33,068 nt of DNA. It comes from Deltaproteobacteria bacterium (GTDB taxonomy: Bacteria; Desulfobacterota; Binatia; UBA9968). Below are positions 1-33,068 of this stretch, piece after piece. The stretch spans positions 1 to 33,068 of the forward strand of contig JAJONK010000001.1 of NCBI GenBank assembly GCA_021323355.1. Direction: 5' to 3'. Position numbers and translations under genes: made by a program. How positions within the stretch are numbered: position 1 is the first letter of the stretch; each line of letters begins with the position of its first letter. Below the pieces are notes generated by a model. It was not told the origin of the DNA. It saw nothing but the letters and a program-made list of their open reading frames with translations, and made no database searches.

Positions 1-372
1 GAACAAGTCCGCCTTAGCAAAGGTGGCTCGGTCGCTGACGCCTTCTTTGGCGGCATTGCGCTTGGCGAGCTCGACCATGTCCGGATTGTATTCGATGCCG
101 TGAGCCTTGGCGCCGCGTTTAGCCGCTGTTATGACAGTGCGGCCATCGCCCGAACCCAGATCAATGACGAAGTCTTTAGGGGTTACTTTTGCCATATCGA
201 GCATCTTGTCTACCAGAGCCTGAGGCGTTGGCACCCAGACCACATCCTTGCCTTCTTGGCCGACCTGGGGCTCATAGCTTTTCGCCGGCTGCGCTTGTGC
301 CGCCCCGGAAGCGCCGACCAGGGCGACGCACATAGACAATATCAATACTCGCGCGAAATACGATGCGTTCAT
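1..372 (-). CDS. Class I SAM-dependent methyltransferase with an N-terminal signal-peptide-like leader. The gene is partial and its C-terminus runs off the window.
   Basis: The gene is absent from the ORF track because it has no stop codon inside the window. Hand translation of the reverse strand from ATG (370-372) gives MNASYFARVLILSMCVALVGASGAAQAQPAKSYEPQVGQEGKDVVWVPTPQALVDKMLDMAKVTPKDFVIDLGSGDGRTVITAAKRGAKAHGIEYNPDMVELAKRNAAKEGVSDRATFAKADLF, with no internal stops. VIDLGSGDG is SAM-binding motif I (GxGxG). GGAGG lies 4 nt upstream of the ATG. Confidence 0.75.
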   Translation of the reverse strand, partial: MNASYFARVLILSMCVALVGASGAAQAQPAKSYEPQVGQEGKDVVWVPTPQALVDKMLDMAKVTPKDFVIDLGSGDGRTVITAAKRGAKAHGIEYNPDMVELAKRNAAKEGVSDRATFAKADLF

Positions 373-782
373 AAGTCCTCCATTTATAAATTATTGGCTG
401 AGCATAGCAGGTTCGAACAGAGGAGTGGAGTACCGATAACAGTCTAATTTGTATTTTGCTAACTATCTCAATGTCTTGACGCCGCAACAACTCCGATCGC
501 GTGATGTCGTATTCCGGTACAATCCACGACCTATCCAGGAGACTTGAGCCGCCGCGCAATAGGTTTTTTGATTCTCTAATGGTACGAAGGTTGCGGCCGA
601 GACAACATAGAACCACGAATATCGAGAGTTCGATTATCAGAAAGGTCAAAGGCTTTCGATTCCCATTTTACTGACTAACTATGCAGGCAGCGCGATACCT
701 GCTTCAGCCGACGGTTTTCGAAACGTAACAAGGATGGAGTTATAACCAGAAAAAAAATATCGAGATCGGCTCTCAAGTTTAT

Positions 783-980
783 CTAGAAGAGGGTGGTCAT
801 CCTTGCGGCGCCGTGCGCGATGTGCGGGTGGGAAATCGTAATGAGATCAGAATTTACGTTGAGAATTCTGGAGAGTTCATTGTCTCCTTGGATGCCGTTC
901 GCGCGGCGCACGATGGCAAAGTAATTCTCGACCGAGCACGATTGGATCAGAGGCTGCTCGATGCAGCAGCTCACGCGCAT
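783..980 (-). CDS. Small hypothetical ORF (65 aa). It may be the 3' remnant of a decayed gene.
   Basis: The ORF is listed in the track. Its third-codon-position G/C bias resembles that of neighbouring real genes more than the overlapping + strand ORF 813..1004 does. Reading upstream in the same frame, open stretches are interrupted by stops (about 981..1200). I recognise no family. Confidence 0.25.
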   Translation of the reverse strand: MRVSCCIEQPLIQSCSVENYFAIVRRANGIQGDNELSRILNVNSDLITISHPHIAHGAARMTTLF

Positions 981-1455
981 GACGCCGAAGTTCCGGGCCT
1001 TTAAACTCGTCGCCCATCAGCGGCTTCACCCAACCCAAGCGAAACCTTTCTCATCCGGTGCAGAACGCGGCTAAATTGCAGCGGGTACACAACCGTGGGC
1101 CTTCAACGCGATCCTGTGTTGGAGAGCAGCGCTGATCTTTCCAAGGTCAGCAGCTTCTAGCCTGATTGCACTCCGGTCCGGTTCTCACGCGTTTTCAGCG
1201 AAATGGTGTACTAATTGCCGGCGATCCGTAAGGACAGCATGCCCGGTGGGTGAGCTAGGCGGCTAATCTGATGTTGCTAAGTTGCACCTGATAAAGGTTT
1301 AAAAGATTTTCCCGCCGCGGCAGCCCGGTGCTGTGTATAGCTCGGGTTTTCTCCGGACCGCTCAACTGTCAACCTTCCTGTTGCTTTATCCTGTCGGGCT
1401 AGCTACAAAATAGGACGACTCACCTAGGTTCCGTTAGAGATACAAGGAGCAGTCA

Positions 1456-4149
1456 ATGGCACAGAAGTATGTGGACAGCTTCGGCACGCGCAAGGTGCTG
1501 AGAGTGGGCGATCGAGGCTATGATATTTTCCGGCTCGATTTGCTAGAGAACGCGGGCTTTCAGAACATTTCTCGATTGCCTGTTTCTCTCAAGGTTTTAT
1601 TGGAAAACCTGTTAAGGCAGGAAGACAACCATCACGTTACCAAGGGCGACATTGAAGCGCTCGCAAATTGGAACCCGAAGGTTAAGTCGGAAAAAGAGAT
1701 TGCGTTTATGCCGGCGCGGGTGCTGATGCAGGATCTAACGGGAGTTCCTGCCGTGGTCGATCTCGCGGCGATGCGCGAGGCGATGAAGCGTTTAGGCGGC
1801 GATCCGACAAAAATCAATCCGCTAGCTCCTGTCGATCTGGTGATCGATCATTCCGTCCAAGTTGATTTTTTCGGCAGCGCGGATGCGTTGCACAAGAATT
1901 CGGAAATAGAGTTTAAGCGAAATGTCGAACGTTATGCATTCTTAAGATGGGGTCAAACGGCTTTTGACAATTTCCGCCTGATCCCGCCCGATACCGGAAT
2001 TTGCCATCAGGTGAACCTTGAATATCTGGCGCCGGTGGTTTTCCGCGCGCAAAAAGATGGCGCGCACTTCGCGTATCCTGATACCGTTGTCGGCACCGAC
2101 TCACACACGACCATGATCAATGGTTTGGGTGTCGTCGGCTGGGGAGTAGGTGGCATCGAAGCGGAAGCGGCGCTGCTTGGCCAGCCGATCATCATGCTCA
2201 TCCCCGAAGTGATCGGTTTTAAGCTGCACGGCAAACTTCCGGAGGGAGCAACCGCAACGGATCTGGTTTTGACGGTTGTGCAGATGCTTAGGAAAAAGGG
2301 AGTGGTTGAGAAGTTCGTCGAGTTTTACGGCGCAGGTTTGTCTAGTCTGAGCTTGGCCGATCGCGCGACCATCGGCAACATGGGGCCTGAATACGGCGCG
2401 ACCATTGGATACTTCCCAATTGACGACGAGACCTTGCGCTACTTGGAACTAACCGGCCGAGACCGACACCTGATCAACCTGGTTGAAAGCTATGCCAAAG
2501 AGCAAGGCATGTTCCGCACCGATTCTTCGCCCGATCCTATGTTCACCGATTCACTCGAGCTTGATCTGGCAACGGTGGTGCCGAGCTTGTCGGGTCCGCG
2601 CCGGCCGCAAGATCGGATACCGTTGACTGAAAGCAAGAAATCATTCAAAGAAGCCCTGCCGTCTCTAATGAAGGGTGGGGATGTCAACAAGACGGTCACT
2701 GTGCAGAATAATGGCGACAAGTTCGCGCTCACGCATGGCTCGGTTGTCATCTCGGCGATCACGAGTTGCACGAACACATCAAATCCGTCGGTCATGATCG
2801 GCGCCGGATTGCTGGCCAAAAAGGCCGCAGAGAAGGGTCTGGCGAGTAAACCCTGGGTGAAAACCAGTCTGGCACCTGGGTCGAAGGTGGTGACCGAGTA
2901 TCTAAAGGATAGCGGTCTTCTGCCGTACTTAGAAGCTATCGGTTTTCATCTGGTTGGCTATGGCTGCACCACCTGCATCGGCAATAGCGGACCACTGCCT
3001 GAGCCAGTGGTTAACGCGATTCAGGACGGGGACTTGGTTGCCGCTGCGGTGTTGTCCGGCAACCGAAACTTCGAAGGCCGTATTCATCCTAATGTCCGCG
3101 CCAATTATCTCGCCTCACCGCCTCTGGTAGTTGCCTATGCACTCGCCGGTAGTATGGATACCGATCTCTATAACGAACCGCTGGGAAATGATTTGGAGGG
3201 TAAGCCGGTTTATTTGCGAGACATTTGGCCGACGCCCCAAGAAGTTCAAGAGACTATGCGTAAATCGGTGCGGTCGGAGATGTTTATAAAGGAATACAGC
3301 CAGGCCACCGAAGGCGATGAGCAGTGGAAGAACATGCCGGTGCCGCAGGGCGAGCTCTTCCAATGGGATTTGCAGTCGACATACGTGCGTGAAGCGCCCT
3401 ACTTCGACGGAATGTCGAGAACCCCGGCCGAGCTTAAGGAGATCAAAGGAGCGCGTGTCTTAGCGCTGCTCGGTGATTCGGTTACCACCGATCATATTTC
3501 GCCGGCGGGTTCCATCGAGAGAAACGGCCCGGCGGCGCGCTACCTCACCAACAATGATGTTTTGCCCAAAGACTTTAACCAGTATGGCGCGCGTCGCGGT
3601 AATCATGAAGTCATGATGCGCGGAACATTTGCAAATATTCGTTTGAAAAATATGCTGGCGCCGGGCACTGAAGGCGGCGTGACAGTTCATTTGCCGGACA
3701 AGAAGCAAACGTCAATCTACGACGCCGCGATGCAGTATCAAAAGGAAGGCATCCCGCTCATAGTTGTCGCTGGAAAGGAGTACGGCTCCGGTTCTTCGCG
3801 TGACTGGGCAGCGAAAGGCCCGCGCTTGTTAGGCGTGAAAGCGGTTATCGCCGAGAGTTATGAACGTATTCACCGTAGTAACTTGATTGGCATGGGAATC
3901 GTGCCGCTGCAGTTCAAGCCTGGTGAAAACCTGAAGTATTATAATCTTACCGGCTTTGAGACTTTCGAAATCGTCGGGATCTCGGACGGCCTCAAGTTGA
4001 GACAAACTCTGACCGTGAGAGCGACGAGGGATGACGGCGAGGTTCAAGAGTTCACGGTTATTTGCCGCATCGATACCCCGGCCGAGCTTGAATACTACCG
4101 TCACGGCGGAATCTTGGAGTTCGTGCTCAGGCAACTTTTACAAAGCTGA
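1456..4149 (+). CDS. acnA: Aconitate hydratase A (IRP-like aconitase)
   Basis: The 897 aa product carries aconitase signatures: [67 protein letters not shown] and the C-terminal swivel domain motif [16 protein letters not shown] lies 6-7 nt upstream of the ATG. Confidence 0.97.
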
Positions 4150-4224
4150 TTTCTGGAACCAAAGATTCGAACACTCCAGGAAGATTGAGCTCGGGCCAAC
4201 CGCTGGCATTCCCGACTAACGCCG

Positions 4225-5028
4225 ATGAATCGGAGACAAGCGCTTGGGTTAATTGGACCGGGTCTGGCGCTTCTCTTCGGCCCTGCGCGACTACTCCGTG
4301 GAAATATCTACGCCGTTGAAAGGCCGATAATGACTCAACCAGCTCACATCGCAAATTTCACCGCCGATAACCCGGGCATGATGACCTTGCAAGGGACTAA
4401 CCAATATATCGTCGGCAAGGACAGCGCGGTTGTCATCGATGTGGCGCTGAGCTCGGACGGAAACATGGATGGCATCATCGAACAGGCCGAAGCCATGGGC
4501 GTCAAAAAAATCGAAAAGATCCTTCTGACGCATATCCATATCGATCACTGTGGTGGGGCGCTGGCGCTTAAGAAGCGCACCGGCGCAAAGCTCGGCATTC
4601 ACCGTTCGCGCGCAGGCTATCTGGGCGAGGAGGACTTTCGGTACGACGACCAAGACAGAATTCCATTTGGCGGCGGCGAGCTCCAAGTCCTGCACACTCC
4701 AGGTCATGAATCGGGCCACTGCTGTTTCTATGAATCAGGCGACAAGGTGCTGTTCAGCGGTGACAATATTTTGGGATTCGGAACGGCCGTGATTCACCCG
4801 CCTGACGGTAACATGACCGATTACTTGCAATCGTTGGAGCGGCTGTTGGAGTTCAATATCGATTTGATTCTGCCCGGACACGGGCCTTTGGTTGGCAAAC
4901 CGGAGGCAAAGATCTCCGCCGGCCTGCAAAGGGTGGCGGAATTCTCGGTTCAGGCGCATCTGGAGAAGCTGATCCGCGACGAACGCGTAAAAAGAGAAGA
5001 TCGCCGCTATCATCTGCTCGGCCATTGA
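4225..5028 (+). CDS. MBL-fold metallo-hydrolase. The start is ambiguous between 4225 and the internal ATG at 4330.
   Basis: The metallo-beta-lactamase HxHxDH motif is present (THIHIDHCGG), along with a downstream HTPGH and a GDNILG/PGHG pattern. The first 35 aa (MNRRQALGLIGPGLALLFGPARLL) resemble a twin-arginine leader. Confidence 0.85.
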   Translation: MNRRQALGLIGPGLALLFGPARLLRGNIYAVERPIMTQPAHIANFTADNPGMMTLQGTNQYIVGKDSAVVIDVALSSDGNMDGIIEQAEAMGVKKIEKILLTHIHIDHCGGALALKKRTGAKLGIHRSRAGYLGEEDFRYDDQDRIPFGGGELQVLHTPGHESGHCCFYESGDKVLFSGDNILGFGTAVIHPPDGNMTDYLQSLERLLEFNIDLILPGHGPLVGKPEAKISAGLQRVAEFSVQAHLEKLIRDERVKREDRRYHLLGH

Positions 5029-5257
5029 TATATCGCCTTATCCGAATCAATGGCATCGATTCGGGACCGCGATTTGTCTGCAACCCGACCTGCACGTCAT
5101 CGGCGCGTCTAATATAAACCTGAGAGTGAAACTTTGGCCTGAGCAGTAAATCGCCTTGCTGCCGACAGAGTCGTCGCCTCTGGAGAAACCGGCAACAATT
5201 AACCAGAGCCTAGAAAAACTTGTGCGTGGTTATCCTAGGTGTTGCGACCGTACTGAT

Positions 5258-6013
5258 CTACCACTTCTCTAAAATAACAACCGGATACCCCGCTTGTGTC
5301 ACCCGTCGCGCTTGTTCTTCGGCACTGGACCGGGTAGAAAATTGTCCGAGTTGGACACGATAAAACGTGCTCGTACTGGTGTTCAATGGGACAATGGCGA
5401 CGTCCGAAAACGTCGATGCGACCCGGTCGCGCAGCTGGCGAGCATTCTCGAGTACTGAAAACGAGCCTAGCTGAAGCGTGTAGTCGAGCGAATCTTTAAT
5501 CAAGGATATTTTGTCAGCGCCGCTACCGACCACTTCGATCCGCACCGGGATGGTTCCGGGACCAATCATGCCGAGTGTTTCCGCCGCCGCATAGGATAAA
5601 TCTATAATTCTTTCCTTCGCGAAGGGTCCACGATCGTTGATCAGAACTTCTATGGCTCTGCCATTCTCTAAGTTGGTTACCAGCACTCGAGTGCCGAGAG
5701 GCAATGTTTGATGCGCCGCCGTGAGGTCGTGTTGGTTATATATAACGCCGCTGGCAGTAGGCTTGCCGTGAAAACCGGGCCCATACCATGAGGCGATGCC
5801 GGTTTGACTGACGCGCGGCGCGGTTACAGGAGGAGGGATTCGCGAGGCCGGCAAGGAACATGCTGCCACGCCGATGACTATTACCGACAGGAGATGAAGC
5901 TTTAAATCAGAGATCGGCTTCAAGTTACCCACTCCAGGCAAGCCGTCAGGATCGATGTTTATCGAATCCCTGGCGCCAGCACATCGAACCGGAGTCCAGG
6001 TCGACATGCCCAA
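5258..6013 (-). CDS. rlpA: Septal ring lytic transglycosylase RlpA family lipoprotein (DPBB domain plus C-terminal SPOR domain)
   Basis: The RlpA double-psi beta-barrel core is present (GIASWYGPGFHGKPTASGVIYNQHDLTAAHQTLPLGTRVLVTNLENGRAIEVLINDRGPF). The C-terminus is SPOR-like (YTLQLGSFSVLENARQLRDRV...YRVQLGQFSTRSSAEEQARRV). A lipobox (IGVAAC) is present. The true start is probably the in-frame TTG at 5923 (giving MKPISDLKLHLLSVIVIGVAAC) or the GTG at 5932, rather than the ATG at 6013. Confidence 0.9.
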   Translation of the reverse strand: MGMSTWTPVRCAGARDSINIDPDGLPGVGNLKPISDLKLHLLSVIVIGVAACSLPASRIPPPVTAPRVSQTGIASWYGPGFHGKPTASGVIYNQHDLTAAHQTLPLGTRVLVTNLENGRAIEVLINDRGPFAKERIIDLSYAAAETLGMIGPGTIPVRIEVVGSGADKISLIKDSLDYTLQLGSFSVLENARQLRDRVASTFSDVAIVPLNTSTSTFYRVQLGQFSTRSSAEEQARRVTQAGYPVVILEKW

Positions 6014-6021
6014 ATCATCGA

Positions 6022-6588
6022 TTAACCTAGCAACGCTTCCATCCTGTAGGCCCCCTGCTGCCGATCCGGCGCAGGAATTCTTTTTTTTGCGCTTATCAGA
6101 CTACCGAATACGGCATCGGCTAGCGGTAAAACAACATTGAGGTTGTTCAGGTGCCGTTTGTGATGCATATGATGATGCGCGTCAAGCCAGCGAAACCACC
6201 GAGTTTGCTCGAGGCGCCGCCCCATGGGAATGTGCATGCAGTAGTGCAGATACTCGTAAAGCGCATAATAAACCGCCATGGCCGCGCACGCGCCGGCGAG
6301 TATGGGCGCGCCTACAAGGTGCTGTATAAGGAGTATTGCAGGAACGTGAAGAGCGATGATCAGCGGTGCGTTCCACCAAGCGAAGCGAACCTTTCTCATA
6401 TATTTCTTATCCGACAGAAAATAGTCGGTTCCCGTGCGAAAGAGACCATGATGAACCAATGCATGAGCCCGAAATGGATACTTCCAGCGCGGCTGATGCA
6501 TGAGGTACTTGTGTAAAGTCCATTCGAAAAAGCTGCCATACACGAAAAAGGCCGCGAACGCGGTGAGTTCGCTAATGTAAAATGACAT
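6022..6588 (-). CDS. Fatty acid hydroxylase / sterol desaturase superfamily integral membrane protein
   Basis: The 188 aa hydrophobic protein carries the di-iron histidine boxes of the family: HKYLMH, HALVHH, HYCMH and HHHMHH. Confidence 0.8.
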   Translation of the reverse strand: MSFYISELTAFAAFFVYGSFFEWTLHKYLMHQPRWKYPFRAHALVHHGLFRTGTDYFLSDKKYMRKVRFAWWNAPLIIALHVPAILLIQHLVGAPILAGACAAMAVYYALYEYLHYCMHIPMGRRLEQTRWFRWLDAHHHMHHKRHLNNLNVVLPLADAVFGSLISAKKRIPAPDRQQGAYRMEALLG

Positions 6589-6785
6589 GATTTGTTTCGC
6601 TCCCTGTAGATCTCTACTGTGTGAGTTCCTGTTGAGCGCATGAAAACGTCGTTCACACTACGTGGTTTTGCCCGATTGGTCAATTGTAATGCTTTAAAAA
6701 GGCGCATCATCAAAACTAGGCGCCGTTTACGCAGCGCAGAGATTGTGCTACTTTACCGACAACTTACAAGGGAGTGTCTTAGTTT

Positions 6786-7532
6786 ATGTCAGGCCATTCA
6801 AAATGGAGCACGATCAAGCACAAGAAAGCCGCAAAAGACGCGAAGAAGGGCAAGCTCTTCACCAAGCTGATCAAGGAAATTACAGTTGCGGCGCGAATGG
6901 GCGGCGGCGATATTAATGCGAATCCGCGCCTGCGCACTGCGGTACTCACGGCTCGATCTGCAAGTATGCCCACCGAGAACATCGATCGGGCGATCAAAAA
7001 GGGAACCGGCGAGCTTGAAGGTGTCACCTACGACGAGATTCAATACGAAGGATATGGGCCGGGTGGTGCAGCCATACTGGCGCATGTGCTGACGGATAAC
7101 AAAAATCGCACGGTTTCGGAGATTCGTCGCCTGTTTACAAAACACGGCGGCAATATGGGCGAGGCCGGCTGCGTCGCCTGGATGTTCGACAAAAAGGGCC
7201 TGATCACGATCGAAAAAACGCAAGTTGATGAGGATCGCTTAATGTCAATTGTTCTTGATGCCGGGGCCGAGGATGTTAGGGATGAGGATGAAATTTTCGA
7301 AGTGATTACAACCGTCGAAGAGTTCGACAAAGTCAAGGAACGGCTCGAACTCGAAAAAGTAGCGATCGCCAGCGCGCAAATCACCATGGTGCCGAAGAAC
7401 ACTGTTGATGTCGACGAGAAGAATGTCGAACAGATCTTGAAGCTTACCGAGGAACTTGAAGACCATGACGATGTCCAGAGCGTTTCGGCTAATTTCAACA
7501 TCCCGAGTGAGTTAATGGAGAAGGCTAGTTGA
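6786..7532 (+). CDS. yebC: YebC/PmpR family DNA-binding transcriptional regulator
   Basis: The N-terminus is the family hallmark, [37 protein letters not shown]. The length is 248 aa. The gene sits in the conserved position upstream of ruvCAB. Confidence 0.95.
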
Positions 7533-8119
7533 GCTGGCCTTCGCCTGTCCGCCGCAGAGCTGATGCGCAGCCGCTGGCGCGCAGGGTTCTCGGTATCGAT
7601 CCCGGTTCGGCAGTCACCGGGTGGGGAGTCGTTGAGGCGGCAGGCACTTCATTGATTCATCTGGCGCATGGCACGGTGATTACGGCGGGCACTCAGGGGC
7701 AGGCGGCTCGGCTGGAGCGCATTTACCGCGGCCTTGAGGAAGTCATCGATTCCTATAATCCGGATGGTGTTTGCGTCGAGCGGGTTTTTTTCGCGCGAAA
7801 CGCGCAGAGCGCGCTCAAGCTCGGTCAGGCGCGCGGCGTAGCCATTCTTGCCGCTGCGCGAAGGAGTTTGGCAGTTCATGAGTATGCCGCCGTTGAGATC
7901 AAGGCCGCGGTGGTAGGCTATGGCCACGCCACTAAACAGCAGGTACAAATGATGATTGCGTCTTTGCTGCGCCTTCGCGGCAAGTTGCCGGCCGACGCCG
8001 CGGACGCGCTCGCCGCGGCTATTTGCCATCTTCATATGCAGGTGTTGCGCGCGCGCCTTATCGAAGCCCTGCCAAGAACCATTGCGCCGTTGCGGCCGCG
8101 CAAGTCGATCCTTCCTTGA
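7529..8119 (+). CDS. ruvC: Crossover junction endodeoxyribonuclease RuvC
   Basis: The RuvC core is present: [38 protein letters not shown] and [10 protein letters not shown]. The TTG start overlaps the yebC stop. The 20 aa N-terminal extension is unusual, so the real start may lie further downstream. Confidence 0.9.
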
Positions 8120-8161
8120 GATGCCGAACGGCGTTGAAATTAACCGAAAGATTAAGCAGTC

Positions 8162-8755
8162 GTGATCGCTCAAATCAGCGGCACTCTGGCGCAGAAGGTT
8201 GCAGGAGAAATCGTCGTCGATGTCGGTGGAGTCGGTTATCAGGTCTTCATCCCGCTCAATGTGTTTTATCATCTGCCGGAGATCGGCGCGCCGGTCCGGC
8301 TGCATATTCACACTCACTTGCGCGAGGATGCCCTACAGCTTTTCGGCTTCCAGGAGCCGGCGGAAAAACAAGTTTTCTTGCAACTCAACGGCGTTGCCGG
8401 CATCGGACCTAAACTTGCGCTGAACATTTTGTCGGGAATCCCCGCCGATGAACTCACCCGTGCAATCAAGGGAGGCGATCAGTTGCGCTTGGTATCGATC
8501 CCTGGCGTAGGCAAGAAACTTGCCGAGCGCATGATCGTTGAGCTTCGTGATCGCTTTGCGCTTCTCGAATCTCAAGCCACAGAAACTCCTGCGCAAGGGC
8601 GCGACCCGCAGCTGCTCCAAGACGCTGTTTCGGCTCTCGTTAATCTGGGCTATCGTAAAGTGGAAGTTGAAAAGAACGTGCGTGACTGCGTTCAAGCGGG
8701 CAATCACAGTCTTGAGCAGGTGATTAAAGAAGTACTTCGGCGCATGAGTCGCTGA
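8162..8755 (+). CDS. ruvA: Holliday junction branch migration complex subunit RuvA
   Basis: The gene has a GTG start. The product begins MIAQISGTL...[14 protein letters not shown] (OB domain) and contains the HhH motifs [15 protein letters not shown] and [16 protein letters not shown]. Confidence 0.95.
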
Positions 8756-8763
8756 CACTGATC

Positions 8764-9837
8764 ATGGCCCACTCACCCATCATCGATTCGGACAAATCCT
8801 TGGAGACGCGGGAGATCTCGCCGGCGCGAAGCGATGAGGATTTAAACTACGAGGTAAATCTGCGGCCCCGTGGATTCGAGGAATACGTCGGCCAAGATCG
8901 CGTCAAAGAAAACCTTAAAGTAGCCATCGAGGCAGCCCGCGGTCGTGGCGAGGTTCTAGACCACCTTTTGTTCCATGGCCCGCCAGGACTAGGAAAAACA
9001 TCCCTGGCCTACATCATCGCCCGTGAGATGGGCGTCAATATCAAAGGGACTTCAGGGCCGGTTATCGAGCGTGCCGGTGATCTGGCGGCGATTCTCACCA
9101 ATTTGGAGGAAGGCGATATCTTGTTCATCGATGAAATTCATCGCCTCAACCATATTGTCGAAGAGGTTCTATATCCCGCCATGGAAGATTTTCAAATCGA
9201 TATCATGATTGGACAAGGTCCGGCGGCCCGATCCATCAAGCTTGAGTTGAAGCCATTTACTTTGATTGGCGCAACGACAAGATCAGGTCTGCTGACCTCG
9301 CCGCTCCGCGATCGTTTCGGCCTGAGCTTCCGGTTAGATTTTTATTCACCGGAAACCCTTACTGATCTTCTCCAGCGCTCAGCTGTTATTCTCGGCGTGG
9401 CTGGCGAACAGGACGGAATCGCCGAGATCGCGCGGCGGTCGCGCGGCACACCACGAATCGCCAACCGCCTGCTACGCCGTGTGCGCGACTATGCGCAGGT
9501 CAAAGCAGCCGGACGGATTACGCTCGCGGTGACGGTCGAGGCGTTACAGATGTTGGAGGTTGACTCCATCGGCCTCGATAAAATGGATACCATGTTGCTA
9601 TTGACCCTGATCGAAAAGTTCTCCGGAGGACCGGTTGGAATCGAGACTCTGGCAGCGGCCATTGGCGAAGAAAAAGACACCATTGAAGATGTCTATGAGC
9701 CATTTCTGATTCAGGCGGGTTTCATCCAGCGAACGCCTAGAGGGCGGATGGCGACGCCGTTGGCTTACAATCACTTCGGCCAAAAACCTAAGGGACAAAA
9801 GGGCAGTGCTCCCAAGAACCAACCTACTTTGTTTTGA
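8764..9837 (+). CDS. ruvB: Holliday junction branch migration DNA helicase RuvB
   Basis: [12 protein letters not shown], Walker [12 protein letters not shown], Walker [10 protein letters not shown], sensor motifs and the [15 protein letters not shown] winged-helix region are all present. Confidence 0.97.
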
Positions 9838-9883
9838 AGTAGCAACGACCTGAAATCCTCCCCAACCAGCGGGATCGAACCCT

Positions 9884-10096
9884 ATGCCTGAGTTCGGTAG
9901 AACTTTGATCATTCTGGGGATCGCAATTATCGCCGTCGGAGTACTGTTTACATTGGGTGGAAAAATCCCTTGGCTCGGGCATTTGCCGGGTGATATCTAC
10001 GTCCAGCGAGGTCGCTTCAGTTTTTATTTTCCAATCACCACGTGCATTGTTATCAGCATCCTCATCAGCCTTGTTCTCTATCTCTTTAGGAGATAA
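9884..10096 (+). CDS. DUF2905 family small membrane protein
   Basis: The 70 aa product has two TM segments and the characteristic LPGDIYVQRGRFSFYFPITTCIVIS motif. Confidence 0.8.
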   Translation: MPEFGRTLIILGIAIIAVGVLFTLGGKIPWLGHLPGDIYVQRGRFSFYFPITTCIVISILISLVLYLFRR

Positions 10097-10104
10097 AATT
10101 CTGC

Positions 10105-12366
10105 TTGCATTTTAGTCTCTTAGCAAGTGCCATGGGCAAAACCTCCAAAACCCAACAGCAGATCAGCGACACGCCCACGTTGGATGAAACTAAACGGCGA
10201 AAGCGTGAAGGGCTGGCGATTCTTATCACTTCGCTGGTGGTGCTGGCGTTCGCATTCTTCGAGGTGCAGCTTCCCGATGTTTCGTCGGAATATTCTCTCA
10301 GCAATAACATTGTTTTCTTTCTCCTAATCAACATCAACATCATTCTTCTGATTCTCCTGGTTTTTCTGGTCGTCAGAAACCTGGTGAAGCTGGTGTTCGA
10401 ACGCAAACGGCGGATCCTGGGCTCACGGCTGAGAGTTCGCCTGGTGATTGCATTTGTCGGCCTGTCGCTGATTCCGACACTGTTGCTGTTCGTCATTGCC
10501 GGGGGATTCGTCACCCGCTCCTTTGAAAGATGGTTCGATATACAGGTCGAGACCGCGCTTCAGGGATCTTTGGAAATCGGCCAGACCTATTATCAAAACT
10601 CGGCAAACAACGCGCTTTTCTATGCACGGCAGCTAAGCCGGCGCGTCACTGAACAGGGGCTGTTCGAGACCGGACGGCGGAGCGATCTTAAAGAATTTAT
10701 CCAGATCAAGCAGCGTGAGTACAATCTCGGCACAGTGGAATTATTTTCACCAGATCACCTGCCGGTAGTAGTGGCTTTCAACGACCAGGTACCCACTGGA
10801 GTTAGCATCAAAGCTGAAGCCGATTTCCTTAACCGGGCGCTGCGCGGCCTGGAAGTCACCCGAACTCAGGCTTTTGGCGAGGGCGACGTTATTCGCGGCG
10901 GTGTTCCGATCTATGACAGCGGCAAGCGGATTCAGGGAGTCGTCGTAGTCGATTATTACGTGCCGAAGAGCATCACCAAACGCGCGCTTGAAATCTCCCG
11001 GTCCTATGAGCAGTACAAACACCTTGGTTTTCTGAAGAACCCGGTGAAAAACAGTTACATTCTGACCCTGCTATTAATTACCCTGGTGATTATTTTCGCC
11101 GCGACTTGGTTCGGCCTTTATCTTGCCAAAGGAATCACGATCCCGATTCAGCAGGTGGCAGCGGGGACTCACGAAGTCGCTCATGGCAACTGGGATTATC
11201 AAATTGAGGCGGCCGGCGATGACGAGTTAGGAACCTTGGTTGAGTCTTTCAACCAGATGACCCGAGACTTAAAGAAGAGCAACCTGGAATTGTTGCGCCG
11301 CGGCAAGTTCGTTGAAACACTTCTCGCTAATATTACCGCAGGAGTGATTGCTGTCGATTCAAATGGGAAGATCACTTCCTGGAACAAGGCGGCCGAACAA
11401 ATGTTAGGTGTGGATGGTTCTGCTGCTCTCGGAAAATACTACAGGGAAGCGTTTGAAACCGAGCCGCTAATGGTCATGCGCGACTTGATTGACAACCTCA
11501 AAGATCGCGAAAGCAGCGAGACTGAATTGCAGATACAGCTACCGGACCATCTCCTTACCGTATTCGCGACCGCCGCTACCCTCAGAGATGATGCTAATGA
11601 TAGCTTAGGTATTATGATTTTTCTCGAAGACATTACCCAGATTCAAAAAGTACAGAGGATGGAAGCGTGGCGCGAAGTGGCGCGGCGAATCGCTCACGAA
11701 ATCAAAAATCCGCTTACGCCGATACAGCTCTCGGCCGAGAGACTGCGCAAACGCTATGCTAAACTGTTGCAGGGGGACGGCGCGGTACTGGATAAATGCA
11801 CGACGACGATTATCCAGCAGGTGGTCGAGCTCAAGAATCTGGTGAATGAGTTTTCGCAATTCGCAAGACTACCTACGGCTCAGCCGGTGCCCAACGACCT
11901 AAACGTGATTGTTCAGGACGCGCTATTCCTGTTTAAGGAAGGACATAACCATATCGATTTTGAATTCCGGCAGGGAGAGTTGCCGGCGTTGGAGCTCGAT
12001 CGGGAGCAAATCAAACGGGTAATGATTAACTTATTAGACAACGCCGTGGCCGCCGTTGGCGATGGCGGCCATGTGCAGATAGCGACTGCCTATGATCGCA
12101 CTCGGAACACTGTCTACCTTGAAGTTGCCGACGATGGTTGCGGCATGGCGGCAGAAGCTCGAGTTAGAATATTTGAGCCTGGATTTTCCACTAAAAAACA
12201 GGGTACCGGCCTGGGGCTAACCATCGTCAATCAAATTGTCGAAGATCATCGCGGTTATATTCGGGTGCGGAACAACGAACCGCGCGGCACCAGGTTCGTG
12301 ATAGAGTTTCCGGTGCGGGAGCAGGGCGCGCTACACGAGTTTAAAAGGAAGGCTGCGCAGCTATGA
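10105..12366 (+). CDS. Membrane sensor histidine kinase with NtrY-like architecture (4 TM segments with a roughly 180 aa periplasmic loop, then HAMP, PAS, HisKA and HATPase_c)
   Basis: Hydrophobic segments lie at about aa 37-54, 68-90, 110-136 and 318-341. A HAMP domain follows TM4. A PAS-like region is present (LLANITAGVIAVDSNGKITSWNKAAEQMLG). The H-box is EVARRIAHEIKNPLTPIQLSAERL, with the His codon at 11695-11697. The N box is NLLDNAV, and the G boxes are DDGCGM and GTGLGLTIV. ATG 10132 is a plausible alternative start. Confidence 0.9.
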   Translation: MHFSLLASAMGKTSKTQQQISDTPTLDETKRRKREGLAILITSLVVLAFAFFEVQLPDVSSEYSLSNNIVFFLLININIILLILLVFLVVRNLVKLVFERKRRILGSRLRVRLVIAFVGLSLIPTLLLFVIAGGFVTRSFERWFDIQVETALQGSLEIGQTYYQNSANNALFYARQLSRRVTEQGLFETGRRSDLKEFIQIKQREYNLGTVELFSPDHLPVVVAFNDQVPTGVSIKAEADFLNRALRGLEVTRTQAFGEGDVIRGGVPIYDSGKRIQGVVVVDYYVPKSITKRALEISRSYEQYKHLGFLKNPVKNSYILTLLLITLVIIFAATWFGLYLAKGITIPIQQVAAGTHEVAHGNWDYQIEAAGDDELGTLVESFNQMTRDLKKSNLELLRRGKFVETLLANITAGVIAVDSNGKITSWNKAAEQMLGVDGSAALGKYYREAFETEPLMVMRDLIDNLKDRESSETELQIQLPDHLLTVFATAATLRDDANDSLGIMIFLEDITQIQKVQRMEAWREVARRIAHEIKNPLTPIQLSAERLRKRYAKLLQGDGAVLDKCTTTIIQQVVELKNLVNEFSQFARLPTAQPVPNDLNVIVQDALFLFKEGHNHIDFEFRQGELPALELDREQIKRVMINLLDNAVAAVGDGGHVQIATAYDRTRNTVYLEVADDGCGMAAEARVRIFEPGFSTKKQGTGLGLTIVNQIVEDHRGYIRVRNNEPRGTRFVIEFPVREQGALHEFKRKAAQL

Positions 12367-13682
12367 AAAATGGAGGGGCGGTGAAGGAGTTATCATCTCA
12401 GAAAACCATCCTTGTTGTCGATGATGAGGACAAGGTTCGGGAGTCGGTTAAAGAAGTGCTGACGGACGAGGGATATCGGGTACTCGATACCGCGGATGCC
12501 ACTTGCGTCCTGGAAATGATCGAAGCGGAGCAACCTGGGCTTGTGCTGCTCGACATCTGGATGCCGAAAATCGATGGTATTGGCTTGCTCAAGGAGATCA
12601 AGAGCAAGAAGCCTTCAACCAATGTAGTGATGATCTCCGGGCACGGCAATATCCACACGGCGGTGACTGCAACTAAATTTGGCGCTTTCGATTTTATCGA
12701 AAAGCCGGTCTCGCTCGACGGCCTGCTTCATACCGTGCAACGCGCCCTGGGCGAGCTCCCTGTACCTCAGAGCCTCTCCGAAATCGGCCAGCGCCATGGG
12801 GCCGAGGACACCGACACAGTGAGTACAGCTTTGCGGATAGTCACATCCGCCGAATCGATTCGACAAAAGACCTTAAGAAAAAGCGTGGTGAGTTCAGGTC
12901 AAGGATTGCATTCAGGTATTAAAACAGGATTGATTCTGCATCCGCTCCCGCCAAATAGCGGCATCCTATTCGAGGGTATCTCAGGTGATGTCAGCGTACC
13001 TGCGCATTTAGATTATGTCGGATCAACGGGATTCGCGACATCATTGAGCCATCGCGGTTTTACGGTTGCGACCGTAGAGCATTTTTTGGCGGTCCTCCAT
13101 AGTTACGGAATTACGAACTTGCTAGTGAAAGTTCAAGGCGAGGTTCCGATCTTGGATGGATCGGCGGCGGAGTTTTGCGAACTCATCGAGGAAGCTGGGC
13201 TGCACGAGCAAGACGAAAGCTGGTCGAGAATCGTCATTGATCGTCCTTATCGCATCGGTGACGACGGAGGAGAATGGATTAGTATTGAACCAGCGGAGAC
13301 GTTTTCGGTCCACTACGTTCTGAAGTATCCGAAACCGGTCGGCGTGCAGGAATACATATTCACACATCAGAGTCCGACTTCGTTCAAAGAAGAAATTGCG
13401 CCGGCAAGGACCTTCGGTTTTCTGCGCGATATGGAGAAGATGCAAAAGCTCGGCTTGATCAACGGAGGCAAGCTTAGTAATTGTATCTTGATCGATGATG
13501 AGAAAATCGTAAACACGGACTTGCGCTTTCCGGAGGAACTGGCGCGTCATAAAATTCTTGACATTATCGGGGATTTTTATCTGCTGGGAAGACCCATCCG
13601 CGGCAAAATCACGGCTCACATGACCGGCCATTCCGATAACATTGCATTACTTAAAGCTGTTCGAACCGGCCTGGGACTATAA
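12363..13682 (+). CDS. lpxC: Response-regulator receiver domain fused to UDP-3-O-acyl-N-acetylglucosamine deacetylase (REC::LpxC), 439 aa
   Basis: This is a single uninterrupted ORF whose ATG overlaps the kinase stop (ATGA at 12363-12366). Residues 14-129 form an NtrC/NtrX-type receiver (VVDDED, VLLDIWMP, VVMISGH, AFDFIEKP). Residues 166-439 align end-to-end with LpxC (IRQKTLRKSVVSSGQGLHSG, TVEHFLAVL, ILDGSA, RTFGFLRD, RHKILDIIGD, TGHSDN). Confidence 0.9.
   Translation: MKNGGAVKELSSQKTILVVDDEDKVRESVKEVLTDEGYRVLDTADATCVLEMIEAEQPGLVLLDIWMPKIDGIGLLKEIKSKKPSTNVVMISGHGNIHTAVTATKFGAFDFIEKPVSLDGLLHTVQRALGELPVPQSLSEIGQRHGAEDTDTVSTALRIVTSAESIRQKTLRKSVVSSGQGLHSGIKTGLILHPLPPNSGILFEGISGDVSVPAHLDYVGSTGFATSLSHRGFTVATVEHFLAVLHSYGITNLLVKVQGEVPILDGSAAEFCELIEEAGLHEQDESWSRIVIDRPYRIGDDGGEWISIEPAETFSVHYVLKYPKPVGVQEYIFTHQSPTSFKEEIAPARTFGFLRDMEKMQKLGLINGGKLSNCILIDDEKIVNTDLRFPEELARHKILDIIGDFYLLGRPIRGKITAHMTGHSDNIALLKAVRTGLGL
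12402..12749 (+). other. Receiver (REC) domain module of the fusion protein
   Basis: The acidic pair D20/D21 is present. The predicted phospho-acceptor is D64 (GAC at 12552-12554 in VLLDIWMP). S92 and K114 occupy the conserved T/S and K positions. Confidence 0.85.
12858..13679 (+). other. LpxC deacetylase module of the fusion protein
   Basis: Counterparts of E. coli LpxC E78/H79 (E239/H240, with H240 at 13080-13082), T191/F192 (T350/F351), H238/K239/D242/D246 (H396/K397/D400/D404) and H265 (H423) are all present. Confidence 0.85.
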
Positions 13683-13696
13683 CTTCTCTCGTTAAA

Positions 13697-14167
13697 GTGC
13701 CGACTGCCAAAGTGGGTATGGATTCATCTTCGCCTTATTCCAGATTGTTCACGATCAACGAAGCGAACGCCCTTTTGCCCATAGTGCGTCCGACGATCGA
13801 ACGCATTCTGGAGATCATACGGCGCCTGCGCGCCAAGAGCGAAATAGTGATTCGCGCGGAGCAGATCGACCCGGAAACGCCCAACCTGATGCGCCGTTTA
13901 CAGCAGAACGATGAGATCGCAGCCTTGATCAAGCAGATCAACGACGCTGTCAATGAGATTCAACAACATGGCTGCGTGTGCAAAGGCGTGGAACAAGGAT
14001 TGCTCGATTTTCCCTGTTTATTGGGAGAAGAGATTGTCTTTCTTTGTTGGCAATACGGCGAACCTGAGATTGCTTACTGGCACAGAATTGAGGACGGCTT
14101 TGCCGGTAGACGCCCATTGTTGGACCCCACTGTCACCGGATCGAGCGGCGGCGGTCCGCTTCACTGA
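13697..14167 (+). CDS. DUF2203 domain-containing protein
   Basis: The family pattern is present: FTINEANALLPIVRP, a helical stretch, then GLLDFPCLLGEEIVFLCWQYGEPEIAYWHRIEDGFAGRRPL. The start is either GTG 13697 or ATG 13718. Confidence 0.75.
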   Translation: MPTAKVGMDSSSPYSRLFTINEANALLPIVRPTIERILEIIRRLRAKSEIVIRAEQIDPETPNLMRRLQQNDEIAALIKQINDAVNEIQQHGCVCKGVEQGLLDFPCLLGEEIVFLCWQYGEPEIAYWHRIEDGFAGRRPLLDPTVTGSSGGGPLH

Positions 14168-14233
14168 GCCTCGCCAAATTGGGCTCTCCAGTTGTAGTTC
14201 CGCGTCAATCTAATTCCGGAGTTTTCTGGCCTT

Positions 14234-15403
14234 ATGATTTCCACCGCTGAGCCGAATTTGGCCGAGCTGTCTCAGCGCATCAAGAATGAAGCGCAAAGGC
14301 TCGGCTTTGAACTTGTTGGAATCTCTCCAGTGCGGCTGCCGCCGCACGAGCAGTCGTTCGCCGATTGGCTGCGAAAAAAATTTCACGGTGATCTCGATTA
14401 TATGGAGCGAACCGAGCTTTTGCGGCGCGATCCAAGGCTGCTTGTCCCCTGGGCGGTGTCAATCATTTCCGTGGGAATGAACTACTACACGCCGTTTAAA
14501 CGGCCAACCCCGTCAGAACGCGGGCGCGGCTGGATCTCGCGCTATGCTTGGGGTGATGATTATCATGAGATTATTCGGGACAAACTGGAAGCCTTGCTCG
14601 TATTTCTTCGTGAGATTGGCGGCGAGACGGTGGAAGGCAGAACCTTCGTTGATTCCGCGCCGATTCTGGAACGGGACTTTGCGGGGACTGCCGGCATAGG
14701 ATGGCTCGGGAAAAATACCCAGCTGATTTCGCCGAAAAAAGGGTCCTGGTTTTTCCTTGGTGAGCTGTTTACCAGTCTGCCCCTTGCTTATGATCAGGCC
14801 ATTCGCGACCGCTGCGGTCAATGTGACTTGTGCCTAAAAGCCTGCCCAACCGGCGCCTTCATCGGACCCTATCTGTTGGATGCGCGTCGCTGCATCTCCT
14901 ACCTTACGATTGAGCTCAAGGGTTTTATTCCACGTCATCTGAGACCCCTTGTCGGTAATCACATTTTCGGCTGCGACATCTGCCAGGAAGTCTGTCCTTA
15001 TAATGTTAAAGCGAATTCCACCGATGAACCGTCTTATTTGCCGCGCCAAGGGCTTTATGCGCCGGATTTGATTGCGCTACTGTCGATCGACCAAGAGGAA
15101 TTTCGCCGGCGGTTTCGCGGCAGTCCCATTGTCCGGGCAAAACGACGTGGATTTTTGCGCAATGTAGCCGTGGCGCTTGGCAATAATGGCGGGCCTGAAG
15201 CCGTGCCGGCGCTGACCAAGGCACTGAATGACGAAGAGCCACTAGTTCGCGGTCATGTCGCATGGGCGCTGGGCCGGATTGGTACATCTGAGGCGCTCGC
15301 GACACTGCGGCAGAAATTGCTTTCAGAAGCTAACCCGGAGGTTAAAAGCGAGATTGAGGAGGCTCTTCGTGAGGCCAGTGAATCTGTCCCTGATCACTTA
15401 TAG
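14234..15403 (+). CDS. queG: tRNA epoxyqueuosine(34) reductase QueG
   Basis: GWLGKNTQLISPKKGSWFFLGE is present, as are two 4Fe-4S ferredoxin motifs (CGQCDLCLKACP and CDICQEVCP) and a C-terminal HEAT-like repeat region (EEPLVRGHVAWALGRIG). Confidence 0.92.
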   Translation: MISTAEPNLAELSQRIKNEAQRLGFELVGISPVRLPPHEQSFADWLRKKFHGDLDYMERTELLRRDPRLLVPWAVSIISVGMNYYTPFKRPTPSERGRGWISRYAWGDDYHEIIRDKLEALLVFLREIGGETVEGRTFVDSAPILERDFAGTAGIGWLGKNTQLISPKKGSWFFLGELFTSLPLAYDQAIRDRCGQCDLCLKACPTGAFIGPYLLDARRCISYLTIELKGFIPRHLRPLVGNHIFGCDICQEVCPYNVKANSTDEPSYLPRQGLYAPDLIALLSIDQEEFRRRFRGSPIVRAKRRGFLRNVAVALGNNGGPEAVPALTKALNDEEPLVRGHVAWALGRIGTSEALATLRQKLLSEANPEVKSEIEEALREASESVPDHL

Positions 15404-15451
15404 GATGCGTCATCCATAATAAGAATAAGCATCAATAAGCAGCATCATTTT

Positions 15452-15895
15452 TCAAGCAGTTTCTTCGGGTGGGCAAAGCATGACTTTGAGCGCCTTCATC
15501 AGCTCCTCCTCAATTCTCATGATCCTGCCCTGACCATCGACACAGGCGTGCTTGGTCGAGCCGGAGGCCAGCAGCGTGGCTTCAGCCTCGCGCATGATTC
15601 GGTAGGTGAATGTCAATGATGCGCGGCTGATCGAAGCTATTCGTGTCTCGATGACAATCAGATCATCGTAACGCGCTGGTCTGAAGTATCGGCATGACAG
15701 CTCCGCAACTGGAAAATGCATGCCCCGTCGCTCGATGGTTGCGTACGGAATTCCGCTTGCACGCAGAAACTCACCGCGGCCTCTCTCGAACCAGCGTAGG
15801 TAGTTGGCGTAGTAGACCACGCCCATTTGATCGGTATCACCATAGATGACTCGATAGGTTGTCACATTTAAATCGTTTCGTTTGCTCGAACTCAT
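15452..15895 (-). CDS. Acyl-CoA thioesterase, YbgC/FadM (4HBT hot-dog) family
   Basis: The product is 147 aa and carries the hallmark sequence YRVIYGDTDQMGVVYYANYLRWFERGRGEFLR. Confidence 0.9.
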   Translation of the reverse strand: MSSSKRNDLNVTTYRVIYGDTDQMGVVYYANYLRWFERGRGEFLRASGIPYATIERRGMHFPVAELSCRYFRPARYDDLIVIETRIASISRASLTFTYRIMREAEATLLASGSTKHACVDGQGRIMRIEEELMKALKVMLCPPEETA

Positions 15896-16044
15896 GCGCT
15901 CTCACTCGTATGTTGTTTTGGAGCTTTTCTCAACGCCAGAGTTCCCGACTCGCCTTGACAATCTGAAATGAAGTATGCTTTAAGTTCTACAAATTTTCGG
16001 GCGATCATATTCGTGAATTGCGGGTAAAGGTTCGGAGGAATGAA

Positions 16045-16512
16045 ATGAAGCGAACAACTGATTTCTTGACGTTATCAACCGGCTCGCTCCTGCTCGCTGC
16101 GGGTTTAATCGCGTGTTCATCTGTTCAGGAGCAAACGGCCGCACCCGCGCAAAAACCGACACCGAGCCAGGCCCAAGCTGTCGCCGAAGCAAAGCCGCCC
16201 GCAGAGGCAAAAGCCACAAAGGGCGAAACAAAACAAACCAAATCCAAAGCTGTCGAAGTTGAGGGTGTCATCAGCAGCGTCGGCCAGCGAACGATTACCT
16301 TCCAAGTGGAGCGCAAGGGAAAGGTTCGCGAGGAGGTGGTTGGAGTCGATGACAAAACGAATATCGAAAAAGCCGGCAGCAGAGTCAAATTAAAAGATTT
16401 GCAGCAAAGCGATAAAGCCTTGATCAACTATGAACCCGAAGCCTATACTCCGGCAACCGCCATCAAGGTGACTGGACAAGGTAAATTACAGAAGGTCGGT
16501 GGCGCCGACTAG
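16045..16512 (+). CDS. Hypothetical lipoprotein with an Ala/Pro/Lys-rich linker and a small C-terminal beta-rich domain
   Basis: The start is trimmed to ATG 16045, which is preceded by GGAGGA at 16034-16039. The signal peptide plus lipobox reads MKRTTDFLTLSTGSLLLAAGLIAC. A low-complexity linker follows (AAPAQKPTPSQAQAVAEAKPPAEAKATKGETKQTKSK). I recognise no family with confidence. Confidence 0.6.
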   Translation: MKRTTDFLTLSTGSLLLAAGLIACSSVQEQTAAPAQKPTPSQAQAVAEAKPPAEAKATKGETKQTKSKAVEVEGVISSVGQRTITFQVERKGKVREEVVGVDDKTNIEKAGSRVKLKDLQQSDKALINYEPEAYTPATAIKVTGQGKLQKVGGAD

Positions 16513-17399
16513 CTGCCATAGCGATTGCGGCGGTCGGCGCCGATTAAGTTTAGCTCGATACTGGTTTCGTTTCTTAAGACACGCAGACAGATGCGTTCCC
16601 CCGGTCGCTTCTTCCAAAGCTCCTGATAGAGTTGCCGCCGCGAGCGGATTTGCGTTTTCTCAACATCCAGAATGATGTCGCCCTCTTTAAGTCCCTGACG
16701 ATCAGCCGGGCTCCCTTCCGTCACTCCGCCGACAACCACATGGCCGGCGAGCAAGTGGGGATAGAAACCTAACCAAGGCTTTTGACTGACCAGGGAACGT
16801 TGTTTGAACGCCTGCTCCTGATCAAGGTAATAGCGGATCGGAATGGCCAATGAGAATTTTCCAACATCCGCAAGATTCAGGGAAACCACGCCCAACATCT
16901 CTGCTTTGAAATTTGCCAATGTGCCGCCGCCGAAGCCCGGATTGACGGCTGTCACTCTCACCGTTTGATCGAGCATGTATTCCCAATGGCCGTCGTACGG
17001 TTCCAGTGAAGTTACATAGCCTCCGCTCACTTTTCGTTCGTTGTTTCCGCTGCTCGCAACGATCAGGCTAGCCTGGCCAAGTGCGGCCGGTTCGGTTGCC
17101 GGTTTGAGGAAAGGCAGCCCGCGCGCAGGGATTTTTAAAAGCGCGAGTCCGCTATCGAGATCCTGTGTGACGATTTCACCCGGATACTCTTCTCCTTCGG
17201 CCACGGTGACGGTAATGGACGAAGCTCCGGTCACCACGTAATTAACCGTTAGAATGTACCCTTCCGGATCGACTACGGTTCCGGATCCGGTGCGCTCCGA
17301 CCCTAGGTTCCTGGTGGACGGATGATCTTCTGGGATCGACACGCGGATGTCTACTGTTGCCGGAATGATGGCATGGATCAAGCCGAGATGGCCGTTCAA
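16509..17399 (-). CDS. HtrA/DegP-like (S1C trypsin fold plus PDZ) protein with a degenerate catalytic triad and no signal peptide; predicted pseudoprotease
   Basis: The TTG start at 17399 has AGGAG 7 nt upstream. GSGTVVDPEGYILTVNYVV aligns to GSGFII..GYILTNxHVV. DLDSGLALLKI aligns to DPRSDIALIQI. AVNPGFGGGTL aligns to AINRGNSGGAL. A PDZ-like C-terminus is present (GHVVVGGVTEGSPADRQGLKEGDIILDV). Confidence 0.85.
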   Translation of the reverse strand: MNGHLGLIHAIIPATVDIRVSIPEDHPSTRNLGSERTGSGTVVDPEGYILTVNYVVTGASSITVTVAEGEEYPGEIVTQDLDSGLALLKIPARGLPFLKPATEPAALGQASLIVASSGNNERKVSGGYVTSLEPYDGHWEYMLDQTVRVTAVNPGFGGGTLANFKAEMLGVVSLNLADVGKFSLAIPIRYYLDQEQAFKQRSLVSQKPWLGFYPHLLAGHVVVGGVTEGSPADRQGLKEGDIILDVEKTQIRSRRQLYQELWKKRPGERICLRVLRNETSIELNLIGADRRNRYGS

Positions 17400-17468
17400 A
17401 GTCCTGCTCCTTATGCGACTTTACTCGCTGTTACCGCGAGCATGTCGCTAGTACTATTCTGCGCGGTT

Positions 17469-17747
17469 TCACGCCGCTTCTAAAGCTCTCCCGTGAATTC
17501 TATTGATGATTGCCAGGTTGTCAACGGTCATTAGCGCGTTGCTGATTTCCTTGTTCAGCACGTTGATCGCATCAAATTTTTCAATCAGCGCGATTTGGCA
17601 CCTCATAAGAAGGGTCAAGAGGAGCATAAAATCGTGAACCTCGGCGGCGGGTTCGAACAATCGATGGTCGAAGGGGACCCACGGCATCAATATCGTTTGG
17701 CGCCGAACAATGCCGTTAACGGCAAATAGCAGCGCTGCCTTTAGCAC
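17469..17747 (-). CDS. Hypothetical protein (92 aa), upstream of and co-directional with the pseudoprotease
   Basis: The only support is a track ORF with a GTG start and codon usage that looks coding. No recognisable motifs and no obvious RBS were found. Confidence 0.3.
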   Translation of the reverse strand: MLKAALLFAVNGIVRRQTILMPWVPFDHRLFEPAAEVHDFMLLLTLLMRCQIALIEKFDAINVLNKEISNALMTVDNLAIINRIHGRALEAA

Positions 17748-17833
17748 TGCGGGTTGAATTACTGATGAAGAGAGCCAGCGTCGGAAGTTACGGATAAATC
17801 ACAGACTTTTGTATGTTTGTAATACCGGCCAAC

Positions 17834-17861
17834 TTGACAATAGAGCAGAATCCAATATATT
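17834..17861 (+). promoter_or_regulatory. Putative sigma70-type promoter for the yceD-rpmF-plsX-fab operon
   Basis: A perfect -35 TTGACA (17834-17839) is followed by a 16 nt spacer and the -10 TATATT (17856-17861). The -10 lies 30 nt upstream of the yceD ATG, in a divergent intergenic region. Confidence 0.45.
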
Positions 17862-17891
17862 CAAATCGTCCGGCCAACCAGTTCTTTCGCT

Positions 17892-18431
17892 ATGAAAATT
17901 CCCGTCGACCAGATAACTCAGTCTCCCAAAGAAATCATGTTTTCAGAGAAGATTGAGGATTTAAATTCCTTTTTCGCGAATGAAAAGTATCGGGATTTTC
18001 ACTTTCCACCGGTGCTGGATGGAAGTCTGGTTTACTACAGATCGGGGCAGGAGCTTTTTTTCCAGGGATCTTTTGGCGGCAGATTCGAAGGCTGCTGCGG
18101 CCGATGTTTAGCTAATTATTCGTTTGACGTCGAAAAGTCGTTTGACATAGTGTTAGTTCCGGACCCGGCGCGCCCGGAGCGCAAAGTTGAGGAGTTGAGG
18201 CGAGAGGAGCTAGGTTTGAGTTACTACTCAAGCGATATTATAGAGCTAGCGCCGTTAATCGAAGAGCAGGTTCTACTGGCCTTGCCGACCCGCCCGCTGT
18301 GTCGTGAAGATTGTCGAGGGTTGTGTGGTGGTTGTGGAGTTAATCTCAATATTGAAGAGTGCGCCTGCGTTCCCGCTGCGCCGTCCGACTCGCGTCTTGC
18401 GATTTTTCGGACGCTCAAAATCAATCGTTAG
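17892..18431 (+). CDS. yceD: YceD family (DUF177) protein, large ribosomal RNA subunit accumulation protein
   Basis: The C-terminal Cys cluster CREDCRGLCGGCGVNLN..CAC is typical of DUF177. The gene sits in the conserved position directly upstream of rpmF and plsX. Confidence 0.9.
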   Translation: MKIPVDQITQSPKEIMFSEKIEDLNSFFANEKYRDFHFPPVLDGSLVYYRSGQELFFQGSFGGRFEGCCGRCLANYSFDVEKSFDIVLVPDPARPERKVEELRREELGLSYYSSDIIELAPLIEEQVLLALPTRPLCREDCRGLCGGCGVNLNIEECACVPAAPSDSRLAIFRTLKINR

Positions 18432-18492
18432 TTTACTGCCAATTTTCTGAACATTGGTTCTGCCGTTTGCCGGCAGGAAGGATAGGGTTAAA

Positions 18493-18675
18493 ATGCCTGT
18501 ACCAAAGAGACGAACTTCGAAACGAGTAAAAAACCAGCGGCGATCGCATGATGGCCTTACCCCGCCGCAATGGAGCACGTGTTCGCAGTGCGGCGAAACC
18601 GTCCTGCCTCATCGCGCTTGCCGTGCCTGCGGCTTCTACCGCGGCCGGGCCGTTCTTAAAGTTGACGAGAGTTAG
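18493..18675 (+). CDS. rpmF: 50S ribosomal protein L32
   Basis: The track ORF is trimmed to ATG 18493, giving [19 protein letters not shown] followed by the zinc-ribbon Cys pairs CSQCGE and CRACG. Confidence 0.95.
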
Positions 18676-18689
18676 TACTTCATTCCTCT

Positions 18690-19727
18690 ATGCCGAAAAT
18701 CGCAGTCGACGCGATGGGGGGAGATCATGCCCCGGCGGTTGTTGTTGAGGGTGCGCTGCTTGCGGCCCAAGACGTCGATGCGGAATTGATTCTTGTCGGG
18801 GACAAACTCGCCGTTGAACAAGAATGTTTGCGCATCGGCGGCAAGCTCCCCCGTTTTCCAATTATTAACGCCACACAAACGGTATCTATGGACGAATCCC
18901 CCAGCGTTGCGCTGAGGAAGAGAGATTCGTCGATGAAGGTCGCGTTCGAGATGATCAAGCGCGGCGAGGCGGAAGCCGTGGTCAGCGCCGGAAACTCGGG
19001 GGCCATGATGGCCATCGGGATGCTGGTCATCGGCACGTTACCTCAAGTCACTCGACCCGCGATTCTAGCCATTGTCCCCGGAACATCTAAGGGAACCATC
19101 ATCATCGATGCCGGAGCCAATGTCGACTGCAAGCCGCGCCAGTTACTACAGTTTGGGATCATCGGGTCGGTGTACGCAGAGCGTGGGTTGGGTATCGTCA
19201 ATCCCCGAGTCGGTGTGCTAAGCAACGGCGAGGAAGACAGCAAAGGGAACGAGTTGACCCGAGCGGCCAGCGAGCTTCTCGACAGCGCGCCGGTAAACTA
19301 TGTCGGATACGTCGAAGGCCGGGACTTTTTCAACGGTAAGGTCGATGTCATCGTGTGCGATGGCTTTACAGGAAACGTGGCACTGAAGACCATGGAAGGG
19401 GTAGCGAGCTTTGCCGGCGAAATTTTAAAAAGCGGCTTTGAGAAAAGCTGGTTGAGCCGCTTGGGCTATTTGCTGACCCGACACTCGCTGCGGCATGCCT
19501 ATCGAAAGCTTGATTACGCCGAATACGGCGGAGCACGGTTGCTGGGATTGGATGGGGTCGCCATTGTCGCCCATGGAGGGTCAACTGCGCTGGCAATCAA
19601 AAACGCCATTCGCGTTGCCAGTGAATCAGTTTCACAGAATGTAAACGGTCACATTAGCGCGGCTTTGGAATCCATGGCTCAGGCCGCAACTGAAAACAAA
19701 ACTTTGCTGACTACGATCCGGCCTTGA
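18690..19727 (+). CDS. plsX: Phosphate acyltransferase PlsX
   Basis: The product begins MPKIAVDAMGGDHAP and contains VSAGNSGA, CDGFTGNVALKTMEG and IVAHGGS. Confidence 0.95.
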   Translation: MPKIAVDAMGGDHAPAVVVEGALLAAQDVDAELILVGDKLAVEQECLRIGGKLPRFPIINATQTVSMDESPSVALRKRDSSMKVAFEMIKRGEAEAVVSAGNSGAMMAIGMLVIGTLPQVTRPAILAIVPGTSKGTIIIDAGANVDCKPRQLLQFGIIGSVYAERGLGIVNPRVGVLSNGEEDSKGNELTRAASELLDSAPVNYVGYVEGRDFFNGKVDVIVCDGFTGNVALKTMEGVASFAGEILKSGFEKSWLSRLGYLLTRHSLRHAYRKLDYAEYGGARLLGLDGVAIVAHGGSTALAIKNAIRVASESVSQNVNGHISAALESMAQAATENKTLLTTIRP

Positions 19728-20716
19728 TCGAGTCATGCGATCGGGCCAACTGCAGAGCGAAAGAAACTGAAGTGGCGATTACAGACAATGTGGCATTTCT
19801 TTTTCCCGGCCAAGGTTCCCAGTACGTCGGTATGGGCAAAGATTTGTGCGAGCACTATCCAGTTGCCGCGCAAACTTTGGAAGAGGCCGAACAGACCCTC
19901 GGATTTTCACTCAGCCAGCTATGTTTTCACGGCCCGGAAGCCGATCTTCAACTCACTGAGAACACACAGCCGGCCATTCTGGCTGTCTCGGTAGCCGCGC
20001 TCCGCGTTTTGCAATCGGAAACCGCGGTTAAACCGGCTTATGTGGCGGGTCATAGCCTCGGCGAATACAGCGCGCTGGTGTGCGTCGGCGCGCTCTCGTT
20101 CAGCGACGCCCTAAGGATCGTGCGAGAGCGCGGTCGTTTGATGCAGGCGGCTGTGCCATCGGGGAACGGCGCAATGGCGGTTATAATGGGTCTCGACGTG
20201 GCAGCGGTCAGCTCTATCTGTAAACAGGCAGAGGACGGGGAAGTGGTCGCACCGGCCAATTATAATGGGGGTGGTCAAATTGTGATCGCCGGCTCCAAAG
20301 CTGCCGTAGTCCGCGCAATGCTTCGTGCCAGGTCTGACGGCGCAAAGCGTGTTATCGAGCTGCCGGTCAGCGCGCCATTTCATTGTCCATTGATGAAGTC
20401 GGCGGCAGAAGGATTGAAACGTATTCTGAACGATGTGACGATTCGTCCATTCACAGTCGGAGTTATCAGCAACGTAAACGCCGAGGTGAATCTTGATGCT
20501 GCCAGGATCAAGCTATTGCTAGCGGAGCAGGCGATGAGACCGGTACGTTGGGAAGAGTCCGTCAAGAGATTGGAGAGTCTCGGCATCTCTAAAATGCTTG
20601 AAGTCGGTCCTGGAAGAGTTCTAAAAGGATTGGTGAAGCGGATCAGCCCGAAAATAGAGGTTGATACGTTCGAAGCACCGCAAGACCTTGCCCGCTTAAG
20701 GAATGACATCAAATGA
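19724..20716 (+). CDS. fabD: ACP S-malonyltransferase FabD
   Basis: FLFPGQGSQYVGMG is present, as are the active-site GHSLGEYSAL and the QPAI and APFH motifs. The start is either TTG 19724 (overlapping the plsX stop) or, perhaps more likely, GTG 19772 (giving MAITDNVAFLFPGQGSQ). Confidence 0.95.
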   Translation: MIESCDRANCRAKETEVAITDNVAFLFPGQGSQYVGMGKDLCEHYPVAAQTLEEAEQTLGFSLSQLCFHGPEADLQLTENTQPAILAVSVAALRVLQSETAVKPAYVAGHSLGEYSALVCVGALSFSDALRIVRERGRLMQAAVPSGNGAMAVIMGLDVAAVSSICKQAEDGEVVAPANYNGGGQIVIAGSKAAVVRAMLRARSDGAKRVIELPVSAPFHCPLMKSAAEGLKRILNDVTIRPFTVGVISNVNAEVNLDAARIKLLLAEQAMRPVRWEESVKRLESLGISKMLEVGPGRVLKGLVKRISPKIEVDTFEAPQDLARLRNDIK

Positions 20717-21456
20717 AATTGAACGGGCAAGTCGCTCTGGTGACAGGCGCAAGTCGCGGCATTGGTCGGGCTATCGCCGTGGCTCTCGGTCAAGCGGGAG
20801 CATACGTGGTGATTAATTACCGTGGCAATCAAGAGGCTGCTGAGTCGGCGCTCGAAGAGCTTCACGGCGCCGGTGGCCAAGGGGAACTTTGCCGATTCGA
20901 TGTCGCAATCGAAACTGCTGTTGATGCGGCTGTCAAGAAAATCGTTGACGCACAAGGGAAAGTTGATATTCTGGTCAATAATGCCGGGGTGACCTCGGAT
21001 ACTCTTCTAATTCGCTCAAAGGCCCAAGATTGGGATCAGGTCATAGGGACTAATCTCAGGGGTACGGTTCTCTGTACCAAATCGGTTTGCCGTGCCATGA
21101 TCCGCCAGCGTTATGGTAGGATCGTTAATCTTTCTTCGGTAGTTGGACAGACCGGCAACGTCGGACAATCAATCTACGCGGCAACAAAGGCGGGGATCCT
21201 CGGGTTTACCAAATCAATCGCGCGGGAACTTGCGTCGCGCGGGATCACTGTGAACGCCGTGGCTCCGGGCTTTATTGAAACCGAGATGACCGCTAATTTA
21301 TCGCCGCAACTGCAGGAGGAGTTTCTTCGCTCGATTCCCTTGGGCAGGTTTGGCAGGAGCGAGGAAGTGGCGCAACTGGTGGTGTTTCTCACGGGACCGG
21401 GAGCAGCCTATATTACTGGGCAAGTGATGAATGTTAATGGCGGACTTTACATGTAG
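20713..21456 (+). CDS. fabG: 3-oxoacyl-ACP reductase FabG
   Basis: The ATG overlaps the fabD stop (ATGA). The SDR motifs [17 protein letters not shown] and YAATKAG are present, and the C-terminus reads [12 protein letters not shown]. Confidence 0.95.
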
Positions 21457-21488
21457 CAAGAATGGCGAATAAGCAGGAGGAAAACAAA

Positions 21489-21725
21489 ATGGCGGCATCT
21501 GTGCAGGCTAGGGTAAAAGAGATCGTGTGTGAACAATTGGGGGTAAGCGAGGATGAGGTGGTTCCTGAAGCATCTTTCATCGAAGATCTAGGCGCGGATT
21601 CGTTGGATATTGTCGAATTGGTGATGGCTCTGGAAGAAGAGTACGAGATGGAGATTTCCGACGAGGATGCCGAGAAAATTAAGACTGTCCAGGACGTCAT
21701 CTCATATATCGATAATCATCGTTAG
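21489..21725 (+). CDS. acpP: Acyl carrier protein
   Basis: The start is trimmed to ATG 21489, which is preceded by AGGAGG at 21475-21480. The phosphopantetheine attachment motif [18 protein letters not shown] is present. Confidence 0.95.
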
Positions 21726-21868
21726 CTGTAGGTCCATTCAGAAATTTCGGCGTTAGATAATGCATCCGGAGCTGGAGCTTTGGCCATTTAGGACTCGGGC
21801 TCGCACGAGTGTACAACGACTCCTGCTACCTCGCTTTCGCTGGGAGAAGATTCCGTCTCAATAATTTC

Positions 21869-22348
21869 ATGATTGCTATGGGCAGTGACCACGGCGGAGT
21901 AGAACTCAAAGATTTCTTGGCCGGCGTGCTTCGTTCAAAAAACATTGATGTGCAGGACCTCGGCACACACGGCAGTGAATCGGTCGACTATCCCGACTTT
22001 GGCCGGCTGGTGTCGCAGCAAGTCTCACAAGGAGAGGCGGATCGAGGAATATTAATCTGTACCACCGGCATTGGAATGTCCATCTTAGCCAACAAATATC
22101 CCAATGTTCGGGCCGCTTTGGTGCAGGATCGTGAAACAGCGCGCACCAGTCGCGAGCACAATGACGCAAATGTTTTGGTTCTCGCCGGAGCCACCACCGA
22201 ACCTGCCCTCGCCCGCGAGATTTTGGAGATCTGGATTAACACGCCTTTTGCCGGCGGCCGCCATCAACGACGTCTCGACAAGATAACTGAAATTGAGCGA
22301 GATTTAGGAACACAGAAACACCAGCGGAAAGAGCGCGAAGGATCTTGA
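21869..22348 (+). CDS. rpiB: Ribose 5-phosphate isomerase B
   Basis: The start is trimmed to ATG 21869, giving MIAMGSDHGGVELK. CTTGIGMSILANK and the RHQRRLDKI region are also present. Confidence 0.92.
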   Translation: MIAMGSDHGGVELKDFLAGVLRSKNIDVQDLGTHGSESVDYPDFGRLVSQQVSQGEADRGILICTTGIGMSILANKYPNVRAALVQDRETARTSREHNDANVLVLAGATTEPALAREILEIWINTPFAGGRHQRRLDKITEIERDLGTQKHQRKEREGS

Positions 22349-22351
22349 TTG

Positions 22352-23605
22352 ATGTCTTTTCTGCAGCAAACCGACAGCGAAGTTTTTGCCTCGATCCAAA
22401 AAGAAACCAACAGGCTCGAACAGAATTTGGAGCTGATCGCGTCTGAGAACGTCGTCAGCGAAGCGGTGTTGGAAGCTCAGGGCTGCGTGATGACTAACAA
22501 GTACGCAGAAGGGTATCCAGGCAAGCGCTATTACGGCGGCTGTGAATTTGTCGATGAGGTCGAATCTCTGGCCATAGCCAGGGCCCGAGAACTCTTCGGC
22601 GCCGATCATGCAAACGTGCAGCCTCATTCCGGCAGCCAAGCTAATATGACCGTGTATCTGTCCGTGCTTAAGCCGGGCGATTGTTATCTCGGGATGAATC
22701 TTGCGCATGGCGGTCATCTATCGATGGGCAGCCCAGTCAATTTTTCCGGAATCCTGTACCGTGTCATCCCCTACGGGGTCTCAGAAAAAACTGAAACCAT
22801 CGACTATGATGAAGTGGCCAAACTCGCGCGCGAACACCGGCCGAAACTGATCATTGCCGGCGCTAGCGCCTATCCGCGAATCATAGACTTTGCTAAATTT
22901 CGTCAAATTGCAGATGAGGTGGGAGCGGTTTTGATGGTGGACATGGCGCATATCGCCGGCTTGGTTGCAGCGGGTGTGCATCCTAGCCCAGTCCCTTATG
23001 CTGACTTTGTAACCACCACGACTCACAAAACTCTACGAGGCCCTCGTGGAGGAATGGTCTTGTGCCGTGCCGCTCATGCCAAAACAATCGACAGCAAAGT
23101 CTTTCCCGGCATGCAAGGCGGTCCCTTGATGCACGTAATCGCTGCGAAAGCCGTGGCGCTGAAAGAGGCGCTCGATCCAGGGTTCAGGATCTATCAACAG
23201 CAAATTGTAAAGAACGCTCAAGCCCTGGCGAAATCTCTCAGTTCGAACGGCTACCGCCTTACCTCGGGGGGGACCGACAATCATCTGATGCTGGTGGATC
23301 TGCGGAAATCTGAGCTGACAGGCAAAGCGGCACAGGAGACTCTCGATCGGGCGCACATTACGGTTAACCGCAACGCGGTGCCATTCGATACCCGGTCCCC
23401 GTTTATCACCAGCGGAATTCGCATCGGTACGCCCGCCGTCACGAGTCGTGGCATGAAGGAGGAGGAAATGGCTCTGATCGGCGATTTGATTGCCAGGGCG
23501 CTCGACCATGTGAGCGATGAAAACGTTTTAAGCGAGGTTGCTAAGCAGGTGGCCGCGCTGTGCAGAAAGTTTCCAGTTTATCCGCACCGGCTTCCGTCAA
23601 ATTGA
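22352..23605 (+). CDS. glyA: Serine hydroxymethyltransferase
   Basis: [21 protein letters not shown] and [15 protein letters not shown] (PLP lysine) are present. The ATG at 22352 immediately follows the TTG used by the ORF track. Confidence 0.97.
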
Positions 23606-23729
23606 CCTGATCGGTATAGTCAACCTATCAATCCCGCCAACCTCACAGGATTTACTCTGCGGTCCTGCGATAATCTATTGCCTGGTTTACATAAGTGAAC
23701 TAGCTGGCTGTGCTCGAAGGAACAATCGG

Positions 23730-24233
23730 ATGAAATGCCCCTTTTGTCATGAGACCGAGAACCGCGTCATCGATTCGCGCTTGAGCAAGGATAGCAATAT
23801 GATCCGGCGCCGGCGCGAGTGCTCCAAGTGCTCGCGCCGATTCACCACTTATGAACGGGTCGAAGAGATGATGCCATTGGTGGTGAAAAAAGATGGTCGT
23901 CGGGAGACTTACGAGAGGATCAAAATAATCAATGGGCTTAAACGGGCCTGTGAGAAGCGGCCCGTTAGCATCAATACCATCGAAGCCATTGCCGATCGGA
24001 TCGAGCGAAGCCTTCAGGAACGCGGGGAAAAAGAAATATTGAGCTCGGTGATCGGCGAGGCGACGATGCGAGAACTTCACGACACCGATGAGGTGGCTTA
24101 CGTTCGGTTCGCCTCAGTGTACCGCTCATTCAAAGATATCAACGAGTTCATGGTGGAGTTGGAGGAGCTTCTCAAGGAACGAAAAGAAATATCCGCGGCT
24201 CGAGTAAGCGCTTCGCGACAGAAAAGGAGTTAG
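23730..24233 (+). CDS. nrdR: Transcriptional repressor NrdR (zinc ribbon plus ATP-cone)
   Basis: The start is trimmed to ATG 23730, giving [18 protein letters not shown]...[17 protein letters not shown]. An ATP-cone follows ([16 protein letters not shown]...AYVRFASVY). Confidence 0.95.
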
Positions 24234-24236
24234 CGG

Positions 24237-25367
24237 GTGCGGCTGCGACGCGAAGAGCAACTTGATCGGCTCTATATGCGGATGGCCTGCCGCCTTGCTG
24301 CGAAAGCCGCCGGAAGGACCAGCCCCAACCCTATGGTCGGCGCGGTGCTGCTGCGCGATGGGAAAATGATCGCATCTGGTTTTCACCAATTTGCCGGCGG
24401 CGACCACGCCGAGATCGTTGCGCTCAAAAAGGCCGGCACCAAGGCTAAAGGGGCCACACTCTATATCAATCTCGAACCATGCAATCATTACGGTAGAACA
24501 CCGCCATGCACCCGGGCTTTGATCGCTGCAGGGGTCAAGGAAGTGGTTGTCGGCATGAAGGACCCTAATCCGGTGATATCCGGTAAAGGACTGCGCGCGC
24601 TCGCCCGGGGGGGCATCAAAGTTCGCACTGGTGTTCTCGAAGAAGAATGTCGAACACTGAACGAGGCATTTACCAAGTTCATCACTCGCGGAGTGCCGTT
24701 TGTTGCGCTCAAGCTGGCGGCGTCACTCGACGGAAAGATTGCGACGGCGAGCGGAGATGCCCGTTGGATTAGCTGCGAAGAATCTCGCGCCACCGTGCAT
24801 CGCTTGCGCGATAGTTATGATGCGGTGCTGGTGGGAGCGGGCACGGTGATTACCGACAATCCGCAATTGACTTGCCGTATGGCGGGAGGACGAGATCCCT
24901 GGAGGATCATCCTTGATGCGCGTTTACGAATTCCTCTTGACGCCGAGTTTTTGCGCCAGCGCAGCAGCGATAAAAACATCATTGTGACAAGCGATACCGC
25001 CCCCGCAGGTAAGATTCGCGCGCTGGAAAATTTGGGCGCAACGGTTTGGCGGATGCCTGCGCGCGAAGGAGCGGTGCGGTGGCTTCCGCTGCTGAGAAAA
25101 CTGGCCAAAACCGGCATTGCCAGCGTGCTTATTGAAGGCGGGGCAACCACCGCTGCCGGCGCTTTGAAAGAGAAGATGGTAGACAAAATGCTGCTTTTCT
25201 ATGCCCCAAAACTTCTGGGTGGCGACGGGCGTTACATGATCGACAGCTTGGGAGTCGGACATATCAAGCAATCTGTCATGCTTCAAAATCTGACAATTCA
25301 GAAATCAGGCGCCGACTTACTGGTTTCAGGATACCTTGAAACGAGCGGGGCTGGCCGATTGCGCTAA
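24237..25367 (+). CDS. ribD: Bifunctional diaminohydroxyphosphoribosylaminopyrimidine deaminase / 5-amino-6-(5-phosphoribosylamino)uracil reductase
   Basis: SPNPMVGAVL is present, with the deaminase zinc motifs HAE and LEPCNHYGRTPPC, and a reductase domain containing SLDGKIA. The gene starts 3 nt after the nrdR stop. Confidence 0.95.
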   Translation: MRLRREEQLDRLYMRMACRLAAKAAGRTSPNPMVGAVLLRDGKMIASGFHQFAGGDHAEIVALKKAGTKAKGATLYINLEPCNHYGRTPPCTRALIAAGVKEVVVGMKDPNPVISGKGLRALARGGIKVRTGVLEEECRTLNEAFTKFITRGVPFVALKLAASLDGKIATASGDARWISCEESRATVHRLRDSYDAVLVGAGTVITDNPQLTCRMAGGRDPWRIILDARLRIPLDAEFLRQRSSDKNIIVTSDTAPAGKIRALENLGATVWRMPAREGAVRWLPLLRKLAKTGIASVLIEGGATTAAGALKEKMVDKMLLFYAPKLLGGDGRYMIDSLGVGHIKQSVMLQNLTIQKSGADLLVSGYLETSGAGRLR

Positions 25368-25388
25368 GCCGGAAGGTTCGCCTGCATC

Positions 25389-25994
25389 ATGTTTACCGGT
25401 CTGATCGAAGATGTCGGACGCGTCGCTAGCTTAGTGCTCAGTAAGCAGTCAGCGGTTTTGACTGTGGAATCAAGTTTGGCGCTTCGGGAGATCCCATTGG
25501 GCGCCAGCATCGCCGTCAACGGCGCATGCTTAACGGTCGTTCAAAAAGGCAAAAGGACAGTGGCCTTTGACGTTTCGCCGGAGACATTGGAGCGCACCAG
25601 TTTAGCTACCGTCGAACCTGGCACACTGCTCAATCTCGAACGTTCGATGCGGCTCGAGGATCGGCTGGGCGGGCATTTGGTTACCGGCCACATAGACGGC
25701 GTCGGGATTGTGTATTCGGTCGAAAAAAAAGGAGACTTCACGTTTTTTTCCTTCCGGCTTGCACAACGTTTGGGATCACTGCTGGTCTCCAAAGGGTCGG
25801 TTGCCGTTGATGGAATCAGCTTGACTGTGAACCGATGCAGCGCCCGAAGGTTCAGCGTCGCGATTATCCCATTTACTTTGCAAAACACTAATTTGCGCGC
25901 CCTTAGGGTTGGTGATAAAGTCAATGTCGAAACAGATCTGATCGGCAAGTACGTTCGTCACTTCGTTAACCAACGAACTAAAAATCAGCTTTAA
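25389..25994 (+). CDS. ribE: Riboflavin synthase (alpha chain)
   Basis: MFTGLIEDVG is present, with the duplicated lumazine-binding repeat (GASIAVNGACLTV and GSVAVDGISLTV) and GHLVTGHIDG. Confidence 0.95.
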   Translation: MFTGLIEDVGRVASLVLSKQSAVLTVESSLALREIPLGASIAVNGACLTVVQKGKRTVAFDVSPETLERTSLATVEPGTLLNLERSMRLEDRLGGHLVTGHIDGVGIVYSVEKKGDFTFFSFRLAQRLGSLLVSKGSVAVDGISLTVNRCSARRFSVAIIPFTLQNTNLRALRVGDKVNVETDLIGKYVRHFVNQRTKNQL

Positions 25995-26019
25995 CGCTCG
26001 ACGCCATTTAGGTACCACC

Positions 26020-27246
26020 ATGCCCATCTCCAGTATTGATGAAGCCCTCGAGGACCTTCGCCAGGGGCGGATGATTATTCTCGTCAATGAGGAGGCTGCA
26101 GACAGCGACGGGTTTTTTTGCGTTCCGGCGGAGAAAGTCAACGCCGACATCATCAATCAGATGCTGCACCACGGCAGAGGGGTCATTTATCTGGCACTCA
26201 CCGAAGAGCGAATTCGCCAACTGGGCATTCTGCTGATTCCGCATGAGAGCAGCAACTTCTCCGGGCATCTATTCGGAGCGGCCTTCTCCGCGCGTCTTGA
26301 AGGTGTGCCCGCGGTCTCCGCCAAGGGGCGCGCGCATACGATTCAAGTCGCTGTTGCAGATCAATCAAAACACGCGGACTTAATCGTTCCGGGACATATC
26401 CAGCCGATCCAAGCGCGCTCCGGGGGAGTACTGGCACGCTCGGGGCGAGCGGAAGCTTCGATCGATTTAGCGCGCTTGTGCGGATTTACCCCTGCAGGGG
26501 TGATCTGCCACATACTCAACGATGATGGTGCTGTGGCATTGTTGCCGGATCTGGAACAGCTCGCGGAGCGGCTGGGAATAAAAGTCGTGGCCGTGACCCG
26601 GCTGATCGCCTATCGCTTGCGCAATGAGAGCTTGGTCAAACGAGCCGCCGAGGAGATCTTTCCGACAATCCATGGCGGCATGTACAAGGCTATCGTTTAT
26701 CGAAACGAAGTGGATGCTTCCGAGCATATGGCGCTGGTTAAGGGGGATATCAGCAATCCTGACAGCGTCCTGGTGCGTTTGCATTCGGAATGCTTGACCG
26801 GAGATGTTTTCGGCTCAGAGCGCTGCGACTGTGGCGACCAGATCCGCCAATCACTTAGGCTCATTGATCAGGCTGGCAAAGGCGTACTCGTTTATATGCA
26901 TCAAGAGGGTCGTGGCATAGGCCTCACCAACAAGATTAAAGCATATGCGTTGCAGGATCGGGGTTTTGATACCGTGGAGGCCAATCTGGAACTAGGGTTT
27001 AAAGAAGATCTCCGCGACTATGGGATCGCCGCTCAGATGCTGCGGGATCTGGGGGTGAAAAGCGTTCGCCTGTTGACCAACAACCCGCGAAAAATTTCTG
27101 GTATCGAAGAGTACGGGGTGAGGGTCAAAGAAAGAGTTCCTCTCGAAGTATCGCCGCGTGACACCAATATTCATTACCTGCGCACCAAGCAAAAAAAACT
27201 CGGCCACTTACTAACCAATCTGGAAGCGAAACCGGCCAAATCTTAA
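26020..27246 (+). CDS. ribBA: Bifunctional 3,4-dihydroxy-2-butanone-4-phosphate synthase / GTP cyclohydrolase II
   Basis: The N-terminal DHBP synthase half contains GRMIILVNEE and GHIQPI. The C-terminal GCH-II half contains RLHSECLTGDVFGSERCDCGDQ, the Cys zinc site, and LLTNNPRK. Confidence 0.95.
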   Translation: MPISSIDEALEDLRQGRMIILVNEEAADSDGFFCVPAEKVNADIINQMLHHGRGVIYLALTEERIRQLGILLIPHESSNFSGHLFGAAFSARLEGVPAVSAKGRAHTIQVAVADQSKHADLIVPGHIQPIQARSGGVLARSGRAEASIDLARLCGFTPAGVICHILNDDGAVALLPDLEQLAERLGIKVVAVTRLIAYRLRNESLVKRAAEEIFPTIHGGMYKAIVYRNEVDASEHMALVKGDISNPDSVLVRLHSECLTGDVFGSERCDCGDQIRQSLRLIDQAGKGVLVYMHQEGRGIGLTNKIKAYALQDRGFDTVEANLELGFKEDLRDYGIAAQMLRDLGVKSVRLLTNNPRKISGIEEYGVRVKERVPLEVSPRDTNIHYLRTKQKKLGHLLTNLEAKPAKS

Positions 27247-27252
27247 CCTTTT

Positions 27253-27723
27253 ATGGCCAGAGTCATCGAAGGCACTGTTAATGCGCGCGGCATGAAAATC
27301 GGCGTCATTGTCAGCCGATTCAATAATTTTATTACCGTCAAGCTTCTCCAAGGCGCATTGGAAGGTCTGAAGACTCATGGCGGCGCGGATGATGATCTGA
27401 CGGTGGTTCATGTGCCGGGAGCGTTTGAAATTCCCATCGTCGCGGCAAGGATGTCAGCCAGCGGAAAATTTGATGCACTCGTGTGTCTGGGTGCCGTGAT
27501 TCGAGGCGATACGCCGCATTTCGAGTATGTCTGCGATGCTGTAACCCATGGAATTAGCAAGGCCGTTTGGGAATACCACATCCCGATCAGTTTCGGCGTT
27601 CTGACAACCGAGAACGTGCAACAGGCAATGGAACGCTCCGGAGTGAAGGATGCGAACAAAGGATATGAAGCCGCTTTGACTGCCATTGAGATGGTAAACG
27701 TGCTGCGCCAGCTTGCTCGATAA
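27253..27723 (+). CDS. ribH: 6,7-dimethyl-8-ribityllumazine synthase
   Basis: IGVIVSRFN, VPGAFEIP, LGAVIRGDTPHFEYV and FGVLTTE are present. Confidence 0.95.
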   Translation: MARVIEGTVNARGMKIGVIVSRFNNFITVKLLQGALEGLKTHGGADDDLTVVHVPGAFEIPIVAARMSASGKFDALVCLGAVIRGDTPHFEYVCDAVTHGISKAVWEYHIPISFGVLTTENVQQAMERSGVKDANKGYEAALTAIEMVNVLRQLAR

Positions 27724-27794
27724 CCGTATGGATTTGTCGTGGTCGAGGGGACTGGCGTGCGATCGTTCAGAATATCCACAAGATTTTTTTAGTC

Positions 27795-28211
27795 ATGGGA
27801 ATTAGGCGCAAAGGCAGGGAGTTGGCCCTTCAGGCTCTCTATCAGATTGAAATTACCGGGGATGCTTCAGCGGCAGCGGTTGATCTCTTCCTCAGCCATT
27901 TCGAAGGCAGTGCGCCGGCCAAAGAATTCGCGCGCCGTTTAGTATCCGGCGTCGTCAGCCAGCGTCCCGATATCGATCGATTGATCGAGCAGTGCACGGT
28001 AAACTGGAGGCTCGTGCGCATGGCCAAAGTGGATCTGCTAATTCTCCGGATGGCGGCATACGAATTGATCTTCTGCCCGGACATTCCCCTCAATGTCAGT
28101 CTGGACGAAGCTATCGAGATGGGCAAACGGTTCGGCACCGGCGATTCGGGCTCGTTTATCAACGGCGTGTTGGATCAGCTGGCGCATGCAGAGATTGCCA
28201 AAGCTCACTGA
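27795..28211 (+). CDS. nusB: Transcription antitermination factor NusB
   Basis: [29 protein letters not shown]-like [12 protein letters not shown] and FINGVLD are present. The gene sits in the conserved position after ribH. Confidence 0.95.
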
Positions 28212-28215
28212 CAGC

Positions 28216-30810
28216 ATGGAATCGCGTTACCAACCCAGAGAAATCGAAGAGAAGTGGCAGAAATTCTGGAAGGAAAATAAATCCTTTCAAGCTGCCGAAG
28301 AACAGGGAAAACCTAAGTACTACGTGCTTGAGATGTTTCCTTATCCTTCGGGCCGTATTCACATGGGCCATGTGCGCAATTATTCTATCGGTGATGTGGT
28401 TGCTCGTTACAAGCGCATGCGCGGATACAACGTGCTTCACCCCATGGGGTGGGATGCCTTCGGCCTTCCCGCGGAGAATGCTGCCATCGAACGGGGAATT
28501 CACCCCGAAAAGTGGACTCAAGAGAACATCTTGTACATGAAAGCGCAGCTCAAGCGCATGGGCCTGTCCTACGATTGGTCGCGTGAGATTGCCACTTGCC
28601 ATCCCGAATACTACCGCTGGAATCAATGGATATTTCTACAGTTCTATAAACGCGGGCTGGCATACAAGAAGAGTTCTTTAGTTAATTGGTGTCCTTCCTG
28701 CGAAACCGTCCTCGCTAATGAACAAGTGATTGAAGGCGTTTGTTGGCGCTGTGAATCGATAGTGACTCAGAAAGAATTGGATCAATGGTTTTTTCGCATC
28801 ACCGAGTACGCCGAGGAGCTGTTACAAGATCTCGAACGACTATCTGGTTGGCCCGAGAAAGTTCTGCTCATGCAGCGCAATTGGATCGGCAAATCCGTCG
28901 GCGCAGAAATCATCTTTCCGGTCGTCGGGCGTGCGGAAACGATGAAAGTTTTCACCACTCGTCCTGACACCGTATTTGGCGCCACGTTTATCTCGCTTGC
29001 GGTTGAGCATCCTTTGGTTTTGAAGCTTTCTCAAGGGCTACCACAAGAAGATGCTGTTCGAGAATTTACCGACACAGTAAAACAGCAGAAGTCGACGGGG
29101 CGCGGCAGTGAAGAAGGTGAAAAGGAAGGAATCTTCACCGGAGCGTACTGCACGAATCCCTTCACCGGTGAAAATATTCCGATTTATCTCGCGAACTTTG
29201 TTTTGATGGAGTACGGCACAGGCGCCGTCATGGCGGTGCCTGCCCACGATCAAAGGGATTTCGAATTCGCCCGCAATTATGGATTGCCGATCCGCGTTGT
29301 GATTCAACCCGCGGGCAGCGTTCTGCGCGCCGAAGATTTAACCGAAGCGTATGTTGATGAAGGCATGATGGTCAATAGCGGGCCGTTCAGCGGTTTAAGC
29401 AACATCGACGGAAAAGAAAAAATTGCCGAACATCTCGAGAAAGAGGGATGGGGTAAAAAGGCCGTTCGCTACCGCCTGCGCGATTGGGGTGTGTCGCGGC
29501 AACGTTATTGGGGAACGCCGATTCCGATTATCTACTGTGAGCGTTGTGGCGTCATGCCCGTGCCTGAAGATCAGCTGCCTGTTACCCTTCCCATCGATGT
29601 GCCGTTTACCGGCAAGGGCCGCTCTCCGCTTGCTGCCAGTAAAAATTTTACTGATGTTCAGTGCCCCCAATGCGGCGTCGCCGCTCGTCGCGAAACCGAC
29701 ACCATGGATACTTTTGTTGATTCGTCCTGGTATTACTTGCGTTACGCTTCTCCGAGAACGATTACTGCTCCCTTTGACGCTAAGCAGGCCGAGTACTGGA
29801 TGGCAGTGGATCAATATATCGGCGGTGTCGAGCATGCCGTGCTGCACCTGCTCTATGCTCGGTTCTTTACCAAAGCTCTGAGAGACGTTGGGCTTGCTAA
29901 AATGGACGAGCCTTTTACCAATCTTCTTACCCAAGGAATGGTTTGCAAAGAAACCTATCGCTGCCTGGAGCATAATTGGCTCCTGCCCACCGAACTTGCC
30001 GGTTCGGAAAAGGCTGGATGGCGCTGCCCTCATTGCACACGGCCGGTCGAAAAGGGCCGCGTTGAAAAAATGTCCAAGTCGAAGAAAAACATCGTCGATC
30101 CGGAAGAACTTGTCGCAGCCTATGGCGCCGACACGGCTCGGCTATTCACCTTGTTTGCGGCTCCTCCCGAGAAGGATCTTGAATGGAGCGATCAAGGAGT
30201 AGAGGGGGCGTCTCGGTTTCTAAGTCGGCTGTGGCGCTTTGTTTCACAGCATCGAGAAATGCTGCTTGTTGACGATGCCGATTTGGGACAGCTCAACGGA
30301 GCCGCTGAGCTCCGTGACCTCCGTCGCATGATCCACCGGACGATCAAGAAGGTCACGGATGATATCGATGGAAGATTTCACTTCAATACCGCGATTGCGG
30401 CTATTATGGAGCTCTTTAACGCGCTCAGTATTGCCGCGACCCGGGACGGAGGACGCTTGGCTGCGCCGGTGATCCGGACCGGCATGGAAACGATCATACA
30501 ACTTCTCTATCCATTCGTGCCGCACTTGATGAGCGAACTCTGGCAAAACATCAACAAAAGCCAGCCACTGGATCAAATACCCTGGCCGGAGTATTCACCG
30601 GAGGCGCTCGAAGAAGAGCAACTTCTTATCGTCTTGCAAGTCAACGGCAAAGTGCGCGGGAAAATGACCGTCCCTGCCGATATCCAGAGAGATCAAGTTG
30701 AGACTGACGCTCTGGCAGAGCCAAGGATTAAAGCTTTTATCGGCGGGAAAAAGGTCCAGCGGGTCGTTTACGTACCGCGGAGGCTGGTCAACATTGTCTT
30801 GGAGGGATGA
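28216..30810 (+). CDS. leuS: Leucine--tRNA ligase
   Basis: The start is trimmed to ATG 28216, 5 nt after the nusB stop, giving [18 protein letters not shown]. The HIGH motif appears as [15 protein letters not shown], the CP1 editing domain is present, and KMSKS appears as KMSKSKKN. The product is 864 aa. Confidence 0.97.
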
Positions 30811-30813
30811 GGC

Positions 30814-31437
30814 TTGAAAAATACTCTGCGGCAAACTATGGAACAGGCCAGTGCGTTAACCACCCTCGGTTACCTTTGTGCCGCTCTGTTAATAGCTGGC
30901 TGCGGCTATTCATTTGCCGGACGAAGCGAGGCTTTTCCGAACGACATTCGGACGGTTTACATTGAACCGTTCATCAATCAAACGCGCAATGTCGGTCTGG
31001 AGAAAGAACTAACCTCGGCGCTGCGTAGCGAATTTTACCGGCGCGGGCAACTCCGTGTGGTTGATACGCTTGATCAAGCCGACGGGATTGTTGCGGGAGT
31101 CGTGCGCTCGTTTGACAGCCATGTCGCTTCGGTTAACCGCTACGACGAAGTGCTTCAGTATGAAACGGCCATGGTTGTCGATGCATCGCTGCGTCGTCGA
31201 GAGCCAAATGAAATTATCTGGCGAACCCAAGGCACGCGCCTGACGGATATCTCTGGCGGCTCCCGGGCCGCGGTAGTGACCAGCTCCTCGGAATTCAAAA
31301 CCAGGACGTTGGACGCGTCGGACGTTCGTCGGCTGACTGATATCCAATTGACCGAGACAGAAAACCGCGCGGTGCGGGGACAGCTAGTCGAGCGTTTTGC
31401 GCGAGAGCTGCATCAAAGATTGATGGAGATGTTCTAA
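30814..31437 (+). CDS. lptE: LPS-assembly lipoprotein LptE-like
   Basis: A signal peptide and lipobox (LLIAGCGYSFAG) are present. The length of about 200 aa and the pattern after the Cys (CGY.F.G...P....TVYIEPF.N.T) fit the LptE/RlpB family. The gene sits in the conserved position immediately after leuS. The start is TTG 30814 or ATG 30838. Confidence 0.7.
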   Translation: MKNTLRQTMEQASALTTLGYLCAALLIAGCGYSFAGRSEAFPNDIRTVYIEPFINQTRNVGLEKELTSALRSEFYRRGQLRVVDTLDQADGIVAGVVRSFDSHVASVNRYDEVLQYETAMVVDASLRRREPNEIIWRTQGTRLTDISGGSRAAVVTSSSEFKTRTLDASDVRRLTDIQLTETENRAVRGQLVERFARELHQRLMEMF

Positions 31438-31485
31438 CGCCGACAGTCCCGTGGCCGCATTCGACGGATAGCGAGGGTACGCTTG

Positions 31486-31758
31486 CTATGCAGAAGGGGA
31501 GGTGCGAGCGGCCGCCCGTGCCAACCGGGAAAGCCAGCGTGATGCGGTATTTCGATTGATGATTCCCTTGCTCACCGCCTTACCGAGTGCCTTATTGACG
31601 GCCTTGATATCAGCGCCCTGAGAATCGGGTGTTTGAGTTGAGACTGCTTGGCGCGCTTTTTTGATCAAGGTCCTCACCTTGGATCTCGTCTCCTGGTTTC
31701 TTGCCTTTCGTTTCAGACTTTGCCTGTGTCTTTTAATTACCGACGGATGAACTGCCAA
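31486..31758 (-). CDS. rpsT: 30S ribosomal protein S20
   Basis: The start is trimmed to the in-frame TTG at 31758, which is preceded by AGGAGG plus 6 nt. This gives MAVHPSVIKRHRQSLKRKARNQETRSKVRTLIKKA...KGIINRNTASR, typical of S20. The track's extra 13 codons lack an RBS. Confidence 0.92.
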   Translation of the reverse strand: MAVHPSVIKRHRQSLKRKARNQETRSKVRTLIKKARQAVSTQTPDSQGADIKAVNKALGKAVSKGIINRNTASRWLSRLARAAARTSPSA

Positions 31759-31817
31759 AGCTAGCCTCCTAAGATAATGTTTCCATTTACCTACCATCTT
31801 GGGTTATCGGAGTCAAT

Positions 31818-33068
31818 TTGAACGAGGAAGCCGGGAAATTAACGCGGGCCGCCGGAGTGGTAGGCTTTTTCACCTTGCTCAGCCGAGTCTCGGGTTTGTT
31901 TCGCGATGTTGTTATCGGGTTTCTCTTCGGCGCGCAGGGTGCCGCCGATGCCTACTTCGTCGCCTTCAGAATACCCAATCTTTTGCGGCGGCTTACAGCG
32001 GAAGGCGCTTTGACCGTAGCCTTTATACCGGTCTTTACCAACTACCTGGCCAAAGAAGGAAAGGCCGAGGCGATTAAAGTCACGCAAATTGTATTTACCT
32101 TTTTAGCTATATTTCTCGCTTTGATTACATTGTTAGGGATCGTTTTTGCCCGCCCTCTTACTCAGTTCTTCGCTCCCGGTTTTGTCCAGGAGCCTGAGAA
32201 ATTTGAAATGGCGGTGTCGCTGACCCGTTGGATGTTTCCCTATATCTTTTTCGTCAGTCTGGTTGCTTTGGCCATGGGAGTACTCAACGCACTGCGCCAT
32301 TTCATGGCGCCAGCGATGTCGCCCGTTCTATTCAACCTCTGCAATATCGCCTGCGCAATTCTGTTTTACCCGTTGCTGGATGAACCGATCCTTGGGCTGG
32401 CGTTCGGAGTTCTGATCGGTGGAGCGGCGCAGCTTTTATTTCAGATACCTTATTTGCTGAAACAAGGTATTCATTTGCGGTTTAATTTTAATTTAAAACA
32501 CCCGGGGCTGGGTCGCCTGTTGTATCTGATGGGACCAGCGGCGTTCGGCGCGGCGGTGTATCAAATCAACGTTCTGGTTAGCACTATGCTGGCTTCCTTT
32601 CTGCCGAGCGGAAGCGTTTCTTATCTGTATTATGCAGATCGATTTTTAGAGTTTCCGGTGGGAATTTTTGCTATAGCCCTGGGCACGGCAGCCCTGCCCA
32701 GCTTTTCCACATTGGTGGTTACGGGTAACGTCAAAGAGCTTCGCGCGACGCTGGCGTACGCGCTCAGAATCGTTAATTTCATTTGTTTACCCGCGACAGC
32801 CGGCTTAGCTGTCCTGGCGGTTCCGCTATTCGCGATCTTTTTTCAACGAGGCGCGTTCGATTCGACCGCCACGCTGAACTCGGCTCAAGCCCTTATTTTT
32901 TTTTCATTCGGGCTCTGGAGTATCTCAGGGACGAAGTTAGTCGCGCCAGTGTTCTATGCAATGGAGGACACTAAAACCCCCGTATTTGTTGGAATCATAG
33001 CGTTTGTCATAAACCTCGTTGCCAGTCTTGCGCTGATGGGTGAGATCAATGTCGATGGCAATTCCGCC
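31818..33068 (+). CDS. murJ: Lipid II flippase MurJ. The gene is partial and continues past the window end.
   Basis: The gene is absent from the ORF track because it has no stop codon in the window. Hand translation from TTG 31818 gives 417 codons without a stop: LNEEAGKLTRAAGVVGFFTLLSRVSGLFRDVVIGFLFGAQGAADAYFVAFRIPNLLRRLTAEGALTVAFIPVF...YYADRFLEFPVGIFAIALGTAALP. These are the MurJ/MviN signatures. Confidence 0.93.
   Translation, partial: MNEEAGKLTRAAGVVGFFTLLSRVSGLFRDVVIGFLFGAQGAADAYFVAFRIPNLLRRLTAEGALTVAFIPVFTNYLAKEGKAEAIKVTQIVFTFLAIFLALITLLGIVFARPLTQFFAPGFVQEPEKFEMAVSLTRWMFPYIFFVSLVALAMGVLNALRHFMAPAMSPVLFNLCNIACAILFYPLLDEPILGLAFGVLIGGAAQLLFQIPYLLKQGIHLRFNFNLKHPGLGRLLYLMGPAAFGAAVYQINVLVSTMLASFLPSGSVSYLYYADRFLEFPVGIFAIALGTAALPSFSTLVVTGNVKELRATLAYALRIVNFICLPATAGLAVLAVPLFAIFFQRGAFDSTATLNSAQALIFFSFGLWSISGTKLVAPVFYAMEDTKTPVFVGIIAFVINLVASLALMGEINVDGNSA

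Follow-up and report, generated by a model that had tools for sequence, protein, structure and literature searches.

The window, a stretch of 33,068 nucleotides from a Deltaproteobacteria bacterium of the Binatia lineage, contains a two-gene module in which a gene for a membrane-bound, NtrY-like sensor histidine kinase is followed by a gene for a receiver domain (REC) fused to LpxC, the enzyme committing cells to lipid A synthesis. The coordinates of both genes, their domains and the flanking reading frames are listed in Table 1.

Table 1. Features of the kinase-REC::LpxC locus (positions in the window; residues of the encoded protein)
Feature	Position	Strand	Residues	Basis
DUF2905 small membrane protein, ruvB-kinase interval	9884..10096	+		Pfam DUF2905, E 3e-24
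NtrY-like sensor histidine kinase gene	10105..12366	+	753 aa	ORF and Pfam domains
Predicted periplasmic sensor loop of kinase, TM3-TM4	10516..11055	+	138-317	hydropathy and charge flanks
Kinase cytoplasmic signalling/catalytic part	11125..12318	+		Pfam coordinates, motif positions
Kinase HAMP	11125-11274	+	341-390	Pfam
Kinase PAS	11308-11634	+	402-510	Pfam
Kinase HisKA	11668-11871	+	522-589	Pfam; phospho-His H531 at 11695-11697
Kinase HATPase_c	11998-12318	+	632-738	Pfam
ATGA, kinase stop/regulator start overlap	12363..12366	+		sequence read
REC::LpxC fusion gene	12363..13682	+	439 aa	ORF, Pfam, NCBIfam
NtrX-type receiver (REC)	12408..12737	+	16-125	Pfam Response_reg, E 1e-30
Flexible interdomain linker	12759..12848	+	133-162	pLDDT <50, AlphaFold2
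LpxC (UDP-3-O-acyl-GlcNAc deacetylase) domain	12864..13661	+	168-433	Pfam LpxC, E 4e-83
DUF2203 protein, directly 3' of REC::LpxC gene	13697..14167	+		Pfam DUF2203, E 2e-36

The kinase combines an NtrY_N region (residues 39-170) with HAMP, PAS, HisKA and HATPase_c domains, and since all five Pfam matches exceeded their gathering scores, the NtrY layout proposed in an earlier note on this DNA holds. Its start codon is ambiguous and may be either TTG at 10105 or ATG at 10132. Motif inspection found the H-box with H531, the H+4 Asn (N535) and the N, G1 and G2 boxes intact. Hydropathy located four transmembrane segments at approximately residues 38-56, 68-93, 112-137 and 318-341, and the positive charges beside them argue for an N-in topology that places the segment between TM3 and TM4 in the periplasm, in agreement with the loop of about 180 residues that had been predicted before. 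This loop gave a weak match to dCache_3 (residues 147-282, E 0.009); the periplasmic domain of NtrY and PlrS has been described as a PDC domain (PMC13001219).

The ATGA overlap, which the earlier note had also described, suggests that the kinase and REC::LpxC are translationally coupled and belong to one operon, and a search of the kinase-regulator junction for terminator-like sites above chance found none. The surrounding genes are of the housekeeping type (ruvCAB, queG, plsX-fabD-fabG and leuS-lptE), and the presence of LptE within the window shows that the source organism makes LPS. DUF2905 recurs at the equivalent position in locus L085 and close relatives and represents conserved context, and the gene order RuvB - kinase - REC::LpxC - DUF2203 - QueG is kept in L001-L038, others and L085; the DUF2203 context is limited to the core Binatia group and is missing at more distant fusions.

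The Pfam matches to Response_reg and LpxC confirm the architecture of the second gene product. Its receiver contains the acidic pair D20/D21, the phospho-acceptor D64 (codon GAC, 12552-12554), S92 and K114; the closest solved structure is that of Brucella NtrX (5m7n/4d6x) and the top NCBIfam match is NtrX, which bears out the earlier assignment to the NtrX type. Where NtrX has AAA+ and HTH modules, the window protein has neither and instead carries, as claimed, a full-length LpxC that reaches 254 bits against the TIGR00325 lpxC equivalog (cutoff 187) and, in an alignment to P. aeruginosa LpxC, retains the catalytic and zinc residues E239, H240, T350, F351, H396, K397, D400, D404 and H423. The AlphaFold2 model has a mean pLDDT of 86, with the receiver at about 90 both here and in a homologue, and superimposes on A. 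aeolicus LpxC with a TM score of 0.94-0.95 and an rmsd of 1.6 A. The LpxC domain is apparently active. Just 16 residues lie beyond its GH motif, so there is no long C-terminal tail. The linker is poorly conserved and spans 23-61 residues (median 34) in 38 short-form proteins, the form present in the window. LpxC-FabZ (NF009667) is likewise a natural LpxC fusion, but its partner is a C-terminal FabZ that provides metabolic coupling, not signalling, and REC::LpxC matches the LpxC half of this model alone (205 bits, cutoff 465).

A misassembly or a frameshift in the linker could create such a protein from two separate genes. However, both Pfam domains are present together in one identical protein and in over 119 relatives (72-98% identity) from independent JGI, ENA, NCBI and Logan assemblies, and the fusion is therefore genuine. 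PF00072 and PF03331 occur together in all of the best 120 clusters and likewise in a second, flat-scoring set of 120. Hundreds of 90%-identity clusters and about 58 species genomes, mostly Binatia, contain the fusion, which is kept across several uncultured bacterial phyla; among the ~58 species-representative genomes the frame is nearly always unbroken, and the rare interruptions resemble errors of assembly. The fused gene might be an accessory, conditional paralogue that adds lipid A capacity to a stand-alone housekeeping lpxC encoded elsewhere, and two LpxCs of stand-alone length (P0195 and P0216) are indeed placed within the fused clade of the LpxC tree. We consider this unlikely, as nearly every Binatia-type species genome recovered carries the fusion, its LpxC domain lies above the equivalog cutoff and is better conserved across distant groups than either receiver or kinase, and the gene resides in the housekeeping neighbourhood described above.

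Residue conservation was assessed in 74 diverse fusion proteins with 33-100% identity. D20/D21, D64, S/T92 and K114 are each kept in 72-74 of the 74 (72 for D64, 73 for K114 and all for S/T92), the acceptor Asp being lost in two lineages (N in P0140, S in P0151), and the LpxC catalytic and zinc residues are invariant in 73-74. Of 77 informative loci, 69 have an orthologue of the window kinase (43-99% identity) immediately 5' of the fusion (51/58 for short forms and 18/19 for long forms). Fusions without an adjacent kinase exist at L047-L051, L057 and L081 and in the closed Ca. Nitrohelix genome. Every sequence-level statement of the earlier note stood; the pairing with a kinase, whose constancy it had proposed to test, has exceptions.

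The earlier reading also lacked a wider frame: the window protein belongs, as a reduced member, to a family of NtrX::LpxC fusions. LpxC carries a whole NtrX-like regulator in Nitrospinota, Thermodesulfobacteriota, Tectomicrobia and Schekmanbacteria (REC-AAA+-HTH-LpxC). Each of these long forms is encoded by one ORF of 690-770 aa that combines Response_reg, Sigma54_activat, AAA_lid_14, in some cases HTH_8, and LpxC, and NtrX is their top NCBIfam match over the model's full length. Scores against the NtrX equivalog, 132, 268 and 346 bits, all fall below the cutoff of 600. REC-HTH_8-LpxC intermediates were also found (P0125 and P0131), and they parallel beta-proteobacterial NtrX, which is likewise without AAA+. 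GAFTGA was sought in 31 long and intermediate forms and found in 0/31, and Walker B reads D[S/R/G] instead of DE, the Glu being missing. In five long-form loci, the kinase is preceded by a gene for a DUF4390 (PlrP-like) periplasmic protein, as in PlrP-PlrS-PlrR of Bordetella; such a gene is a hallmark of some NtrYX systems (PMC13001219). The window kinase is instead preceded by DUF2905; PlrR, unlike REC::LpxC, is a DNA-binding regulator without an attached enzyme. In the LpxC tree, where the long-to-short direction comes from neighbour-joining without support values, short and intermediate forms are nested among long forms, which are also their nearest neighbours in both domains (P0131-P0142, P0140-P0128, L057, P0125). 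This nesting suggests that AAA+ and HTH were probably lost several times, in apparently independent events, with REC remaining on LpxC. Short forms, the commonest, lack a DNA-binding domain and any other output module; long forms retain AAA+ and often HTH, and a transcriptional arm may thus persist in these relatives.

On balance, we think it rather likely that this two-gene module exerts post-translational control over LpxC through the phosphorylation of D64. The NtrY-type membrane kinase/phosphatase would sense a periplasmic or envelope cue and set the D64 phosphorylation state, which would govern the amount of active LpxC without a transcriptional step. The conserved phospho-residues, the adjacent kinase and the survival of REC-LpxC through the AAA+/HTH losses strengthen the case for a signal acting on LpxC itself, and we infer that the kinase phosphorylates this receiver and that LpxC output changes as a result. 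In Caulobacter, NtrY is mainly a phosphatase and NtrX obtains its phosphate from another source, so the kinase-to-receiver direction is not to be presumed. Since lpxC is under transcriptional repression by NtrYX in R. sphaeroides and C. crescentus (PMC7240162, PMC12444477), the pathway may by analogy slow the synthesis of lipid A like a brake.

The most likely physical mechanism, again by analogy, would be a CheB-like tethered-domain switch with the two domains joined by the disordered linker of ~30 aa. CheB, the GGDEF proteins PleD and WspR and the HD-GYP protein RpfG resemble REC::LpxC in layout, with the receiver at the N-terminus and the catalytic domain at the C-terminus behind a flexible linker, and CheB is inhibited by its receiver as long as the latter is unphosphorylated. 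The receiver of REC::LpxC might, in one phosphorylation state, restrain LpxC or keep it as an inactive monomer, and in the opposite state LpxC would be released or dimerised through the alpha4-beta5-alpha5 face. In contrast to CheB, a docked inhibitory state was not reproducibly predicted by AlphaFold2 (pTM 0.83 for REC::LpxC, 0.69 for a 49%-identical homologue), and the occlusion of LpxC by REC considered in the earlier note is therefore without structural support.

A flexible linker and the lack of reproducible docking also fit a non-allosteric mechanism, in which phosphorylation would set the stability or location of LpxC and not its catalysis. REC would then serve as a switchable degron or adaptor (compare RssB and CpdR) or as a dock for the membrane kinase, and the signal would set LpxC abundance or membrane proximity, replacing enterobacterial FtsH/LapB proteolysis. 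Proteolysis is the classic form of LpxC control, and Ght of N. meningitidis has been proposed to localise LpxC (PMC12444477); the short C-terminus of the fusion agrees with this idea as well, the FtsH degron of E. coli LpxC being reported as C-terminal. No protease or adaptor gene was conserved beside the module in the neighbourhoods compared, and although sequence cannot separate such control from an allosteric one, we judge it to be doubtful. It is very improbable that REC is an evolutionary leftover of a decayed ntrX-lpxC fusion, with LpxC constitutive and the receiver kept for kinase co-expression or as a phosphate sink: the visible decay of AAA+ in long forms, the two losses of the acceptor Asp and the orphan fusions would agree with this, but a decaying domain would not retain its phosphorylation residues so consistently, fold with such confidence or persist through several independent AAA+/HTH losses. 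Very improbable, finally, is that LpxC is an input ('trigger enzyme') reporting UDP-3-O-acyl-GlcNAc substrate or product occupancy to receiver or kinase and tuning NtrY signalling towards another regulator or the attached HTH, for which HTH_8 beside LpxC in long forms and the many envelope genes under NtrX in alphaproteobacteria could speak, since the most abundant forms have no output domain besides LpxC and its fully conserved catalytic residues point to selection for catalysis, not ligand binding alone.

Control of LpxC through D64 would extend the repression that NtrYX is known to exert on lpxC transcription. With NtrY/NtrX of Rhodobacter sphaeroides, Caulobacter crescentus and Brucella, the module shares the complete kinase architecture, and NtrX is nearest to its receiver. 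Loss of ntrYX in R. sphaeroides raises lpxC mRNA ~9-fold and LPS ~2-fold (PMC7240162, PMC12444477). Known NtrX acts on DNA and reaches lpxC indirectly within a large regulon, whereas in the fusion LpxC and the receiver form one polypeptide. DVU2931-DVU2934 of Desulfovibrio vulgaris, also of a 'deltaproteobacterial' lineage, is a two-component system dedicated to lpxC, the sole mapped target of DVU2934 (PMC3333781), but its control is transcriptional and its regulator a separate protein. FtsH/LapB (YciM) in E. coli and Lon in some alphaproteobacteria set the LpxC level (PMC12444477), with the same target and purpose, the balance of LPS and phospholipid, but by degradation; REC::LpxC differs from the FtsH/LapB system in its N-terminal phospho-receiver and its short C-terminus. 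We found no paper describing the REC::LpxC fusion in the searchable literature, and to that extent the novelty claimed earlier stands. Conserved over several phyla and with no study of it found, the fusion would represent a route not described before, and it points to an undescribed control of outer-membrane synthesis.

Two open reading frames in the same direction fill positions 10105-13682, and the second encodes a protein of 439 amino acids in which Pfam places a Response_reg domain at residues 16-125 (E 1e-30) and then an LpxC domain at residues 168-433 (E 4e-83), the architecture that an earlier note had read from the sequence alone. Both assignments have a wide margin: the receiver scores 106 bits against PF00072 (cutoff 30), the PF03331 match spans profile positions 1-266 of 268, and the TIGR00325 lpxC equivalog is passed with 254.3 bits (cutoff 187.25). 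In the LpxC domain we found the zinc ligands H240, H396 and D400, the catalytic residues E239 and H423 and the substrate contacts T350, F351, K397 and D404, in segments that align with the TVEHLL, ARTFGF, HKILDAIGD and SGH motifs of P. aeruginosa LpxC. The protein ends about 16 residues after the GH motif, without a long C-terminal tail. A natural LpxC fusion, LpxC-FabZ, is already known, but a protein of that type was rejected, as NF009667 gave only 205 bits (cutoff 465) with model positions 3-225 of 464 matched and the C-terminal FabZ dehydratase domain is absent. At the N-terminal end the receiver residues D20, D21, D64 (the phospho-acceptor), S92 and K114 are present. Among NCBIfam families the receiver matches NtrX best, and of the solved structures Brucella NtrX (5m7n, 4d6x) comes closest to it, in keeping with the NtrC/NtrX-type receiver proposed before.

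The first reading frame encodes a sensor kinase of 753 amino acids with the NtrY layout that had been predicted for it, since NtrY_N (36.6 bits, cutoff 23.2), HAMP, PAS, HisKA and HATPase_c all exceed their Pfam gathering scores. Hydropathy and charge distribution predict four transmembrane helices and, at residues 138-317, a periplasmic loop of the expected size, about 180 residues. The motifs of the kinase are intact, from the phospho-accepting H531 and the H+4 asparagine N535 to the N, G1 and G2 boxes; in PlrS the H+4 asparagine is needed for phosphatase activity (PMC13001219). Caulobacter NtrY is chiefly a phosphatase, and the kinase of the window may therefore also act mainly by removing phosphate. 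Its stop codon overlaps the start of the fusion gene in an ATGA at 12363-12366, as noted earlier. The start of the kinase gene is ambiguous, with a TTG at 10105 preceded by AGGAG and an ATG at 10132 where most homologue alignments begin; the AGGAG lies within the last codons of the DUF2905 gene, about 12 nt before the TTG.

Features of the window and of related loci (L-numbers denote genomic loci that carry a fusion; empty cells, not given)
Feature	Locus	Position	Strand	Remark
RlpA-like lytic transglycosylase with neighbouring fatty acid hydroxylase family protein	window	5258-6588	-	RlpA-like protein DPBB_1 + SPOR; upstream of ruv cluster
DUF2905 membrane protein	window	9884-10096	+	70 aa; between ruvB and kinase
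NtrY-like kinase	window	10105-12366	+	
Predicted periplasmic loop of kinase	window	10516-11055	+	
REC::LpxC fusion	window	12363-13682	+	
Codon of acceptor D64	window	12552-12554	+	GAC
DUF2203 protein	window	13697-14167	+	unknown function; 15 nt downstream of REC::LpxC
plsX-fabD-fabG	window	18690-21456		fatty-acid/phospholipid genes; about 5 kb downstream of kinase-fusion pair
nrdR-ribD-ribE-ribBA-ribH-nusB	window	23538-27723		
leuS-lptE	window	28093-31437		LPS assembly; end of window
NtrX-like regulator fused to LpxC	L059	7222-9531		long form
NtrX-like regulator fused to LpxC	L077	8825-10918		long form
NtrX-like regulator fused to LpxC	L064	8630-10825		long form; further loci exist
Orphan fusion	L047	9899-11329		no NtrY-like kinase nearby; also L048-L051
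Orphan fusion	L057			no NtrY-like kinase nearby
Orphan fusion	L081	2524-3894		no NtrY-like kinase nearby
Orphan fusion	L084	8001-10199		no NtrY-like kinase nearby
DUF4390 gene	L059	4497-5024		
DUF4390 gene	L075	5619-6410		
DUF4390 gene	L077	5697-6404		
DUF4390 gene	L079	5506-6192		
DUF4390 gene	L062	256-864		

Both Pfam domains were also found in an identical protein, and in over 119 clusters with 72-98% identity to it, from NCBI, JGI, ENA and Logan assemblies. A profile built from distant members added at least 120 further clusters, all with both domains, at scores of 583-595 bits, so nearly flat that many more fusion clusters must exist. Scanning one genome per species yielded 80 loci, about 58 of which carry the short fusion (REC-LpxC) at 50-97% identity; their genomes, like the hosts of the fusion in general mostly from uncultured organisms, are labelled Candidatus Binatia, 'Deltaproteobacteria' or, in a few cases, probably mis-binned taxa. 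Nearly all of these short-form genomes have an unbroken frame and proteins of equal length occur in many independent assemblies, which rules out that a misassembly or frameshift in the linker had joined two separate genes. A few long-read metagenome-assembled genomes, mostly MFD-prefixed assemblies, do show a broken fusion frame (L005, L060, L070, L073, L074), and these breaks are probably indel or assembly errors and not true gene fission.

In the remaining loci of the scan only the LpxC part was matched, at 51-62% identity. We had expected stand-alone genes there but found none: LpxC was the end of a single reading frame of 690-770 codons that starts with a receiver domain. By Pfam these long forms consist of Response_reg, Sigma54_activat, AAA_lid_14, in some cases HTH_8, and LpxC. 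NtrX is the NCBIfam model that fits the long form best, with almost the whole model matched in L059, and it is likewise the top-scoring regulator model for the window protein, L059 and L077, all of which stay below the 600-bit cutoff of the NtrX equivalog NF051870 (132, 346 and 268 bits, respectively). The NtrX architecture, a receiver, an HTH and an AAA+ module that lacks GAFTGA, is present in the long forms and absent from the window protein; because the latter has only a receiver followed by LpxC, we regard it as a derivative of the NtrY/NtrX family and not as an NtrX. A search with one long-form protein found at least 120 clusters of this architecture. Where a source is named it is Nitrospinota, among them Ca. 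Nitrohelix vancouverensis with a closed genome (CP048620.1, long form at 3,170,512-3,172,710), Ca. Schekmanbacteria, Ca. Tectomicrobia, Desulfomonile sp. or 'Deltaproteobacteria'; in the databases some are labelled 'NtrX' at JGI and LpxC at NCBI. An exhaustive search over 1.84 billion representatives at 50% identity recovered no fewer than 20 clusters of short forms (410-483 aa, with identities as low as 33%), at least 15 of long forms (650-736 aa) and at least two of an intermediate REC-HTH_8-LpxC form, represented by P0125 (505 aa) and P0131 (491 aa), in which the AAA+ module is gone and the Fis-type HTH is kept.

The 31 long or intermediate forms examined all lack GAFTGA; Walker A is usually retained, and the 'DE' of Walker B is changed to D-S/R/G. 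The AAA+ module therefore cannot activate sigma-54 and probably does not function as an ATPase. A neighbour-joining tree of the LpxC domains, built without support values, places the fused domains apart from about 60 stand-alone representatives, with short, intermediate and long forms interleaved. Nearest-neighbour analysis, run separately on the receiver and LpxC domains, agrees with the tree: the intermediate P0131 is closest to the long-form representative P0142 in both domains, the cluster representatives P0140 and P0128 pair in both, and the nearest relatives of L057 and P0125 are long forms. The simplest reading of these sequences would be that AAA+ and then HTH were lost several times while receiver and LpxC stayed joined, the count of losses being provisional. 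Beta-proteobacteria offer a parallel, for their NtrX has lost the AAA+ module too (PMC13001219).

In an alignment of 74 fusions of all three forms, every protein has E239, H240, F351, H396, K397, D400, D404 and H423 (window numbering), and 73 have T350. The receiver is conserved to a similar degree (D21 in 73/74, D64 in 72/74, S/T92 in 74/74, K114 in 73/74), which rules out a pseudo-receiver, and both ends of the protein thus look functional as judged from their residues. The two exceptions at D64, Asn in P0140 and Ser in the cluster representative P0151, have an intact LpxC domain and may be natural 'locked' variants.

The earlier note had raised the question whether the fusion always occurs with an adjacent NtrY-like kinase. 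It does in 69 of 77 informative loci, where such a kinase, 43-99% identical to that of the window, lies directly upstream (51/58 short-form and 18/19 long-form loci), and does not in the orphan fusions of L047-L051, L057, L081 and Ca. Nitrohelix. In L047-L051 the fusion is located between rimP-nusA-infB and rho; in the Ca. Nitrohelix genome, which is closed, greA and trmB come before it. As the acceptor aspartate is retained in the orphan fusions, they must be served by acetyl phosphate or by a kinase whose gene lies elsewhere.

The window as a whole is a housekeeping stretch. Upstream of the kinase lie genes for aconitase, the RlpA-like protein, YebC, ruvCAB and DUF2905; downstream of the fusion follow DUF2203, queG, a thioesterase, an HtrA-like protease, yceD and plsX-fabD-fabG, and further on rpiB, glyA, nrdR, the rib genes, nusB, leuS and lptE. 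The presence of LptE shows that the organism exports LPS and has an LPS outer membrane, and there is no second lpxC within the 33-kb window. Close relatives and L085, another fusion locus, have DUF2905 at the same position, and DUF2203 is syntenic throughout the core Binatia group and absent from more distant fusions. A gene for a fatty acid hydroxylase family protein adjoins the RlpA-like gene, both being envelope-related. At Rfam gathering thresholds no FMN riboswitch was found at the rib cluster; no Rfam families or tRNAs were found in the 33-kb window, and a promoter and terminator scan of 8600-15600 gave counts equal to the shuffled expectation.

A gene for a DUF4390 (PlrP-like) periplasmic protein stands immediately 5' of the kinase in five of 18 long-form loci, as scored with a crude HMM built from four sequences that may miss divergent copies; it is absent from this position in the window, where DUF2905 is found instead. 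Some NtrYX systems are marked by DUF4390 (PlrP) in this 5' position, and there it restrains the phosphatase activity of the kinase (PMC13001219); its presence before the kinase in long-form loci ties the kinase-fusion pair to the NtrYX family. It also extends the PlrP-NtrY association beyond the beta-, gamma- and zeta-proteobacteria and Magnetococcia, the range reported in PMC13001219.

AlphaFold2 folded both domains of the window protein confidently (mean pLDDT 86) and predicted the linker at residues 133-162 to be disordered (pLDDT <50); across 38 short forms the linker measures 23-61 aa. The LpxC part of the model superimposes on A. aeolicus LpxC with a target-normalised TM of 0.94-0.95 and an rmsd of 1.6 Å, and the 50 matches listed in a structure search were LpxC chains only. 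Two AlphaFold2 runs, on the window protein (pTM 0.83) and on its homologue P0134 (pTM 0.69), differ on whether the receiver and LpxC domains dock, as judged by pTM. The window protein has the layout of CheB, a receiver joined by a flexible linker to a catalytic domain, and in CheB-type regulation the receiver inhibits the tethered enzyme until it is phosphorylated. We propose that the kinase would set the phosphorylation state of D64 and that this state would change LpxC output after translation, in line with the direct action on LpxC suggested before. Physically, the disordered and variable linker makes us lean, weakly, towards either a CheB-type tethered switch or dimerisation driven by phosphorylation. 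That phosphorylation controls the stability or the membrane location of LpxC instead is a serious alternative.

Response regulators whose output is an enzyme are already known. NCBIfam has no model for the fusion of one to LpxC. The novelty claimed for the fusion stood up, in that we found no paper on a receiver or NtrX fused to LpxC in a searched literature that is thin in subscription journals. A 2025 review of lipid A regulation describes control of LpxC by proteolysis (FtsH/LapB, possibly Lon), by localisation and, indirectly at the level of transcription, by NtrYX and ChvGI, and mentions neither a fusion nor a response regulator that acts on LpxC (PMC12444477). What is already known is control of lpxC by NtrYX at the transcript level. 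In R. sphaeroides, whose lpxC has no NtrX site, deletion of ntrYX raises lpxC mRNA about 9-fold and LPS about 2-fold, and in C. crescentus lpxC is repressed by NtrYX too (PMC7240162; PMC12444477). In D. vulgaris, lpxC is the sole mapped target of the regulator DVU2934 (PMC3333781). Together these reports lend independent support to a link between NtrYX and LpxC.

Tentatively, and with rather more doubt than confidence, we suggest that the NtrYX family may at root be a lipid A control system, and that in Binatia a kinase that senses the envelope may directly switch the sole LpxC through aspartyl phosphorylation. If so, 'Rosetta stone' evidence for NtrYX as lipid A control would come from the NtrX::LpxC and REC::LpxC fusions of Nitrospinota, Thermodesulfobacteriota, Tectomicrobia, Schekmanbacteria and Binatia. 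The direct switch would then rank as a third way of LPS homeostasis beside proteolysis and transcription, and would explain the envelope and lpxC phenotypes of proteobacterial NtrYX mutants. The natural series from REC-AAA+-HTH-LpxC through REC-HTH-LpxC to REC-LpxC offers a ready-made dissection of which parts matter, and the hypothesis is open to testing with recombinant proteins although most of the hosts are uncultured. How cells set LpxC activity is an active question, and with a receiver-LpxC fusion conserved over several phyla LPS synthesis would have a switch that acts on it directly and after translation; the connection between NtrYX and the envelope, so far poorly understood, would also prove to be old and specific.

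Follow-up and report, generated by a model that had tools for sequence, protein, structure and literature searches.

The biogenesis of the outer membrane raises the central question of how flux through LpxC is set, and the known answers depend on the lineage. In P. aeruginosa, LpxC is reportedly controlled by the binding of MurA (Hummels and colleagues, 2023). In E. coli and enterobacteria, control of the enzyme is exerted by FtsH/LapB/YejM proteolysis, and in alphaproteobacteria the lpxC flux lies under broad transcriptional regulons (PMC12444477). In the alphaproteobacteria R. sphaeroides and Caulobacter, a connection of the NtrYX system with lpxC and the envelope is known, and it is transcriptional (PMC7240162, PMC12444477). 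The response regulator DVU2934 of D. vulgaris has lpxC as its single target, and in S. fumaroxidans lpxC adjoins the operon of the orthologous regulator (PMC3333781). Both NtrYX and DVU2934 are transcriptional precedents for the control of lpxC by a two-component system.

In the window, i.e. the whole stretch of 33,068 nucleotides analyzed here, LpxC is encoded in one frame with a response-regulator receiver (REC), directly downstream of a sensor kinase gene. The features are as follows.

10105..12366, + strand: NtrY-like sensor histidine kinase (Pfam: NtrY_N, HAMP, PAS, HisKA, HATPase_c)
12363..13682, + strand: complete REC::LpxC coding sequence, 439 aa plus stop (Pfam and NCBIfam matches)
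12408..12737, + strand: receiver (REC) domain, aa 16-125 (Pfam PF00072 Response_reg, E = 1e-30)
12747..12857, + strand: inter-domain linker, aa ~129-165, of low conservation and predicted disorder
12819..12821, + strand: in-frame GTG, codon V153, with GAGGA at 12804-12808; possible, unconserved internal start
12858..13679, + strand: LpxC domain, aa 166-439 (PF03331 at aa 168-433, E = 4e-83)
13697..14167, + strand: DUF2203 gene (Pfam PF09969, E = 2e-36), 14 nt 3' of the fusion stop
30814..31437, + strand: LptE, LPS-assembly lipoprotein, after leuS (Pfam PF04390, E = 5e-13)

The original prediction of a REC::LpxC fusion at 12363..13682 was correct. The gene encodes a single protein, identical to MCE3239505.1 (NCBI; database name plain LpxC), with both Pfam domains matched in the order REC, disordered linker of ~35 aa and full-length LpxC; a Pfam search of it showed no AAA+ domain and no HTH. 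A Shine-Dalgarno-like motif (AAGGAAGG, 12345-12352) is located 10 nt 5' of the ATG, which overlaps the TGA stop of the kinase gene (12364-12366) as ATGA, and the two genes are probably translationally coupled. The DUF2203 gene probably belongs to the same operon, without being shown to be part of the system. As LpxC carries a receiver and directly follows a sensor kinase gene, phosphorylation probably acts as a direct switch on the synthesis of outer-membrane lipid, with both the phosphotransfer and the effect on activity being inferred. The explanation we favor, with moderate confidence, is that the kinase phosphorylates D64 of the receiver and thereby switches the tethered LpxC, and that the protein is a reduced descendant of an NtrX-like::LpxC fusion.

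The nearest LpxC relatives of the window protein are long-form fusions and not stand-alone enzymes; the protein is therefore the reduced representative of an NtrX-like::LpxC family that spans several phyla. In the long forms (690-770 aa), REC is followed by a degenerate AAA+ domain of the sigma54 type, in some proteins by an HTH-equivalent region, and then by LpxC. Their genes, found in Thermodesulfobacteriota and Nitrospinota, also follow the NtrY-like kinase gene, and the proteins align with full-length NtrX (5m7n); the GAFTGA loop and the Walker B Glu are missing from their AAA+ domain. In an LpxC tree, every fusion fell into one clade of 115 tips, and 59 of the 63 stand-alone enzymes were placed outside it. 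Intermediate architectures survive in the family: the full NtrX-like::LpxC, a version lacking the HTH-equivalent region and the one lacking AAA+ that is found in the window. An origin may be proposed in which an NtrX-like regulator (REC, AAA+, HTH) fused to LpxC and the HTH and AAA+ parts were lost later; by analogy, the arrangement in S. fumaroxidans would be a plausible pre-fusion state.

This wider family, in which NtrX-like regulators are joined to LpxC and every member has an NtrY-like kinase of its own, had been missed in the original prediction. Public databases name its proteins just LpxC or NtrX. Full-text literature searches found no paper describing REC::LpxC or NtrX-like::LpxC proteins or a control of LpxC by direct phosphorylation, and such fusions go unmentioned in a 2025 review on the regulation of lipid A.

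The orthologue set comprised 50 short-form genes, all intact, drawn from independent genome assemblies that are mostly of Ca. Binatia, and dN/dS was calculated by Nei-Gojobori for the window against two of the relatives. Compared with L003, the nearest one, dN/dS was 0.000 in REC, 0.037 in LpxC and 0.30-0.38 in the linker; compared with L002, the values were 0.028, 0.034 and 0.36-0.45, respectively. Omega of the whole fusion gene was 0.04-0.075, versus 0.05-0.08 for RuvB, 0.05-0.12 for PlsX and 0.046-0.054 for the NtrY-like kinase. By this measure, purifying selection on the two halves (0.00-0.03 in REC, 0.03-0.04 in LpxC) equals that on neighboring housekeeping genes. All intact orthologues from short-read assemblies keep the single reading frame, and the claim of one polypeptide under selection therefore holds. 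Each of the listed residues, in REC as in LpxC, is invariant in the 50 short forms, and 16 long-form relatives retain them too. With complete and invariant residue sets and low omega, the sequence comparison supports the interpretation that both halves are intact and that neither has decayed; that either half functions, including the deacetylase activity, is an inference from sequence without biochemical data.

The LpxC domain spans positions 1-266 of the 268 of model PF03331, reaches 254.3 bits with TIGR00325 (NCBIfam lpxC equivalog, cut-off 187.25) and shares 38% identity with LpxC of E. coli K-12 (BLASTP, E = 3e-59). I166 is aligned to I2 of the E. coli enzyme, and the module thus begins at its normal N-terminus, as had been proposed. 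The same alignment supplied counterparts for all predicted catalytic and zinc-binding residues: E78/H79 of E. coli correspond to E239/H240, T191/F192 to T350/F351, H238/K239 to H396/K397, D242 to D400, D246 to D404 and H265 to H423 (codon 13629-13631); H19 corresponds to H183. E239 is the general base, the zinc ligands are H240 (13080-13082), H396 (13548-13550) and D400 (13560-13562), and T350, K397 and D404 are likewise kept; the catalytic core is invariant in 111/111 fusion proteins. In the AF2 model, pLDDT is mostly >90 across aa 166-439 with a low-confidence loop at 365-373, and Foldseek gave TM scores of 0.78-0.88 (normalized by target length) against solved LpxC structures.

K143 and K262 of E. 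coli LpxC, which we take to be basic UDP-binding residues, are E304 and M420 in the window protein; K or R occupies these positions in 41/59 and 47/59 stand-alone LpxCs. A basic residue is present at position 211 instead in 102 of the 111 fusions, the derived residues across the family being S to R/K at 211 and L to D/E at 267 (E. coli numbering). Owing to these altered positions, substrate binding may differ from that of canonical LpxC. The four derived positions, together with the poorly modeled loop and the fact that whole genomes were not inspected, leave room for a stand-alone LpxC elsewhere in the genome, with the fusion as a conditional extra deacetylase of possibly altered substrate preference. 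A second lpxC is not excluded. Nonetheless, we regard such an accessory role as unlikely: LpxC is normally single-copy, no isolate appeared twice among the best 80 matches of the genome scan, the fusion exceeds the equivalog cut-off, its omega is as low as those of RuvB and PlsX, and in ~45 of the recovered Binatia-type loci it sits in one and the same housekeeping neighborhood (yebC-ruvCAB-kinase-fusion-DUF2203-queG). The position of DUF2203 is conserved in Binatia loci, and the gene is missing beside the long forms. LptE is encoded in the window, and the organism therefore makes and exports LPS and needs LpxC activity; that the fusion is the working LpxC of the cell is inferred.

The receiver residues D20, D21, D64 (codon 12552-12554), S92 and K114 are all present as predicted, along with the aromatic switch F111, and the six are invariant in the 50 intact short-form orthologues and in 15-16 long forms. 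Among solved structures, the receiver of Brucella NtrX is its closest relative (5m7n; query 15-166 versus chain 5-157 in a PDB search), and the best matching model was that of NtrX (NCBIfam NF051870) with 132 bits, far under its 600-bit cut-off. The AF2 pLDDT of REC is ~90-96. The profile and residue checks thus placed both Pfam domains and the listed residues where they had been expected. According to tblastn synteny, the kinase, in which NtrY_N represents the membrane/periplasmic region, has a homologue directly upstream of the fusion in 44/50 intact short forms and in every long form, the loci being from Binatia, Thermodesulfobacteriota and Nitrospinota; a short-form subgroup (L048-L052 and L058) has no adjoining kinase. 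It is presumed to be the cognate kinase of the receiver, phosphotransfer being inferred.

A receiver acting independently of phosphorylation, as a structural, dimerization, localization or protease/adaptor docking module on a constitutive or turnover-controlled LpxC, appears improbable in the face of six invariant residues of phospho-chemistry and switching, the low omega of REC and a complete HisKA and HATPase_c kinase conserved directly upstream. Its support lies in the atypical receivers known in other families, the unconserved linker and the proteolytic control of E. coli LpxC (PMC12444477).

In Binatia the linker keeps a length of ~30-37 aa, in agreement with the ~36 aa first proposed, with a variable sequence: the mean frequency of the top residue is ~0.3 versus 0.78-0.79 in the REC and LpxC domains. 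Residues 136-162 have an AF2 pLDDT of ~30 and are flanked by two confident domains. A linker so disordered and poorly conserved speaks against allosteric coupling of a rigid kind. The whole-chain pTM of 0.83 hints at defined packing, with neither PAE nor coordinates at hand for the interface. The original prediction had excluded an internal start codon or ribosome binding site. This does not hold, since the GTG at codon 153 is preceded by GAGGA at a spacing of 10 nt, the same as at the real start of the fusion, and codon 157 is a further in-frame candidate, TTG; the argument from absence is weaker than it had been put. That free LpxC is additionally translated from codon 153 is nevertheless very improbable, as the site is common only to the window and L003, a linker start with a Shine-Dalgarno-like motif occurs in only 8/50 orthologues and at differing positions, and three orthologues are without any in-frame linker start.

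Lastly, an artefact of assembly or annotation that joined two adjacent genes by sequencing error or a lost stop can practically be disregarded and was rejected: the contig stems from a metagenome-assembled genome and the frame is disrupted in four related loci (L006, L017, L031 and L061), but the fusion recurs in the same continuous frame among hundreds of metagenome proteins as well as in the 50 intact short forms, which come from independent assemblies, and all four disrupted copies are confined to 'MFD' assemblies (in L006 the neighbor genes also have shortened matches), which points to indel errors there and not in the window.

In the preferred reading, phosphorylation of the receiver by the neighboring kinase, the NtrY-like membrane protein would sense an envelope or redox signal and transfer phosphate onto D64. 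The phosphorylated receiver, held on its flexible linker of ~35 residues, may then alter its contact with LpxC or the dimerization, so that the deacetylase activity would be raised or lowered and the LPS flux set without transcription or proteolysis; the direction of the effect, like the effect itself, is inferred. Whether, more broadly, the sole LpxC of several uncultured phyla (Binatia, some Thermodesulfobacteriota, Nitrospinota) is the output of an NtrY/NtrX-type system, with the long and short forms recording a stepwise development from a fusion with a DNA-binding regulator into a purely phospho-switched enzyme, is a proposal for which we see belief and doubt evenly balanced. If true, a kinase and a receiver built into LpxC would constitute a new, direct post-translational control. 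The finding also extends the known enzymatic outputs of response regulators by LpxC. In vitro testing is easy since a single soluble protein with and without phosphodonor suffices.

Compared with known systems, the window protein shares the fold, the zinc ligands, the general acid/base pair and the catalytic residues of the stand-alone LpxCs from E. coli, P. aeruginosa and A. aeolicus. In contrast to them, it has an additional N-terminal receiver and linker, E304/M420 in place of K143/K262 and the family-derived positions 211 and 267, and it is without the C-terminal tail that bears the FtsH degron in E. coli. The known controls of the stand-alone enzymes are proteolysis or MurA binding, neither of which is phosphorylation. 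The kinase has the architecture of NtrY and the receiver best matches NtrX. NtrX, however, is a DNA-binding protein with many target genes whose effect on lpxC is transcriptional and indirect, whereas in the window protein only the receiver is NtrX-like, the AAA+ and DNA-binding parts are missing and LpxC itself is the output. In organization the protein resembles the methylesterase CheB, with N-terminal receiver, flexible linker and C-terminal hydrolytic enzyme, and a similar logic, activity tied to the phosphorylation state, may apply. The catalytic domains are unrelated and without homology, CheB acts in chemotaxis and not in envelope synthesis, and docking of the receiver on LpxC is not shown. 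The DVU2934 system likewise provides a dedicated two-component input to the LpxC step in a 'deltaproteobacterial' lineage, but it does so through transcription and with separate proteins, and homology of DVU2934 to the window receiver is not shown. One other LpxC domain fusion is recognized by NCBIfam, the bifunctional LpxC-FabZ (NF009667). This model matched only the LpxC part of the window protein, with 205 bits versus a cut-off of 465, and no FabZ domain is present. The partner of LpxC in that fusion is a C-terminal metabolic enzyme, whereas in the window protein it is an N-terminal signaling domain.

The REC::LpxC fusion and its presumed cognate kinase are encoded by two adjacent genes:

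10105..12366, + strand: histidine kinase of 753 aa (Pfam NtrY_N, HAMP, PAS, HisKA and HATPase_c)
12363..13682, + strand: REC::LpxC fusion (ORF translation of 439 aa)

The kinase gene lies directly 5' of the fusion gene, the TGA of the former overlapping the ATG of the latter as ATGA (12363-12366), and a AAGGAAGG motif is located 10 nt 5' of this ATG. The fusion has a receiver domain at aa 16-125 (PF00072, E = 1e-30) and, at aa 168-433, an LpxC domain that is complete (PF03331, E = 4e-83; model positions 1-266 of 268). Its score against the NCBI lpxC equivalog TIGR00325 was 254 bits (cut-off 187). An identical protein in NCBI (MCE3239505.1), originating from a 33,068-bp MAG contig labelled 'Deltaproteobacteria bacterium', is annotated as LpxC only. 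In the translation, the receiver residues D20, D21, D64, S92 and K114 occupy the positions named in the original prediction, and the aromatic switch F111 is present as well. BLASTP against LpxC of E. coli K-12 (from NC_000913; 38% identity, E = 3e-59) provided a counterpart for every catalytic residue that had been named: E78/H79 align with E239/H240, T191/F192 with T350/F351, H238/K239 with H396/K397, D242 with D400, D246 with D404 and H265 with H423. In addition, H19 aligns with H183, and I2 pairs with I166 of the fusion. The initial observation of a receiver and a complete LpxC in one ORF, with all listed residues kept, was thus confirmed. The alignment stops at residue 275 of the 305 residues of E. 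coli LpxC and the fusion ORF ends six residues beyond, hence the fusion lacks the C-terminal tail, which in the E. coli enzyme constitutes the FtsH degron.

An AlphaFold2 model calculated with 94 family sequences reached a mean pLDDT of 83 and a pTM of 0.83, with both domains mostly above 90 and the linker residues 136-162 at a pLDDT of about 30. The LpxC half superimposed on solved LpxC structures with TM values of 0.78-0.88 (normalised by target length), and the nearest solved relative of the receiver was that of NtrX from Brucella (5m7n). Within the LpxC domain, the pLDDT falls below 50 in a single loop at aa 365-373 (window 13455-13481), which corresponds to E. coli residues ~206-214 and holds the family-specific basic residue K370.

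The remainder of the window is composed of housekeeping genes:

5' of the kinase gene, in order: aconitase, rlpA-like, yebC, ruvC, ruvA, ruvB
3' of the fusion gene, in order: DUF2203, queG, thioesterase, htrA-like, yceD, plsX, fabD, fabG
after fabG, in order: rpiB, glyA, nrdR, ribD, ribE, ribBA, ribH, nusB, leuS, lptE

The DUF2203 gene (13697-14167) begins 14 nt past the fusion stop codon and may belong to one operon with the fusion; its position, followed by queG, is kept in Binatia loci and is not found beside long forms of the fusion. An ORF of 164 aa without a Pfam match (16018-16512) is located between the thioesterase and htrA-like genes and has a homolog at the same site in many Binatia loci. 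The gene for the LPS-assembly lipoprotein LptE (30814-31437) follows leuS, an order as in E. coli, and its presence shows that the organism assembles and exports LPS.

When one genome per GTDB species was scanned and the best 80 loci were kept, about 60 of these carried the same short REC-linker-LpxC gene with 50-97% identity, 50 of them intact. Most carriers are labelled as Ca. Binatia or 'Deltaproteobacteria' MAGs. The listed receiver and LpxC residues were invariant in all 50 intact short forms, and the LpxC catalytic core in all 111 fusion proteins of the wider set. The dN/dS ratios (Nei-Gojobori) were calculated for the window gene against its two closest usable relatives, L003 and L002, since ratios from pairs with dN above 0.3 are saturated and meaningless. 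Values of 0.000 (L003) and 0.028 (L002) for the receiver and of 0.037 and 0.034 for LpxC bear out the proposed purifying selection on both halves; those of the linker were 0.30-0.38 and 0.36-0.45. Over the whole gene omega was 0.04-0.075, equal to that of the neighboring ruvB (0.05-0.08), plsX (0.05-0.12) and kinase (0.046-0.054) genes. The linker has a steady length (~30-37 aa in Binatia) without a conserved sequence, its mean top-residue frequency being ~0.3 versus 0.78-0.79 in the domains and its net charge ranging from -4 to +9 among orthologs.

Broken frames were encountered in four related loci (L006, L017, L031 and L061), exclusively in 'MFD' assemblies. As neighboring genes in L006 (ruvC, queG) likewise gave shortened matches, these cases were read as assembly indel errors and not as pseudogenes. 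The records of five contigs with a short fusion (L032, L039, L041, L047 and L079) give the taxon as Verrucomicrobiia, Ca. Udaeobacter, Mycobacterium, Myxococcales and Chloroflexota; three of these contigs (L032, L039 and L079) also display the typical Binatia gene order, and the likely cause is wrong binning or taxonomic mislabelling.

The main new finding of the analysis is a wider NtrX-like::LpxC family. Loci L060-L081, in which tblastn matched only aa 163-439, were considered as stand-alone lpxC genes and rejected, because their frames extend to 690-770 aa and comprise the Pfam domains Response_reg, Sigma54_activat, AAA_lid_14 and LpxC. Such long forms were present in MAGs of Thermodesulfobacteriota (L060, L063-L073) and Nitrospinota (L076, L078, L080 and L081). 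The closest LpxC relatives of the window protein are these long forms, composed of receiver, degenerate sigma54-type AAA+ domain, sometimes an HTH equivalent, and LpxC. The AAA+ domain retains Walker A (e.g. GESGTGKE), lacks the GAFTGA loop and has the Walker B DE changed to DS or AS. In the Thermodesulfobacteriota long forms, the N-terminal 450 aa match full-length NtrX (5m7n, chain 6-454) and NtrC4 (4l4u) end to end, from which the presence of a DNA-binding-domain equivalent is inferred. This alignment is its sole support, as the 59-aa segment before LpxC yielded no significant Pfam match for an HTH. The Nitrospinota long forms lack the corresponding segment.

A protein search among 1.84 billion cluster representatives retrieved ~20 clusters of the short form (412-461 aa, identity as low as ~35%) and ~18 of the long form, true stand-alone LpxCs starting only at 47% identity or less. 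Further searches added hundreds of both forms from metagenomes, under the pipeline names 'LpxC' or 'NtrX'. A homolog of the window kinase is encoded immediately 5' of the fusion in all long-form loci and, among the 50 intact short forms, in 44; in Binatia the block yebC-ruvCAB-kinase-fusion-DUF2203-queG is kept whole. For the short forms L048-L052 and L058, no kinase was found nearby by tblastn. These proteins of ~470 aa have a longer linker, which begins as an NtrC-like heptad segment (LEHRRLVRENRELRSRI). They may be orphan regulators or may have lost the AAA+ domain independently. The + strand ORFs 5' of L050 were rejected as kinase candidates, being devoid of Pfam matches and probably spurious in high-GC sequence.

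In a Kimura-corrected neighbor-joining tree of the LpxC domain, all 111 fusions fell into a single clade (115 tips), which excludes 59 of the 63 stand-alone enzymes. The tree was built without bootstrap and with an outgroup sample biased to relatives of the query, and its topology, from so simple a method, can only be taken as indicative. The simplest scenario is that an NtrX-like regulator became joined to LpxC once and then lost first the HTH and later the AAA+ domain; the window protein is the most reduced form. Two apparently stand-alone LpxCs, P0167 (292 aa) and P0161 (289 aa), group with the fusions in this clade and have the signature residues of the family (RRMD and ERMD) at E. coli positions 143, 211, 262 and 267; either secondary fission or truncated gene calling could account for them.

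Beyond the catalytic core, fusions and stand-alone LpxCs differ systematically at these four positions, which lie in or near the substrate pocket:

E. coli S211: S/T in 52/59 stand-alone enzymes, R/K in 102/111 fusions; window K370 (13470-13472)
E. coli L267: hydrophobic in 51/59 stand-alone enzymes, D/E in 93/111 fusions; window D425 (13635-13637)
E. coli K262: K/R in 47/59 stand-alone enzymes, M in 70/111 fusions; window M420 (13620-13622)
E. coli K143: K/R in 41/59 stand-alone enzymes, E in short forms; window E304 (13272-13274)

The differences at 211, 262 and 267 are common to short and long forms, whereas that at 143 is not. K143 and K262 of E. coli LpxC form part of the basic patch by which the UDP diphosphate is bound. 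The substrate pocket of the fusion family may be remodelled: the basic residue gained at 211 might compensate, or the gating of substrate binding might differ. Alternatively, the four positions may face the receiver or form its contact surface. The differences do not contradict catalysis, but 'same substrate, same kinetics' remains an inference. Four further residues, G189 (12927-12929), Y248 (13104-13106), K256 (13128-13130) and C272 (13176-13178), are at least 94% conserved in fusions and rare in stand-alone LpxCs, where mostly acidic and mostly aliphatic residues take the place of K256 and C272, respectively.

In the best-supported reading, the NtrY-like kinase would phosphorylate D64, a phosphotransfer that is inferred, and the phosphorylated receiver would contact the tethered LpxC differently or change the oligomeric state of this enzyme, be it towards activation or inhibition. 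Since the linker is flexible and unconserved, a tether-and-dock or a dimerisation mechanism is favored over a rigid relay. Among the alternatives, an accessory role of the fusion, with a stand-alone LpxC hidden elsewhere in the genome, is unlikely, though it keeps some weight; a receiver that works independently of phosphorylation appears more doubtful still. Very little speaks for the production of a free LpxC from an internal start. The statement that no internal start codon or RBS exists is literally untrue, as codon 153 is an in-frame GTG (12819-12821) preceded by GAGGA 10 nt 5' (12804-12808), with the spacing of the real start, and codon 157 is TTG. However, this arrangement is common only to the window and its nearest relative L003 among 50 orthologs. 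The linker contains an in-frame ATG, GTG or TTG in 47 of them and none in three, and only eight combine a linker start with a Shine-Dalgarno-like motif, at differing positions. The 50 orthologs hence do not point to an internal start that is conserved, but from the window sequence alone internal initiation is not excluded. The original interpretation, that both halves look functional and are under purifying selection as one polypeptide, is supported at the level of sequence, with two corrections: an internal start cannot be called absent, and the pocket residues K143/K262 are not kept. An artefactual fusion can be dismissed, since 50 intact short-form genes of genome assemblies and hundreds of proteins from metagenomes have the same frame.

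Enzymatic outputs are already known for response regulators, and LpxC itself is well known. A full-text literature search returned no relevant description of a REC-LpxC or NtrX-LpxC fusion; neither the combination itself nor its dedicated kinase, multi-phylum spread and series of intermediate architectures was found in the literature searched. The tether-and-dock logic proposed for the receiver and LpxC is that of CheB. The single target of the D. vulgaris response regulator DVU2934 is lpxC, and the same study notes that lpxC of S. fumaroxidans adjoins the operon of the orthologous regulator (PMC3333781). By analogy, a putative phospho-switched LpxC would fit known biology, the link between DVU2934 and lpxC included.

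Follow-up and report, generated by a model that had tools for sequence, protein, structure and literature searches.

In the bacterial envelope, protein quality control without ATP is the textbook task of the HtrA proteases. In animals, the trypsin fold has become a binding module after the loss of His and/or Ser, as in azurocidin/heparin-binding protein, haptoglobin and HGF, which are secreted, disulfide-bonded proteins of family S1A without a PDZ domain, and which have no close evolutionary relationship to the bacterial protein described here. The closest described analogue of the latter is MamO, an HtrA-family pseudoprotease of magnetotactic bacteria that acts in the magnetosome and activates MamE (PMC4794232). 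MamO retains the His and Asp of the triad but has its Ser replaced by Thr; fused to a TauE transporter domain and without a PDZ domain, it binds metal through the di-His motif H148/H263 (PMC4794232). In plants, the degenerated second protease domain of DEG7 has lost its catalytic residues and is reported to have a role in protein–protein interaction or oligomerisation, and inactive Deg paralogues are also described (PMC3194040, PMC3473262).

The protein analysed here consists of 296 residues and is encoded in a stretch of 33,068 nucleotides, hereafter the window. Its gene, domains and triad positions are as follows.

16509..17399, minus strand: leaderless dead HtrA-PDZ coding sequence, 296 aa, TTG start and TAG stop, 53–99% identical to its orthologues in 80 genomes
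16887..17288, minus strand: Trypsin_2 (trypsin-fold) domain, residues 38–171, Pfam PF13365, E 1.5e-17
16545..16772, minus strand: PDZ domain, residues 210–285, PDZ_2, E 1.8e-13
17238..17240, minus strand: Tyr54 codon TAC at the catalytic His position, invariant in 189/189 leaderless members
17148..17150, minus strand: Gly84 codon GGA at the catalytic Asp position, 99% conserved in 189 leaderless members
16929..16931, minus strand: Gly157 codon GGC at the nucleophile Ser position, in the loop NPGFGGG (L1/oxyanion-hole loop), 96% conserved in 189 members

A preliminary description, made from the sequence, had proposed an S1C-like protein with a PDZ domain and Tyr, Gly and Gly in place of the catalytic His, Asp and Ser. 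Both domains scored above their Pfam cut-offs, with 65 bits against 27.6 for PF13365 and 51 bits against 27 for PF13180 (PDZ_2), in agreement with that assignment. The codons read directly gave the same three residues, and when phmmer aligned the protein with the solved structures of a DegP-like protein and of DegQ, 'iltvnYvv' was placed on 'ILTNNHVV', 'dldsGlallki' on 'DPRSDVAVLKI' and 'npgfGgg' on 'NPGN(S/A)GG'. Tyr54, Gly84 and Gly157 stay in the triad columns in both the profile alignment and the structure-based comparison, and the His-Asp-Ser triad is missing. The AlphaFold model is a confident HtrA fold (pLDDT 88.7, pTM 0.86), for which the best Foldseek matches were DegP, DegQ, AlgW, DegS, MucD and HhoA (E 1e-24 to 1e-21; DegP 5e-24). 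The PDZ domain was aligned by phmmer to HtrA PDZ1 and RseP PDZ structures. Two curated NCBIfam profiles stayed below their thresholds: TIGR02037 (degP_htrA_DO) reached 115.5 of the required 416.2 bits, and TIGR02038 (DegS) 86.8 of 422.95 bits.

The protein shares with HtrA/DegP/DegQ/DegS/AlgW (MEROPS S1C) the two-domain Trypsin_2 plus PDZ architecture and fold, and DegP-like, DegQ, AlgW, DegS and MucD proteins match it best by sequence and structure. It also conserves the GSG strand, position D80, the L1 loop NPG..GG and, in the PDZ domain, the carboxylate-binding loop. On the other hand, it differs from these proteases by the change of His/Asp/Ser to Tyr/Gly/Gly, by the lack of a signal peptide or membrane anchor, by a minimal PDZ domain without an insertion after the carboxylate-binding loop, and by invariant residues of its own family (R36, W139-E140 and H26-x-S28). 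Like MamO, it has an HtrA-derived domain with a degenerate catalytic site that is retained under selection; unlike MamO, it has no TauE domain (Pfam) and does not lie in a magnetosome island, its genome context being FAS-II/yceD. The NCBIfam MamO profile matched only residues 33–120, with 24.7 bits against a cut-off of 800. As judged by sequence conservation, the family has no conserved His pair that would correspond to the MamO di-His motif, with only H26 near-invariant (99% of 189 members). It resembles DEG7 in having an HtrA protease domain without catalytic residues, but the dead domain of DEG7 stands in tandem with an active one in a eukaryotic protein, whereas here it is the sole protease-like domain of a free-standing bacterial protein.

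Two elements in front of the gene bear on its start.

17407..17412, minus strand: Shine-Dalgarno sequence AAGGAG, 7 nt 5' of the TTG, read from the sequence
17421..17423, minus strand: TAA stop in the reading frame of the gene, seven codons ahead of the TTG

None of the seven codons between the TAA and the TTG is a start codon, and the upstream TAA therefore rules out an N-terminal extension or a signal peptide; the upstream in-frame start that might have restored an HtrA N-terminus was looked for and does not exist. A start codon occupies the homologous position in 85/85 related loci. In the 80 orthologous loci the start itself is always kept, an SD-like motif precedes it in 77, and the upstream frame is open for at most 15 codons in 37. 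The N-terminus has no hydrophobic core, its maximal Kyte-Doolittle value over 15 residues being 1.39; in the same genome, those HtrA paralogues that are exported reach 1.8–2.9. Neither the signal peptide nor the N-terminal membrane anchor that marks the extracytoplasmic location of bacterial HtrAs is present. The TTG start with a good ribosome-binding site and the absence of a signal peptide or transmembrane segment, as first described, thus hold, and from the lack of any leader we infer that the protein is cytoplasmic.

The gene evolves under strong purifying selection, with dN/dS of 0.05–0.15 against close orthologues. Y54, G84 and G157 were invariant in 80/80 species-level orthologues of the order, where 47 alignment columns are invariant and the N-terminal segment is also conserved. 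This selection points to a working pseudoprotease and not to a broken gene, and upholds the original interpretation as a pseudoprotease. One copy is present in 155 of the 163 high-quality genomes of class Binatia (95%) and in 80/89 of its genera, and a sister family in Methylomirabilota comprises 373 loci. Of the top 150 cluster representatives, about 60 bear the R/Y/G/WE signature, exported forms included, and Alphaproteobacteria have exported relatives that show it. The dead HtrA-PDZ protein is a member of a very large, unstudied clade and not a peculiarity of one genome.

To define the residues specific to this family, conservation was tabulated for 189 leaderless members from Binatia, Methylomirabilota and other metagenomic lineages. 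The leaderless 'R36-Y54-G84-WEY' clade, which we define here, is delimited by a length of about 300 aa, a start MN(G/A), H-x-S in the LA region, R-x-GSG, LTV(N/H)Y, D-x-x-x-G-L-A-L, (Y/F)-(D/E)-x-x-WEY, NPG-x-GGG and an R-x-W-L-G PDZ loop, and the 296-aa protein has every one of these motifs. The family-specific elements are located as follows.

17292..17294, minus strand: Arg36 codon, two residues ahead of the GSG strand, 100% in 189 sequences
17316..17324, minus strand: His26-Pro27-Ser28 motif, a mark of the leaderless clade alone, in the LA-loop region, H26 99% and S28 99%
16977..16985, minus strand: Trp139-Glu140-Tyr141 in the region of the L3 (sensor) loop, the distinguishing motif of the entire dead clade, which aligns with the L3 segment of DegQ
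16764..16781, minus strand: K207-P-W209-L-G211-F, the PDZ carboxylate-binding loop, equivalent to R-G-W-L-G-V of the DegP-like structure

R36, Y54, D80, W139, E140 and R276 are conserved in 100% of the members, as are G155 and G158 of the NPGFGGG loop, while H26, S28, G84, W209, G211, D241 and Y258 reach at least 99%. The position of Arg36 is R in the dead-clade representatives and G, S or a gap in canonical HtrAs. The Trp139-Glu140 motif is common to the leaderless members and the exported relatives; the H26-x-S28 motif is absent from the consensus of the exported dead relatives. In the PDZ loop, R/K207 is conserved in 97%, and W209 and G211 each in 99%.

Three further residues were considered and rejected as functional substitutes. 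His53, a shifted catalytic His suggested by TVHYV in many relatives, is Asn in the 296-aa protein and in 33/80 order-level orthologues, as well as in 15/17 class-level orthologues and 79/79 Methylomirabilota members. Asp/Glu82, as a relocated catalytic acid, stays acidic across the order and Methylomirabilota, yet other orders of the class have Ala, Thr or Arg there. His138 of 'YDGHWEY' varies among H, Q, E and Y.

Given that the triad is lost yet the gene is kept under strong selection, the protein most likely binds peptides and does not cut them. We favor, at a probability of about 0.62, a cytoplasmic, non-proteolytic descendant of the HtrA/DegS type with one trypsin-fold and one PDZ domain that binds peptides. 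Such a protein would act by binding instead of cutting. Since the R/K-x-W-L-G-F carboxylate-binding loop is kept, the PDZ domain could take hold of a client protein or peptide by its C-terminal tail. What was once the active-site cleft, with its retained glycine-rich L1 loop NPGFGGG, would form an uncleaving groove that holds a peptide or an anion, with the invariant Arg36 and Tyr54 at its centre and the invariant Trp139-Glu140-Tyr141 of L3 at its rim; according to chymotrypsin-fold numbering, these residues should cluster in space. Trimers are probable, by analogy with all HtrA proteins, and would form through the conserved N-terminal segment. The protein may thereby serve as a holdase, an adaptor or a regulatory scaffold for at least one cytoplasmic client, in line with the scaffold, chaperone or regulatory role suggested at the outset.

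The neighbouring genes were compared across lineages.

16018..16512, plus strand: convergent lipoprotein-like gene, 164 aa, lipobox LIAC
15452..15895, minus strand: 4HBT-type thioesterase gene, on the same strand as and downstream of the pseudoprotease gene
17400..17891, no strand: intergenic region between the pseudoprotease gene and the divergent yceD, which in sister lineages holds a TIGR01212-like radical SAM gene

The TAG stop of the lipoprotein-like gene overlaps that of the pseudoprotease gene in a CTAG palindrome; a homologue occupies the same position in 46/80 order-level loci and is absent elsewhere. The thioesterase gene is found in 55/80 order-level loci, but in 0/18 class-level and 0/80 Methylomirabilota loci, and directly adjoins the pseudoprotease gene in the deeper branch of the order. 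With synteny limited to the order, the thioesterase, yceD, plsX and lipoprotein genes were rejected as functional partners. An obligatory operon with the TIGR01212-like radical SAM gene was also rejected: this gene lies directly upstream in only about 46–48 of the 80 order-level loci, and is missing from the window, its closest relatives, the deepest branch of the order, the other orders and Methylomirabilota. A search of 17400–17900 for its remnant gave nothing at E<=10 except a 9-residue chance match. Because the neighbours change from one order or phylum to the next, the gene has no fixed operon partner, and none conserved across lineages was seen in the Binatia, Methylomirabilota and alphaproteobacterial loci. 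Two alphaproteobacterial loci of the exported cousins also showed no sigma/anti-sigma linkage. The client is therefore probably not encoded by an operon partner.

A bolder proposal, which we regard as rather unlikely, is that these proteins are widespread cytoplasmic, ATP-independent, HtrA-derived receptors for C-terminal tails, or that they perform new chemistry around H26, S28, R36 and Y54. As tail receptors, they would be trimeric clamps, made of the PDZ domain and the dead cleft, for specific C-termini, such as those of incomplete or tagged polypeptides, which they would hold or pass to cytoplasmic proteases, bringing the logic of the envelope HtrAs into the cytoplasm.

Less likely still is a cryptic enzyme, in which a new active site on the trypsin scaffold would make the protein a hydrolase or another catalyst, using either His26/Ser28 with Asp80 or Glu140, or Tyr54/Arg36 on a non-peptide substrate. 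The conservation of R36, Y54, D80 and E140 (100%), and of the clade-specific H26 and S28 (99%), would fit such a site, although the latter two lie in the LA-loop region and are missing in exported relatives that share the rest of the signature. A small-molecule hydrolase gene is the neighbour in three lineages, but these hydrolases are mutually unrelated and lineage-specific (4HBT thioesterase in Binatia, a dienelactone-hydrolase-like gene in Methylomirabilota and AstE/AspA in Alphaproteobacteria). In rare relatives (P0141, P0142), Gly replaces Asp while His and Ser are kept, which would also accord with catalysis; these intermediates and P0154 suggest that Asp was the first of the three to be lost. 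The family itself has no nucleophile at the Ser195 position, and we know of no chymotrypsin-fold enzyme that works without one.

It is improbable that the protein is a non-catalytic partner of an active cytoplasmic HtrA, forming mixed trimers with, or allosterically activating, a leaderless triad-intact paralogue as MamO activates MamE (PMC4794232). The genome of the window does encode a leaderless H/D/S paralogue (G000:C28), and intact 340–355-aa versions occur in relatives (L191, L193). However, clear orthologues of this active leaderless paralogue were present in only 3/6 related genomes tested, the rest giving only generic 500-aa DegP/Q-type matches, whereas the dead protein is near-universal, and the two genes were never adjacent in the loci examined.

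An equally improbable alternative is a ligand or metal sensor, in which a small anion, a cofactor or a metal would bind in the cavity that the Asp-to-Gly and Ser-to-Gly changes leave, with Tyr54, Arg36 and the glycine-rich loop as its lining, and the PDZ domain would relay the signal. The removal of two pocket side chains while Arg and Tyr are strictly kept would suit such a cavity, and MamO provides a case of the fold repurposed for metal binding (PMC4794232), but there is no conserved His/Cys cluster (H4, H53, H138 and H220 all vary across the family), and no link to a transporter, a regulator or a metabolic operon holds across lineages.

A decaying pseudogene, or a mis-called start hiding an ordinary exported HtrA, as a TTG start and the absence of every catalytic residue might suggest, is refuted by the low dN/dS and the 47 invariant columns over 80 species, by the single copy in 95% of the high-quality class genomes, and by the stop seven codons upstream of a start kept in every orthologous locus, with its SD-like motif in nearly all.

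Binatia, an uncultured class whose members abound in soil and groundwater, keeps the dead leaderless form as a near-universal single-copy gene, and the form recurs in Methylomirabilota, which implies that the HtrA scaffold has a cytoplasmic function so far overlooked. In databases, the 296-aa protein is called 'S1C family serine protease' or 'serine protease Do', almost certainly an error that extends to thousands of sequences. The family offers a clean natural experiment in the conversion of a protease fold into a binding module, with a defined set of positions for mutagenesis (R36, Y54, W139, E140, H26, S28 and the PDZ loop), and its exported cousins have cultured hosts (Pelagibius), in which genetics is possible.

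A literature search for leaderless bacterial dead HtrAs found no paper on such a family; it brought up only MamO, DEG7 and the inactive Deg paralogues of plants, and PRSS23 of animals.

The gene at 16509..17399 encodes an HtrA-like protein, here called dead HtrA, whose start region and catalytic codons are as follows.

16509..17399, minus strand: dead-HtrA ORF, 296 aa, TTG start
17412-17407, minus strand: Shine-Dalgarno AAGGAG, 7 nt 5' of the TTG start
17423-17421, minus strand: in-frame TAA, 7 codons 5' of the TTG
17240-17238, minus strand: Tyr54 codon TAC, read from the sequence
17150-17148, minus strand: Gly84 codon GGA, read from the sequence
16931-16929, minus strand: Gly157 codon GGC, read from the sequence

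Pfam places Trypsin_2 at residues 38-171 (E 1.5e-17) and PDZ_2 at residues 210-285 (E 1.8e-13), and the NCBIfam HtrA models score far under their cut-offs (TIGR02037, 115 bits vs 416). In phmmer alignments with solved DegP-like and DegQ structures, Tyr54 occupies the His column, Gly84 the Asp column and Gly157 the Ser column, the last of which shows Ala in the aligned crystal structures that are S-to-A variants. The codons and the alignment agree with the preliminary description, which had placed the three substitutions at these triad sites, and its TTG start with a good ribosome-binding site is borne out by the AAGGAG. The N-terminus lacks a hydrophobic core, in keeping with the proposed absence of a signal peptide or TM segment: its Kyte-Doolittle maximum over 15 residues is 1.39, as compared to 1.8-2.9 in the genome's exported HtrA paralogues. 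A hidden upstream start restoring a signal peptide and a normal HtrA N-terminus is excluded by the in-frame TAA, as direct reading of the sequence found no start codon between it and the TTG.

The dead-HtrA gene is a working gene. Comparison with six close orthologues gives a dN/dS of 0.05-0.15, and 47 columns are invariant among 80 full-length orthologues (53-99% identity), with Y54, G84 and G157 unchanged in all 80. The homologous start position is a start codon in 85 of 85 loci. In the 80 full-length orthologues (L009-L092) this codon is TTG in 36, GTG in 36 and ATG in 8, a strong non-ATG dominance, suggesting that translation initiation is deliberately kept low or tuned. Of the 80 loci, 77 have an SD-like motif, and in 37 the upstream frame is open for at most 15 codons. 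The homologous starts, SD motifs and short open upstream frames thus show that the absence of a leader characterises the family and does not stem from faulty annotation. Decay and a wrongly annotated start are both refuted.

Conservation was evaluated over 189 leaderless members, drawn from the order of the window, the other orders of the class, Methylomirabilota and other representatives. It is 100% at R36, Y54, D80, W139, E140 and R276, as well as at several Gly and Pro positions, and at least 99% at H26, S28, G84, W209, G211, D241 and Y258. The weightiest alternative to a binding role is a cryptic new active site, which H26/S28, so strongly conserved, would form with neighbouring residues in a protein whose canonical triad positions are all replaced. 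Several rescue residues were considered and rejected: position 53 (H53) is Asn in the window protein and most members, the acidic residue 82 is gone in other orders of the class, and H138 and H4 are variable across members.

The AlphaFold2 model, built from a 43-sequence family alignment, has a pLDDT of 88.7 and a pTM of 0.86. The top Foldseek matches in the PDB are exclusively HtrA proteins, namely DegP, DegQ, AlgW, DegS, MucD and HhoA (E 5e-24 to 1e-21, TM 0.6-0.69, identity 21-27%), and structure prediction returns the HtrA fold assigned earlier to the window protein. The carboxylate-binding loop of the PDZ domain, K/R207-x-W209-L-G211-F, is conserved and matches R-G-W-L-G-V of a solved DegP-like protein (phmmer), which argues that the domain would retain C-terminal peptide binding. 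The DegQ L3 sensor-loop segment aligns with W139-E140-Y141 (phmmer), and R36, by chymotrypsin-fold numbering, presumably adjoins the prime side of the cleft.

The window's genome holds about nine further Trypsin_2 genes. The eight paralogue ORFs examined comprise two partial fragments and six full-length genes with the canonical H/D/S triad; five of these six have hydrophobic leaders, and the sixth is a leaderless copy on contig C28. This copy (G000:C28:6643-7050, L005), with a fragment on C345 (L008), combines a PDZ domain with the complete His-Asp-Ser triad. With neither a signal peptide nor a membrane segment, it would be an active HtrA of the cytoplasm. In this assembly its reading frame apparently shifts after about 220 residues, whether through an assembly error or through real decay; two relatives carry intact 340-355-aa versions, L191:1084-2151(-) and L193:1087-2109(-). 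Second in weight is the possibility that dead HtrA is a subunit or activator of this leaderless active HtrA, in a MamO/MamE-like manner. However, clear orthologues of the latter occur in only three of six related genomes tested, whereas dead HtrA is near-universal, and an obligatory partnership is therefore unlikely.

A cytoplasmic HtrA-derived pseudoprotease with a binding role, as the preliminary description proposed, remains the best-supported reading; the absent leader, the Y/G/G substitutions and the PDZ loop point to it, with location and binding predicted from sequence. Polypeptides would be bound by the PDZ domain together with a cleft that has been remodelled and does not cut, and dead HtrA, probably a trimer, may serve as holdase, adaptor or regulator. 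A small-ligand sensor working through the emptied pocket comes third in weight among the alternatives.

The closest described analogue is MamO, also a repurposed HtrA-family pseudoprotease. It has retained His and Asp and carries a fused transporter domain but no PDZ domain; two of its His residues bind metal, and its site of action is the magnetosome (PMC4794232). Dead HtrA, a predicted HtrA-family pseudoprotease, differs in having a PDZ domain and in the replacement of both His and Asp. In plant DEG7, a degenerated protease domain is reported to serve oligomerisation (PMC3194040). The literature searches turned up no publication on a dead bacterial HtrA that lacks a leader.

In the window, the dead-HtrA gene is solitary. 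It is divergent from yceD-rpmF-plsX-fabD-fabG-acpP and has two further neighbours.

16018-16512, plus strand: lipoprotein-like gene, 164 aa, convergent with the dead-HtrA gene
15452-15895, minus strand: 4HBT thioesterase gene, downstream, same strand as the dead-HtrA gene

At 18690-21456 of the window, as at L009, L011 and related loci, fabD and fabG directly follow plsX, without fabH between. A CTAG palindrome at 16509-16512 provides the TAG stops of both the dead-HtrA (-) and lipoprotein-like (+) genes. Of 80 order-level loci, 46 have the latter at this site, the only loci where it is so placed, and 55 have the thioesterase downstream, directly adjoining in the deepest branch. Immediately upstream in about 46-48 of the 80 is a TIGR01212-like radical SAM gene (Radical_SAM PF04055 and Radical_SAM_C PF16199), which overlaps the dead-HtrA gene or lies within about 10-60 bp of it (e.g. 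L009:7002-7988, L011:6997-8004); it is absent from the window, its nearest relatives and clade, and the order's deepest branch. The gap 17400-17891 holds a 92-aa ORF, 17469-17747(-), kept in only three very close loci and without similarity to the radical SAM protein.

None of the order-level neighbours listed, the thioesterase and radical SAM genes included, occurs at loci of the class's other orders (L173-L188). There a divergent pabB/pabC-like pair is commonest: in 12 of 18 class-level loci, a PabB-like chorismate-binding gene lies divergently about 70 bp off, followed by a PabC-like class-IV aminotransferase gene. In Methylomirabilota (L093-L172), 66 of 80 loci have the dead-HtrA gene about 10 bp downstream of an exported dienelactone-hydrolase-like gene of the same strand; this neighbour is an alpha/beta-hydrolase with the motifs HGC..G and GWSQGG (e.g. 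L096:3973-4863). An AstE/AspA-family gene precedes an exported cousin at two alphaproteobacterial loci. No partner gene is conserved across the Binatia orders, Methylomirabilota and these two loci. The recurrent small-molecule hydrolase neighbours (4HBT thioesterase, dienelactone-hydrolase-like, AstE/AspA) are mutually unrelated, a pattern that is unexplained.

The dead-HtrA family is real and widespread, carries wrong labels in databases and lends itself to experiments; its function is putative. When one genome per species was scanned, 130 relatives emerged, nearly all in 'Candidatus Binatia' MAGs, part of them mislabelled Deltaproteobacteria. The nearest is 99% identical, which places the window in a Binatia genome. 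By whole-genome search, the gene is single-copy in 181 of 201 genomes of the class (155 of 163 high-quality genomes, 80 of 89 genera), and in an even phylum-wide sample the orthologue appeared only in the same class and one other genome. The family extends far beyond Binatia. Among 1.8 billion cluster representatives, a profile search picked up more leaderless Y/G/G proteins of about 300 aa (e.g. P0123, P0125-P0130, P0135, P0137 and P0144), some with Methylomirabilota or Rokubacteria source labels, and a pattern scan gave 373 leaderless Y/G/G loci, the best 80 of which are almost all labelled Methylomirabilota/Rokuibacteriota.

When the top 150 representatives were aligned to the family profile, about 60 shared the signature R36, Y54, G84 and W139-E140, and canonical HtrAs among the same 150 showed N-H...D...N-S-G. 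Exported proteins of 320-380 aa, with signal peptides, also bear the signature. They abound in Alphaproteobacteria, namely Kiloniellales, and the cultured species Pelagibius marinus and P. litoralis are among their hosts. Among rare exported relatives, P0141 and P0142 have the R36 and W-E signature and retain the triad His and Ser, with Gly in place of the Asp, and P0154 combines the full triad with R36 and E140. These three are possible evolutionary intermediates, and they point to the Asp as the first residue lost.
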